From Scyliorhinus canicula (taxonomy: Eukaryota): a stretch of DNA of 64,000 nt. The DNA lies in NCBI RefSeq assembly GCF_902713615.1, contig NW_024056010.1:434001-498000 (forward strand), written 5' to 3'. This document shows positions 1-64,000 of this stretch, in pieces. The position numbers were made by a program, and so were the translations under genes. The notes beneath the pieces are model-generated. The model did not search any database, was not told the origin of the DNA, and worked only from the letters and a program-made list of their open reading frames with translations. How positions within the stretch are numbered: the first letter of the stretch is position 1; each line of letters opens with the position of its first letter.

Positions 1-10
1 AAAGGTTTCA

Positions 11-170
11 AACATCAGTGTGACTGGCAAAGCACCGAGACCCACACAACACACACTCGAGTCAGAGTGTTCCAGTGAACTGACTGTGAAAACATCAGTG
101 TGACTGGAAAAGCAGCGAGACCCACACAACACACACCCGAGTGAGAGAGTTCCAGTTAACTGACTGTGGA
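11..170 (+). repeat. 80-bp tandem duplication inside the degenerate ZNF leader
   Basis: aacatcagtgtgactgg...ttccagt(g/t)aactgactgtg begins at 11 and again at 91. Confidence 0.85.
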
Positions 171-297
171 AAGATCTTTAATCAGTTGCACAGCCTGAAG
201 AAACATCACAACATTCACTGCAGGGAGAGTCTGTACCCGTATTCTGTGTGTGATAAGGGCATCAATGAACCTGGAGAGACACAAGGTGACCCGCACT

Positions 298-807
298 ATG
301 GGGAAACCGTGGAAATGTGGGGACTGTGGGAAGGGATTCAAAGCTCCGTCTGTGCTGGACATTCATCAACGCAGTCACACTGGAGAGAGGCCGTTCACCT
401 GCTCTGACTGTGGGAAAGGGTTCAGTGATTCATCCAACCTGCTGATGCACCAGCGAGTTCACAGCGGGGTGAGGCCATACACCTGCTGTGATTGTGGGAA
501 GGGGTTCAGTCGATCATCCAACCTTCAGTCACACCAGCGAGTTCACACTGGTGAGAGGCCATTCACCTGCTCTGAATGTGGGAATGCGTTCACACTGTTA
601 TCCCATTTGCAGACACACCAAAGAGTTCACACTGGGGAGAAGCCTTTCGCCTGCTCCCAGTGTGACAAAGGATTTACTAATTTATCCAATCTACAGAAAC
701 ACCAGCGGGTTCACACGGGGGAGAGGCCATTCACCTGCTCTCAGTGTGGGAAGGGATTCACACAGTCAGCCAACCTGAAGACACATCAACGAGTTCACAA
801 GCAATAA
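298..807 (+). CDS. C2H2 zinc-finger protein ZF-1 (6 fingers)
   Basis: ORF 250..807; ATG at 298 in context actATGG begins [10 protein letters not shown]; six C-X2-C...H-X3-H fingers with TGERPF/TGEKPF linkers. Confidence 0.85.
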
Positions 808-939
808 CAGGGGTTGGATTCTGCTGTTATTGCTGCTGTTAATCACATCCAGGATTGATATGCTCACAATTGGTGATGTGGGAGGGTTTCTTTCGGCTGG
901 ACTGGCCGGTCTCCCAACTTTGCTTCCAGTTGGTTGATG

Positions 940-1401
940 TGTTAATTCCTGGCTAATTTGCTGTCAGTCTAGATTCAATAAAATCTGAGATGGATTTGCA
1001 GGTATCATATCATTTAATAATAACTAACTTGCAAGGCTGCATCAATCCATAGAGCTACAGGGCACACATACTGTCTTCTGCAACATCCAGGAGTAAGAGA
1101 GATCGTATACAGAGAAGCTTATGCTGATATATTCAAACTCACAATACAATTCACATATAAGCTTCCCATTGGTCATTCTATACACCTCCTGACCTGGTCC
1201 TATATCCTAATTGGTCACTTTGCATTGTAACCCCAGCATCCTTTTCACCATGCGGCTACCCTCCCCCGAGGGTCTCAAACAGGCTTTTGCTAAATCCCTT
1301 TGTCCTTTGTCTGTGAGCTCACTACCATCGGACCGGCCCTATTTATCTATACTATTTTAACTAATAATCCTATTTTTATCATTCATTTATTCATTTCTTC
1401 A
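940..1401 (-). mobile_element. Solo LTR in the 3' region of ZF-1
   Basis: TG...CA termini; 4-bp TSD GATG at 936-939 and 1402-1405; interrupts sequence that is contiguous (ggctgatgctc) in the paralogous ZF-2 3' region; CCAAT and ATTAAA motifs read on the minus strand. Confidence 0.7.
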
Positions 1402-1539
1402 GATGCTGAGCCGAGAGGAGCACATTTCCACTGAAATGATTCATAAACTGATGATGGACATCTATTTCATCCTGAATAGTGGTGTTTTTTCCTACCAGTT
1501 TAGGTGGATCTAACATAAATACATTTGTCTCTGTTGCAT

Positions 1540-2560
1540 TGAGTCTACAGCAGAAGCCCAGGCCAGTCGGCTTAATTGGTCTGTGTCAGTATTAATGCCC
1601 CACATGCGTTTCCACCCACCCCTCTACATCTCCCCCATCAGCAGCTCCTAATCTTTTTCCCTCATGTATGTATCTAGCTTTCCTTTCAATGTATTCATGC
1701 TGTTCACCTCAACCACTCACTGTGGTGGTGAGTTCCATATTCTCAGCACTCACTGGGTAACAAGGTTTCTCATTAACTCCCTATTGGATTATTGAATCCC
1801 CTCATAATCTTAAAGACTTCCATTAGGTCACCCTTCCTTCAGTCTTCTCCTTTCTAGAGAAAAGCAATCCCAGCCTTTCCTGGGGGTTAAATGCTCTCAG
1901 TCCGGGTATCATTCTTCAGAATCTTTGCTCCTTCTCCAGTGCCTCTATTTCCTTTTTCTAAATGGAGATAAGCAATGCTGACAGAGCTCCCAGTGTAGTC
2001 GAACCATCGTTTTAAACAAGTTGGACATTTCCTCCGTGCTTTCCAATTCTATCCCTCTGGAATGGAACCCTGTATATGGGCCCCACACTTTCGGAAAGAC
2101 GTGAAGTTCTTGGAGAGGAGACTTAAGAGAGTGTACCAGGGATGAGGGACTTCAGTGAGTTGGAGAGACTGAAGCAGCTGATATTGTTATTTTGAGGTCA
2201 GGAGATCAACGAAGGCCATTCAGCCTATTGATTCCCTGGAGCAAACTAGTCAGTCCCATTACCGCAATCTATCCCTGTAGCCCTGCAAGTTTAGTTCCCT
2301 AAATGCCAATTCAGTTTCTGTTTCAAATTTTCGACTGTCTTCATTCCCACCCCAGCTCACAGGCAAGTTCCAGGTCATTTCCATTCGCTGCATCAAAATA
2401 TTCTCCCACACGCTCCCCCTGCATCTCTTACCCGAAACCTAAAATCTGTGTCCTGCTCGTCCTTGTCCCTTCAGCTAATGGCAACAGCTTTTCTTTATCC
2501 ACCTTATCTAAACCTGTTCTAATCTTGTCCACCTCTATCAACTCTCCCCTCAACCTCCTT
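1540..2560. mobile_element. Old CR1-type LINE 3' fragments (mostly minus)
   Basis: Translation RRLRGELIEVDKIRTGLDKVDKEKLLPLAEGTRT matches the CR1 ORF2 C-terminus; several degenerate pieces. Confidence 0.7.
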
Positions 2561-2982
2561 GATGAATCTCTGTCTCTATTCGGGCACCCTGGATATCCGT
2601 TATCCCTTCTCAGTTCCCAAAAATCAGAGGTCAAGTCTGTGTTTTTTGGCAAACTCCACTGGAACTTTATTTTGTCAGCTGTAGTGCCCACTGGTAACTT
2701 TATTTTCAATACAACAGTTAGTGTTCTGACTCGCCCATTTGCAAGCTAGTCAGATTGATTGTCTTTAGTGAATACCGTGGTTGAGTTTTAAAATACAGAT
2801 CGTGGTAATTCTTCAAATCATAATACACAGTATAAAATGACTCAGTGATTTAAACAAAAGAAAGATGACAATTTAGCAAAAGCAACAAGGAAATAAGTTT
2901 TAGAAAAATATGGATTGATTCCGGAATGGGTTTTTCCATCCTGGGTAAGTTATTCTTAAGGAGATTCCTACCTTAAGGTCTC

Positions 2983-3212
2983 AGGCTAGCAGGATGGTGC
3001 AGTGGTAGCACTGCAGTCTCACGGCACTGAGGTCCCAGGTTTGATCCGGACTCTGGGTCACTGTCCATGTGCAGTTTGCATATTCTCCCATATTTGCGTG
3101 GGTTTCGTCCCCACAACCTAAAGATGTGCAGGGTAGGTGGATTGAACACGCTAATATTGCCTCTTTAATTGGAAAAATGAATTGGGTACACTAAATTTTT
3201 TTTTTTTTAAAT
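2983..3212 (+). mobile_element. HE1-type tRNA-derived SINE, A/T-tail subfamily
   Basis: A box tggtgcagtgg, B box ggtttgatcc, body gtcactgtccatgtgcagtttgca, tail aattgggtacactaaattttt; TSD cttaaggtctc at 2972-2982 and 3213-3223. Confidence 0.85.
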
Positions 3213-4539
3213 CTTAAGGTCTCGTCTTCTTTTCACCCCGATTGGCTTTAACTAATTTATAATTCACTCAATTCGGCCAAATTGTCTGTCTATCAATTTT
3301 AAGAGATATATGTATTTAAATATATTGGTGCCAATTTCTCATTCCATCGCCTGCCAATTTTCTAACTTATCCACACGTGCATCGAGACATTATTGGGGAA
3401 ATACAGTTTTCGCTAAGAAATTATCAGCCCTAGACTGGATGTTACTACAGAGACGGAACTACCAGTTCTTAACTGTATAACAATGGGGCCTTTCATCTAG
3501 TTGATGTCATTGTTCTTAGAATCGTAAGCAAGTCTCAAGCAACTTGCAAAATGTAAAACCTGAGAAAGAAATTTGAGCGTGTTATCTGGATTAACCCTTA
3601 ATGGGTTCCCAGCTATTTGTTGCACTAAAGTAATGCCTACTGTGAGTATAGTTAATTTATTCTTAATGAGTTCTCATTTAAACTTTTTATATCTGACAAG
3701 AAAAGTCAATTTCTATAACTCCTTTACTCATTGTGAACAACCCCAGCCTGACATCCACAGTAAAGAAAACAAAGAATATGTTAATGTCTGAAATCAATTG
3801 GGAATGTTTAATTTCTGTTTTAAAGATATTCTGAATATGTTGTCCTGGACAATAAATGAATTGGAATACTTTCCCTTGGGTGTGTCTCAATGGAATATAT
3901 CAATCTGGTATCCACCTACGTTCTCGTGAAAGTCTGGAATGTGTAAATGGGATGAATAAGTTGATCACTTTCTCTTGGAAATATTTACATCCTTGCCCAT
4001 GAACTTTGTTTTAAAGAAGTTCAGCCACTACATAAAATATCAGCACCGTAACATGGGGAGATAAGAAAGACAGACTCACTTTGGTCTTTTCATCAGCACA
4101 TCTGAGAGTTAAGAATGTGTGACATGATTTGGGGATACTGCTGTGAGTGCGCAGATGTGATTTGTTACATGTGAAAAACAGCAAGTGTAAATTCACAGTG
4201 AAATGGGCTGAAGAGTGGGACCCAAACACACACAGCTACTTGAGACATAGCAGGAGATAAAATGGTTAATGTGACCAAGGGATTGAGACAACATTGTGAC
4301 AGCACCAAGGCATTGACACACACTCCAGAGAGAAACTGACTTTAAAACAATCAATGGCGATGGTGCTTCTACCCAGAGTGTAATGGTAATGCTGCTGCAC
4401 TTAGATACTACTGCTCAGACATTAGAGTGTGTCTGCTCTTATTTATACTGAATAAAATCTAACCACTGCCACCAATAAGGGCTATAACTGTGAATCATTT
4501 CAGAGTTTGGGAAAGTGGGGGTGTTAAGGGTCAATACAA

Positions 4540-5720
4540 ATCAGGAGTTGGCCATTCGGCCCCTCGAGTCTGCTCCACCATTCAATAAAATCAGAGCTAA
4601 TCTGATTGTGGTCTCAACTCCTTTCCTTCCTCCACCCTTTCACTCTCTTGTCAATCAAGAATCTATCAAATTCAGCCTTAAAGCAGACTCAAAGGCCCTG
4701 CCTCCACCACTCTCTGGGGAAGAAAGATTCATAGACCCACAGTCATCGGGGCAAAATTATCATCAGCATCTTCAATGGGAGACCCCTTATTTGTAAATGT
4801 TGTCCCCTAGTTCTGGTCTCTGCCACAAGGGGAGGCATTCTCTCTGTCAATTCCAGTCAGCGTCTCATGTGTTTAAATAGGATCATCTTTCATTCTTCTA
4901 AACTGCAATGGATACAGGCCCAACCTGTCAAACCTTTCCTCAGAGGATAACCCCCTCATTCCAGGAATCCGGGGAGTTAACCTCTCTACTGCATCTAAAG
5001 CACTTATCTCATTACTGAAATAAGGAGACGCAAACGGTACACAGTGCTCTAAATATGGTCCCACGAAGGCCCTGTACAACTGCAGCAAAACATCCTTACT
5101 TTTTGTTTCCATTTCCTTTGCAATTAACAACAATGCCATTGACCTTCCTGATCACTTGCTGTACCTGCAGACTAACTGTATCAGGGCACACTGATCCCTC
5201 TGTAACTCCAAGTTCTGCAATCTCTCCATTTAAATAATATTGTTTATTTAATACTTCCTGACAAAATGGACAATTCACATTTTCCAAAGTTATGCTCCAG
5301 CTGACAGGTTTTTGCCACTCACTTAACCTATTTGTAATCCTTTGCAGATTCCTGAAATCCACTTCACAAATTACTTTCCTACCTGCCTTTGAGGCATCAG
5401 AAAATGTAGCCGCCAGACATTCAATCCCGTCATCCAACACATTCATACAGATTGTAAATGGTTGGGAGCCCAGCACGGAACCTGGTGACATTCCACTTGT
5501 CACATCTTACCCACCCAGAAATAACCCATTCATACCTACTGGCTGCTTCCTGTTCGCTAACCAATCCTCTATCCATGCTGATATGTTGATCCCACACCAT
5601 GAGTTCTTATTTTGTGTATTAACCTTTGATGTGACACCTTCGGAAATGATAAAAGCACATCTACAGGTTCCCCTTTATTGACATCCCTTGTCACTTCCTC
5701 AGAGAACCTTGCTAAATTAG
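4540..5720 (-). mobile_element. CR1 LINE 3' portion (RT C-terminal half)
   Basis: ORFs GSVLGSQPFTICMNVLDDGIEC...FSDASK and LLQLYRAFVGPYLEHCV...RLGLYPLQFRRM are typical CR1 ORF2. Confidence 0.85.
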
Positions 5721-5724
5721 TGAA

Positions 5725-5906
5725 TAAAATGAAATGAAAATCACATTGTCACAAGTAGACTTGAAATGAAGTTGCTGTGAAAAACCCCTAGTTGCCACAT
5801 GCCGGCACCTTTTCGGGGAGGCTGGTACGGGAATTGAACTGTGCTGCTGGCTTGCCTTGGTCTGCTTTCAAAGCCAGAAATTTAGCCCTGTGCTAAACCA
5901 GCCCCT
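5725..5906 (-). mobile_element. Second tRNA-like SINE family (tail ggaatgtggcgactaggggcttttcacagtaacttc...(cattt)n)
   Basis: Minus strand reads ggggctggtttagcacagggct...cagttcaattcccgtaccagcc...tail. Tail copies also at ~21915-22040(-), 23480-23575(+), 35605-35690(+), 49835-49930(+), 57490-57650(-). Confidence 0.7.
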
Positions 5907-6652
5907 AATGTTCTAGTCATGTTCAGAATGTTCTAGTCAATCACGGTTGATTCCCTGAACCCATTTTCAAACACTGTCAAAAGAAAAATCAAATTTCCTT
6001 TACCCCTCTGGTTCCTTTGCCAATGACCTTAGACGGACTCACTTTCTGTTAAAGAGCCTGTCAAACTCTCACCCACTTGCCCGAAAGTGAACAAATTTAA
6101 TCAGGAAAAGTCAACAAATTCAAATATTTTCCTGTGAAAAGTTTATTGATCAAACAGAACATGGTTTAAAAAAAATAACAGAAAATTACTTGAGGATCAA
6201 AGACAACCAGAGTAACAGGATGTTCACAATATTCTGGTCCCAAACAGTTTCCCTTCAGCTCCTTTGTACCCTGTTCCCGTGACTCCCCGCTTTGGACACG
6301 GGGCACTGAACCATCAGGCCCTGTCACCCCTCCCCACTGAACCCTGATTGGTAGGAGGTCCAGTTCCCAGTCGGCCTCTAGCACCTTCCTGTCTCTATTT
6401 GCGACGCACATGGCAGTTCCCCAACTGAGGAATAGGCCCCGTTATTGTCAGCTAAATTCAGCCCTCTGCGCCGTCACCAGGCTGTCATTGACATGAGCAA
6501 TAGAGACAGAAAGGTGCCTGAGGGTCAAATAGGAAGACAAAACTTGTGGATTTAGACTCCCATAAAGGTCAGCAACGTTTGAGAAAAAAAATCAAATTCC
6601 CAGTCAACAAATGAAAGGATGACACGACGGGACTTCAAGTTTTATGACTTTT

Positions 6653-7875
6653 GCACTGATAACGGCACCGTTGCCGCTTCCGTCGACGCAGTGTAGCACG
6701 GGCCCGGTGGTGACGGCGACATTGAGGATCTGGGGGCAGTGGAGATGGCACAGAGGGGAGGCAGGGACTTCAATCTGGGCCCCGATACAGAATAATCACT
6801 GGTTCGTTCCGGGTAGAATAGACGGGGCGTTCCTATGTTGGCACAGGGTGGGTATCAAAAGGATGGGGGACGTGTTCATTGATGGGACTTTTGCTCGTCT
6901 GAAGGAGAAATTTGGGCTACCCCCGGGGAATACCTTTAGGTACATGCAGGTTCGTGAAAAAGGTGGGGGAATTCCCACTGCTGCCTGCCCGGAAGATACA
7001 GGACAGCGTGGTCTCAGGGGTGTGGGTAGGGGATGGCAAGATATTGGAAATATATCAGGAGCTGCAGAAGGCGGAGGAGGCCTCGGTGGAGGAGCTGAAG
7101 GGCAAGTGGGAGGAGGAGCTGGGTGAGGAGCTGGATGAGGGCCTGTGGGCTGACACCCTGGGCAGGGTCAATTCCTCCTCACCTTGCTCCAGGCTCAGCC
7201 TGATATAGTTTAAGGTGGTGCACCGGGCACATATGACAGTGGCGAGAATCAGTATGTTCTTCGGGGTGGAGGATAGGTGTGTGAGGTGCTCAGAGAGCCT
7301 GACAAATCATGTCCATATGTTCTGGGCATGCCCGGCACTTACAGGGTTTTGGAAAGGCTTCGCAAAGGCTCTGTCCAAGGTCCTGAACACTCGGGTAAAA
7401 CCGAGCTGGTGGATAGCGATATTTGTGGTATCGGACGATCCGGGAGTGCAGGAGTCGAAAGAGGCCGGAGTTCTGGCCTTTGCCTCCTTAGTGGCCCGGA
7501 GAAGGCTCTTGTTAATGTGGAGGACGCGAAGCCCCCAAGCGTAGAGGCTTGGGTCAGTGACATGGCGAGATTTCTCAGGTTAGAGAGGATAAAGTTTGCC
7601 TTGCGTGGGTGCTTACAGGGGTTCTCCAGGCGGTGGCAACCGTTCCTTGACTTTCTCGCGGAACATTAGGTGGAGGTCAGCAGCAGCAGCAAACCGGCGG
7701 GGGGGGGGGGGCTTAGGCAGTGGATGGATTTCATTTGTAAAGGGCAGATTCCCCACCTTATTTTGTTAAATTAAGTTGTTTTCTGTTTTACTGCTACGTT
7801 TTCTTTTCGTTGTTTTCTTTTTGTAGTACTTTGTAAAAATTATTGAAAACTTTTGAATACAAACAAATTTTTAAA
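6653..7875 (+). mobile_element. 5'-truncated L1/Tx1-clade LINE
   Basis: ORF2 C-terminal Cys-rich region (CVRC...HVHMFWACP, WQPFL), T-rich 3'UTR, A tail; 16-bp TSD aagttttatgactttt at 6637-6652 and 7876-7891. Confidence 0.9.
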
Positions 7876-8079
7876 AAGTTTTATGACTTTTAATACAACA
7901 AAAATAAACTAGAAGCTACTTTAACTCGGAAACCTACACGTTAAACTATAAACGAGAACTGTGCCCTTGCACAATCTGAAATCACACTCCAACATTATGG
8001 TTACACTGTCCTGGAAGTCGAAACTTAATTGTGTCAGAACCTGTCCGAAGTGATGATTCATTCCCGAGGATTTACTTCC

Positions 8080-8720
8080 GTTCTTCAACCAAGACACCGA
8101 GGTAAAAAAAGGGAGAATAGAATGTGAACTAGCAAAATACATAAAAATGGACTGTAAAAGTTTCTGTGGCTACGTAAAAAGGAAACGTTTGGCTCAGACA
8201 AAGGTTTGTCCGTTCCAGATAGAGTCAGGAGAATTTAGAATGAGGAAGAGATCTCTACAGCCACCTCGTTCAGCACTCTGGGATGTAGATCATCAGCTTT
8301 TGGGTATTTATTCACTTTCAACCCCATTAATTTATCCAGTGCTACTTTTTCACCAATACTAATCTCTGCCAGTCCTTTGGTTCTCTGGTATTTTGGGGAC
8401 AATTTCTGTATCTTCCTCTGTGAAGACAGACACACATTGTTTAGTTTCTCTGCATTTCCTTACTCCCCATTATAAACTCTCCTGTCTCTGCCTGGAATGG
8501 ACCCACATTGGTCTTTGCTAATCTTTTCCTTTTCACATTCCTGTAGAAGCTTTTCCAGTTGGTTTTTATGTTTCTCCCCAGTTTGCTCGCATCAGTTTCT
8601 TGATCCTCCTTTGCTGAATTCTAATGGATCTCATGGAATCTTTAACTTTTCTTGTTAGCCACGGTTACATCACTTTTCCTGTTGGATTTTTGTTCCTTAA
8701 AGGAATCTATATTTGTTGTA
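8080..8720. mobile_element. CR1 LINE fragments in both orientations
   Basis: MDCKSFCGYVKRKRLAQTKVCP (+) and KLMGLKVNKYPKADDLHPRVLNEVAVEI (-) are CR1 ORF2 motifs. Confidence 0.75.
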
Positions 8721-9413
8721 TAAGTGTGAAATAAAAGTTGCAAAAATCCCAGCGGACCATAGGCTGCTCTCCCCTTTGACAGAGAGAGAGCTGACTGGAG
8801 CTGATTTAAGCTGAGGGTCAGCACACCTCAGGCGACGGGCCAGGTTGAGAAGGCGGGGCCTTCATGAATAAACTCAGCCAGTACGGGAGTTGAATCCTCA
8901 CTGTTGGCCCCGAACCAACCGTCCAGCCAACTGAGCTGACCGACCCCTGATAAATATGTAATAATTCCTTAACCATTAGGTAGTCCCTGTACCAATCAGT
9001 TTCCCAATCCACCTCAGACATCTTGCCCCTCATACCCGGATAGTTTTCTTCTGTGAGGTACATCCAGATAACTTAAACAAATGAACCATGTAAACACCAG
9101 GGCCCATCTCCATGGCAACGTGGCATGCTTTGGAGTGTTTGAAACAGAAATGGAAACTAAATATCTCCACACTTCCAAACCCCCTTTCACTCTGTGATCC
9201 TTGTACAATTTGAAGCCAGGTATTAGCAAAAAGGCTTAAAGAGCATCAGCCGACTGGAGGCAAAGTGGTGAGATCGGCCAGTCCAGCAGAAAGAAACCCT
9301 CCGACCATCCCCACTGACCACCTGTCAGAATGAACAAAATGCAGTCCTGGGTGTAGAGCAGAAACAATAACAGCAGAATCCAACCCCTGTAATCTATTGT
9401 GAAATTGTTGGTG

Positions 9414-10148
9414 TCACAGCAGGTGCGATGAAACATGCAATCCCGTCTCCGAGTGAGAGGTGGACGGCGTCTCCCCAGTGTGAACGCGCTGGTGTCTCCG
9501 CAGGTTGGATAATTGAGTAAATCCTTTACCACACTGAGAGCAAGTGAATGGCTTCTTCCCAGTGTGAACTCGCTGGTGTGTCCGTAGGGTGGATAAATGT
9601 GCAAATCCTTTCCCACACTGAGAGCAGGAAAATGGCCATTCCCCAGTGTGAACTCGCTGGTGTGTCTGCAGGTGAGATAATTGATTGAATCCCTTCCCAC
9701 ACTGAGAGCAGGTGAATGGCCTCTCCCCAGTATGAATTCGCTGGTGTCTCCGCAGGGTGGATGAATCAATGAATCGCTCCCCACACTGAGAGCAGGTGAA
9801 TGGCCTCTCCCCAGTGTGAACTCGCTGGTGTCTCCGCAAGGTGGATAAATGCGCAAATCCTTTCCCACACTGAGAGCAGGTGAAGGGCCTCTCACCAGTG
9901 TGAACTTGCTGGTGTGACTGCAGGTTGGATACTTGAGGAAATCCTTTCCCACACTGAGAGCAGGTGAATGGCCTCGCCCCAGTGTGAAGTCGCTGGTGTG
10001 TCTGCAGGGTGGATAATTGAATGAACCCCTTCCCACACTTTGAGCAGGTGAATGGCCTCTCCCCAGTGTGACTGCGTCGATGAATCTCCAGCTGAGATGG
10101 GGCTCTGAATCCCTTCCCACAGTCCCCACATTTCCACGGTTTCTCCAT
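9414..10148 (-). CDS. C2H2 zinc-finger protein ZF-2 (8 intact fingers plus degenerate last finger)
   Basis: ORF 9414..10184; ATG at 10148 (aacATGG) begins [10 protein letters not shown]; ends at a TGA inside a decayed ninth finger. Confidence 0.85.
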
Positions 10149-11569
10149 GTTTTGGGTCTCCTCGTGTCTCTCCAGGTTGGACAATCAGTGGAAGCCTCGT
10201 CCACAACACGGGTACGGACCCTCCCCGCTCTGAATGTTGTTATGTTTTTCAGGCTGTGTAACTGGTTAAAGCTCTTTCCACAGTCAGTTCAGTGGAACAC
10301 TCTCACTCGGATGTGTGCTGTGTGGGTCTCGGTGCTTTTCCAGTCACACTGATGGTTGAAATATTTAGCTGACAGTTCGGGTAAACATTTCTCCTTCTAG
10401 ATTCAAAGCCCGATGATATTCAGATTCCAAGGAAAGAAATGACTGTCAGATCGAGACATGACGTTTGAGATTTCTGTCTGTAATTCCCCCTTGTCTCACA
10501 TCCTGCAACAAAAATTTACAAAATTCATCACTGTCAGTACAGGATAGAAATGCAGAACAGTCAATTCTAGTTTCTGTGTCACATTTTTTCCTCCCTCTTA
10601 TTCCGCGAAAGCTGTAAATCCCCATCCCACACACTCTCCCTCCATTCTCACTCTGCTGTATCTAATATTCACCCTCCCAATTCTCCTGAAGCTGCTGATT
10701 CAGGCTGATTGACAGATCCATGCTCACAGCTTCCTGTCCAGGTGATCATAACAAATATGAGCTGCATTCGGCCCATCGAACCTTAACCATTCAATGGGAT
10801 CATTGGCCGATCGACCTCAGCACCATTTTCCCACACTATCCCTATGTCCCTTGACCTCTTGAATATCTAGAAACCGATTAATCTATGTCTTGAAAATACT
10901 TAATGACTGAATCTCCAGAATCCTTTGGGGTAGAGAATTCCAAACCTTCACCACATCCTCGAATAAAGAAATCCCTCCTCATCTCAGCTTTCTCTCCATT
11001 TAACTGCCAGTTCCCCATAACACTCGACACCCTCAATCTGATATCTATCGGTGGTGGGGGGGGGGGGGGGGGGGGGGGTGGTCAGCCATGTGATACGGGT
11101 GCGGGAGTAGCTGCTTTTCCACAGGTTCTGGCACCACTCACCTATAATTTGATACTTATCCTAATTGCCTGGCACTCATCTTCCTAATCCTTGAATTCAT
11201 ATTTATTATCGTGTCCCTGGAAGACTTCAGGGTTCGGATGGTAGGATTATGCCGGAAAAATTGAAGAACTGCGTTGATAAACAGCGTTGGTGGATTCAGC
11301 GTGGGTGGAGACGCATTTTCAACATGGAGGCCTGGCCCTCAGGAGGTCTCTCGACCCCCCGCTCTCCGGGGCTCTCTGGGAGGTGGCGAAAACGATGTCT
11401 GCCGACATTATCCGTGTTACTGACCAGAGGCTGAGTGTGCTGACTCAATATCTGTGAGCTCATGAAGCACAGCTGCAAAACCCCATCAAGAGGCCTGGGA
11501 TGAAAACTATCCCTCGGACTCAAAGACCGATGCACCCTTTCTAATTTGAAACGCCCAGGCTTCATAGCC

Positions 11570-11719
11570 TCCAGTGTGAATTCGCTGGTGTCTCCGCAGG
11601 GTGGATGAATCAATGAATCGCTCCCAACACTGAGAGCAGGTGAATGGCCTCTCCCCAGTGTGAACTCGCTGGTGTCTCCGCAAGGTGGATAAATGTGCAA
11701 ATCCTTTCCCACACTGAGA
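11570..11719 (-). pseudogene. 150-bp near-identical copy of two ZF-2 finger segments inserted in the L1
   Basis: Matches ~9726-9875 with only a few substitutions ([31 protein letters not shown](W/G)[18 protein letters not shown]). Confidence 0.9.
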
Positions 11720-11870
11720 TCCGGAGAAGAGAATCCTGAACATTCAGCAAGATGCCTCCTCAACAGAGGCAAGAATTCAATCCTTTGAAAACCAGCCCAG
11801 TGGTGTGGTGGAGGTCCTGGAGGACCGAGGGCAGAGAAAGAACATCCGAGTCATCGGCCTGTCAGATGGT

Positions 11871-12200
11871 CATCATAGAATTTACAGTGCAGAAGAAGGC
11901 CATTCGGCCCATCGAGTCTGCACCTTAGAAAGAGTACCGAACCCAAGCCCTTACCACCACCCCATCCCCCTAACCCCACCTAAACTTTTATTTGGACACT
12001 CAGGGCAATTTAGCATCGCCAATCCACCTAACCTGCACATCTTTGGACTGTGGGAGGAAACCGGAGCACCCGGAGGAAACCCACGCACACATGGGGAGAA
12101 CGTGCAGACGCAGCACAGAAAGTGACCCAAGCTGAGAATCGAACCTGGGACCCTGGAGCTGTGAAGCAACTGTGCTAACCACTGCGCTACCGCGCTCCCC
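11871..12200 (-). mobile_element. HE1-type SINE with CR1-derived tail
   Basis: Minus strand: gggagcgcggtagcgcagtggttagc...ggttcgattc...ggccttcttctgcactgtaaattctatgatg. Confidence 0.9.
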
Positions 12201-12734
12201 ATAAATTATGTTATTTTCTGTCCATTTAGTGTGGAGGGTGAGGCTCCCATAGGTTCTTCGAGGACTGACTGTGACGTTTTCTCAAGCTGGCTATGAAGCC
12301 TGGGTGTTTCAAATTAGAAACGGTGCATCGGTCTTTGAGTCCGAGGGATAGTTTTCATCCCAGGCCTGTAATCATTCACTTCCACAAATTGACAGAAAGT
12401 CCTGGAGAGGGAACGGCGAGGTAGCACCTGGCTCCAGGCGGGAGTGAGGATTTACTTCTTCCAGGACTTTTCGGCAGGAACACAAACAAAGCATCGAGGC
12501 TTCGATGAAGTTCAAAAGCAGTTGAAGGCTGTGGGGAGCGAATTCTGTCAGGCTTTATCCTGCAACCTGAAAAATGGTATCCAACAACTCCGTCAAGTCT
12601 TTCAATAATCCAACTATTGCCTTGACCTTCATTAAATCCATGAAGGGCCAGGATCTGGAGGGATGGTTTTCAGCTCGGACTAACTCAGGTTCTAATCCGG
12701 ACTCTTTCCCTGTCATGGCGTTGTCTGAATTTCA

Positions 12735-13566
12735 GAATCACAGAAATACACACAGGGACAGGAGAAGGCCATTCAGCCCCTCGAGTCTGTCCTGCCATTT
12801 AGTAAGATCATGGCTGATCTGTGACCTAACTTCACATCCATTAATATCTTTGCTTAACAAAACTCTACCTCAGATTTAAACTTAACAACTGATCCAGCTT
12901 CACCTGCTGTTTGTGGGAGAGAGTTCCAAACCTCTCCCACCCTGTGTGTGAAGAAGTTCTTCCGAACATCTCTCCTAAACGGTCCAGCCCTGATTTTTAG
13001 ACAATGATCCCAGTTTTAGAATCTCCAACCAGTGGAAATAGTTTATCTTTATCTACCCTGTGTTTCCGTTAATATCTTCAATACTTCAACCAGATCACAC
13101 CTTAACCTTCTAAATTCTTGCGAAAAGAGGCCTAATTTGTGTAATCTCCCGTCGTAACGTAACCCCCTTCATCTGGGTATCGTGGGGTATCACTTTAGTA
13201 AATCTTTATTGCAGTCCCTCCAAGACCAAAATACCCTCCCTAAGGTGTGGTGCCCAGAATGGCTCACAGTTCTCCAAGTGTGGTCTTACAGGGTTTTGTA
13301 TAACTGCAGCATAACCTCTGTCTCTTTATACTCCAATCCTCTAGATTAAATGCCTTTAGCCATTTTGATTATTTTCTGGACTTGTCTGTGACATTTTAAG
13401 AATCTCTGCACCTGAACCACAAGTCTCTTTGAACATTCACTGTACCTAACCTCTTTCCATTGAGAAAATACTCTGCTCTATCCTTTTTTGGTCCAGAATG
13501 GATAATCTCACACTTGCTTACATTCAATTCAATCTGCCACAAATTTATTCATTCACCTAATCTGTC
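12735..13566 (-). mobile_element. CR1 LINE 3' portion
   Basis: Minus strand gives CR1 motifs (LQLYKTLVRPHLE-like, WAPHLR) and 3'UTR ggctcgaggggctgaatggcc...; CR1 RT sequence resumes at ~14185-14240. Confidence 0.75.
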
Positions 13567-13572
13567 CTGTGT

Positions 13573-13603
<31 letters not shown>

Positions 13604-13699
13604 GGGACGTGTCCTGTGTGTGGGTGTGTATCTGCGGGCAGGTGTGCTGTGTGTGGATGTGCGTCTGGGGGAGGTGGGACCCCCGCCTGCCCCGTGCCC

Positions 13700-13985
13700 C
13701 GCTCCTCTCCGGCCCCACCTCTGCCGGACGGCAGCCTGCAGATCACCTCAGTCCGCCGCATGGACTTCAGCATCTACCACTGTGTGGCCCGCAACGCTGG
13801 CGGAAACAACACTGTCTCGCTACAGGTGTGGCCGCTCTCGCTGCAGGAGCTGGGCCTGGCCGGGCGCTCCGATGCCCGGGCCGGCCTGCGGCCCGGATAC
13901 CCCTTCAACACCCATACGCTGCTGGTGACCAGGGGCTTCTCCTCCTTCTTCACCCTGGTGTCACCCTGCTTCACTTTACTGAGAA
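13700..13985 (+). pseudogene. LINGO-family (LRR-Ig transmembrane) gene fragment: Ig C-terminal half, stalk and start of TM helix
   Basis: LPDGSLQITSVRRMDFSIYHCVARNAGGNNT...YPFNTHTLLVTRGFSSFFTLVSPCFTLL resembles LINGO1 as recalled ([31 protein letters not shown]...[30 protein letters not shown]); very GC-rich; no start and no LRRs. Confidence 0.6.
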
Positions 13986-14003
13986 GACATCCCTCTGACA
14001 AAG

Positions 14004-14169
14004 GCACGAAAGGGAAAATGCTGGAACATCTCAGCAAGTCTGGCAGCATCTGTAGGGAGAGAAAAGAGCTAACGTTTCGAGTCCGATGACTCTTTGTGCC
14101 AGACTTGCTGAGATTTTCCAGCATTTTCCCTTTCGTTTCAGATTCCAGCATCCGCAGTAATTTACTTTT
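14004..14169. mobile_element. Palindromic Penelope-type (pLTR) insertion
   Basis: 40-bp inverted arms 14006-14045/14097-14136; 15-bp direct repeat atccctctgacaaag at 13989-14003 and 14170-14184; hammerhead-like remnant gagtc..gactcgaaacgtt on the minus strand. Confidence 0.7.
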
Positions 14170-14294
14170 ATCCCTCTGACAAAGCCATGTTGACTATTCC
14201 TGATCAAACTTTACCTCTCCAAGTGGAGATAGATTATTTCCTTCTGTGGAACTAATCCTTCAGTGTCTCCCCCTGGTCTCTATGAGGTTGTGGA

Positions 14295-14940
14295 GAGAAG
14301 CCGGAAGTGACAGTACAATCGAAGTCACATGGCGCATGTCCAATCCCGGCGGACAGTGAGAGTGGAGAATGTTCATTGTTTCACACTCGGCACTGGGGCC
14401 ACACTCGGATTTGTAAACCCCGCCCCCCTACACTGACCTCTCACCTGACACCTCACAATGCGCGGACAATGATTGACGGCAGCTCCTGACCAATAGGGTT
14501 CAGGGGGCGGATTCGGAGGACCAGTCGGGAGTGGCTGGTCCTCCAGCTAATCGGAGTGAATGACGGGGCCGAGTGAAGCATGCGCAGTGCAATTAATGGC
14601 GGCGCAGAGAAAGTTATTTCTCGGATCCACAATCCGTAAAGGTGGGAATGGCGTAACCGAGGGAAAAATGAATCAGGCGCGTTGTTGGACACACTTTGTA
14701 AATATGTTACATAAACCGAAAACCCGTAAAAATAACCTACCGGTACCGGGGGCCCTGAGCTTTCGCACAGACAGGACGATGGAGCCGCCATCTCCATCGC
14801 GCGCGAGCGAGGTTGCGCATGCGCACCCGCACACATCAACATTATTTGGGCACTAGCAGCAGTGCGCACGCGCACCCACCATTTTTATTGGGGGCAGCAG
14901 CAGCGCAGTTCAGGCTCAGTCGCCATCATTGTTAAGGGCA
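14295..14940. promoter_or_regulatory. CpG-island promoter upstream of ZF-2 (probably bidirectional)
   Basis: CpG-rich; ETS CCGGAAGT 14301; CCAAT 14490; GC box 14503; perfect NRF1 palindrome TGCGCATGCGCA 14814-14825; ATGGCG YY1 cores; minus-strand donor cag|GTGAGA near 14444. Confidence 0.75.
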
Positions 14941-15439
14941 ACGTTTTTTAAATGTTTCATCGTGACAGACTGTTTCACTCTGAGTTACAAATTCCTATTT
15001 ATGAGGCAGAACAACGATACATGTGACAATGTCAGTGACAATAATTAAGATTTATTTTGACAGAATAAAGCTTTTTGAGACATTTCAGAGAGATGTTACA
15101 AAATAACAATTGATACTGATCCACAAGAGGAGATATGAGATTTTAAGGATAATCTTAATGGAGGAAAGTGAGTGAGAGAGTCGCAGAGTTTGAAGGAGGA
15201 AATTCCAGAGCTTGTGGCCCAGTCAAATGATAAAAGGCCTGTAATGGTGGACCGAATAAATCAGGAATGCTATAGTGGCCGGAATTAAATGAGTGCAGAG
15301 ATCTTGAAGAGGTGTGTGTGTGTGTGGAGGAGATTACAGAGATCAGGAGGGTCACAACTACAGAAAAGGAAGAATGGGAAATTTCAACTTTTGGTACTTC
15401 TTAAAAGGAAAGTGAGCCCAGGGGATGGGTAAACAAGAC

Positions 15440-17760
15440 TTGTTTGTATTGTATTTGTTTGATTGGATTGGATCGGATTTGTTTATTGTCACGTGTACCG
15501 AGGTACAGTGAAAAGTATTTTTCAGCAAGCAGCTCAACAGATCATTCAGTACATGGAAGAAAAGGGAATTAAACACAATTCAAGAAAATACATAATAGGG
15601 CAACACAAGATATAGAATGTAACTACATAAGCATTGGTATCGGATGAAGCATACAGGGTGTAGTGTTAATGAGGTCAGTCCATAAGAGGGTCATTTAGGA
15701 GTCTGATGACAGTGGGGAATAGGCTGTTTTTGAGTCTGATTGTGCGTGTTCTCAGACTTCTGTATCTCCTGCCCGATGGAAGAAGTTGGAAAAGTGAGTA
15801 AGCCGGGTGGGAGGGATCTTTGATTATGATGCCCGCTTTCCCCTGGCAGCGGGAGGTGTAGATGGAGTCCATGGATGGGAGGCAGGTTTGTGTGATGGAC
15901 TGGGCGGTATTCATTGTCGTCAATAAATAGGAGTCTGATGTAGGAGTCTTTGTTTTCGAGATGCTCTAGGGATGAGTGTAGGGCCAGGGAAATGGCGTCT
16001 GATATGGACCAGTTGCGACGGTATGCGGATTGAAGTGGGTCAAGGCATTCCGGGAGTATGGAGGTGATGCGCTTCATGATCAGCCTCTCGAAGCACTTCA
16101 TTACGACTGAAGTCAGGGCCACCTGGCAGTAGTCATTCAGGCACGTTGCCTGGTTCTTCTTTGCTGATGGTGGTCTTCTTGAAGCAGGTGGGGACCTCGG
16201 AGTGGAGTAGGGACAGGTTAAAGATGTCTGTGGCTACCTCTGCCAGCTGGTCCACGCAGGCTCTGAGTGCACAACCAGGGATCCTGTCCGGGCCCATCGC
16301 CTTCTATGGGTTCACTTTCAGGAAGGCCGATCGGACTTCGGAAGCTGTGATGGTGGGTATGGGTGAATTATGGGCTGCTGGAGCACTCGACAGCAGATTG
16401 TTGGTTACCTGCTCGAACTGAGCACAGAATGCATTAAGTTCATCGGGGAGGGGTGTGGTGCTGCCAGAGATACTGCTTGGCTTCACTTTGTAGCCCGTTA
16501 TGTTGTTTAGTCCTTGCCACAAACGCCGAGAGTCTGTCTCTGACTATAGTTTATTTTGATATTCTCTCTTGGTATCTTGGATGGGTTTGCAGAGGTCGTA
16601 CCTGGATTTCTTGTATAGGTCAGGGTCATCTGCCATGAACACCTCAGATCTGTCCTTCAGTAGGGAGTCAATCTTGTGGTTGAGCCATGGTTTCCGGTTG
16701 GGGAATATAAATACTGCTTTTTTTGGCACGCAGTCGTCCACACATTTGCTGATGAAGTCTGTGATGGTGGTGGCATACTCATTTAAGTTAGTCACTGAGT
16801 TCTTAAATATGGACCAGTCCACTGTCTCTAAGCAGTCACGTAAGAGCTCTTCTGTCTCCTCGGACCAGCACTGCAGAACCTTCTTAGCTGGATTCTCCCG
16901 CTTGAGTTTCTGCTTGTAAGCCGGGAGAAGGAGCACCGTCTTATGGTCTGATTTCCCAAAGTGCGGTCCGGGATGTAACGGTAGGCGCCCTTGATTTTTG
17001 AGTAGCAGCGGTCAAGAGTGTTGTCGCCCCTGGTGGGACAGGAGATGTGCTGGTGGAATGTTGGCAGTACACTCTTGAGGTTGGCTTTGTTGAAGTCTCC
17101 GGCCACAATGAACAAGGCCTCCGGGTGTTCTGTTTCGTCGTTGTTTATGACTGTGTACAGTTCATCCAGCGCCTTCCTCACTTCTGCCTGGGGTGGGATG
17201 TAGATCGCTGTGATAATGGCTGAAGTGAACTCACGTGGAAGATAGTATGGCACTTTACGGTCAAGTATTCCAGGTCTGGGGAGCAGTAGGTCACCAGGGT
17301 CACCACATCCAAGCACCAGGAGGAGTTGATGAGGAGGCAAACCCCTCCACCCTTCGCTTTGCCTGAAGATGCCGTGCGGTCCGCCCGGTGAATAGAGAAG
17401 CCTTCAGGTTGTATGGCACAGTCCGGTGAGGTGGGGGTGAGCCATGTCTCTGCGAAACAGAGCACACAGCAGTCTCTTACTTCCCTCTGAGAGGTAAGTC
17501 TGGCGTTAAGTTCATCCGGGCTTGTTTTAAATCGCTTGGACGTTTGCCAGGTGTATGCTGGGGAGAGGGGTCTTGAAACCACGTGGCTTCAGTCGAACCT
17601 GCAGACAGCTGCGTTTCCCTCGGTTCCTCGGTCAGCGGCTGCTGCTGGATGGTCCTGGGATCCGATGGGAGACGTCAGCCCTTGTGAAGGTAGGTGGTTG
17701 CGTCTGGCAGGGTCCAGGGCGCTGTTTACGTTTTCAGGGTCGCGTCTGGCATTGTGGGAG
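15440..17760 (-). mobile_element. Rex1/Babar LINE with internal RT deletion
   Basis: APE (FAETWL, VAGDFN, TRGDNTLD), ALTSVVMKCFERL..LDPLQ.AY..AISLALH...RLLFID, C-terminal DPSHPAYSLFQLLPSGRRYRS, 3' tail gtacctcggtacacgtgacaataaa plus short repeats. Confidence 0.9.
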
Positions 17761-18516
17761 AGCCTGGGACCAGAGGGCATAATCTCAGAGTAAGGGATCA
17801 CAAATTTAGGACAGAGATGAGGAGACATTTCTTCCATCAGAGGTTAGAGAATCTGTGGAATTCTTTAGCAGGGCAATCCTTCTTTATCTGGGAATCAAAC
17901 TGTTGTCTAATTGTCCCGGCAGTTACCAGGCTCCCGTGAAGTCCTCCAGCTGTTATTTTAATGCAGACTTCAACAATCTATCTTCAGTAGGTTTCTATTA
18001 ATTCATTGTGACTGTCACATGACCACATTTTCAGTCTGGAAACTTAAATAAGCTGCTTTACATTCAATCAGGAATATCACAGTTTTACACCAACCTCTGA
18101 TTTGACAGCAAATTTCCAGCATTCACCATTGTTCTTCCTGACTCTAAACACAGTCATAAAGGAGCTTCTGTTCCCTGTTGAGGAGCTCTGAACCATGGAA
18201 GAGAACAGCTGGGATATATTCCACTCACACCTCAGGATTAACCCACACGGGGACTTTGCTGTCAGTGAAGAGAGATGAGAAAGACCCAAGTGTCATTTGT
18301 CCCTCTCAGTGTGACCCTAAAGGACTGTGTCCAGGCTGAAGTTCTGTGTGATCCTCCCCCAGATTGTCCTTTCTGAGCTCCAGACAGGTGATGTTAACCA
18401 CTCAGGTGGGAAAGACAAAAATCTGCAACAACATTTCAAACCAAGCTTATTTATTTCAAATTTATTCAGAATTTTAAACCTCATCAACAGATTAACACTG
18501 TCACAGTGAAACTGAT

Positions 18517-19665
18517 TCACTCCTGAACATGATTAACAGCATCAATAAAGGAAGAATCCAAAATTTGTAGTCGCTTGTGAACTCGCTGGTGTGTTAGCAA
18601 GTGGGATGACTGAGTAAATCCCTTTCCACAGACGTTACAGGTGAATGGCCTCTCCCCAGTGTGAATGCGATGATGTTTCAGAAGATAAGATGAATGAAAA
18701 AATTCCTTCCCACATCTGGAGCAGGTGAACGGCCTCTCCCCACTGTGAACTCTCTGGTGTGTCAGCAGGTTGGATGACTGACTGAATCCCTTCCCACACA
18801 CAGAACAGCTGAACGGCCTCTCTCCAGTGTGAACTCGTTGGGGATTCAATAGGTTGGATGAACGAGTGAATCCCTTCCCACACACTGTGCAAGTGAACGG
18901 CCTCTCCTCACTGTGAACCTGCTGATGTGTCAGAAGGTTGTATGAACGTGTGAATCCCTTCCCACAGTCAGAACAGGTGAACGGTCTATCCCCTGTATGA
19001 AGTTGCTGGTGTATCAGAAGGTTGGATGAATTAATGAATCCTTTCCCACAGTCAGAGCAGGTCAATGGCCTCTCCCCGGTGTGAATTCTCTGGTGGTTCA
19101 GTAGGGCAGATGGACGGCTGAAACCTTTCCCGCAAACAGAGCAGGTGAATGGCCTCTCCCCAGTGTGAGCATATTGGTGTGTTAGTAAATCCTTTTTGTT
19201 TTTAAAGCTCTTCTCACAGTCAGGACAGTTAAAAGATTTGTTATCAGAATGAACAAGTTGATGTGTCTGCAGGTGGGATGACTGAATGAATCCTTTCCCA
19301 CACAGGGAGCAGGAGAACGGTCTCTCTCCAGTGTGAATACGTTGATGTGTCAGCAGATCCTTTTTACATTTAAAACTCTTCTCACAGACAGGACATATAA
19401 ACGGTCTCTTACCAGTGTGAACAAGCTGATGAGTCACAATGTGGAATGACCGAGTGAATCCCTTCCCACAAACAGGGCAGGTGAATGGCCTCTCCTCAGT
19501 GTGAACTCGCCGGTGTGTCAGAAGGTTGTATGAATGGGTGAATCCCTTCCCACAAATGGAGCAAATGAACGGTCTCTCCCCAGTGTGACTGCGACGATGA
19601 ACTTCCAGTTGTGATGGGTAACTGAATCCCTTCCCACAGTCCGCACATTTCCACGGTTTCTCCAT
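18517..19665 (-). CDS. C2H2 zinc-finger protein ZF-3 (13 fingers, one with H>P) with translated C-terminal tail
   Basis: ORF 18517..19713; accATGG at 19665; ends ...HQRVHKRLQILDSSFIDAVNHVQE*. Confidence 0.9.
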   Translation of the reverse strand: MEKPWKCADCGKGFSYPSQLEVHRRSHTGERPFICSICGKGFTHSYNLLTHRRVHTEERPFTCPVCGKGFTRSFHIVTHQLVHTGKRPFICPVCEKSFKCKKDLLTHQRIHTGERPFSCSLCGKGFIQSSHLQTHQLVHSDNKSFNCPDCEKSFKNKKDLLTHQYAHTGERPFTCSVCGKGFSRPSALLNHQRIHTGERPLTCSDCGKGFINSSNLLIHQQLHTGDRPFTCSDCGKGFTRSYNLLTHQQVHSEERPFTCTVCGKGFTRSSNLLNPQRVHTGERPFSCSVCGKGFSQSSNLLTHQRVHSGERPFTCSRCGKEFFHSSYLLKHHRIHTGERPFTCNVCGKGFTQSSHLLTHQRVHKRLQILDSSFIDAVNHVQE

Positions 19666-20309
19666 GGTGAGGGTGTTGTTATGTCTCTCCCGTTTAAAGC
19701 CTTGTCGACACACGCAAAAGGAGTATAGTTTCTCCCTGCTGTGAATGGTGTGGTTTTCTTTTAGGCTGTGTAACTAGTTCAAGCTCTTTCCAGTCAGTGC
19801 AATGAAACACTCTCATTCGGGTGTGTGTGTGTCTCGGTGCTTTTCCAGTCACACTGATCTTTCAAATTTTTTTCCTCAAATGGAAGAGACAAACATTTCT
19901 CCTTACAGTTTCAAAGACTGATTCAGCTCCTGATGAATCGAGTGGCTGTCAGATCTCAATGTGATGTTTGGTTTTGAGTTTTCTGTCGGCCAATCCTCCA
20001 CTTCCAATATCCTGTGAAAGTAATTTACAAAAACCATCACTGTCAGTCCAGGATAGAAATTCTGAACAGACAATTCTAGTTTCTCTGGAACATTTTTTGC
20101 TCTCTTGTTCCCCTAAAGCTGTAAATCCCCGTCCCACACACTCTCCCTCCTCCCTGGGCTGAAATCCAAACCCATCTCACCATGCTGCCCTTCTTTCCTC
20201 CACTCCCAGTTTTCTCCCTCCCTCTCCTCTGCCTGGGATCAGTTCTCCAGCTACTGTCTGCAGACTGACAATAAAACCAATGGGTCTTATTGGGGGGTTT
20301 GGGTTCTCA

Positions 20310-20760
20310 CCATTGTCCCCGCTCGCGGCGGCTCTCATTCAACCTCTGGGAGCCGCACACACTCTCACTGCGGCTGCGCTCAGCCCGGAGCAGCACCGCG
20401 CGTGCTCCTCACAGAAAGACGACATCCGGGGGTGGGGCATACTGGCGCCTGCGTGTTCTGGCCCCTGTGATAGAGATAGGGTGTATTCCTCCTCGCCCGG
20501 CATTCTGGGTAATCTTATCCGCCATTATTCAGTTACGTTCCTCAGGGTGATAAATTGGTTCCGACACTTTTGATACAGTTCGGTGTTTGTACCGAATGGG
20601 GCGGCCGCATCGGTAATTTTCTCTCTGATCGGCCCCTGTTAACGGCTGTCATCTGTTTAGGGGGCGATCTGGCGCAGGGCGCCTGCGCGTCCGCCATCTT
20701 TCTCAACGGAAATGTGCAGCAGGACGCATGCGCAGCCATCCCGGAACCGGAAGCCAGAAG
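20310..20760. promoter_or_regulatory. CpG island upstream of ZF-3
   Basis: High CpG density; YY1 site CCGCCATCTT 20691-20700; NRF1-like cgcatgcgca ~20726; tandem CCGGAA 20741-20752. Confidence 0.7.
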
Positions 20761-20769
20761 AGAGAATCT

Positions 20770-20980
20770 TGTAAATTTCCCTCCAGGACTGAGAGTGAAA
20801 TTCCTTTGGAAATTCCTTTAGAAAGAGGAGGATTTGCCAACGGGAACTTCAAACCAAACATCACATCATCCTCTGACTGAGTTACTCGATTCATCAGGAC
20901 CTGAATATCATTGGGAGGTAAAATGGTTTGTCTGTTCTGTCTGAGGACAAAGATTTCAGATATCAGAGTGACTGGGAAAC
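20770..20980 (+). pseudogene. Orphan ZNF leader (finger array lost)
   Basis: gggaacttcaaaccaaacatcacatc...catcaggacctgaatatcat...tttgtctgttctgtctg...cagagtgactgg matches the leader of the intact genes, but no finger array follows. Confidence 0.75.
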
Positions 20981-21254
20981 TTTTAATGACCATTCCAGGT
21001 TAAATTTGAGACTAATTACACCGATCACATTGGGGAAGTTAAATAATTTGCTGTTGTACTCTTATGTACGCAGATAAATGTTTTAATTACCACATTTGCA
21101 TACTTGGCAGGTAAACTGGGCAAACTGCTGACCTTGATAGTAGTGAGAGTTACTATCCCGGATTTTATCAAAATTTGTTGTTCCTGTTGCATTTCATGCA
21201 GCTGATCATGGCTACTGGGTAGGTATTCAGCCTAATCTCAATTTCCAGATTGTG

Positions 21255-22203
21255 AGGGCAGCATGGTGGCGCAGTGGGTTAGTCTTCCTGCCTCACAGTG
21301 CTGAGGTCCCAGGTTCGATCCTGGCTCTGGGTCACTGTACGTGAGTTTGCCTGGGTTTTACCCCCACCACCCAAAGATAGGTGGATTGGCCATGCTAGAT
21401 TGCCCCTTAATTGGAAAAAAATTATTGGATACTCTTTAAAAAAAAAAATAATTTTCAATTCCAGATTGTGCTCTGTCCATTTAAGTTACATCAATTCATA
21501 TGGCTATCTAAATAGTTTTTAAATGTTATGAGGGTTTCTGCCATCATTTTGGGCAGCACGTCACAGATTCTCACCACCCTCTGAACCTCCTAGTCCTTTC
21601 CTAAATCTCTGCCCTCTTTTATATGTATCCCTCAACCAAAGGGAATAGGACCTTACTATCCAAAATATTTTGATCCCTCAGAATTTAAAAAATATATAAA
21701 TTTATATTTTTTCCAATCAAGGGGCAATTTAATTTGGCCAAGCCACCTCCCCTGCACATATTTGGGTTGTGGGGGTGAAACCCACACAGATAATGGGAGA
21801 ATGTGCAAACTCCTTACAGACTGTGACCTGGGGCTAGGATCGAACCCGGGTCCCCAGCACGCAGGCACACAACCACTGTGCCACCATGATCCCCCAGAAT
21901 TTTATACATTTAGAATAATCTTCATTATTGTCACAAGTAGGCTTACCTTACCTTAACACAGCAATGATGTTACTGTGAAAATCCCCTCGTAGTAACAGTC
22001 TGGCACCTATTCAGGTACACAGAGGGAAAATCCAGAATGTCCAATTCACCAAACAAGCATGTCTTTCAGGACTTGTGGGAGGAAACCCACACAGACACTG
22101 GAGAACGTGCAGACTCTGCGCAGACAGTGTCCCAAGTGGGAATTGAACCCTGGGACCCTGGCGCTGTGACGCAGCAGTGCTAACCACTGTGCTACCGTGC
22201 CAC
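21255..22203. mobile_element. Cluster of HE1-type SINEs (21255-21458 +, 21687-21886 -, ~22040-22203 -)
   Basis: A/B boxes and HE1 body; TSDs ttccagattgtg (21243/21459) and tgatcc(c/t)cagaattt (21671/21887). Confidence 0.85.
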
Positions 22204-22249
22204 CCAGAAAACAGTTCAGCTCGATGTTCTCAGATTAAAGAAGCTGAAG

Positions 22250-22318
22250 CGACCAATGTGGGTCTTGAACCCACGACCCTAGGATTAAGGCTCCCATGCA
22301 CTACTGAGCTAGCCGGGC
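22250..22318 (-). pseudogene. tRNA-Lys(CTT) pseudogene
   Basis: Minus strand gcccggctagctcagt----agtgcatgggagccttaatcctagggtcgtgggttcaagacccacattggtcg aligns with vertebrate tRNA-Lys-CTT; 4-nt D-loop deletion and several substitutions. Confidence 0.85.
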
Positions 22319-23309
22319 TGTTTTTCATAATTTCATTTCTTCTTTTCGGTTCCAAAGAAAACAGCCCCAGTTTATCCAAACTTTCCTCGGAGCAAACATT
22401 GGCAATTTCTGGCTGATGTTCTTAAATCCCCTCTCTGCTTTTTTACTGCAGTCTTCCTGTGCACAGGAATCTAGCTCTGGCCTAACTAATCCTGTCCTGC
22501 TATTTATCATTACCTTGTTTTCCCTCCAGCTTTCTTCCTCACTATCAAGTGTTTAAACATTCTTGTGTCACAGGTAAACTTGTTATTCATGTTCCTACAT
22601 TTACTTTCAAATCAATGATGTAACCAGGAGTGTGAAGGGCCCAGGACCGATTCCTTGGAAACCGGAACTGGAAAGAACCCTTTGATTTTCTCTGTTCTTT
22701 ATGGGATGTGAGTGTCATGGGCAAACCAGCTTGGATGCCCATTCCTCATTGCTATTAAACTGAGTGGTTTGCTGGCAATTTCAGAATGCAATTCAGAATT
22801 CACCCCATTTCAGTGGGTTGGCCAGATCAAGTAATGCTGGTGCCGACTCGATGGGCTGAATGGTCTCCTTCTGCACTGTAGATTCTATGATTAATTCCAA
22901 CCGTGGGTCACTGTGTGCAGTTTGTACATTCTTCCTGTGTCTGCGTAGATTTCCTCCGTGTGCTCTGGTTTCCTCCCACAGTCCACAGATGTGCCGGTTA
23001 GATGGATTGGCTGTGTTAAACTGTCACTGGGAGGGATTGTGGGGATAGGGTGGGGAATTCGCCAAGGGAGGATGCTCTTTCAGAGGGTTCTTGCAGACTC
23101 GATGGGCCGAATGGCTTTCTTTTGCACTGAGGGGATTCCATGATTCTACATTGGATCCAATGTTATGTTCACTCACACACACTGCAGCCTGACTCTTGTT
23201 GGAGCAGATACTGTGTTTGTTACTCTCAAAGTGAGTGAATCCTTTGCTGTTTCTCCTCTGGGCCCCATCTCCACTATTATTGTCCGATTGTCCCACTGAG
23301 ACTCTCACT

Positions 23310-23620
23310 GTTATTATTGGACAATCAGCGAGTCAGCCTGAGCCTGTGGCCGCTCTCACCATCTGTCACCGTCACAATGCCCGGGTAATTGATGGCAGCT
23401 CATGACCAACAGAAGAGGAGGGGCGGGACTGGAGGACTGACCTGGAGTTACTGGTCCTCCAACCAATGAGGGGCGGGGTCCCTGAACAGGTGCCGGAATG
23501 TGGCAACTAGGGGCTTTTCACAGTAACTTCATTGAAGCCTACTTGTGGCAATAAGGGATTATTGTTATTATTATGCGCTGCGAGCCTGGACCAAATGCCT
23601 ACTCTCCCGGATCGACTGTT
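23310..23620. promoter_or_regulatory. Promoter module homologous to 14430-14570, between ZF-3 (-) and ZF-4 (+)
   Basis: tcacaatgcccggg...gatggcagctcatgaccaac...ggggcggg...ggaggact-N14-ggtcctcc-aaccaat; interrupted by a SINE tail at 23480-23575. Confidence 0.65.
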
Positions 23621-23649
23621 TGGACTCTCCAGGATTTTATTTTAATCAT

Positions 23650-24110
23650 TTGTCGGAGTCACTGGTTCAGCCAACATTTATTGCCCATCCCTAATTTCCC
23701 CGAAACCGAGTGGCTGGCTCGGCCATCTCGGAGGGCATTTACAGAGTCAACCACATTGCTGTGGTTTGGAACCGTGTCGGCCAGACCAGGTAAGGATGGC
23801 AGATTTTCTTTTCTATTCATTCACGGGATGTGGGTGTCGCTGGCTGGGCCAGCATTCACTGCCCAGCCCTAATTGCCCTTGAACTGAGTGTATCTCAGAG
23901 AACATTTCAAGAGCCAACCAGCTGACTGTGGATCTGGAGTCACATGTAGGCCAGACCAGGTAAGGATAGAAGATTTCCTTCACTGAAGGACAGGAGTGAA
24001 CCAGGTGGATATTTACAACAACCAACAATGGTTTCATGGTCATCAGTAAACTTTCAATTAATTAAAATTTTACCTTCTGCCTTGGTGAGATTCATACCTG
24101 GGTGTCTGGA
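23650..24110 (-). mobile_element. Third tRNA-derived SINE family (aggaaatctgcc..ggtctggcctacatgtgactccag), two partial copies
   Basis: Same family as the fuller copies at 30540-30895(-), 46760-47100(-) and 53250-53580(+), which show A and B boxes. Confidence 0.7.
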
Positions 24111-24402
24111 AAATCATTGGGACAGTCAAAAGTATTTGTGACTCTGGAACATGATTAGGACAGTAAAGATATTAATTTTGGGTCTTTGGAAAATCATTGT
24201 GCCAGTAAAAAGGATTCTGTTTTGTAAGCTGTATGTTTTGAGATGACCTGAGGTTATGAGAATGTTGAAATCCTTCATTTAAAATGGGTAAAACTGGGGC
24301 TTAATATTTATCCTAAATAGCTATCTTTTACCTATTAGGTGTGTTAGGAAATAGTTGACTTCTACACCCGAGCTTCATAAAGATTCACAGGATAGAATTA
24401 GA

Positions 24403-24740
24403 ACCATAGAATTCCTATAGTGCAGAAGGAGGCCATTCGGCCCATTGAGTCTGCACTGATTCTCTGAAAGGGCACGATGCCTAGGCCCACACCCCTACCC
24501 AGTCCCTGTCACCCCATAGCCCCACCTAACCTGCACATCCCTGGACACTAAGGGGCAATATATGAAGGCCAATCCACCTAACATTCCCTTCTTTGGACTG
24601 TTGGAGGAAACTTGAGCACCAGGTGGAAGCCCACACAGACACGGGGAGAAAGTGCAAACTCCACACAGACAGTCACCAAGGCCGGAAATGAACCCGAGTC
24701 CCTGGTGCTGTGAGGCAGCAGTGCTAACCACTGTGCCACC
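24403..24740 (-). mobile_element. HE1-type SINE with CR1 tail
   Basis: ggtggcacagtggttagcactgctgcctcac head and ggcctccttctgcactataggaattctatgg tail on the minus strand. Confidence 0.85.
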
Positions 24741-24778
24741 AGAAGCATAGTTTTGGTATCAAGATTACTGTTTATGAA

Positions 24779-24968
24779 TAAAAGCAAATTACTGCGGATG
24801 CTGGAATCTGAAGCCAAAGAGAAAATGCTGGAACATCTCAGCAGGTCTGGCAGCATCTGTAGGGAGAGAAAAGAGCTAACAAAGGACCATCTGGATTCAA
24901 CATGAGCTCTTTTCTCTCCCTACAGATGCTGCCAGACATGCTGAGATGTTCCAGCATTTTCTCTTTGG
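24779..24968. mobile_element. Palindromic Penelope-type insertion
   Basis: 64-bp inverted arms 24814-24877/24905-24968; 14-bp TSD ttactgtttatgaa at 24765-24778 and 24969-24982; same family as 14004-14169. Confidence 0.8.
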
Positions 24969-25351
24969 TTACTGTTTATGAAGCTCAAGATCGAATTTGC
25001 TTTGCCATCTATTCTATTTAATATGTCTTGTAGATATACAAAATTCCTCTTCACCTCTTTCTCTCTCCTCCCAAAGAGGCCAGTTGGGGTTTTTATAACA
25101 ATTCAGCAGTTTTCATGGTCACTTTTTCCCAGTGCCGGCCCCACAAATGACCAGATTCATTCAGCTCAATTTCACAACCTGCCTTTGTGTTTTTGTGGGT
25201 TCTCTCTCACTCCCTATTTTCTGTTCTTAAATCAGTTTCACAGGGTGTTCGAAGGGGAGGATTCAAAGTCCGGAATCTCAAACCAGGCATCACATCAGAA
25301 TCTGACAGTGTCCTCAATTTATCATTTCCTGAATATCATCGTACTTTGAAC

Positions 25352-26221
25352 ATGGAAGGAAAAAGCATCGTTCACAGTGGGGAGAAACCGTACACGTGTT
25401 GTGTGTGTGAACGAGGATTCAGTCAATCATCAGGCCTCACAAGCCACAAATGCAGTCACACTGAGGAGAAACCGTGGAAATGTGTGGACTGTGGGAAAGG
25501 ATTCACTTACCCATCCAGCCTGGAAACTCATCGACGCAGTCACACTGGGGAGAGGCCATTCACCTGCTCCACGTGTGGGAAGGGATTCACTGAGTCATCC
25601 ACACTGCGGCAACACCAGCGAATTCACACTGGGGAGAGGCCATTCACCTGCTCCAAGTGTGGGAAGGGATTCACTCTGTCATCCACTCTGTCCACACACC
25701 AGCGAGTTCACACTGGGGAGAGATCATTCACCTGCTCAGAGTGTGGGAAGGGGTTCATTCAGTCTGTCCACCTGCGGAAACACCAGCGAGTTCACACTGG
25801 GGAGAGACCATTTACCTGCTCCGAGTGTGGGAAGGGATTCGCTGACTCATGTGACCTGCGGAAACACCAGCGAGTTCACACTGATGAGAGACCATTCCAT
25901 TGTCCAGACTGTGGGAAGAGCTATAAAAGTTCTGTGGACCTGATGCGCCATCAACGTGTTCACACTGATGAGAGACCATTCAGGTGCTCTCACTGCGGGA
26001 CTGGGTTCAGACAATCATCTAACCTCACTGTACATCAGCGAATTCACACTGGGGAGAAACCATTCACCTGCTCCCAGTGTGGGAAGAGATTCACTCAGTT
26101 ATCCGACCTGGAGAAACACCAACGAGTTCACACTGGGGAGAGACCGTTCACCTGCTCCCAGTGTGGGAACGGATTTGCCACTTCATCCAACCTGCTGAGA
26201 CACCAACGAGGCCACAAGTAA
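25352..26221 (+). CDS. C2H2 zinc-finger protein ZF-4 (10 fingers; MEGKS subfamily)
   Basis: ORF 25187..26221; aacATGG at 25352; probable acceptor tttcacag|gg near 25243. Confidence 0.9.
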
Positions 26222-26409
26222 CCACAGACATTGGGTTTTGCTGTTCCTCACGTTCAGGACTGAACCATGTTCATTTGGGTCTCTTTCTGCTGATAACAAA
26301 CTCCAGCCCATTTACAGGGCTAATAGTCTGGCTAAAAGTCAAATAAATTAGATCTGTGTTAAATGAGCAGTGTGTTGAAACTTTTTAATATCTCTGACAC
26401 AAGTTAGTT

Positions 26410-26565
26410 CCTTTTGAAGTTCTCTCGCTCTCTCCCGTCTCTTCCATCCTCACCTCCAACAAGAAGTGTGAGGAACTCGTGGAGCTTCTTTGTGACTGAG
26501 ATTGAGTCAATCCGATCAGCTGCCTCTGCTGCTTCCCTCCCTTCCACGATCCCACCGGACCAAAT
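26410..26565 (+). mobile_element. L2-like LINE fragment
   Basis: FFVTEIESIRSAAS resembles the L2 ORF2 FF..KI..IR motif. Confidence 0.45.
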
Positions 26566-26589
26566 TGTCTCTAAATTTCATCCTTTTGA

Positions 26590-29402
26590 CTGCTGGTGGC
26601 AGCCATGGAGTAGGAGGTCGCGCATTTGGGAGCTCCCGCTCGTGACGGACCTTTTGAACCTTTTCTCCCGATTTGTTTTGGAATTCTATTAGAAACATCG
26701 GTGGAGAGTGAGACAGTGAGGAGAAATCCCCCACCAGTATGTGGAGCTGTGGACCAGAAATGGTCGTCCAAGAAGAATTAGTTGAGCAGCGAAGCTGACT
26801 GTAGAACCTGCAGCACGGGAAAGCATGGCAGAGGCGCAGGATCCCGGTTTGGTGGCACAGTGGTCAATGTTACCGCGGGTGGAGTTCATTCAGGAGAGCT
26901 TCACCAAGCAAATGAAGGCAACCTAATTAAGGCAAGGATTGATTGGGTGGAACAGGGGCTGGAAGCCCATGGACCGGCGATCCAGAAGGTGGCCGAGCAC
27001 GAGGACCATTTAACCGCTTTGGAGGTGGAGGTGGGGCTGATGAGGGACCACCAGAAAAAGTTGCAGGAGGACCTGGAGAACAGGTCCCAGAGACAGAACC
27101 TGAGGATTGTCGGCCTCCTGGAGGGCAGTGAAGGGTCGGACGCAAGGGCATGTGTGACAAATATGCTGGAAAAGCTGATGGGAGATGGAGCGTTTTCTCG
27201 ATCCTTGGAAGTAGATAGAGCGCTTGGGAGTAAGCCGCGAGCGATATGAACCTCCGAGGGTGATCGTTTAGAATGATTGAGGAGCAGGGGGTGGGGTGCT
27301 TCTGTTATTTGGGAATCCAGGTGGCACGGGAATGTTAAATCTGACCCGGCTAGTAGAGCGAATGAAGGAGGACTTTAGAAGGTGGGACATGCTCCCGCTG
27401 TCACTGGCGGGGAGGGTACACACCGTGAAAATTACGGTCCTCCCGGGATTTCTGTTTGTTTTCCAGTGCCTCTCCATCTTTATCCCAAAGGCCTCTTTTT
27501 TTTAAAATTTAGAGTACCCAATTATTTATTCCAATTAAGGGGCAATTTAGCATGGCCAGTCCACCTACTCTGCACATCTTTGGGTTGTGGGAGCGAAACC
27601 CACGCAGACACGGGGAGAATGTGCAAACTCCACACGGACAGTGACCCAGGGCCGGGATTCGAACCCGGGTCCTCAGCGCCGTAGGCAACAATGCTAACCA
27701 CTGTGCCACCGTGCTGCCCTCAAAGGCCTCTTTTAAACCGGTAAACAAGGTGATTTTGGGTTTTGTGTGGGCGGGTAAAACCCCACGAGTGAAGAAAGTG
27801 TTGCTGGAGCGTAGTCGAGGGTGGTCTGGCACTGCCGAACGTTAGCAACTATTACTGGGTGGCAAATAAAGCCATGATTAGGTAGTGGGGGGGGGTCGGT
27901 GTGGGAGCGAGTCGAGGTGGCATTGTGTAAGGACATAAGTCTGGGAGCATTGATAACGGCACCTCTGCCGTTCTCGCCAGCCCGTGTACTCCACAAGCCC
28001 GGCGGCGGCCCTGAGAGTCTGGGGTCAGTGGAGGAAGCACATGAGTGGAGGGCACATCGGTCTGGGCCCCGATTTGTATCAACCACCAGTTTGTACCGGG
28101 ATGGGGGATTTCGGAGGTGGCAGAGAGCAGGGATCAAGAGGATGGGAGATTTATTCATAGATGGGAGCTTTCCCTGTCTGAAGGATTTAGAGGAGAAATT
28201 TGAATTGCCGGCAGGAAACGGATTCAGGTATCTGCAGGTATGGGATTTTTTGCGAAGGCAGGTTTCGACTTTTCCGCTCCCACCACCACAGGGATACAGG
28301 ACAAGGGTAGTTTCTAGAACGGGGGTGGGAGAGGGAAAGGTCTCGGATATCTACAAAGAACTTGTGGAGTCGGATTTAACTCAGATAGAGGAGCTAAAGG
28401 GTAAATGGGAAGAGGAGCTATGGGGAGGGATAGAGGCCGGTCTGTGGATTTGAGCAGAGTCAATACGTCCTCATCATGTGCCAGGCTCAGCCTGATACAA
28501 TTTCAGGTCATTCACCGGGCACAATTTTATTTTCAAATTTATAGAGTACAAAATTTATTTTTTCCAATTAAGGGGCAATTTAGCATGGCCAATCCACCTA
28601 CCCTGCACATCTTTGGGTTGTGGGGCCGAAACCCACGCAGACACGGGGAGAACATGCAAACTCTACATGGACAGTGACCCGGGGCCGGGATCGAACCTGG
28701 GACCTCAGCGCTGTGAGGCAGCAATTCTAACCACCGTGCCACCCCATTCACACTGCATATGACGGTGGCCCGGATGAGCTTGTTTTTTGGGGTAGAGGAG
28801 AGGTGTGCGGTCGGGGGGGGGGGCGGGAAGGAGGGGGCGGCGGGAAGGGGGGGCGGCGGGAGGGTGGGAAGTCATATCCATATGTTCTGGGCATGCCCGA
28901 AGCTTGGGGGATTCTGGCAGGGTTTTGCAGGTGTCATGTCCACGGCCCTAGAAACAAGGGTGGGGCCGAGCCCAGAGGTGGCAGATTTTGGAGTCCAGGG
29001 GGCGAGAGAGGCTGATGTCTTGGCCTTTGCCTCCCTGGTAGCCCGGAGACGGATATTGCTAGCGTGGAGGGACTCGAAGCCCCCCGGAATCAGAGATCTG
29101 GGTTAGCGACATGGCTGGGTTTCTCAGTCTTGAAAAAAAATCAAGTTTACCCTCAGAGGGTCAACGCGAGGGTTCATCCGGAGGTGGAAGCCGTTTGTCG
29201 ACTTCTTCAGAGAAAATTAACTGTCAGCAGAGGCAAAAAACTTGAAGGGGAGGGGGGTAGTTAAGCTATTTTCTGTTGAGGGTAGGAGGGACTTTTTAGG
29301 GATGGAGATGATTTATGCACAATGTTTTATGTTTCAATTTGCATTGTTTACTGTTGTCACTTATTATAAAATTACAAAAACCTTAATAAAATTTTTTTAA
29401 AA
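26590..29402 (+). mobile_element. L1-clade element with 5'UTR, ORF1, large ORF2 deletion and 3' end; two nested SINEs
   Basis: ORF1 EDLENRSQRQNLRIVGLLEGSEG joins at ~27265 to post-RT ORF2 (RWDMLPLSLAGRVHTVKITVLPGFLFVFQCL; HIHMFWACPKL); AATAAA and A/T tail at 29384-29402; SINEs at 27500-27720(-) (TSD caaaggcctctttt) and ~28525-28745(-). Confidence 0.85.
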
Positions 29403-29403
29403 T

Positions 29404-29565
29404 CAGCATCGCCAAAATCAGATCATCTGCACATTGCCACATTGCTGTTTGTGCCATGTTGCTTTGTGGAAATTGGCTGCTGCATTTCCTATAACAGTGA
29501 CGACACTTCAGAAGCACTTTGGGACATGCTGTGGTTATGAAAGGCGCTACAGAAGTGCAAGTTTT
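29404..29565 (+). mobile_element. DeuSINE (SacSINE1/AmnSINE1-like) 3' part
   Basis: cacattgctgtttgtg...aaattggctgctgcatttccta...acagtgac..cacttca...gcactttggga...tgaaaggcgcta; second remnant at ~31305-31405. Confidence 0.7.
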
Positions 29566-29586
29566 AAATTGAAGATTGATGCTTTC

Positions 29587-30311
29587 TGATAGTAATTGAT
29601 TTCAGACATCCCCAATTAATAAATTTGCTTTGGTTCGGACAAGACTTTAACCAATTAAAGCAAAGGCAGAATTCTGGACAGTAAATTTAAAAAGGAGTTT
29701 TTTAAAGAGAAGCTTTACTGACTAACTTGAAGACATTTACGTTTACTTCAAGGTGGTGATCAGTCTGTAGAAGCGTAACCCACCCTGGCTCCTTCTTTGA
29801 CACTAATTTCCTTGGAAGTCGGCCTCGAGAGTCTTCAGTTCTTGGCCAACAAGGAAGACCTTCGGAACCTCGACTTTTACCCCCAAAGTGACCATTACCT
29901 CATGTCAGAGTTGGGCCTGTGGTAACATGACCATTGGTTAATTAGGCACCAGTTTAATTTAATTGGATCTTTAATTACTGACACCACCCTCTTTCATTAC
30001 TTTTCACAGGAATACAATCGAACAGTTTCATAACAGCCCTTTACCTGATTCTGCACAATTCCTTATATAGTTTTAAATGTTGAGGCTAATCAGAGTTGGA
30101 AGGTCTCCCTTGCCGCTACATTTATCTTCATTGCACATTCTTTATATACACAGCAATGAAGCTTTTACATTTTTACAACAAATAAAACTCAGACTTTTAC
30201 TATAACTACTGATTCATTATTGTTTAATTAATTGTAAATCAATTAAGGATCACTACTTATTTAATCATGTTACAGATTGGTAGCTAATTAATACAATTTT
30301 TAATTGATACA
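29587..30311 (-). mobile_element. Possible solo LTR
   Basis: TG...CA ends with imperfect flanks TTTC/TTTG; LTR-like composition only. Confidence 0.3.
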
Positions 30312-30349
30312 TTTGATACAAGATACACGAGGTCACTTAGGCTTCACCT

Positions 30350-30490
30350 GGTGTCTGTGTCTATATTTACATTGTGTATTTGTCATATGTCTGAGTTTTT
30401 CATGTATGGAACGATCTGTCTGGACTGTTCGCAGAACAATACTTTTCACTGTACCTCGGTACACGTTACAATAAATCAAATCCAATCAAA
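30350..30490 (+). mobile_element. Rex1-type 3' end fragment
   Basis: aatacttttcactgtacctcggtacacgttacaataaatcaaatccaatc matches the tail of the element at 15440. Confidence 0.75.
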
Positions 30491-33179
30491 GAGACAGTTT
30501 CCTACTAATCTTCAGATTGAACAATGAGCCTTCTTAAGAATTATTCATTCATGGGAGGTGGGAGTCACTGGCTGGACCAGCATTTACTGCTCATTCCAAT
30601 TGCCTTTGAACTGCGTATCTTGTGAGGCTATTTCAGAGGACACTTACAAATCAACCACAACATTGTTGTGGATCTGGAGTCACGTATAGGCCAGGACACA
30701 TAAGGAGAGCATAGTCCAAAAGGACATTAATGAACCAGATGGGTTTTTACAACAATCAACAGTCATAATTCGACTTTTAATTTGAGATTTTACTCAATTT
30801 CACCATGTGTCACAGGCAGATTCAATCCCAGATCCCCAGAGCTTTAACCTGGGTCTCTGGATTACTAGCCCAGTAACAATACCATTACTCCACTGCCCAG
30901 CCCACATAGTCTTGGCAGAATATGATGTTTGTAACTTCTCACAATTATAAAAGTAATTCATTTTTCAAACAAATTCTGATAGCTCTGCAGTTTCTGGAAA
31001 CATTTTGGTTGATCGTGTTATTTTTAAAAATAAAGATCTAGTCTTTGCAATATAATTACCTAATACACCAATTCACTAATGATAATTAATGTTAACTACT
31101 GAATAATCATGAATTTAATTCTTGTTTTTTGCTATGAAATCAATACATAGTTCATATAGAAAAGGTACAGAAGGTGAAATGGCTGCAGGAAGCCACATGT
31201 TAGAGATATAAAAGGGCTTCCTTGACCTTATTATTAATGACAGTGACTGCACTACGAAAATAACAATTTAAAAACTAAATGTGATTACACATGCGTACTT
31301 ACAGCGTCCTACATTACAACAGTGAATATGATTCAAAAGTACTCCATTGGCTTAAAACACTTCAGGTGGTCCAGTGGTAGTGAGAGGTTTTATAAAAATG
31401 TACATTTGTACTAATTGTCCACAAACGAGGATATATTACACTTGATGTCCTCACCAAAATCATTGATAAAGATTGAGTCTTAATTTTGTGTAATAACAAC
31501 GGCATTGGCACCATTTTGAATACTCTGTGAAACTCCCGACACACCATACGCAGAATTATTTGTTGTAAAACACAGCGAGTTGTTGTGATTTGGAATGCAC
31601 TGTCCATAAATGGTGCTAGAATCTCATTGGACTGTAACTTCCTAAAGGGAATTTGGTACATTCTGAAAAAGAAAACAAAATAGTCGAACTATGGAATTAA
31701 ATGGGTCGCTGTACAAAGAGCTGGCACGAGAAAAATGGGCCAATTAGACTTCTCAGTGCTCGAGGAGCCTTGTGTACATGTAAAGCGAGTGGTAATGACC
31801 TGGAACCTACTGCCTATGAGGGTGGGAGATGCAGAGATGACAGAAGGATTGCAATAGGAAATTGGACAGGCACTGAGAGAAATAAACACACAGGGATTAG
31901 GGGATAGAACGGGGCAATGGACAGACTGGCTTCCTCCACAGGGAGCCGACATGGTACCAAAGGGCTGAATGGCCCCATTCCCCACCCTCCAGATGCTGTG
32001 ATCGCAGGAGAGAAATTCAGCTGCTCCAGTCACTCCAACTAACTGGAGTCCCTCATCCCTGGTACCATTCTCATTAATGTCCTCTACACCCCAAGAACAT
32101 CACATCTTTCCGAAAGTGGGGAGCCCATATATAGGGTTCCATTGCAGAGGGATAGAATTGAAAAACATGGAGGAAATGTTCAGCTTGTTTAGAACGATGG
32201 TTAGACAACACTGGGAGCTGTATCAACATTGGTGATCTCCATTTTGATAAAGGAAATAGAGGCACTGGATAAGGCGCAACAAAGATTCATAATATACAGA
32301 ACTGAGAGCATTTAACACTCAGGAAAGGCTGGGGCTGCTTTTTTCTGGTAAAGCAAAGGCTGATGGGTGACCTGGTGGAAGTCTTTGAGATTATGAAGGG
32401 ATTCAATAATCCAATAGGAATTTCAGTGGAAACCTCTTTCCCCAGCGAGTGGTGAGAACGTGGAACTCGTTACCACAGCGAGTGGTTGAGATGAACAGCA
32501 TGAACCCATTGAACGTAAAGCCAGATACATACATGAGGGAGAAAGGAATAGAGGAGATGCTGATGGGGGGAGATGTTAGGTGGTGGGTGGAGGATCATGT
32601 GGAGCATAAATACTGACAAAGTCCATGACTAATCTCAGCCGGTATGGGAATTTAACCTGTGCTGTTGGTGTCACTCAGCACAAACCAGCCAACTGAGCTA
32701 ACCAATCCCTGTGTAAATCTGTAATAATTCCTTCAATATTAGTGATTGCCTGTCTCCCACCATACTATTTAATGTAGTTTCCCAGTGCACCTCAGACAAC
32801 ATGCCCCTCATACCCTGATTGTTTTCTTCTGTGAGAAGCACGAAGATAATTAAAACAAAATAATTATGTAACCACCATAGCCCATCTTCATGGCAATGAG
32901 GCATGATTTTTGGGGTTTCCAAACAGAAATGGTAATGAAACATCTTCTAACCGCAAAACCCCTTTCACTCCTTGTGAAATGCAAAACCAGATATTCGCAA
33001 GAAGGCTCAGAGAGAATCAACCCACTGGAGACGAAGCCGTCTGACCGGCCAGTCCAGCAGAAAGAAACCCTCTGACCATCCCCATTGACCAACAGAATGA
33101 ACAAAATGCAGTCCTGGATGTAATTGAGAACAGAAACAATAACAGCAGAATCCAATCCCTGTAATCTATTGTGAACTAT

Positions 33180-33440
33180 CTCAGGCTTGGTCACTGTCTG
33201 TGTGGAGTCTGCACGTCCTCCCTGTGTGTGCGTGGGTTTCCTCCGGGTGCTCCGGTTTCCTCCCACAGTCCAAAGATGTGCGGGTTAGGTGGATTGGCTA
33301 TTCTAAATTGCCCGTAGTGTAAGGTTAATGGGGGGATTGTTGGGATACGGGTTACGTGGGTTTAAGTAGGGTGATCATTGCTCGGCACAACATCGAGGGC
33401 CGAAGGGCCTGTTCTGTGCTGTACTGTTCTATGTTCTATG
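33180..33440 (+). mobile_element. 5'-truncated HE1-type SINE in the terminal finger of ZF-5
   Basis: HE1 body plus CR1 tail gggccgaagggcctgttctgtgctgtactgttctatgttctatg. Confidence 0.85.
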
Positions 33441-33565
33441 TAACATGTTGGTGTCTCAGAAAGTGCAATAAATTACTAAATCCCATCGCACATTGAGAGC
33501 AGGTGAACGGCCTCGTCCCAGTATGAACTACCTGGTGTGACTGCAGACGGCATAACCAAGTGAAT
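33441..33565 (-). pseudogene. Detached, decayed 3' fingers of ZF-5
   Basis: gagagcaggtgaacggcctcgtcccagtatgaac finger/linker sequence between the SINE and the CR1; the 3' block continues at 33050-33177. Confidence 0.8.
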
Positions 33566-34917
33566 TGTGTAAATAGATGTAAACGGGAGTGAGATCATCG
33601 GGATTATGGATACATGGCTGCAGGATGACCAGGGATGGGAATTGAATATATTCAGTATTTAGGAAGGACAGACAAAAGGAAAAGGCAGTGGAGCGGCAGT
33701 GCTGGTTAAAGAGGAAATTATTGTAATAGTGAGGAAGCATATTAGCTCCGACAATGTGGAATCTGTATGGGTAGAGCTGAGACACACCAAGGGGCAAAAA
33801 CATTAGTGGGCATCTTATATAGATCCCCAAACTGCAGTGGTGATGTTGGGAATGTCATAAAACAGGAAATCAGGCTGATTGTATCAGAGGCGACAAAGAA
33901 ATGGGTGAGAAAATAAATACATAATTTGCTTCTTTCTTCACAAAGCTACCAGAAATGTTGGGAAAAGCAGGATTTAGTGAGAGGGAGGAACTGAAGAAGC
34001 TCAATATTAGGAGAGAAATGGTGGTGAAATTGATGGGATTGAAGGCTGGTAAATCCCCAGGGCCTGATAATCTGCAACCAAAGTACTTAGGGAAGTCGTG
34101 TAGAAATAGTGGATGCAACGGTGGTCATCCTCCAGGATTCTATAGACTCTGGAACAGTTCCTGCAGATTGGCTTATGTAATTCCACCATTTAAAAAGACA
34201 GAGAGAAAACAGGGAATTATAGACCAGCAAGTCAGACATCGGCAGTGGGGAAAATTCTAGAATCCATTCTCATAGATTTTATAGCAAAGCACTGAGAAAC
34301 CAGTGACAGGATCGGACAGAGTCAGCATGGATTTATGAAGGGAAAATCATGCTTGACAAATCTACTGGAATTCTTCGTGGGTATAACTGGTAGAGTTAAC
34401 GAGGGGCAGCCAGTGGATGTGATATTTGGACTTTCAGATGGCTTTTGACCAAAGTCCCGCACAAGAGATTATTGTGTAAAATTAAAGCACTTGGGATTAG
34501 GGGTAGTGAATTGATATGGATAAAAAACTGGTTGGCGGGCAGGAAACAGAGTAGGAATTAATGGTCTTTTTCAAACTTGCAGGCAGTGACTAGTGGGATA
34601 CCACAGGGATCGGTGCTAGGACCTGAGATATTCACAAGATATATTTATGATTTAAGAAAAATTTAAAGTACCCAATTCCTTTTTACCAATTGAGGGGCAA
34701 TTGAGCGTGGCCAATTCACCTACCCAGCACTTCTTTGAGTTATGGGGGTGAGACCCACGGAGACACTGTATCCACACGGATAGTGACCCAGGGCAGGATT
34801 AAACACTGGTCCACAGTGAGGCAACAGTGCTAACCACTGCAACACCCTATATATTAATGATTTGGTGAGGGAGGAAAATCCAATATCTCCAAATTTGCAG
34901 ATGACACCACTTTGCGT

Positions 34918-34948
<31 letters not shown>

Positions 34949-35822
34949 GTGGTCTGTGAGGAGGATGCAGAGATCCTTCATTGTGATTTGGACAAGTTGA
35001 GTGAGTGGGCAAATGAATGGCAGATGCAGTATAATTTGTAGAAATGCGAGGTTGTCCACTTTGACAACAAAAACGAGACGGCGGGCTATTATCTGAACGG
35101 CCATAAATTAGGAGAGGGGAATGTGCAACGAGACCTGGGTATCCTCGTACACCAGTCACTGAAGGTAAGCATGCAGCTACAGCAGGCGGTAAATAAGGCA
35201 AATGCTGTGCTAGCCTTCATTGCGAGCGGATTCAAGTACAGGAGCAGGAATATCTTGCTGTCATTATATAGGGCCTTGGTGAGGCCATACCTGGAATATT
35301 GTGAGCAGTATTGGGCTCCTTATCTGAGGAAGGATGTTCTTGCTCAGGTGGAAGTGCAGCGAAGGTTTACGAGACTGATTCGTGGGATGGTGGGACTGAC
35401 GTATGCGAGATTGAATCAGTTAGGATTGTATCCACTGGAGTTCAGAAGAATGGGGGATCTCATAGAAACCTATATTATCCTAACAGGACTTAACAGGGTA
35501 GATGCAGGAAAGATTTTCCCAATGGTGGGAGGGTACAGAACCAGAGGTCGCAGTCTGAGGATACGGGGGAGACCATTTAGGACAGAGATTCTCCCTCTGT
35601 GTACCTGAACAGGCGCCGGAATGTGGCGACTAGGGGCTTTTCACAGTAACTTCATTTCAATGTAAGTGTACTTGTGACAATCAAGTTTATTAATTAATTA
35701 AAGATATGGAAGGGAAAGCGGAATTAGGCTATGAATGATAAGCCATTATCATAATGAATGGCAGAGCAGGCGCAAAGAGCCAAATGATCTGTTCCTGCTC
35801 CTATATTTCTATGTTTCTATGT
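33566..35822 (+). mobile_element. CR1 LINE inserted into the ZF-5 finger array (nested SINE 34653-34846, -)
   Basis: CR1 APE and RT motifs (KSPGPDNL, SQHGFMKGKSCLTNLLEFF, GIPQGSVLGP, KFADDT, LYRALVRPYLEYC); (tttctatg)n tail; ZNF sequence on both sides. Confidence 0.9.
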
Positions 35823-35984
35823 AATCCCTTCCCACACTAAGAGCAGGTGAATGGCTTCTCCCCAGTGTGAACTCGCTGGTGCGTCTGCAGACTGGATAAC
35901 TGTGTGAATCCATTCCCACAGAGGGAGCAGGTGAATGGCTTCTCCCTAGTGTGAACTCGCTGATGTCTCTGCAGGATGGATGAA

Positions 35985-37208
35985 TCAATAAATCCCTTCC
36001 CACACTGAGAGCAGGTGAATGGCTTCTCCCCCAGTGTGAATTTGCTGGTGTGTCTGCAGATTGGATAAATCACTGAATGCGTTCCCACACTGACAGCAGG
36101 TGAACAGCTTCTCCCCAGTGTGAACTCGCAGATGGTTCTTTAGGTTGGATGAAGCTCGGAATCTCTGCCCACACTGAGAGCAGGTGAATGGCTTCTCCCC
36201 AGTGTGAACTCTCTGGTGTGTCTGCAGACTGGATGACTGAGTGAATCCCTTCCCACAGTTAGAGCAGATGAACGGGCGCTCACCAGTGTGAACTCGCTGA
36301 TGGATACGCAGGTTGGGTAAATCACGGAATCCTTTCCCACACTGAGAGCAGCTGAATGGCCTCTCCCCAGTGTGAACTCGCTGGTGTGTCTGCAGGATGG
36401 ATAACTGAGTAAAACCTTTCCCACACTGAGAGCAGATGAATGGCCTCTCCCCAGTGTGAATTCGCTGGTGTGTCTGCATGGTGGATAAATCACTGAATCC
36501 CTTCCCACACTGAGAGCAGGTGAACGGCCTCTCCCCAGTGTGAATTTGCTGATGTCTCTGCAGGGTGAATGAATCAATGAATCCCTTCCCACACTGAGAG
36601 CAGGTGAACGGCCTCTCCGTAGTGTGAACTCGCTGATGTCTCCTCAGGGTAGATGAATCAATGAATCCCTTCCCACATTGAGAGCAGGTGAATGGCTTCT
36701 CCCCAGTGTGAACTCGCCGGTGTTTCCGCAGGGTGGATGAATCAATAAATCCCTTCCCACACTGAGAACAGGTGAATGGTCTCTCCCTAGTGTGAACTCG
36801 CTGGTGTGACTGCAGGTTGGATAAAGTATGGAATCCCTTCCCACACTGAGAGCAGGTGAATGGCCTCTCCCCAGTGTGAAGTCGCTGATGTCTCCGCAGG
36901 TTGGATAAAGCACGGAATCTCTGCCCACACTGAGAGCAGGTGAATGGCCTCTCCCCAGTGTGAACTCGCTGGTGTGACTGCAGGCTGGATAAATCAATTA
37001 ATCCCTTTCCACACTGAGAGCAGGTGAATGGTTTCTCCCCAGTGTGAACTCGCTGGTGTGCCTGCAGGTGCGATAACCGAGTGAACCCCTGCCCACACTG
37101 AGAGCACGTGAACGGCCTCTCCCCAGTGTGACTGCGTCGATGAGTCTCCAGCTCAGATGGGAATCTGTATTCCTTCCCACAGTCCCCACATTTCCACGGT
37201 TTCTCCAT
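35985..37208 (-). CDS. C2H2 zinc-finger protein ZF-5 (14 intact fingers, then frameshift)
   Basis: ORF 35985..37244; agcATGG at 37208; +1 insertion in a C-run near 36030; further fingers at 35823-36030 and 33441-33565 are out of frame or split by the CR1. Confidence 0.8.
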
Positions 37209-37684
37209 GCTTTGGGTCTCCTCGTGTCTCTCCAGATTGGACAATCAGCGGAAGCCTTGTCTACACACAGAACATGTGCAATTTCTCTCCTCACTGTGAA
37301 TGGTGTGACGTTTTCTCAGACTGTGTCACAGTTGAAGCTCTTTTCACAGTCAGTTCACTGGAACACTCTCACTCGGGTGTGTGTTGTGTGGGTCTCGGTG
37401 CTTTTCCCGTCACACTCACGTTTAAAACCTTTTGACGCCGACAGATCGGACAAACATTTCTCCTACTCGCCGATGATATTCAGAGCCCGATGATATTCAG
37501 ATCAAAAGGAATCGTTTGAGTTTGACGTGATGTTTGAGACGTCTGTCTGCAATTCCTCCTCTTCCAATATCCTTTAAAAACAATTTATAAAAGTTATCAT
37601 TGTTGGCACAGGATAGAAATTCGGGGAAGACAATTCTAGTTTCTATGGAACATTATTTCCTCTCTTGTGTTCGAGCTTCTGAGT

Positions 37685-38003
37685 TAGAACACACAGTGAA
37701 GAAGGAGGCCATTCGGCCCATCGAGTCTGCACCAACCCATTTAAGCCCTCACTTCCATCTTATCCCCACAACTCAAGAACGCCTCCTAACCTTTTTGGTC
37801 ATTCAGGGCAATTTATCATGGCCAATCCACTTCACCTGCACGTCTTTGGACTGTGGGAGGAAACCGGAGCACCCGCAGGAAACCCACACAGACACGGGGA
37901 GAACGTGCAGACTCCGCACAGACAGTGACCCAGCGGGGAATCGAACCTGGGACCCTCGCGCTGTGAATCCACAGTGCTACCCACTTGTGTTACCGTGCTG
38001 CCC
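37685..38003 (-). mobile_element. HE1-type SINE with CR1 tail
   Basis: gggcagcacggtaacacaagtgggtagcactgtgg head; ggcctccttcttcactgtgtgttc tail. Confidence 0.85.
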
Positions 38004-39539
38004 GTTGCTGTAGAATAAAGGAGGCAAGAGCTATGTTTCTCCACAAACACCTTTGTTTCTTTGATCCAACTTCACACACAAATCTCAATGAACAAATAGT
38101 GTCTCCTGTAACCCCTTTATGTCTCAGTGACTTCATTTGGATAATTGACATCAAATTAGTGTTTAATTGGAAAGTCCATTCCTAACATCTTGTTCTTCAA
38201 AGTCTGTAAATCTCCATCCCACACAATCTCCCTCCATTCTCACTTTGCTGTATCTACTGTTCACTCTCCCAATTCTCCTGAAGGTGCTGATTCCTTTAAA
38301 TTCACAAAAGTCATCAGTTAGTGCAGGATAGAAATTCACAGGAACGTCATTGCAATGTAAGCCTACCTGTGACAATCAAGATCATTATTATTAAAATTCA
38401 GGACAATTCTAATTCTTATGGAACATAATTTTCTCTCGTTCTCCAAAAGCTGTAAATCTCCACAACCCCCCCTCCATTCTAACTCTGCTGTATCTAATAT
38501 TCACTCTCCCAATTCTCCTGAAGGTGCTGATTCATGTTGATTGACAGATCCAAGCTCAACTCACTGCTTCCTAACCAGGACACAGAGATTAGAATAGGAG
38601 CAAGAGTAGGCCATTCGGCCCAGAGTCTGCTCAACCATTCAATGAGATCCTTGGCCGATCTACCTCAGCACAATTTTCCCACACGATCCCCATATCCCTC
38701 GATATCTTCAATATCTAGAAACCTGTCAATATTTGTCTTGAACATACCTGATGACTGAGGCTCCACATTCCTCTGGGGTAGAGAATTCAAAAGCTTCACC
38801 ACATCCTCGAGGGAAGAAATCCCCCTCATCTCAGCTTTCACTCTATTTTCCTACCTGTTCCCTATAACCCTTAACTCCATTGTCAATAAAACATCTGTCA
38901 AACCTGTGCTTCAATATATTCAATGTGCCCCCAGATACAACTGGTCCCTGTGGAAGAGAATTCCAAAGATTAACAACCCTCTGAGGGAAGAGATGACTGG
39001 AAATCTATAATGTAGCTATATTCTTATATTACAAGAAGAGAAATAATAATACGTTTACATTATTACAGAATGATAAATAATATATCTAATCTGTACCATA
39101 TAACAACACGAGACATATCTCTAGCCATTATCAATTTACTGTCCCCTGAAATGTCAGCCATCTCCTGGGGAACCCACCCCTTTAATTGTGAACATTAGGA
39201 AAGAGACAATCCTTTTTTTAAATAAATTTTGAGTGACCAATTATTTTTTTTCAATTAAGGTGCAATTTAGCGTGGCCAATCCACCTACACTGCACATCTT
39301 TGGATTGTGGATGTGAGGCATGCAGACACGGGGAGAATGTGCAAACTCCACACAGACAGTGACTCAGGGATGGGATCGAACACGGGTCCTTGGTGCCGTG
39401 AGGCAGCAGTGCTAACCACGGTGCGATCAAAGATCATTCTTTTAGTCAGACAAATAAATGTGTCAACCTGTTCAGGAGATGGGTAGGAGGGGTTGGAAAC
39501 ACTTTGTGGAGCCTCTAACCTACATGAAAATATTTGTTT

Positions 39540-40322
39540 TCCAATTAATGTGGTTCCAGTTTGGGCTAAAATCATCAATGATGACTCTGATCTGTGGGAA
39601 GGAAGGAAACCCTGGCAGGTGGGTGGGGAGGATTCACAAACACCTGCTGGAGGCCACAAACCCCGAATAAGACCTATTGATTTTATTGTCAGTCAGCAGA
39701 CAGGAGCTGGAGAACTGAACCCAGGCAGAGGAGAGGGAGGGAGAAAACTGTGAATGGAGTAAAGAAATGGTGCAGATGGTGAGATGAGTTTGGATTTCAG
39801 CCCAGGGAGGAGGGAGAGTGTGGGACAGGGAAAAATATTCCAGAGAAACTAGAATTCTTGGTTAAGAATTTCTATCCTGGATTGGCAGTGATGGCTTTTG
39901 CTTATTTTTAATTTTAAAATTTTTTTTTAGATTACCCAATTTTCTTTCTCCCAATTGAGGCGTAGTTTTAGCGAGGCCAATTCACTGACCCTGCGCATCT
40001 TTTTGGATTGTGGGAGTGAGTCCCACACAGACACAGCGATTATGTGCAAACTCCATACAGACAGTGACCCAGGGCCGGGATCGAACCCGGGTCCTTGGCT
40101 AACCACTGAGCCACCGTGCCTGCCCCACCGTGACTGCCCCCAGTGATGACTTTTATAAATTTGTTTTACAGGATGTTACAAGGGGATGATTTACAGGTGG
40201 AAACTCAAATCAAACTTTGCATCAAGATTTAACAGTCACTCCATTCATCAGGACCTGAATATCATTGGCCTGTCAATGTGGAAGAAGAAATGTTTGTCTG
40301 TTCTCTCTGTAGGAAAAGATTT
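39540..40322 (+). pseudogene. Orphan ZNF intron/acceptor/leader module, truncated by a SINE
   Basis: tggatttcagcccagggaggagggagagtgt...ttttacag|gatg...catcaggacctgaatatcattggcc...atgtttgtctgttctctctgtaggaaaaga; SINEs at 39905-40135(-) and 40325-40560(-). Confidence 0.75.
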
Positions 40323-40834
40323 TCTTTTGAAAAAAATAAATTTAGAGTGCCCAATTTTTTTTCCAATTCAGGGGCAATGTAGCCTGGGCAATTTAGCATG
40401 ACCAATCCAGCTACCCTGTACATCTTTGGGTTGTGGAGGCGAGACCCACACAGACACGGGAAGAATGTGCAACTCCACACAATGACCTGGGGCCGGCATC
40501 GATACCAGATCCTCAGCGCCATAGGCAACGCTGCTAAACACTATGTCACCGTGCTGCCCCTAGGGTTGTGCTCCTGACCTGGGTCTCTGCGTGACTGAAC
40601 AGAGCCGCACATGGGGTCAGATATCCATCGCGTTACTGGGATCCATGGGGCACAATTTGCTTGTTTCTTTACTTCTCTGTTGCTACTCTGATCAACAATT
40701 AGATATCTGCGTCTGTGCAAACCGGGGTAAAGGGAGGTCAAGTACCCAGGGCAAAAACTAATGCAGTTTGCTGGCCAGGCTGTCTCCATTCTGAGCAATG
40801 TGAAATAAGCTTCTCCCAGTCATTGAAAATGTTG

Positions 40835-41345
40835 CCCCCAACAAACATGGCGCCCGCACATGCGCTCTGCTGCTCATTGTCCCGAGTAAAGATGGCGGTC
40901 GTTACCCCGAACCGATCACTGAACCCTCGCTTCCTCGCTCCGTGAAACGAGAAAACAAGGAAGTGGTTTTTCCGGGTATGGGCTTGCACAATATGTTTAG
41001 AAAACTTTTCCACCCACCAGCCAGATCCATCGCTCCCGCGTTCCACAATATTCCTCTTACCCTTTGTGGATCCGAGATGAAAGTTTCTCTCCATCGCCAT
41101 TACCTGCACTGCGCATGCTTCAGTCGAAGTCCCACCCACCCTCACTCACTCCGATTGGTTGGAGGACCAGCTGCTCCCGCTAGGTCCTCCAGACTCTACC
41201 TATTGGTCCGGAGCTGCCGTCAATCACTCCCTGGGCATTGTGATGTGGAGCATGCGCAGTGCGGCTCATGTTCAGGGACAGACGCTTGTTTGTTTCATCT
41301 TCAGGCGGGAATGAGGCGGATAAGCGGAGGCAGCGTTAGGGGCAG
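40835..41345. promoter_or_regulatory. Bidirectional CpG-island promoter between ZF-5 (-) and ZF-6 (+)
   Basis: YY1 AAGATGGCGG 40889; NRF1-like tgcgcatgc ~41110 and gcatgcgca ~41250; two ATTGG boxes flanking the dyad at 41161-41190; inverted homologue of 14450-14900. Confidence 0.75.
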
Positions 41346-41924
41346 TGGGTGGGAGGGGAGGCTTCACAAACACCCAGTGGGGGCCTCAACACCCCCAATA
41401 ACAAACTAGCCGCACCGCCTCAACACCTAACACAACGGCAGCTGCCGCTTTCACCCGGTACAAGGCCCCAGTGGACAAATGTGGCTTCAGGAAGGAAATG
41501 CAGCAATGGATTTGTTCAGGAGAAATTATCTTTAACTCACTTTACTGATCCTGGAGCAGGAGGAGAGAATGGGGGCAATTTCTATCCTGCTCTCACACTG
41601 ATGGATTTGTTAATGCAGATAGTAGAATTTAAATTCAAGGGATAATCTGGAATTCAAAGCTGCACTCTATTAATGACCTTGAAACCATTGTGGTGAGTGT
41701 GTGGGAAGGGGAAAGTGTGGGGCTGGGATTTGCAGCTTTAGGAAACGAGAGAAACAATTATTCCCCAGAAACTAGAATTATCTGTTCTGAATTTCTGACC
41801 TGTGTAAACTGGTTTTACAGGGTTGCAAGAAGTGGATCGATAAAGAGGAAACTCAAATCAATCATCACATCAAGATCTGACTGTTACTCAATTGATCAGG
41901 ATCTGAATATCATTGCCTTTTGAA

Positions 41925-43259
<1,335 letters not shown>

Positions 43260-43529
43260 TTATAGGGATTGGATTCTGTTACTGCTGCTGTTAATCACAT
43301 CCAGAACTGAACCGTGTTCATTCTGACAGTTGTCAGAGTTTGTTTCAGTTGATGTTAATCATTCCTGTGACTCGGCCGGAGTTTAATATTCTGTAGATTA
43401 ATTAAATTAGCTCTATGTTGACGACAGTGTTCCAGTCCTTGATTTCTCTAAGATAAGAGGAGACTGATTGATGTCCTGTTACCGACTTTTCCATTGTTGG
43501 ATCTTTTCGGATTTGTTTTGGAAGATGTG

Positions 43530-45295
43530 GTAAAGCAAAGCGTAAGACAAGAGAGAAAGGTAAGAATATGGGAAATGATAAACAGACTGTGGCAGGAAGA
43601 GACAGAGAGAACACATTTAAAATTACATCAGATAAACGCTACAAAAAGAATAAAAGGACAAAACTAAAGGATCTGTATGTGAAATTTAGGAAGGCTAGAA
43701 ATCTAGGAAAAGGTGGAAGAGCGGCTCTGTTAATTATTGATGCTGTTGGCACATTAGACAGGGATGACCTAAGCTCAGGAAACCAGGATGTAGGAGTGGT
43801 TTGAATTGAGATAAAAAATGATAAAGGCAAGAATTTACTTCTGGGAGTGGTGTGCAGGCCTCCTAATTATAACGACACAGTAGGACAGAGTGTAAAGGAA
43901 GAGATAATGGGAGTTTGTCAGAAAAGGTACAGCGATAATCAAGGGGGATTTTAGTCAACTTATAGACTGGAAAAATCAGATGGTCGAAGGTAGCATAGGT
44001 GAGGATTTCACAGAATGTTCTTGCAATAGTTTCTACAATCAGCACATTTTGGAGCCAACCAGAGGTCAGGTTATACCAGATATGTGACATGTGGTGCAGT
44101 GGATAGCACTGGGACTGCGGCGCTAAGGACCCAGGTTCGAATCTCGGCCTTAGGTCACTGTCCATGTGGAGTTTGCACATTCTCCCCATGTCTGCGTGGG
44201 TTTCACCCCCACAACCCAAAAGATGTGCAGATTAGGTGGATTGGCCATGCTAAATTGCCCCTTAATTGGAAAAAAAAAATTGTGTTCTCTAAATTTAAAA
44301 AAAGATTATACCAGACTCGGTATTGTGGAACAAGGAATAATTGATAACCTCACGGTGAAGGCGTTCCCCAGGTAACAGTGATTATAAAATGATTGAATTT
44401 GACATGCAGTTTGAGGGGAAGAAGATTGAATCCAAGACGAGTAAGTTAAGATTAAATAAAAGCAATTACTTGGGCATCAATGCAGAGCTAGCTAAAATGA
44501 ACTTTCAAATTGTCAGGTCAATAGAGATTCAGTAGCAGACATTGAACGGGATATTTCAGTATACACAGAATAGATACATTCTCGTAAGAATGGAAAATGC
44601 CAAGGTGAGGACACAGCATCTGGCTTTAACTAAAAAAGTTAAAGACATAGCAATGTTTTTTAAAAAGCACGTAACAGCGCAAAGGCAGATTTCAGGTCAG
44701 AACATTAGGCAGAATATAAAGAATAAAATATAAACACAAAAATAATAATAAGACGGGAATAATTAGAGTGCCAGAGAAAGCTGGCTAGAAATATAAAGAC
44801 AGATAGAGTTTCAATAAATTACAATCACCAGGGAAGTGTTAATGAGCAATGTTTGAGTCTGCAGGCTGATAAAACCCTGGATTCGGGTCGACTTCACCAT
44901 AAGATCTTGAAAGAAGCAATGAATGAGAGAGTTGATGCACCCGTTTCAGTGTTCAAAATTTGCTCGATACAGGGAGGAATCCATTAAATTGGAAAATAAC
45001 AAAAGTAACTCCTTTATTCACAAAGGGAATAGCTGGACAAAGCAGATAGCTGGAAACGACAGGCCAGTCAGCAAAACATCTGTCATAGGGAACATGTTAG
45101 AAAAATTCAAGGTAATCAGGCAGATTATGGTTTTGTGAAAGGGAAATCATATTTACCCAATTTATCAGAGTTATTTGATGGAGTCACATGTACTGTGGCT
45201 AAAAGGGAACAGGTGAATGTACTGTCCTTAGATTTCCAGAAGGCATTTGATAGGTTGTCATATCAAAGGTTATTGTAGAAAATAAAAACTCAGGA
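43530..45295 (+). mobile_element. Degraded CR1 LINE (nested SINE 44085-44305, TSD ttataccaga)
   Basis: CR1 APE and RT remnants (GFVKGKSYLPNL, LDFQKAFD). Confidence 0.75.
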
Positions 45296-45299
45296 TCTA

Positions 45300-45935
45300 A
45301 CACCATAAGATATAGGAGCAGAATTAGGCCACTCGCCCCATAGAGTCTGCTCTACCATTCAATCATGGCTGATATTTTTTCATCCCCATTCTTCTGCCTT
45401 CTCCCCAGAACACCTGATCCCCTAATTAATCAAGAATCTATCTATCTCTGTCTTAAAGACACTCAGTGATTTGTCCTCCACAGCTTTCTGCGGCAAAGTG
45501 CCACAAATTCACCACCCTCTGGCTGAAGAAATTCCTAAATCTCTGTTTTCAAGAATGGTACCTTTAGTCTGAGATTGAGCCCTCTGGTTCTAGTTTTTCC
45601 TGCAAGTGGAAACATCCTCTCCACATCCACTCTATCCAGGACTCACAGTATCCTGTACGTTTCAGTAAAATCCCCCCCCCCCCCCCCCCCCCGCCCCCCC
45701 CAATCCTTCTGAACTCTCAACTAGTGCAGACCCAGAATCCTCATACGACAAGTTCTTCATTCCAGGGATCATTCTTGTGAACCTCCTATGGACCCTTTCC
45801 CAAGGCTGGCACATTGTTCCTTTGATACGGGGCCCAAAACTCCAAACGTTACCTGCCTTATACAGCCTCAGAAGTACAGCCCTGCTTTTGTATTCGAGCC
45901 CTCTCGACATGAGTGTTAACATTGCATTTGCCTTC
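45300..45935 (-). mobile_element. CR1 3' portion (HE1 SINE follows at 45940-46230, +)
   Basis: KANAMLTLMSRGLEYKSRAVLLRLYKA; tail ctaattctgctcctatatcttatgg. Confidence 0.8.
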
Positions 45936-46354
45936 CTTGGGCAGCACAGTAGCACAAGTGGATAGCACTGTGGCTTCACAGCGCCAGGGTCCCAGGATCG
46001 ATTCCCCGCTGGGTCACTAAGCGGAGTCTGCACGTTCTCCCTGTGTCTGTGTGAGTTTTCCCTGGGTGCTCAGGTTTCCTCCCACAGTCCAAAGACATGC
46101 AGGTGAGGTGGATTACCCTTGCCATGATAAATTGCCCTTAATGACCAAAAAGGATCGGTGAGGCTATTGGGTGATGGGGATAGGGTGGAGTGAGGGCTTA
46201 AGTGGGTCGGTGCAGGCTCAGTGGGCCAATCGGTAGGCTTCATTGAAGGGTTTATTTTAAGTCACAAGCTTTCGGAGCGCTGCTCCTTCAAAAGTTTCTG
46301 ATTTGAAATAAACCTGTTGTACTTTAAGCTGCAGTTGTGACTTAGAAAAGGGGC

Positions 46355-46556
46355 AAACGTGGATTTCCTCCGATACAATCTCCGCATTGTGACGTCATAA
46401 TGTAACCTTCCTGAATCAGCCAATAGGAATCACTCTGTTCCGCGGCGACGTCTGCGGCTTGCAGAGCGCAGGGCCGGGACTCGGAGATAGGAGCCCCGCC
46501 CCTCTGAGACAGTGGCCTCGCCACTCGGAGCCAGGAGCACCGCCCCCCGCAGACGG

Positions 46557-46587
<31 letters not shown>

Positions 46588-46720
46588 TGCGGGGCGGGGG
46601 GGGGGGCGGGGCGGGGGGGGCGGGGCGGGGGGGGGGGCGGGGCGGGGGGGGCGGGCGGGGGGCGGGGGGGGCAGGGATCAGAAAGGCGCGAGGATGCATG
46701 CGCCACCATTCAGGCTCAGA
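46355..46720. promoter_or_regulatory. CpG-island promoter upstream of ZF-7 with long G tract
   Basis: CRE palindrome TGACGTCA 46390-46397; CCAAT 46420; G-run/GGGGC repeats 46559-46671; gcatgcgc ~46696. Confidence 0.65.
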
Positions 46721-47794
46721 AATCAGGAAGAGAGAAATTTGCGAATTGATTCCTGGACATTTTTTAAATTCGTTGTTGGGATGTGGACGTCGCAGTCTGT
46801 GCCAGCATTTGTTGTCCGTCCCTAATTGCCCTTGAGGGAGCATTTAAAGGTCAACCATATTGCTGTGGGTCTGGAGTCACATATAGGCCAGACAAAAATG
46901 GCAGATTTCCTTCCTTAAATGACATTCGTGAACCAGATGTTTTTTTTTTATAACAATCATCAATGGTTTCATGGTCACCATTAACCTTTTAATTCCAGAT
47001 TTTTATTGAATTCAAATTTCACCATCTGCAGTGGCAAGATTTGAACCTGGGAACCCCAGAGCATTGTTCTGGGGGACAATACCATTACGCCACCACCGCC
47101 ATTAACTAACATGGATTCTGGAAACTCCTATACAGGTTGAGAAGGGGAAAAGATGTGCACACAGCAAACTGAAACCAAGAAGAATTTTGGTCTTTTCTGA
47201 ATGTCTATCTGGGACTGACAGAACTTCCTTTTTCAGGGTGTTTTGGAGAACTTAACTCAGGCAGAGGAGAGAGAGGGAGAAAACTTGGAGTTGAGGAAAG
47301 TAACGGAGAAGATGGTGAGATGGGTTTGGATTTCAGCCCAAGGAGGAGGGAGAGTGTGCGGGGCGGGGATTTACTGTTTTGGGGGAACAAGAGAGGGAAA
47401 AATATACCAGAGAAATTAAAATTGTCTGTTTAGAATTTCTATCCTGGACTGACAGTGATGACTTTTGTAACACCTTTTACAGGATATTAGAAGGTGAGGA
47501 GAATTTGCCATCGGAAATCTCAAACAAAACATCAGATCAACATTCAACAGAATAACTCTATTCTTCAGGACCTGAATATCATCAGCTTCTGAATGTGGAA
47601 AGAAGAAGGTTCTCATTTGGAAAAAGATTTAAAATATCAGTGTGACTGGAAGAACACCAAGAAACACTAACACCCAAATGTGTGTTCCTGAAAACTGACT
47701 GTAGCACTTACACAGCTTGAAAAAATATAACTTAATTGCTCTGGGAAGAAACTGTACACTTGTCTGTGTGGAGAGACACAAGGACACTGGCACC

Positions 47795-48616
47795 ATGGAG
47801 AAACTGTGGAAATGTGGGGAGGTATTCACATTCCCCTCCCAGCTGGTAACTCATCGACGCACTCACAGTGGGGACAGGCCGTTCACCTGCTCCTTGTGTG
47901 GGAAGGGATTCACTCGGTCGTCAAACTTAGCAATACACCAGCGGGTTCATACTGGGGAGAGGCCATTCACCTGCTCTGTATGTGGGAAGGGATTCGCTCG
48001 GTCAACACACTTAGCATTACACAAGCGGGTTCACACTGGGGAGAGGCCATTCACCTGCTCTGTGTGTGGGAAGGGATTCATTAACTCATCCAACCTAGTG
48101 TCACACCAGCGAATTCACACTGGGGAGAAACCATTCAGCTGCACTGACTGTGGAATGAGCTTTAGGCTTTCATCCACCCTGCAGAAACACCAGCGAGTTC
48201 ACACTGGGGAGAAACCATTCAGCTGCACTGACTGTGGAAAGAGCTTCAGGCATTCTAGCAGCTTCATCGTACACCAACGAATTCACAGAGGGGAGCAACC
48301 ATTCACCTGCTCTTTGTGTGGGAGGGGATTCACTCAGTCATCTAACCTAGCATTACACCAGCGGGTTCACAGTGGGGAGAGGCCGTTCACCTGCTCCGAG
48401 TGTGGGAAGGGATTCACTGATTCATGCCAGTTGCTGAGACATGAACAAGTTCACACTGGGGAAAGGCCATTCACCTGCTCCGAGTGTGGGAAGGGATTCA
48501 CTGATTCATCCCAACTGCTGAGACATGAACGGGTTCACACTGGGGAGAGGCCGTTCACCTGCCCCGAGTGTGGGAAGGGGTTCATTGATTCATCCCAATT
48601 GTTGAAACACCAGTGA
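47795..48616 (+). CDS. C2H2 zinc-finger protein ZF-7 (8 intact fingers; first and last degenerate)
   Basis: accATGG at 47795; first finger has an in-frame deletion; TGA (likely from CGA) truncates the last finger. Confidence 0.8.
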
Positions 48617-49452
48617 CGTCACAAGTGACTCAGGGATTGGATTCTGCTGTTATTGCAGCTGCTACTGACAACCAGGCCCGAATAACATTTGTTCTAACAG
48701 ATGGGGTTTGTTTCTGCTAATGTTAATCCACTGTTTAACTGAGCTGGAATTAATTATTCTGGATCTATAGCTGATTGTGTTCTCGGGGCTGCAGAATTCT
48801 GGAAACGCTGTCTGATCTTTCCCCATAATTCAGAAACTCTCATTGGAAATTAGTTCACAACAATGTTCTGGACTTTTCCTTCAATCACAAAATGACCTTT
48901 GGTACAATGATTTGTTCCACTGATTAACATTTCCGATTAGAAAGTGCTGATCAGCCCTTGCTGCCAATTCTCAGTGATTTGTACATTACACACAGTGAAG
49001 CCTCCGTTATCGCCCAGAAAGGGAATGGGAATTGGTGGAGAATTGAGAGTTCAGAATGTTATCCTTCCCATCTCCCATCTTGTCCAGAAATCCCCTCAGA
49101 CCGGGAATGGAGACAAGTTCAATCCAAGTAATAGATTGTAAGAAATCACAGTTTAATCGACTTATGTAAAATCATCAGAAATTTATGGCATATTCCAGAA
49201 ATAGCTCTCCCTCTGTATTCTGCAGAAAGCTTCTCTGTCAACTTGCTGACTGACAAACACAGGACAGACCTGTTATCTCAGCCAAGGACAATGTCTTGAG
49301 CATAGCCCCTGAAAGAAGACATTTTTAACACTTATACAATTGGACATTATGAGCCAGTCGTTACCCAACTGTGTGCAACAATTAACAATGGCTCTCAAGA
49401 ACAAGGAGATTTCAAAGTGATTGGCTTCATCCAAACATCGAAATCTGGCTCA

Positions 49453-50312
49453 CACCAGTGAACCGTTCAGAGGAGACGGCAGCCACCAGCCATAGACACC
49501 AACACGAGTGAACCGTTCAGAGGGCACTGCAGCCACCAGCCATTGACACCAACACCAGTGAACCGTTCAGAGGAGTCGGCAGCCACCAGCCATGGACACC
49601 GACACCAGGGAACCGTTCAGAGGACACAGCAGCCACCAGCTATGGACACCAACACCAGTGAACCGTTAAGAGGAGGCGGCAGCCACCAGCCATGGACACC
49701 AACACCAGTGAACCGTTCAGAGGCGGCAGCAGCCACCAGCCATGGACACCAACACCAGGGAACCGTTCAGAGGCGGCAGCAGCAGCCACCAGCCATGGAC
49801 ACCAACACCAGGGAACCGTTCAGAGGACACAGCATCCCCAAACAGGCGCCGGAATGTGGCGACTAGGGGCTTTTCACAGTAACTTCATTTGAAGCCTACT
49901 TGTGACAATAAGAAATTTTCATTTCATTTCACACTGCAGCCACCAGCCATGGACACCAACACCCAGTGAACCGTTCAGAGGACACTGCAGCCACCAGCCA
50001 TGGACACCGACACCAGTGAACCGTTCAGAGGACACTGCAGCCACCAGCCATGGACGCCAACACCAGTGAACCGTTCAGAGGACACTGCAGCCACCAGCCA
50101 TGGACGCCAACACCAGTGAACCGTTCAGAGGAGACGGCAGCCACCAGCCATGGACACCGACAGCAGTGAACCGTTCAGAGGGCACTGCAGCCACCAGCCA
50201 TGGACACCAACACCAATGAATCGTTCAGAGGACAATGCAGCCACCAGCCATGGACACCGACACCAGTGAACCGTTCAGAGGAGACGGCAGCCACCAGCCA
50301 TGGACACCAACA
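49453..50312 (+). repeat. 50-bp minisatellite, about 15 units, split by a SINE tail (49835-49930)
   Basis: Unit caccagtgaaccgttcagaggacactgcagccaccagccatggacaccaa recurs every 50 bp (e.g. 50011, 50061, 50111). Confidence 0.95.
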
Positions 50313-50514
50313 CTCACTCGGCACCATCCTTCTGTTTGTCCTCCAGGAGTCAGAAACCATCCTCACCTAAAAAAGTGTTCACTATTTCTGTCCATTTAAC
50401 TCAAGTTTGTTGCTTCCCAATCAACTGTTTTAAAATCGTTCCTGAGCTCAATCCTCTTTTCGGGTAATGATTCCTCACTCTGGATCTTTCAAGTGGTGTT
50501 AGGAGTGGAATCAC

Positions 50515-51120
50515 ATCGCCTCTCGGCCTTTTGGCTAAGGTCAGCGTGAGGTCAGGTATAATAAGCCCACAAGACATAGGAGCAGAATTAGGCCACTCGG
50601 CCCATCGAGTCTGCTCTGCCATTCAATCATGGCTGATATTTTTCTCATCCCCATTCTCCTGCCTTCTCCCCATAACCCCTGATCCCCTTATTAATCAAGA
50701 ACCTATCTATCTCTGTCTTAAAGACACTCCGTGATTTAGCCTCCACAGCCTTCACAGCAATGAGTTCTACAGATTAACCACCCTCTGGCTGAAGAAATTC
50801 CTCCTCATCTCTGTTTTAAAGGATCATCCTTTAGCCTGAGATGGTGTCCTCTGCTTCTAGTTTTCCTACAAGTGGAAACATCCTCTCCACGTGCTCTCTA
50901 TCCAGACCTCACAGTATCATGTAAGTTACAATAAGATCCCCCCTCATCCTTCTAGTGCCTGGATCTGGGATGTCGCTCTCGTGGGGACCATGAATTGGAT
51001 TCAATTTGAATTGGTTTTTGGAGCAGGCAAGGAGCTGGATTAGGGGTTTGCTCCTGTCCACATTCTGAGATCTGGCTTTGTAACTCTGATAAAGTAATAA
51101 AAAGAAAACAATTTAAAAAA
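50515..51120 (+). mobile_element. U2-snRNA-derived retroposon (SINEU-like or chimeric U2 retrocopy), split by a CR1 fragment
   Basis: Starts at U2 nt 1 (atcgcctctcggccttttggctaagg); resumes ~50955 with U2-like ...ggtttttggagcagg...ggattaggggtttgctcctgtccac; non-U2 tail, AATAAA 51096, A-rich end; 14-bp TSD aggagtgg(a/g)atcac at 50501-50514 and 51121-51134. Confidence 0.85.
50567..50954 (-). mobile_element. CR1 3' end nested in the U2-derived element
   Basis: Near-identical to 45300-45670; tail ctaattctgctcctatgtcttgtgg. Confidence 0.85.
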
Positions 51121-51347
51121 AGGAGTGGGATCACAGTGGTCGGGATCAACGACTTGAGAAACAACAGCCTGAATTAAATGTAAATGGAGAATTTGAGTCT
51201 GGACTCGTGGAGTTTACAAAGCAGATATTTCTGTAGGTGTGTAGATAGGAAGAGATGAGTGAAAGTAAACTTGCCCCCATGAGAGACAGATAAAGAGGAA
51301 ATTATAATTGAAATAAGGAAATAACAGACACAAAACAAATACTTTTT

Positions 51348-51695
51348 AATCATAGAATTTAAAGTGCAGAAGGAGGCCATAAGGCCCATCGAGTCTGCAC
51401 CGGCTCTTGGAAAGAGCACCCTACCCAAGGTCAACACCTTCACCCTAGCCCCATAACTCAGTAACCCCACCCAACACTAAGGGCAATTTTAGACACTAAG
51501 GGCAATTTATCATGGCCAATCCACCTAACCTGCACATCTTTGGACTGTGGGAGGAAACCGGAGCACCCGGAGGAAACCCATGCACGCACGGGGAGGATGT
51601 GCAGACTCCGCACAGACAGTGACCCAAGCCGGAATCGAACCTGGGACCCTGGAGCTGTGAAGCAATTGTGCTATCCACAATGATACCGTGCTGTC
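51348..51695 (-). mobile_element. HE1-type SINE with CR1 tail
   Basis: Full head, body and ggcctccttctgcactttaaattctatgat tail; similar copies at 61013-61317(-) and 63507-63735(-). Confidence 0.85.
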
Positions 51696-52099
51696 ATCGT
51701 CGTAGGAAACCGAAACATTCTAATTACAAGGGGGAACTAAGGGTTCAGTGCAGGGGGCGGACGGCAACCTTAATACATGGAAGAGTCAACTTTAAAAAAA
51801 TTGGTCAACAATACAAATGTTTTATCAAATGCCAGTAATTATGAAAAACCAGTCAGACACACGTTTCAACATCAATTTGTAGAATTTTACAAAAAAGTTG
51901 TTGATTGAATGATGCTTTCTGACAATTATAATGTGAATAAAAGTTTAAAAAATGAAAAAGACCATTTAATTCCCATTGAAAATGTGTATGATTGATGAAG
52001 AGTGGAAGCTGCATGAATCCTGACTGAGCTGCAGACAGCTTTGCAGATGCAGGTTACAGATTCCCTTATCCAGTCCGAATGAGGAACCTATAGAAATAG

Positions 52100-52664
52100 T
52101 GTCATGTGAGAGTACCTTTAAGAAATGGGTGATAACTACTGCAGTGATGTCAGAGAGTGGGTGGAGCTAGGCTGTCTGTCACTTTCGTTTTTGAGCAGGC
52201 TGCAGGGTGTGTTTTAGTTTTGTTTTCAGTGTTGGAGCTAAAGCCAGACCAAGTAGGTGTTCTGCTGTTCTCTCTGCCATCAAAACACTATCTCTTGATC
52301 ATTTGGTGAATTCAGAATTATAAATGTTTTCAGTAGTGACGTTAACCTGATCTGCTTCTTTTAAAAAGGTGTTTCTTTTGTAAGTTTTCTGGATGTTAAA
52401 AGGACAGCGCAAACATTACTTAGTGTTGTATTCTTTGGGAGTTGTATTTGAATTAATGGTTGCTAAGATGTTCACTGTATGTTTCAAAAAGGTTAACTTG
52501 AGTTCATAGAATAAACATTGTTTTGCTTTAAAAAAAATACTTTTCCATTTCTGCTGTACCTTTAGAGTGGGCCGTGTGCTCCCCATACCACAATCTATTA
52601 AAAGTTGGGGGTCAGGTGAATTCCATGATACACTTTGGGATTCTCTAAACCCTGGCCCATAACA
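52100..52664 (+). mobile_element. Solo LTR (4-bp TSD, Gypsy-like) inserted in a CR1 remnant
   Basis: TGTCATG...CATAACA termini; TSD ATAG at 52096-52099 and 52665-52668; AATAAA at 52510. Confidence 0.85.
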
Positions 52665-53889
52665 ATAGAGAGTGGAGAAATTAATGGGATTAAATGGTGA
52701 CTATATCCTCTGGTCCAGACACCCTACTTCCTTACTTTCCAAGGACTGGAAAGTAGAAAACATAGCCTCACTATTCCAGACTGTAGAAAGAGATAAAATG
52801 GGAAACTACCTTCCAGTTAGCCAAATATCAAGTGTAAGCGAAATGCTAGAATCTATCCTTATTATTCGGGACTGGGTGCTGATAAAATCAGACTAGGCCT
52901 AAATTTTGTGGTGGTTAGAAAAATGAGAGGAGATCCCATTAGAACATACGATTCATAAAGGTCTGGAGAGGTTAGACGCTGTGAAGATGTTTTATTTTCC
53001 TGACTGGGGAATCTGGGACACTGACTCTCAGTCTCAGAATAAAGGGTTGCCCATTTCAGATTGTGTTGAGCAATTTCTTCACCAAGGTTGTGAATTTCTG
53101 GAATTCTCTCTCCCAGAGAGCAATGGATGCTCAGTCAGTGAGTGTAGTTAAGACAAATTGATATATTTTTGTGTATAAAGGGAATTGAGAGCTATGGGGA
53201 GAGTACAGGGAGATGGAGTTGGAGTAGACAATCAGTGATGATCGAGGAGGCGGTGGTGTAGTGGTATTGTCACAGGGTCAGTAATCCAGAGACCCAGGGG
53301 ACTGCTCCTGGGATCTGGGTTTGAATCCCACTATGGCAGATGGTCAAATTTGAATTCAATAAAAATCTTATGATGACCATGAAAACAATTATCAATTGTT
53401 GTAAAAACTATCTAATGCCCAACAGGGAAGTAAATATGCCACCATTATCTGGTCTGGCCTACATGTGACTCCAGACCCACATAAATGACCTCTGAAATGG
53501 CAAATCAGTTCAAGGACAATTTAGGAATGGGCAACAAATGCTGGCTCAGCCAGTGATAGACACATCCCCTGGACAAATAAAACAAGAATAGCAGGACAGG
53601 CTCGAAGGACCGAATGGCCTATTCCTGCTCATTATGTTCATTAAACCTCAGTCTGGTTCCCCTCAAGCTGCTGAGTGAGTGAATTAAATCTTTCCTCACA
53701 AATCACAAAGGCGCCAGACGACAAGTCAGGACATAAACATTGTTTATCGGCTACAAATTACCAATTTATCTCGGCACACAGACCCTTCATTGGCACAGAA
53801 TCAGAAGGAGGCCATTCAGCCCATCAGTCTGTACCGACCCTCCAAAAGAGCATCTGACCTGGTCCCACTACCCTGCCTTATCTCTGTAA

Positions 53890-54070
53890 TCCCACCCAAC
53901 CTTCACATCCTTGGACACTAAGGGATAATTTAGCAGTGCCCATCCAGCTAACCTGCACACCTTTGGACACTAAGGGATAATTTAGCATAGCCAATCCAGC
54001 CAACCTGCACATCTTTGGACACTAAGGGATAATTTAGCATAGCCAATCCAGCTAACCTGCACATCTTTGA
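53890..54070. repeat. Three 52-bp tandem copies of a SINE body segment
   Basis: ttggacactaagggataatttagca...acctgcaca(c/t)ct at 53911, 53963 and 54015. Confidence 0.85.
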
Positions 54071-54624
54071 ACTAAATCCAAATCATGGCCAAGTGCAATC
54101 GGAGTTATCCAGCAGTTCAGCACTAATGGGGAGAGATATTTCACAAAACAAGTAACATCCAGTAATTCACTGTAAATCAGCACTGATGGATGCTGAGTGT
54201 TCATTACAGCAGGATCAGAGTCTGAGGTTAGAAATTGGTGAGTTTACTTTCAGAGTAATTCCATCAATATCTGACAAGTTAACAGCTTTGAACAGCTCCT
54301 TTATCAAATAGCTCGAACCTGATGATTACAAACATTCAGAGCTTACACAGCCTTATCCTCGAGTTTCAGAACAGACTTTCCCCTGTCAATATACTGCTGC
54401 AGGATTGGATTGAGATTTGTTTATTGTTCATGTTCAGTTCAATGCAAATTTAAAACAAGGTTTGCAGAGATGATGTTCTATTCACGCATGAATGAGACAT
54501 GCTGTGGGGCACACATCAAGTCCAATAAGGCTGCTTTACATCAGAAATAAATTCCTAACTATCAGAATAAACAGTCCTGGATGTGATTAACAGCAGCAAT
54601 AACAGCAGAATCACACCCCTGTAA

Positions 54625-55750
54625 TCACTGGCGAACTCGCTGGTGTCTCAGCAGGTTGTATGACTGGGTAAATCCCTTCCGGCACGTGGAACAAGTGAAT
54701 GGCTTCTCTTCGCTGTGAACCTGCTGGTGCCTCAGCAGAGTGGATGACCGGGTGAATCCTTTCCCACACTCAGTGCAGGTGAATGGTCTCTCTCCAGTAT
54801 GGAATCGCTGGTGTACAGTGAGGTCGCTTGATCTCCTGAACCCAGTCCCGCATTAAGAACACGTGAACGGTCTCTCATCAGTGAACACGTTGATGGTGCC
54901 GCAATTCCTCAGAACTTTTATAGCACTTCCTGCAGTCTGGGCATTTAAACAGTCTCTCCTCACTGTGAACACGTTGGTGTTTCTGCAGGTTGGATGATCG
55001 ATTAAATCCCTTCCCACATTCACAGCACATGAACGGCCTGTCTCCAGTGTGAATGTGCTCATGTGCCACAAGGTGGAAAGATGTCCTGAACCCCTTTCGG
55101 CAGTGAGAGCAGCTGAACGGTGTGGAACCGGTGTGACTGTACTGATGCTCCCTCAGTGTGCGTGGACTTTTAAAACTCTTTCCACAATCAGTTTAATCAA
55201 TTAAACTCTTTCTTGTCTGTGTGAACTCGCTGGTGTTTCTGCAGAGCAGAGAAATCAGTGCTTCCCTTCCCACACACCGAGCAGGTGAATGGCCTCTCCC
55301 CTGTGAATGCGCCGACGAGTAAATCCCTTTCCACATTTGGAGCAGGTGAACTGCCTCTCCCTGCTGTGAATGCACTGGTGTATCAACAGGCCAGCCAACT
55401 GTGTGAATCCCTTCCCACACACTGAGCAGGTGAAAGGTCTCTCTCCAGTGTGTGTGTCGGTGACATTCCAGGCCAACTCGATAATTGAATCCTCTCCCAC
55501 AGTCTCCACATTTATACAGTCTTTCCCCATTATGACTGCACTTGTGTCTCATCAGGCCAGATGAACGCTTGAAACTGTGTCCACACACAGAACACATATG
55601 CAGTTTTACCCCACTGTGAACGGCACTTTTTCCTTCCATGTTCAAAAGCTGATGATATTCAGATCCTGAAGAATCGAGTGATTGTGTCAGATCTTGACCT
55701 GGTCTTTGATTTACGATTGTCTGTAATTTCTCATCTTCTAATACCCTGAA
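54625..55750 (-). pseudogene. ZF-8: frameshifted ZNF pseudogene (MEGKS subfamily)
   Basis: Leader QDLTQSLDSSGSEYHQLLNMEGKSAVHSG is open; finger array is broken across several frames (ORFs 55193-55897, 55255-55530, 54878-55069). Confidence 0.85.
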
Positions 55751-56439
55751 AAATGAACTGAAAACTGAAAGAGGGAAACATGAGAAACAAGCCACAAAAA
55801 CACAAAGGCAAGTTGTGAAATTCAGCTGAACACATCTGGTAAATTGTGGGGTTGGAACTAAGGTGAAGTGGTAAGAAAGTGGCTGGAATTGTTCCAAATG
55901 TTCACTAACGTCCTTCCAAAGATTTTATTTTTAAAATCTATATAAGACCTGCAATAAAATAAAATCCATGACCGCTGCCACCGAGAAGGATGAGGGGTGA
56001 AGACACTTGGGAAAAAACACCACCTGGAAATTTCCCTCCAAGCCACTCACCACCCTGACAAGGAGATATATTGCAATTCCTCCAGGAAATTCCTGGAATT
56101 CCCTTCCTAACAGCACCGTGAGTGTTCCTAAACTACATTGACTGCAGCAGTTCAGGAAGGCAACTCACCAGCAACTTCTCAAGGGCCACCAGGGATTGGC
56201 ATTAAATGTTGGCTGAACCAGCCACACGCACCTTCCATGAATGAATTATTAAAACTGACCTGGAATATCCACGCAAATACAATCCTGACAGTTACTAGGA
56301 TAATGAAGGGTCTGTGCACATGGGTTTATGTATTACTTGGTTCCTAATTTTATAAATTTCCCATTTTCCTCCAATATCCACATCACAGCAAAAAAGATCA
56401 CGACTAACTAATTAGTATTTTCGATTAGTATTTCCAGCT

Positions 56440-56540
56440 TTGACAAAGGGTTATCTGGACTCGAAACGTGAGCTCTTTTTTCTCTCTACAGATGCTGCTA
56501 AACTTGCTGATATTTTCCAGCATTTTCACTTCATTTTAGT
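56440..56540 (+). mobile_element. Penelope-type pLTR fragment
   Basis: ttgacaaagggttatctggactcgaaacgtgagctc...cagatgctgc...ttttccagcatttt, same family as the copies at 14.0 and 24.8 kb. Confidence 0.65.
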
Positions 56541-56843
56541 ATTTTCGACGGCGATTTCGTTACCCAGCATTCCCCGCGCTTGTGAATGTCCCCTATTCAC
56601 ACCAGAGCAAGGTACTGCACAGGCGCAGTATCGCCCACTATGGGAGCATGCGCAGTGTAAGTTATGGCGATGGGGAGAGTCGCTCTTTTGTCGTCTGTGC
56701 AGCGGGAAGGATGCGGAATCTCTGAGGGATCGATGGGGACGGATCTGGATAGGGAGGGTTTCTAAACACCTGGTGAGGGCCTCAAACCCCGAATGAGACT
56801 CTGCAGGTCCCGCGTTTCCAGCTCCGCGGATCTTTTTTCCCCA

Positions 56844-57041
56844 TGATGTGGAGATGCCGGCGTTGGACTGGGGTGAGCACAGTAAGAAATCTTACAACAC
56901 CAGGTTAAAGTCCAACAGGTTTGTTTCAAACACGAGCTTTCGGAGCACGGCTCCTCCTCACCTGAAGAAGGAGCCGTGCTCCGAAAGCTCGTGTTTGAAA
57001 CAAACCTGTTGGACTTTAACCTGGTGTTGTAAGACTTCTTA
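56844..57041. mobile_element. Palindromic Penelope-type insertion (second family)
   Basis: 75-bp inverted arms 56881-56955/56969-57043 with one mismatch; 12-bp TSD cttttttcccca at 56832-56843 and 57042-57053; decayed relative at ~46245-46345. Confidence 0.85.
56959..56993 (+). ncRNA. Minimal type-I hammerhead ribozyme motif
   Basis: cac-CTGAAGA-a-ggagc-cgt-gctcc-GAAA-gc-TC-gtg: core CUGANGA/GAAA/UH, 5-bp stem II, palindromic AGCU stem III, cac/gtg stem I. Confidence 0.75.
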
Positions 57042-58469
57042 CTTTTTTCCCCAGACACAGCTTATGGCTAACGGTCACCATTTTGGTTCAGCGCGGAGCG
57101 CATGCGCTGTGTCTTTAAGACGCAGCAGAGAGTAGGCGGAGCTTCAGGTTTCTGTTCTCACCGGGTCCTCCAGGACAGCACGTTTTAAAACATATTCCCC
57201 ACTTTCGGGTTGGGCATGATGTTCGCGGCCTGGAGGGGTATTTGGGTCATATAATTTTATTTTAAAAAATGAATTTAGAGCATCCAGTTTTATTCCAATT
57301 AAGGAGCAATATACCGTGGCCAATTCAGCTCCCCTTTCTTTTGGGTTGTGGGGGGAGACTCACAGAGACACGGGGAATATGTGTCAACTTCACACGGACA
57401 GTGACCCGGGGCCGGGTCTTTGGCCGGGTGAGACAGCAATGCTTCCCAATTTGAGCCTTATATTTATTTTCAGTGAAAGGTTAGCCCCTAATAATAATAA
57501 CCTTTTATTGTCACCAGTATGAAGTTTCTGTGAAAAGCCCCTAGCGCCACATTCCGGCGTTTGTTTGGGTAAGCTGGTACGAGAATTGAACCCATGCCGT
57601 TGGCCTTATTCTGCATCACAAACCAGCTATCTAGCCCACTGAGCTAAATCAGCTATATAGCCCCTGTATACCTGAAGGAACTGCTTCTCCATTTGGTTTA
57701 CATTTCAACCCCACACTCCGAATCAGTGCCTGCCAAGTGTGGAGGGACTGAATAAGTCAGACGATCTGCTCCCGGGCCTGATTAAAAGAACAATTTACAG
57801 AGCGGCAGGGGGTAACTCTGGCTGTCGGCACATCTTCTGTGGTCTTGTCAATTCCCGGGTGGTCCTGGAGAGGGGGCGTGCGATGTCTTCCGGAACACTT
57901 GAAACCTTCCACACCGGTGGACACCTCAGGGTATAGAATGCCTCATAGACACTGGAAACAACATTCTGGTTTAGTTGAGAAGGAAGTTTGATTGGACCAT
58001 AAGTTTGGGGAAACAAGAGAGAGAAAAAATCATAGAAACTGTAATTGACGGTTCTAAATTTCTATCCTGTACAAATGGTAATACTGACACTGTCGATGTC
58101 TTTTACAAAGTACAAGAGGATGATGATTTGCTGATGGGAAACTCAAACCAAACATCACATCGAGATCTGACAGAGTTACTCAATTCATGAGGACCTGAAT
58201 ACCATCCGTCTTTGAATGTGGAAGGAGAAATGTTTGTCTGTTCTGTCTGTGGGAAAAGATTTCAAACGTCAGTGTGACAGGAAAAGCACCGAGACACACA
58301 CACAACCGAGTGAGAGTGATCCAGTGAACTGACTGTGGAAAGAGCTTTAACCAGTTACACAGCCTGAAAAAACATCACCCCATTCACTGCCAGGAGAAAC
58401 ACGTGTTGTGTGTGTGGACGAGGCTTCCACTGACCATCCAAACTGGACAGACACAACAACACTGACACC

Positions 58470-59435
58470 ATGGAGAAACCGTGGAAATGTGGGGACTGTG
58501 GGAAGGGATTCAATTACCCATCCCTGCTGGAAATGCATCGACGCAGTCACACTGGAGAGAGGCCGTTCACCTGCTCCACGTGTGAGAAGGGATTCATTCA
58601 GTCATCCCACCTGCTGACCCACCAGCAAGTTCACATTGATGAGAAGCTGTTTAACCAGTCAGACTGTGATAACAACTCTAAAAGCTCCGAGGACCTGGTC
58701 AAGCACCAGGTTGTTCGCACTGAGAGACAGTTCAGCTGCTCTCACTGTGGGAAGCTATTCAAACGATCACAGAATCTCATTGAACACGAACGCACTCACA
58801 CTGGGGAGAGACCATTCACCTGCTCTGTGTGTGGGAAAGGATTCACACGATCATCCCACCTTGCTACTCACAGACTGGTTCACAGTGATAACAGACCTTT
58901 CAAATGTACTGAATGTGAGAAGAGTTATAAAACCACAAGTGATCTGCTGATACACCAGCGAGTTCACAATGAGGAGAGGCCGTTCAGATGTACAGTGTGT
59001 GGGAAGGGATTTACTCAGTTATCTGGCCTCCAGAAACACCAGCGAGTTCACACTGGGGAGAGGTCATTCACCTGCTCCTTATGTGGAAAAGGGTTCATTT
59101 ATTTAACTAGCCTCAGATCACATAAACTTGTTCACTCGGATAAGAAACCTTTCAAATGTTCTGAATGTGAGAAGAGCTTTAAAACCACAAGTGTTCTGCT
59201 GAGACACCAGCGGGTTCACACTGGGGAGAAGCCGTTCACCTGTTCTGACTGTGGGAAGGGATTCACTCGCTCATCCAACCTGCTAACACATCAGCGAGTT
59301 CACACCGGGGAGAGGCCGTTCACCTGCTCGGACTGTGGGAAGGGATTCACTTACTCATCCCACCTGCTGACACACCAGCATACTCACACCGGGGTGAGAC
59401 CGTTCACCTTCTTTGAGGATGGGAAGTTCATCTGA
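58470..59435 (+). CDS. C2H2 zinc-finger protein ZF-9 (10 intact fingers, 1 degenerate, truncated last)
   Basis: accATGG at 58470; [10 protein letters not shown] start; 321-aa ORF. Confidence 0.9.
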   Translation: MEKPWKCGDCGKGFNYPSLLEMHRRSHTGERPFTCSTCEKGFIQSSHLLTHQQVHIDEKLFNQSDCDNNSKSSEDLVKHQVVRTERQFSCSHCGKLFKRSQNLIEHERTHTGERPFTCSVCGKGFTRSSHLATHRLVHSDNRPFKCTECEKSYKTTSDLLIHQRVHNEERPFRCTVCGKGFTQLSGLQKHQRVHTGERSFTCSLCGKGFIYLTSLRSHKLVHSDKKPFKCSECEKSFKTTSVLLRHQRVHTGEKPFTCSDCGKGFTRSSNLLTHQRVHTGERPFTCSDCGKGFTYSSHLLTHQHTHTGVRPFTFFEDGKFI

Positions 59436-59879
59436 CACAGCAACAGGTTGATAAGTGTCTGCAGGGTTTGGATTCTGCTGTTATTGCTGCTGTTAATCAC
59501 ATCCAGGACTGAACCATGTTCATTCTGACTGTTGGAGTTTGTTTTTGCTGATGTTAATAATCCCAATAACTGGGCTGGAGTTTATTCCTCTGGATCAATG
59601 TCAAATGAACTAATATTGTTTCAGACACACAATCGAGACCCTCATTTCGCCAGGATAAGAGGAGATGAATTGATGTCCTGTTACTGACTGCTGCATTTTT
59701 ATGGCCTTTCCTCCTTTCTAACTCCAGACTATTTCAGTTCTCACACCGTCAGTTACTCTCACAGCCATGTCCCAGCTCCCCATCGCTTCCAGTGTGTCTG
59801 TCTTAGCTTTGTCATCCAGGGGAGGTATTGGTAACAAACTCAGGATCACTAAACACAAACCCAGTCATTTGTACTGATG

Positions 59880-61520
59880 TACTTGTCTCCCCAATCACTG
59901 AGGATGGTGATGTTTGTGGGGCCTCCTCCTACTGTGATTTGTTTAATTGTTCACCACCGTATAGATGTAGCAGGACAGCAGCTTTGATCTGAACCGCTGT
60001 GTGTGAGATCGCTTAGCCTTGCCTAGAGCATGCTGCTTCACTGTTTAGCAAGCTTATAGTCTCCTGTTATAGGGTCACCAGATTGGAATGTGTTTTAGGG
60101 AAACCTGGTGCTGCCCCTGACATGTTCTCCTCCACTGCATGTTGAACCAGGGTTGGTCCCTTGGCTTGATGGTACTGGTAGAGTGAGGGATATGCCAGCC
60201 TATGAGGTTACAGATTGTGTTTGAATATAATGCTGCTGATGGCTCACAGCACCTCATGGATGCCCAGTTTCATTTAGATCTGTCCTGAATCTATCCCATT
60301 TAGCACAGTGATAGGCAGGACTATGGAGGCTATATTTTATATTCCAGCCCCCTAACAGAAAAGGCTTCCTAATTACTCGCGGTTCCTGCATGTTACCTTT
60401 CTGGGATTATTTTAGGACACACAGTCCACTCTGTCCTGCATCATTCTGCACTCTCTCTCCATTTAAATAATGTTGTTTTTTCTATTCTTGCTGCCAAACA
60501 TTTTCCCACATTTACTCCATCTGCTAAAGTTAATGTCCAGTCAATTGAACATATCTGACGCTTTTCAGACTCTGTATCCTCCTTAAACAACTTGCCTTCC
60601 TACCTATCTCTGTATCAACAAGAAGTTTGGCGCAAACACAGTTGGTTCTTTCATCCACATCATTGATATTGGTTGGAAATAGGTTTTGGCCCCGGCACTG
60701 ATCCCTGCAACACTCCAATAGTTACAGTTTGCTGACCTGAAAATAGACACGGACCGCACAGTGGTCCCAATATAATTATGGACAGATGAATCTGCGACCG
60801 TTAGGTTGGTGAGGATGAGGTCAAGTGTGTTTATCCCTTCTTGGTTCCCTCACTACCTGCTGCACACCCAGTCCAGCAGCGAGACCTCCTTCAGGACACA
60901 GACAGCTCAGTGGTGGTACCAAGCGAGTCTTGGTGATGGGCATTCCCCCACCCACAGTACCTTGAATGCCCACCCCCTCCCTCCCCCACCCCCCCAGTGC
61001 TTATTCCAAGTAATCATAGAATTTACAGTGCAGGAGGCCATTCGGCCCATTGAGTCTGCACCAGCTCTTGGAAAGAGCACCCTACCCAAGGTCAACACCT
61101 CCACCCTATCCCCACCCAACACTAAGGGCAATTTATCATGGCCAATCCACCTAACCTGCATTCTTTGGACTGTGGGAGGAAACCGGAGCACCCGGAGGAA
61201 ACCCACGCACACACGGGGAGGATGTGCAGACTCCACACAGTGACCCAAGCCAGAATCGAACCTGGGACCCTGGAGCTGTGAAGCAATTGCGCTATCCACA
61301 ATGCTACCGTGCTGCCCATGTTCAACATGGAGGAGTATTGATTCGGTGGCTGAAGGAGGGCAGTAATCAACATGAGATTTCCTTGCCCATGTTTGACCCG
61401 ACACCATGAGATTTCATGGGGCTCAGCATCAATGTTGAGGACACCCAGGACCATCTGTCACACTGTGTACTTCCGTGCTGCTATCTCTACTCTGGTCTGA
61501 CCTGCTGGTGGGACAGGACA
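59880..61520 (-). mobile_element. Decayed non-LTR retrotransposon fragments (APE region) with nested CR1 and SINE
   Basis: HIPHSTSTIKPRDQPWFN and EPHEISWCRVKHGQGNLMLIT are LINE endonuclease/linker motifs; clade not determined. Confidence 0.55.
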
Positions 61521-61589
61521 TTTTGACACGAAGAATAAAAGAGAAGCACATTATCTAAATGGTGAGAGAGTGCAGAGCTCTTGAGTTGC

Positions 61590-62520
61590 AGTGGAATCTG
61601 GGTATCATAAAATCTGTCGCACGGAGACAGGCCCTTCGGCCCAAACTGGTCCATGCAAGCCCATCTAAGCTCACCCCTTTGCCTGTATTTGGCCCATATC
61701 TCTCTTAATCTTCCCGATCCACGTACATGTCTTTTCAATGTTGTCAATGTCCCTGCCTCAACCACTTTCTCCGGTAGCTCATTCCACATACGTACCACTC
61801 TGGATAAAAATGTTGCTCCTCAGATTCCCATTAATTCTTTCCCCTCTTAACCTAAACCTGTGCCCTCTAGTTCTCAATTCCCCAACCCTGAGAAAAGGCT
61901 TAGTGCATTCACCTTATCCATGCCTCTCATGATCTTGTATACCTCGATTAGATCATCGCTCAGTCTCCTACATGCCAAAGAAAAAGGCCCTGGCCTGTCC
62001 ATCTATAACTCAGTCCCTCGAGTCCTGGCAACATCCTTGTAAATCTCTTCTGCGCTCTCTCCAGTTTAATAACATCTTTCCTATAGCAAGGCGACTAAAA
62101 CTGAACACAATACTCCAGGTGCGATCTCACCAACGTCCTGTACAATTGCAACATAACTTCCCAACTTCTGGATTCAATGCCCTGACTGATGAAGGCCAGC
62201 ATGCCAAAAGCCTTCTTCACTGCCCTATCTACCTGCAACTCCACCTTTAGAGAACCGTGCACCTGAACGCCAAGGTCCCTCTGTTCCATGATACTCCCTA
62301 AGGCCCTCCCATTCAATGTGAAAGTCCAATCTTCATTTGACTTTCCGAAATGCAACACCTCACACTTATCTGTATTGAACTCCATTTGCCACTTCCCCAG
62401 CTGATCAAGATTCTGCTGCAATTTCTAATAACCTTCCTCACTGTCTACAATATCACCTATTTTAGTGTCATCTGCAAACTTACTGATCATGCCTTGTACA
62501 TTCTCATCCAAATCGTTGAT
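61590..62520 (-). mobile_element. CR1 LINE 3' portion
   Basis: WQMEFNTDKCEVLHFGKSN...EQRDLGVQVHGSLKV...LYRTLVRSHLEYCVQF. Confidence 0.9.
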
Positions 62521-62524
62521 GTAG

Positions 62525-63370
62525 ATAAGCAGATACAGCAGGTAATTGGGAAAGCTAACAGATTGTTGCCCTTTATTGTGAGGGGAAAATTGATTACATA
62601 AATAGGAGGTTGTGCTTCAGTTATCCAGAGCACGAGTGAGACCACATCTCGAAAACGGAGTACAGTATTGGTCTCCTTGTGAGACCACATCTCGAATACT
62701 GAGAACAGTATCGGCCTCCTTGTGAGACCACATCTCCAATACTGAGTACAGTATTGATCTCCTTGTCAAACCACATCTCGCATACTGAGTACAGTATTGG
62801 CCTCCTTGTGAAACCACATCTCCAATACCGAGTACAGTATTGGTCTCCTTATTTAAGGATGTAAATGTGTTGGAGGTGGTTCAGAGAAGGTTTACCAGAC
62901 TAATACTAGGACTGGATGGGTTATATTCTCAGGAAAGGTTGGACAGATTAGGATTGTACCCCCTGGAGTTTAGAAGAGTCTCCTTGAGAGGCGACTTGAT
63001 TGAAACATATAAGATCCTGAGGGGTATTGACAGGGTGGATGTGGAGAGGATATGTCGTGTTGTTGGAAAATCCAGAACTAGGGATCACAGTTAAAACATA
63101 ACCTGTCACTCATTTAAAACAGAGATGAGAAGATTTTTTCGCTCTGAGGATCGTGCGTCTCTTCCTCAAAGGGCTGTGGAAGCCGAGTCTGCGAATATTT
63201 CTCAGGCATATTTTTGGATTCTTGGTCAGTAAGGTGGTGATAAGTTATCGGGGGCGGGGGGGGGGAAGGTAGGCAGGATGCAGGTTTGAGGTTATTATGA
63301 GATCAGCCACAATCTGATTAAATGGCAGAGTTGACTCGAGGGGCCGTGGTCTGTACCTGCTCCTTGTGTG
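62525..63370 (+). mobile_element. CR1 LINE 3' portion containing a tandem amplification
   Basis: QIQQVIGKANRLL...KDVNVLEVVQRRFTRLI...RLGLYPLEFRR. Confidence 0.85.
62636..62850 (+). repeat. Five 43-bp tandem repeats derived from the CR1 VRPHLEY..QYWSP segment
   Basis: Units start at 62636, 62679, 62722, 62765 and 62808. Confidence 0.95.
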
Positions 63371-64000
63371 AATGAAACATCGGCAATAAGGTGTGATTCA
63401 CTGAGTATGACCATGTCAGCTTGTTACTGACTGGACTGTGGAGCTGTCGGCAAAGCCATGTTTAATAATTAGTTTTAGTTTATGTGTAACGGTCAGGTAA
63501 TTGAATCATAGAATCTCTTCAGTGCAGGAGGCCATTCGGCCCATTGAGTCTGCGCTGACACTTGGGAAGAGCCCTACCTAGGCCCACTCTCCCGCCCAAT
63601 CCCCGTAACCCCACCTAATCTTTTGGACACTTAAGGGCAATTTAGCATGGCCAATCCACCAAACCTGCACATCTTTGGACTATGGGAGGAAACCGGAGCA
63701 CCCGGAGAAAACCCATGCAGACACGGGGAGAATATCTAAACGTCACATAGACAGTCTTCTGCCTCCCTCCCTTCTTAAACAGCGGTGTTACATTAGCCAT
63801 TTTCCAGTCCTCTGGGACCCTCCCTGCCTCCAGTGATTCCTGAAAGATCACCACCAATGCCTCCACAATCTCCTCAGCTGTCTCTTTCAGAACCCTGGGG
63901 TGTAGTCCATCCGGTCCAGATGTGTTCTATTGAAGTATTAACCTGAGAAATTGTAATATAAAACAATGCAGAGTCTAGTATCATAATAACTAAGACGGAG

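Follow-up and report, generated by a model that had tools for sequence, protein, structure and literature searches.

A block behind the last finger of elasmobranch C2H2 zinc-finger genes is probably the proximal part of an ancestral 3′ untranslated region

The window (the whole stretch of DNA analysed, 64,000 nt) carries nine C2H2 zinc-finger arrays, ZF-1 to ZF-9, on both strands, amid fragments of LINEs and other repeats. Tandem C2H2 fingers with TGEKP-type linkers were matched by Pfam zf-C2H2 and zf-H2C2_2 in ZF-3 and ZF-4 with E values down to 1e-84, the finger match was weaker in the decayed ZF-8, and no effector domain was recognised by Pfam in the visible exon of the zinc-finger genes of the window. 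By using a profile of the sequence that follows the last finger, exactly nine copies of a common block were found in the window, each straight behind a C2H2 array, and a 38-nt core was identical at 817-854 (+), 54575-54612 (-) and 59471-59508 (+), that is, in ZF-1, ZF-8 and ZF-9, respectively, with 0 matches in shuffled sequences. Both the position of the block behind the last finger in nine copies and the identity of the core, as claimed by the first-pass annotation, were reproduced by the profile search and the exact core match. The codon between fingers and block is referred to as the gate codon, and reads CAA, AGA, CGA, TAA, AGA, TGA, TGA, TGA and TGT from ZF-1 to ZF-9, respectively. The features are listed below.

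716-801, forward strand: last C2H2 finger of ZF-1, with the Lys codon (799-801) that closes the usual ...HQRVHK end, in ORF 250-807
793-902, forward strand: profile match of ZF-1
802-807, forward strand: gate codon CAA (802-804) of ZF-1, then the actual stop TAA (805-807)
808-858, forward strand: block of ZF-1, including an in-frame TGA (856-858) and the core (817-854); first third of the putative 3′UTR
859-972, forward strand: remaining putative 3′UTR of ZF-1, ending at AATAAA (967-972)
9281-9403, reverse strand: block and proximal UTR of ZF-2; gate AGA 9392-9390; frame disrupted by a net 2-nt deletion, second stop gone
18478-18582, reverse strand: ZF-3; gate CGA 18573-18571; block read as a 19-codon tail to TGA 18519-18517; intact, 13 fingers
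26211-26295, forward strand: ZF-4; gate TAA 26219-26221; 12-nt deletion between two GCTGTT direct repeats; gene intact
33052-33176, reverse strand: ZF-5; gate AGA 33167-33165; 3-nt insertion
43248-43354, forward strand: ZF-6; gate TGA 43257-43259; second in-frame stop TAG two codons on; 3-nt deletion
48619-48722, forward strand: ZF-7; gate TGA 48626-48628; frame broken by a 1-nt deletion; earlier TGA in the last finger (ORF end 48616)
54536-54635, reverse strand: ZF-8; gate TGA 54627-54625; perfect 38-nt core; pseudogene
59448-59553, forward strand: ZF-9; gate TGT 59456-59458; perfect core; out of the finger frame owing to a deletion in the last finger

The finger array of ZF-8 contains at least four frameshifts together with internal stops and is that of a pseudogene, and the block of ZF-5 is parted from its own finger array (35823-37244) by approximately 2.6 kb of inserted repeat DNA. 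The 321-residue ORF of ZF-9 (58470-59435) is the annotated single-exon CDS in the NCBI assembly GCA_902713615.2 and ends before the block. In the finger frame, the sequence behind the last finger is read as follows, with (stop) standing for a stop codon.

ZF-1: HKQ(stop)QGLDSAVIAAVNHIQD(stop)
ZF-2 and ZF-5: HNRLQGLDSAVIVS
ZF-3: open, HKRLQILDSSFIDAVNHVQE(stop)
ZF-4: HK(stop)PQTLGFAVPHVQD(stop), with a 12-nt gap
ZF-6: HK(stop)L(stop)GLDSVTAAVNHIQN(stop), with a 3-nt gap
ZF-8: RQ(stop)LQGCDSAVIAAVNHIQDCLF(stop)
ZF-7 and ZF-9: fingers and block in different frames

All of the translations quoted earlier for ZF-1 to ZF-9 were recovered on re-translation. For ZF-1 the quoted reading HKQ(stop) was likewise obtained, but the gate CAA (802-804) is no stop, the stop being the following TAA (805-807). 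The block had also been described as ending in TGA at a common position, which is the case in most catshark copies but is plain homology among the copies, and this homology runs past that TGA, as NHIQD(stop)TMFI recurs in the catshark copies.

The state of the gate in sharks was estimated from DNA contigs of four organism labels aligned to 600-1100 of the window at a likeness of at least 80%, label A being the species of the window and A, E and F being shark labels. Letter shares per position were available, among the matches listed, for 40 of 110 variable positions, with 855, at which most copies must differ, absent from the listing, and the absence of listed variable positions within 807-894 is no evidence of invariance. 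As shares of depth in A, E and F, respectively, position 802 reads T in 88%, 96% and 86%, position 803 reads G in 92%, 92% and 79%, and position 806 reads T in 90%, 88% and 85%. The usual shark reading by depth shares in these three labels is AAG TGA TTA CAG, and A at 803, which represents CAA and TAA jointly, accounts for 8, 8 and 21%, respectively. In organism A the summed depth over 804-854 of the block is approximately 3,800-5,800, compared with 14.7 for the contig exactly matching ZF-1; summed depth is not equal to copy number and is read here solely as "many copies". The block is present in organisms E and F as well, while organism G gave fingers only, and in organisms A, E and F the depth is likewise high over 872-939 of ZF-1, which is homologous to ZF-2 and ZF-5.

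Copies of the block were also found in batoids at loci around zinc-finger proteins, Amblyraja radiata (L002) contributing three and Pristis pectinata (L003) two; searches of the Narcine locus and of another skate locus gave none. All five batoid copies read CAC AAG TGA CT(G/C) and then the block, with the stop in the context TGA CTG CAG or TGA CTC. Neutral decay of a methylated CGA should produce TGA and CAA about equally, by twin changes on the two strands. Since CAA is rare, where decay of CGA should have made it about as common as TGA, the TGA is inherited rather than recurrent. TGA is evidently the ancestral and majority gate codon in the three shark labels, skate and sawfish, and the earlier reading of the gate codons as a CpG-decay series of CGA is not supported, with TGA in roughly 80-95% of copies in the contigs of the three shark labels.

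Identity of the batoid copies to the catshark consensus, a comparison that halves the apparent divergence between species, was distributed as follows.

Final 30 coding nt: 0.70-0.87
Block: 0.64-0.80
Next 50 UTR columns: 0.46-0.57

The position of the catshark second stop is not kept in skate or sawfish, and both sawfish copies are frameshifted (-1 nt). The start LQ.LDS is recognisable in skate translations too, and in the third skate copy the downstream UTR motif is better kept than the block.

Selection on a peptide encoded behind the stop was assessed by codon position and by pN/pS on a small sample, namely nine window copies and five batoid copies. Differences from consensus at codon positions 1, 2 and 3, respectively, were as follows.

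Block, within the window: 18/18/16
Last two fingers, as a control: 38/40/64
Block, batoid copies against the catshark consensus: 10/13/15

A coding signature was found in the block in no frame, within catshark or between catshark and batoids. The dN/dS comparison suggested earlier was run as pN/pS against consensus, and the values for frames 0, +1 and +2 of the block were alike (0.63, 0.73 and 0.76, respectively), so that no frame stands out. On the suggested check of indel phase, in the window and batoid copies, 4 of 7 indels in the block are multiples of three (binomial p=0.17, not significant). The 3-nt deletion of ZF-6 sits in CTGCTG, and the 12-nt deletion of ZF-4 is flanked by the GCTGTT direct repeats. 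In-frame indels are not telling for a peptide here, because the sequence has a three-base period (GCT GTT ATT GCT GCT GTT) and slippage gives such indels; slippage is probably how they arose.

The block had been proposed as an effector or degron peptide, which would be reached through low-level UGA read-through or switched on and off by mutation of the gate codon. On its side are UGA, the leakiest stop, as the gate codon of almost every copy and species, C at +4 in the batoid and a few shark copies, which makes UGA leakier (PMC5868278), a moderate helical hydrophobic (amphipathic) moment of the predicted tail peptide, in the top 4-5% of shuffles, and the 4 of 7 indels that are multiples of three. 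However, frame-specific constraint is lacking both within catshark and between catshark and batoids, and in 4 of the 9 window copies the frame is unusable owing to extra in-frame stops (ZF-1 and ZF-6) or frameshifts within the block (ZF-2, -2 nt; ZF-7, -1 nt), to which the frameshifted sawfish copies are added. In ZF-3, the only intact gene whose tail is translated, the tail is among the most diverged, and its differences are mostly amino-acid-changing. Efficient vertebrate read-through uses the UGA_CUAG motif, accompanied in the best cases by a protein-coding substitution pattern past the stop (PMC5868278), and by depth shares the majority context in the three shark labels is TGA-TTA instead, so the resemblance to a read-through context that had been pointed out does not hold. 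The indel phase (p=0.17) is explicable by three-base-period slippage, and Rfam revealed neither a SECIS nor any other recoding element, by which a selenoprotein, with UGA read as selenocysteine, was also rejected. A functional peptide of this kind is considered highly improbable, and the data speak against selection on the peptide.

A related reading, that the tail is the fossil of a true C-terminal domain which the founder protein lost through a nonsense mutation before elasmobranchs radiated, would account for the open frame with a single end position in most catshark copies, for the moderate amphipathic moment and for the LQ.LDS start seen in skate translations. Nevertheless, an open frame of the length of the block is expected by chance in 40% of block shuffles and frame +1 is likewise open, the batoids share neither the second stop nor the frame, and proteins with a sense gate were found solely among sporadic horn-shark models. 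It is improbable that the tail had such an origin.

These horn-shark proteins are RefSeq models, of which P0011 and P0013 carry the tail at their end, the gate residue being Arg or Ile, and P0018 has a decayed tail at its end, behind a frameshifted last finger, with an unreadable gate codon. P0013 also reads across an internal copy, ...NHIQDKTMF, which matches catshark NHIQD(stop)TMF past the stop of the block. All three models are long chimeras running into transposon ORFs. An exhaustive search for tail-bearing proteins, ranked by summed finger scores, gave these three models only. In a set of 5.8 billion proteins, no protein of 220-700 aa had three words in common with the horn-shark consensus tail (400-aa query), a word-index search with the tail of ZF-3 gave nine candidates, of which 0 had the tail, and the matches of a whole-protein search were dominated by vertebrate zinc-finger proteins. 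One Logan contig considered as a family member turned out to belong elsewhere. Literature searches turned up no description of a shark tail or block of this kind.

The sequence past the block was then compared among the paralogues. Homology extends approximately 50-110 nt past the TGA of the block, towards a poly(A) signal, AATAAA-type signals being located approximately 120-170 nt after the finger end in the copies. Paralogue homology is colinear from the stop to the poly(A) signal, and most copies have a stop codon ahead of the block. The suggestion of a family-wide 3′UTR location of the block was borne out by this colinear homology, by the TGA majority and by the annotated CDS of ZF-9, which ends before the block. 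Retrocopies, considered as an explanation of homology ending near the poly(A) signal, were ruled out, as the homology of ZF-6 with ZF-9 and of ZF-2 with ZF-5 goes well past that signal.

Mean pairwise identity falls from 0.75 in the core to 0.57 in the following 46 nt and is at the random level past approximately +140, and the block is no sharply bounded island of conservation. A second motif, TCTGCTGATGTTAATC-like, is found approximately 75 nt downstream and has been retained in skate. In four separate pairs, 156 of 216 block positions (72%) were identical, compared with 100 of 164 (61%) in the next 50 nt (p=0.03), an excess over the neighbouring UTR that is small and alignment-sensitive. In the proposed comparison of the block with the adjoining UTR, the youngest pair, ZF-2/ZF-5, is alike in both (0.93 in the block and 0.94 in the next UTR). 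The 5′ leader at -210 to -95 is 84-94% identical among six copies, and in the first finger the identity at third codon positions is 80%; both are as conserved as the block. The signal that the block is more constrained than the rest of the UTR is weak. The state of the gene and the distance of its block from consensus were as follows for four copies.

ZF-3 (tail translated), intact: 0.24
ZF-4, intact: 0.39
ZF-8, pseudogene: 0.08
ZF-9, truncated: 0.02

These distances fit young copies lying near the consensus better than working genes keeping an element.

ZF-1, ZF-8 and ZF-9 differ by 20-30% on either side of the 38-nt core, i.e. in the last finger and the next UTR. ZF-8 combines a class-2 leader with a first finger that has decayed to 0.28 from consensus, and ZF-1 and ZF-9 belong to class 1. 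An unbroken 38-nt core is unexpected under uniform decay and could stem from conversion tracts, from recombination of the 3′ end or from nucleotide-level constraint. If the clustered paralogues underwent short-tract gene conversion or unequal crossing-over, the 3′ end would be re-copied and islands of identity would be left without function. Such re-copying agrees with the arrangement of the copies in one cluster with two orientations and with ZF-8, in which, despite the class-2 leader and the distant first finger, the block is within 8% of consensus and the core is that of the class-1 copies ZF-1 and ZF-9. The tracts would have to be very short, however, with the flanks of the core 20-30% different in the same pairs, and re-copying of this sort is regarded as doubtful.

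Alternatively, the block or the whole 150-nt UTR may be a selected cis-acting mRNA element, for example a UGCU/CUG cluster for an RNA-binding protein or a small RNA, by which hundreds of zinc-finger mRNAs would be under common post-transcriptional control; it is compatible with an ancestral stop and differs from the preferred reading, a copied and decaying UTR, solely in constraint. The excess of the block over the next 50 nt (72% vs 61%, p=0.03), the core kept identical in three copies with diverged flanks, the recognisable block in skate and sawfish (64-80% identity), the skate-conserved TCTGCTGATGTTAATC-like motif downstream and the large summed depth that the core reaches in three shark labels would all be accommodated by it. 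Weighing against it, the most diverged blocks are those of both intact genes and a perfect core is found in the pseudogene ZF-8, ZF-2 and ZF-5 differ equally in block and flanks, and the conservation excess is small and alignment-sensitive, the consensus comparison halving species divergence. Nor did RNA-level candidates favour it. The miR-15/16 seed match TGCTGCT, put forward earlier as a family-wide element, occurs in just 4 of the 9 copies (ZF-1, ZF-6, ZF-8 and ZF-9), having been lost in ZF-2, ZF-3, ZF-4, ZF-5 and ZF-7, and is absent too from both sawfish copies and skate copy 1. Conserved RNA structure was not detected, the RNAalifold consensus being -2.8 kcal/mol with compensatory change in 0 of 9 pairs, and Rfam searches were negative both over the window at gathering score and over 59400-59650 at E of at most 10. 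Such an element is possible, though on balance unlikely.

Other candidates were rejected. A microRNA precursor was considered on the grounds that the core resembles mature miR-23 in sense, but there was no Rfam match at E of at most 10 and the fold was weak. On visual inspection, the block and the UTR downstream of it resemble a pair of decayed fingers, but nhmmer with the finger profile gave no hit; alignment of the UTR to the 84-nt finger unit gave p=0.03-0.08 with the consensus, and the profile alignment was like that of shuffles (z=0.0, consensus). A splice site at the gate appears improbable from the letters, as most copies are without a GT donor near the gate and TTACAG/G is without a pyrimidine tract.

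Taken as a whole, the block is probably the first ~55 nt of the ancestral 3′UTR of a large family of effector-less C2H2 genes in elasmobranchs. This reading draws on the antiquity and majority of the TGA, the missing coding signature and the homology beyond the block. The proteins of the family would usually end in ...HQRVHK, the next codon being the original TGA stop, and the approximately 150 nt from the stop to the poly(A) signal would have been copied at every duplication and have slowly decayed since. Because the UTR was copied along and slowly decayed, the paralogues would share its letters together with an accidental open frame and the next in-frame TGA. Where the stop mutated to sense, as suggested by CGA in ZF-3, AGA in ZF-2 and ZF-5, TGT in ZF-9 and Arg or Ile in the horn-shark models, translation would proceed to the next stop and approximately 19 residues would be gained. 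Judged from the reading frames, translation of the block is apparently limited to sporadic stop-loss copies (ZF-3 and the horn-shark gene models); the added residues show no sign of selection and the tail would be functionless in such copies. Counting against the preferred reading, the block is 64-80% identical between batoids and the catshark consensus, about the same as the adjoining coding end, which is awkward because the time is long for unconstrained sequence, even given the slow molecular clock of cartilaginous fishes. A modest nucleotide-level constraint on the block is possible. A more far-reaching proposal is that the UGA after ...HK has been leaky since the elasmobranch ancestor, giving a minor tailed fraction that acts as a degron or effector, or, in a milder form, that the block is a 300-million-year-old control element in the 3′UTR of hundreds or thousands of zinc-finger mRNAs; its probability is very low.

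Several known systems may be compared. As in ordinary stop-loss variants, a point change of the stop leads to the next in-frame stop in the 3′UTR, as in ZF-3 and the horn-shark models; unlike in those, the UTR is common to hundreds of paralogues, so that independent stop-loss copies gain nearly the same tail, which then looks like a domain. In mammalian ZNF mRNAs, sites for miR-181 and miR-23 lie in the repeated finger-coding region, as demonstrated by reporter assays. The catshark block resembles that system as a short sequence common to many paralogous zinc-finger mRNAs which could allow common control, but it lies in the 3′UTR rather than in coding repeats, the seed named for it is that of miR-15/16 in 4 of 9 copies, and its role is that of a candidate. 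With the UGA_CUAG read-through class (AQP4, OPRL1, MAPK10, MDH1, LDHB and VDR) it has in common a UGA followed by an open frame to a fixed second stop and by conserved letters, while it differs in the usual shark context TGA-TTA-CAG, in the missing coding pattern, in a frame broken in many copies and in a second stop that is not kept. Like the KRAB-ZNFs of tetrapods and the FiNZ-ZNFs of cyprinid fishes (Wells et al. 2023, PMC10547256), the family forms large, clustered arrays of fast turnover with transposons and pseudogenes, whereas no effector domain is recognised in its visible exon; that paper makes no mention of sharks, cartilaginous fishes, UTRs or C-terminal tails.

The finding carries a caution, in that a 3′UTR common to a much-copied family can mimic a hidden protein domain through its frame, second stop, in-frame indels and recurrent tail, and the tail has already been written into a few horn-shark protein models by annotation pipelines. 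The HK-TGA end together with the UTR is the mark of one old effector-less zinc-finger lineage common to sharks, skates and sawfish, and is usable as a DNA tag by which the family can be gathered and dated. If the modest extra conservation of the block is real, it would point to a common post-transcriptional control of a very large family of transcription factors.

ZF-8, one of the nine C2H2 zinc-finger copies (ZF-1 to ZF-9) in the window, is a pseudogene (54630-55900, minus strand), with at least four changes of finger frame, internal stops and a last finger (HQRVRQ) in which one zinc-binding His was missing. An early end was found in ZF-7, where TGA at 48614-48616 was in place of the CGA codon of HQR in the last finger, and therefore CGA-to-TGA decay does occur within the fingers of the family.

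The finger array of ZF-5 (35823-37244) was separated from its 3′ block, the initial 55 nt or so of the family-wide 3′UTR, lying directly behind the last finger or stop in the family, by about 2.6 kb (33177-35822), in which the following feature was located:

35123-35608, reverse-transcriptase-like ORF

A repeat translating as GGNRSTRRKPTHTQGGRADSTQ was also observed in this insert, immediately upstream of the block, and recurred near 61200 and 37900.

Frame +1 of the finger arrays was open over 150-320 codons at three places in the window:

9236-10204, minus strand, open frame +1
25377-25943, plus strand, open frame +1
36140-36592, minus strand, open frame +1

This frame carried a 16-residue reading, and in ZF-2 it extended across the block, being leucine-rich there (WILLLLFLL). 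The open frame looks like a by-product of the finger-repeat composition.

The horn shark (Heterodontus francisci) RefSeq 'zinc finger protein 850/91-like' models with tail-like ends (P0011, P0013 and P0018; 1,420-1,550 residues, genomic extent 46-51 kb) are probably chimeric predictions, and consisted of several finger arrays linked via transposon-derived, reverse-transcriptase- and integrase-like stretches.

Around and just past the AATAAA of ZF-1 (940-1058), the summed depth in organism A (Scyliorhinus canicula) was about 3,000-12,000, a figure for contig depth and not for copy number. The same stretch, found in organism E and absent from organism F (both shark labels), is probably a young high-copy repeat adjoining ZF-1.

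At the 5′ side, ZF-1, ZF-2, ZF-3, ZF-5, ZF-6 and ZF-9 shared one leader segment with a mutual identity of 84-94%, its conservation being equal to that of the 3′ block:

1-200, conserved 5′ leader; elsewhere located 5′ of each first finger, at a distance of about 95-210 nt
19760-19875, minus strand, conserved 5′ leader (example)
58260-58375, plus strand, conserved 5′ leader (example)

In contrast to these six, ZF-4 and ZF-8 had another leader, with MEGKS as the protein start. One 3′ end is therefore common to two gene classes.

Follow-up and report, generated by a model that had tools for sequence, protein, structure and literature searches.

SINE heads are nearly always derived from Pol III genes (tRNA, 7SL, and 5S), since internal promoters are present there. 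The snRNA-derived SINEs, which break this rule, have so far been published only from crocodilians. Members of SINEU are defined by heads derived from U1 or U2 snRNA, and none were detected outside crocodilians (Kojima 2015, PMC4494074). Among them, SINEU-3 is present in ~1,600 copies and is made up of U2 with an internal deletion of ~50 bp, a non-U2 stretch of ~40 nt, and poly(A); ~90% of its insertions are in Mariner-N4_AMi and are ascribed to Tx1-Mar LINEs (PMC4494074). U2 genes have external Pol II promoters, oligo-T was used as an argument against Pol III in SINEU, and the transcription of these elements in crocodilians remains unexplained (PMC4494074).

The locus described here lies in a 64-kb stretch of catshark DNA, referred to below as the window. 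A U2-derived retroposon occupies positions 50515 to 51120; it is noncoding, contains no ORF, and is 212 bp long without a nested repeat. This copy is very likely an old, dead member of a dispersed, nonautonomous family of U2-derived retroposons, a judgment that takes in the origin and mobilization proposed below. It was later split by an unrelated repeat, has no promoter, and is nonfunctional as a U2. The features of the locus are as follows.

50501 to 50514, no strand: 5' target-site duplication AGGAGTGGAATCAC, located after TT and identical to 51121 to 51134 at 13 of 14 positions.
50515 to 50561, plus strand: U2-derived head, with U2 nt 1 to 25 (5' end and stem-loop I) matched at 24 of 25 positions, and with an Rfam alignment and contig coverage.
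50562 to 50955, no strand: nested, unrelated 394-bp repeat of very high abundance that was inserted later than the element and does not belong to the family, as seen from family contigs joining 50561 to 50956.
50956 to 51060, plus strand: U2-derived body, recognized by a match to the stem-loop III 18-mer and by-eye U2 alignment, with a contig depth of 4.7k to 32k versus ~32 in the flanks.
51061 to 51095, plus strand: family-specific tail of ~35 nt with no detectable U2 likeness in shuffle-tested local alignment, covered by 64 to 102 distinct contigs (sites 51063 and 51070).
51096 to 51101, plus strand: polyadenylation signal AATAAA, followed after 13 nt by the terminal A-run.
51102 to 51120, plus strand: A-rich 3' end, with a terminal A-run (A6 to A7) at 51115 to 51120 that is a poly(A) remnant, from the sequence and the depth drop from 51115.
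51121 to 51134, no strand: 3' target-site duplication AGGAGTGGGATCAC, identical to 50501 to 50514 at 13 of 14 positions.

Throughout the window, a 14-mer recurring at the spacing of these target-site duplications with at most one mismatch is found at only two positions. A sequence-only reading of the window had already proposed a 14-bp duplication with one mismatch after TT, a foreign tail of ~35 nt, AATAAA, and an A-rich tract, all of which were found at the coordinates listed above.

The head of the element was compared with the human U2 reference sequence as printed in bioRxiv 10.1101/2021.08.01.454689. Positions 50515 to 50539 match U2 nt 1 to 25 at 24 of 25 sites, which is the sole such match in the window (0.00 expected by chance) and upholds the proposal that the element starts exactly at U2 nt 1 and keeps stem-loop I. 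The Rfam U2 model (RF00004) aligned its positions 1 to 30 to the head with high posterior probability; the total score was 23.6 bits versus a gathering score of 46 (E = 0.017), and the 3' part of the alignment strays into the nested repeat and is spurious. No Rfam match was obtained at gathering thresholds over the whole window, the 3' part alone (50955 to 51135) gave no U2 match in Rfam at an E value of ≤10, and a 33-nt head pattern had no match because of an indel. After U2 nt 25, the head continues with a rewritten branch-point recognition region and then the 5' half of a stem-loop IIa-like hairpin. GTAGTA, the branch-point recognition sequence, is absent from the element.

The body contains, in order, the 3' half of stem-loop IIa with a IIb-like region, which is diverged yet recognizable by eye against the printed U2; ~16 extra nt, which by eye are an apparent partial duplication; a degenerate Sm site with a lost A (GGTTTTTGG); and stem-loop III to GTCCAC. 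The U2 stem-loop III 18-mer GGAATAGGAGCTTGCTCC matches positions 51037 to 51054 with 3 mismatches and has no other match in the window (0.06 expected). In the by-eye alignment, the likeness to U2 continues past stem-loop III into GTCCAC and ends at about U2 nt 141. The basis for U2 descent of the 3' part is this 18-mer together with the by-eye alignment to the printed human U2, and the divergence of the body from U2 is roughly 30%, an estimate made by eye rather than a computed value. On these matches, the head and stem-loop III of the element evidently descend from U2. Local alignment of the ~40 nt after GTCCAC with U2 nt 142 to 187 was no better than that of shuffles (P = 0.3 to 0.57), which indicates that stem-loop IV is absent or unrecognizable. 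A decayed stem-loop IV was considered as the source of the tail and rejected, its likeness to the U2 3' end being nonsignificant at the same P values. The retention of stem-loop III, the loss of GTAGTA, the insertion before a mutated Sm site, and the lack of stem-loop IV had all been remarked upon in the sequence-only reading, and each was seen again here.

The element resembles a bona fide U2 gene (RF00004) at its 5' end and in the sequence of stem-loops I and III. However, target-site duplications take the place of promoter elements at its borders, and the 394-bp repeat interrupts it. With a subthreshold Rfam score, no GTAGTA, an Sm site without its A, and no stem-loop IV, it does not have the makeup of a functional U2 snRNA gene. 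The minimum free energy (MFE) fold of the joined element recovered stem-loop I alone and was weakly below shuffles (z of −1.5 to −2.1), which makes no case for conserved RNA structure.

The limits of the nested repeat, 50562 to 50955 (394 bp, ±1), follow from contigs of the family in which 50956 comes immediately after 50561. An insertion had been recognized previously at 50567 to 50954; the insertion itself stands, and its coordinates are corrected by the joining contigs. The summed contig depth of the nested repeat reaches up to ~30,000 times that of the single-copy flanks.

Two DNA runs, X1 and X11, each from a separate study, supplied the contigs with which membership of the element in a family was assessed; these contigs were aligned at ≥80% likeness. 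The summed contig depth over the single-copy flanks was ~32 in X1 and ~78 in X11, whereas over the body and tail (50956 to 51114) it was 3,200 to 32,000 in X1 and 9,000 to 81,000 in X11. The body core had depths of 28,773 to 32,006 (X1) and 74,338 to 81,419 (X11), ~1000 times those of the flanks in each run. The tail bins lay at ~100 to 330 times the flank depth, and contig cover in the AATAAA region (51099 to 51100) was still ~23 to 50 times the flank depth. Depth falls to the single-copy level exactly at 51115, where the A-run starts. The head was covered at only ~40 to 70 times the flank depth, perhaps because most copies are 5' truncated or simply because the piece to the left of the nested repeat is just 47 nt long. 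The contigs represent copies of the derived element and not U2 genes, because they match at ≥80% in the tail and in other segments without likeness to U2.

In each run, 64 to 113 distinct contigs have the family-majority letters at 50975, 50980, 51052, 51063, and 51070, and the sites of the body and tail that vary are spanned by 75 to 113 distinct contigs per run. The derived part of the head is also common to the family, as is indicated by the extension of up to 54 distinct contigs over 50558. In addition, contigs that pass from head to body without the nested repeat join 50557, 50561, or 50562 to 50956, 50961, or 50976, with up to 4 contigs for each joint. The copy described here differs from the family majority at ~6 listed sites in the 165 nt of body and tail, or ~4% or more. 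Since it is near the family majority (~6 sites per 165 nt) but far from U2, its template had already diverged from U2. This agrees with the sequence-only reading, in which a propagating family rather than a direct U2 retrocopy had been proposed from an already diverged template; as opposed to the contrary cases named there, a single copy and copies nearer to U2 than to each other, the contigs of both runs show many copies with derived parts in common. The family exists, and its copies have the derived body, the junction, and the tail in common. Its size is roughly on the order of 10^2 to 10^3 copies; since summed contig depth is not copy number, "hundreds to about a thousand" copies is a rough figure. 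Contigs offer only an indirect view of the family consensus, its subfamilies, and the 5' termini of the remaining copies.

Searches of the window by blastn (word size 7) with the head, the body, and the joined element found no second copy in the 64 kb, and a 25-nt word from the core had 0 exact matches in metagenome contigs. A second organism has 35% of the 31-mers taken from the body and tail, which indicates that the family, or the orthologous locus, is present in a relative. At site 51052, on the 3' strand of stem-loop III, the copy described here has the U2-like T and nearly all family contigs (96 to 103) have C; the T is either a back-mutation or the mark of an older, more U2-like subfamily.

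Like SINEU, the family has a U2-derived 5' region, a noncoding unit of <500 bp, a 3' poly(A), and multiple copies of one structure, so that the label "SINEU-like" given to it in the sequence-only reading is apt in view of its snRNA-derived head and multicopy nature. SINEU-3 is the closest to it in build, the two being compared by description only. Both are short and almost wholly U2 from the 5' end, followed by ~40 nt of non-U2 sequence and poly(A), with ~10^3 copies; both lack a recognizable internal promoter and contain internal oligo-T, which argues against Pol III. However, SINEU-3 has the ~50-bp internal U2 deletion, whereas the family here keeps a diverged middle and has ~16 extra nt; and SINEU-3 is found mostly in Mariner-N4_AMi via Tx1-Mar, whereas the copy here is in single-copy DNA at an L1-like site. 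SINEU-1 and -2 are likewise multicopy, with U1- or U2-derived heads and poly(A) tails, but in them one or, often, several short snRNA heads are joined to a long body of unrelated sequence, whereas the family here is nearly all U2 derived. SVA-type composite retroposons, which are not snRNA derived and are ~2 kb long, share with it AATAAA and poly(A), probable transcription by Pol II, and what would be L1-type mobilization in trans. No snRNA-derived SINE of a shark or other chondrichthyan was found in the literature searched, where later reviews still cite crocodilians only, in line with the sequence-only reading, which knew of no described shark equivalent. The family probably arose independently of crocodilian SINEU, since the host lineages are far apart and no SINEU was detected outside crocodilians by Kojima.

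Evidence for a second insertion came from oligo-dT RNA (X22), in which ~700 reads (51056 to 51098) contain another copy, 5' truncated to the last ~45 nt. This copy begins near GTCCAC, has the family letter at 51063 and a T>C change at 51081, ends in A9, and is flanked on both sides by GACCAGGATT, its own target-site duplication. Its 3' end (AAT-GGAC-A9) differs from that of the copy described here, and the 3' end is thus not uniform in the family. The 5' truncation, A-tail, and individual duplications are marks of LINE-mediated retroposition; the copy described here and at least one other have their own target-site duplications and A-runs, as left by target-primed reverse transcription. The ~700 reads belong to one highly expressed transcript from elsewhere in the genome. 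No X22 reads lie over the single-copy flanks, and there is no pile of read starts at 50515. The family reads in X22 are on both strands, as expected of passengers in other transcripts. The retroposon locus is silent in this sample, where family members appear solely as such passengers, and the copy described here is inert, with no evident function.

The founder RNA would have consisted of U2 nt 1 to ~141, the ~35-nt non-U2 tail, AATAAA, and poly(A). T4 and T5 runs are present inside the element, at which Pol III would stop, and these runs, together with a Pol II parent gene with external promoters, make Pol III transcription of the whole unit unlikely. A classical Pol III SINE has an internal promoter and no internal terminator; the element instead has the T4 and T5 runs and a Pol II parent gene. 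Transcription may have been by Pol II, followed by ordinary cleavage and polyadenylation at the element's own AATAAA, as is suggested by the location of this hexamer 13 nt before the A-run. Promoters of the snRNA type are external, and the RNAs made from them normally lack polyadenylation, which counts against the use of AATAAA by sources starting at U2 nt 1. An L1-type LINE that depends on poly(A) and nicks at TT/A would then have acted in trans to copy the poly(A) RNA, producing duplications of 10 to 14 bp and frequent 5' truncation; the TT/A site, the 10- to 14-bp duplications, and the A-tails suggest such a partner. No LINE reverse transcriptase was found by Pfam in 10 of the 13 window ORFs of ≥180 amino acids, in which C2H2 zinc fingers or no Pfam family was found instead. 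The complete proposal, in which a U2 retroposon family of ~10^3 copies arose independently in catsharks or in elasmobranchs more broadly and relies on Pol II for transcription, on its own AATAAA for polyadenylation, and on an L1-type LINE for mobilization, has about an even chance of being right in every part.

For the same family, a "stringent" LINE (e.g., of the Tx1, CR1, or RTE type) could instead recognize the tail of ~35 to 60 nt, which would then have been taken from the 3' end of a LINE in the manner of classical SINEs; this alternative is possible but distinctly less probable. The tail is non-U2-like and conserved in many copies, and crocodilian SINEU is ascribed to Tx1 LINEs (Tx1-Mar), both of which would fit recognition of the tail. 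However, the depth of the tail is below that of the body, which indicates that there is no more abundant LINE with this tail at ≥80% likeness, and tail-like sequence is found nowhere else in the 64-kb window. Moreover, the AATAAA with an A-run, the TT/A site, and the 10- to 14-bp duplications are L1-like, and the single-copy flanks reveal no target-repeat preference at this locus.

With mobilization by an L1-type LINE remaining the preferred reading, the other alternatives concern the family itself. The copies are very unlikely to be the sum of independent template-switch chimeras, in which reverse transcription passed from a polyadenylated RNA to U2 snRNA and no self-propagating family exists. 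Human U6-, U1-, and U2-L1 cases are documented (Buzdin 2002 and Garcia-Perez 2007, according to their citation in PMC4494074), and the founding event of the family may well have been one of this kind. Independent chimeras nevertheless predict near-U2 heads and variable junctions or partners, whereas 64 to 113 distinct contigs have one ~30%-diverged body, and the derived substitutions recur across contigs, as do the ~16 extra nt, the tail, and its junction after GTCCAC. Human snRNA retropseudogenes were reportedly described by Van Arsdell in 1981. Like the element here, these retropseudogenes and the snRNA-L1 or snRNA-mRNA chimeras start at U2 nt 1, are truncated at the 3' end, and have an A-rich end, target-site duplications, and L1-type integration. 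However, they are one-off copies of real snRNA with variable ends, whereas the family here has common derived changes and a fixed junction and tail.

Multiplication at the DNA level instead of retroposition, with the sequence carried along in a satellite, in segmental duplications, or in some larger repeat, deserves equally little credence: depth alone says nothing on how copies arose, but single-copy depth is regained exactly at the duplications and A-tail, and two insertions have different target-site duplications and A-tails, one of them being 5' truncated. Least probable of all is a single direct U2 retropseudogene decayed in place, with its depth contributed by real U2 genes, because, for all that U2 genes are multicopy and the U2 likeness of the element is real, high depth also extends over segments that are <80% U2-like and over the non-U2 tail, the target-site duplications are identical at 13 of 14 positions while the body is ~30% from U2, and the family-majority letters differ from the copy here at only a few sites.

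A remote and apparently independent second family would make U2 RNA a recurrent seed of retroposons, and if it is indeed independent, transcribed by Pol II, and mobilized by an L1-type LINE, it would represent a second, convergent origin of "SINEU." It would also add another system, equipped with an AATAAA and a poly(A) of its own, that bears on how a promoterless, Pol II-derived element propagates; with copies a few percent from the consensus and plentiful RNA data, the transcription of an snRNA-derived SINE could become directly testable. The family belongs in elasmobranch repeat libraries, since its copies would otherwise be misannotated as U2 genes or pseudogenes.

The surroundings of the retroposon include other repeats and genes. 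Just upstream, at 50201 to 50315, are two and a fraction tandem units of ~50 bp (TGGACACC...CCACCAGCCA). A cluster of C2H2 zinc-finger ORFs (Pfam) is present on both strands of the window, at 18517 to 19713, 25187 to 26221, 35985 to 37244, 42648 to 43259, 47717 to 48616, and 58470 to 59435, and the retroposon sits between two of them. A second copy of the nested repeat, 87% identical to the first, is located at 45303 to 45677. The left end of the nested repeat at 50562 is a true terminus, as the flanks diverge there, and the copy is truncated on the right, since most members of its repeat family run past 50954. A different repeat at 51341 to 51500 has a short core, GGCCCATCGAGTCTGC, in common with the nested repeat, and many X22 RNA reads switch between the two repeat contexts at this core (loose ends at 50582 and 50614), which suggests that it is a central domain common to different repeat families.
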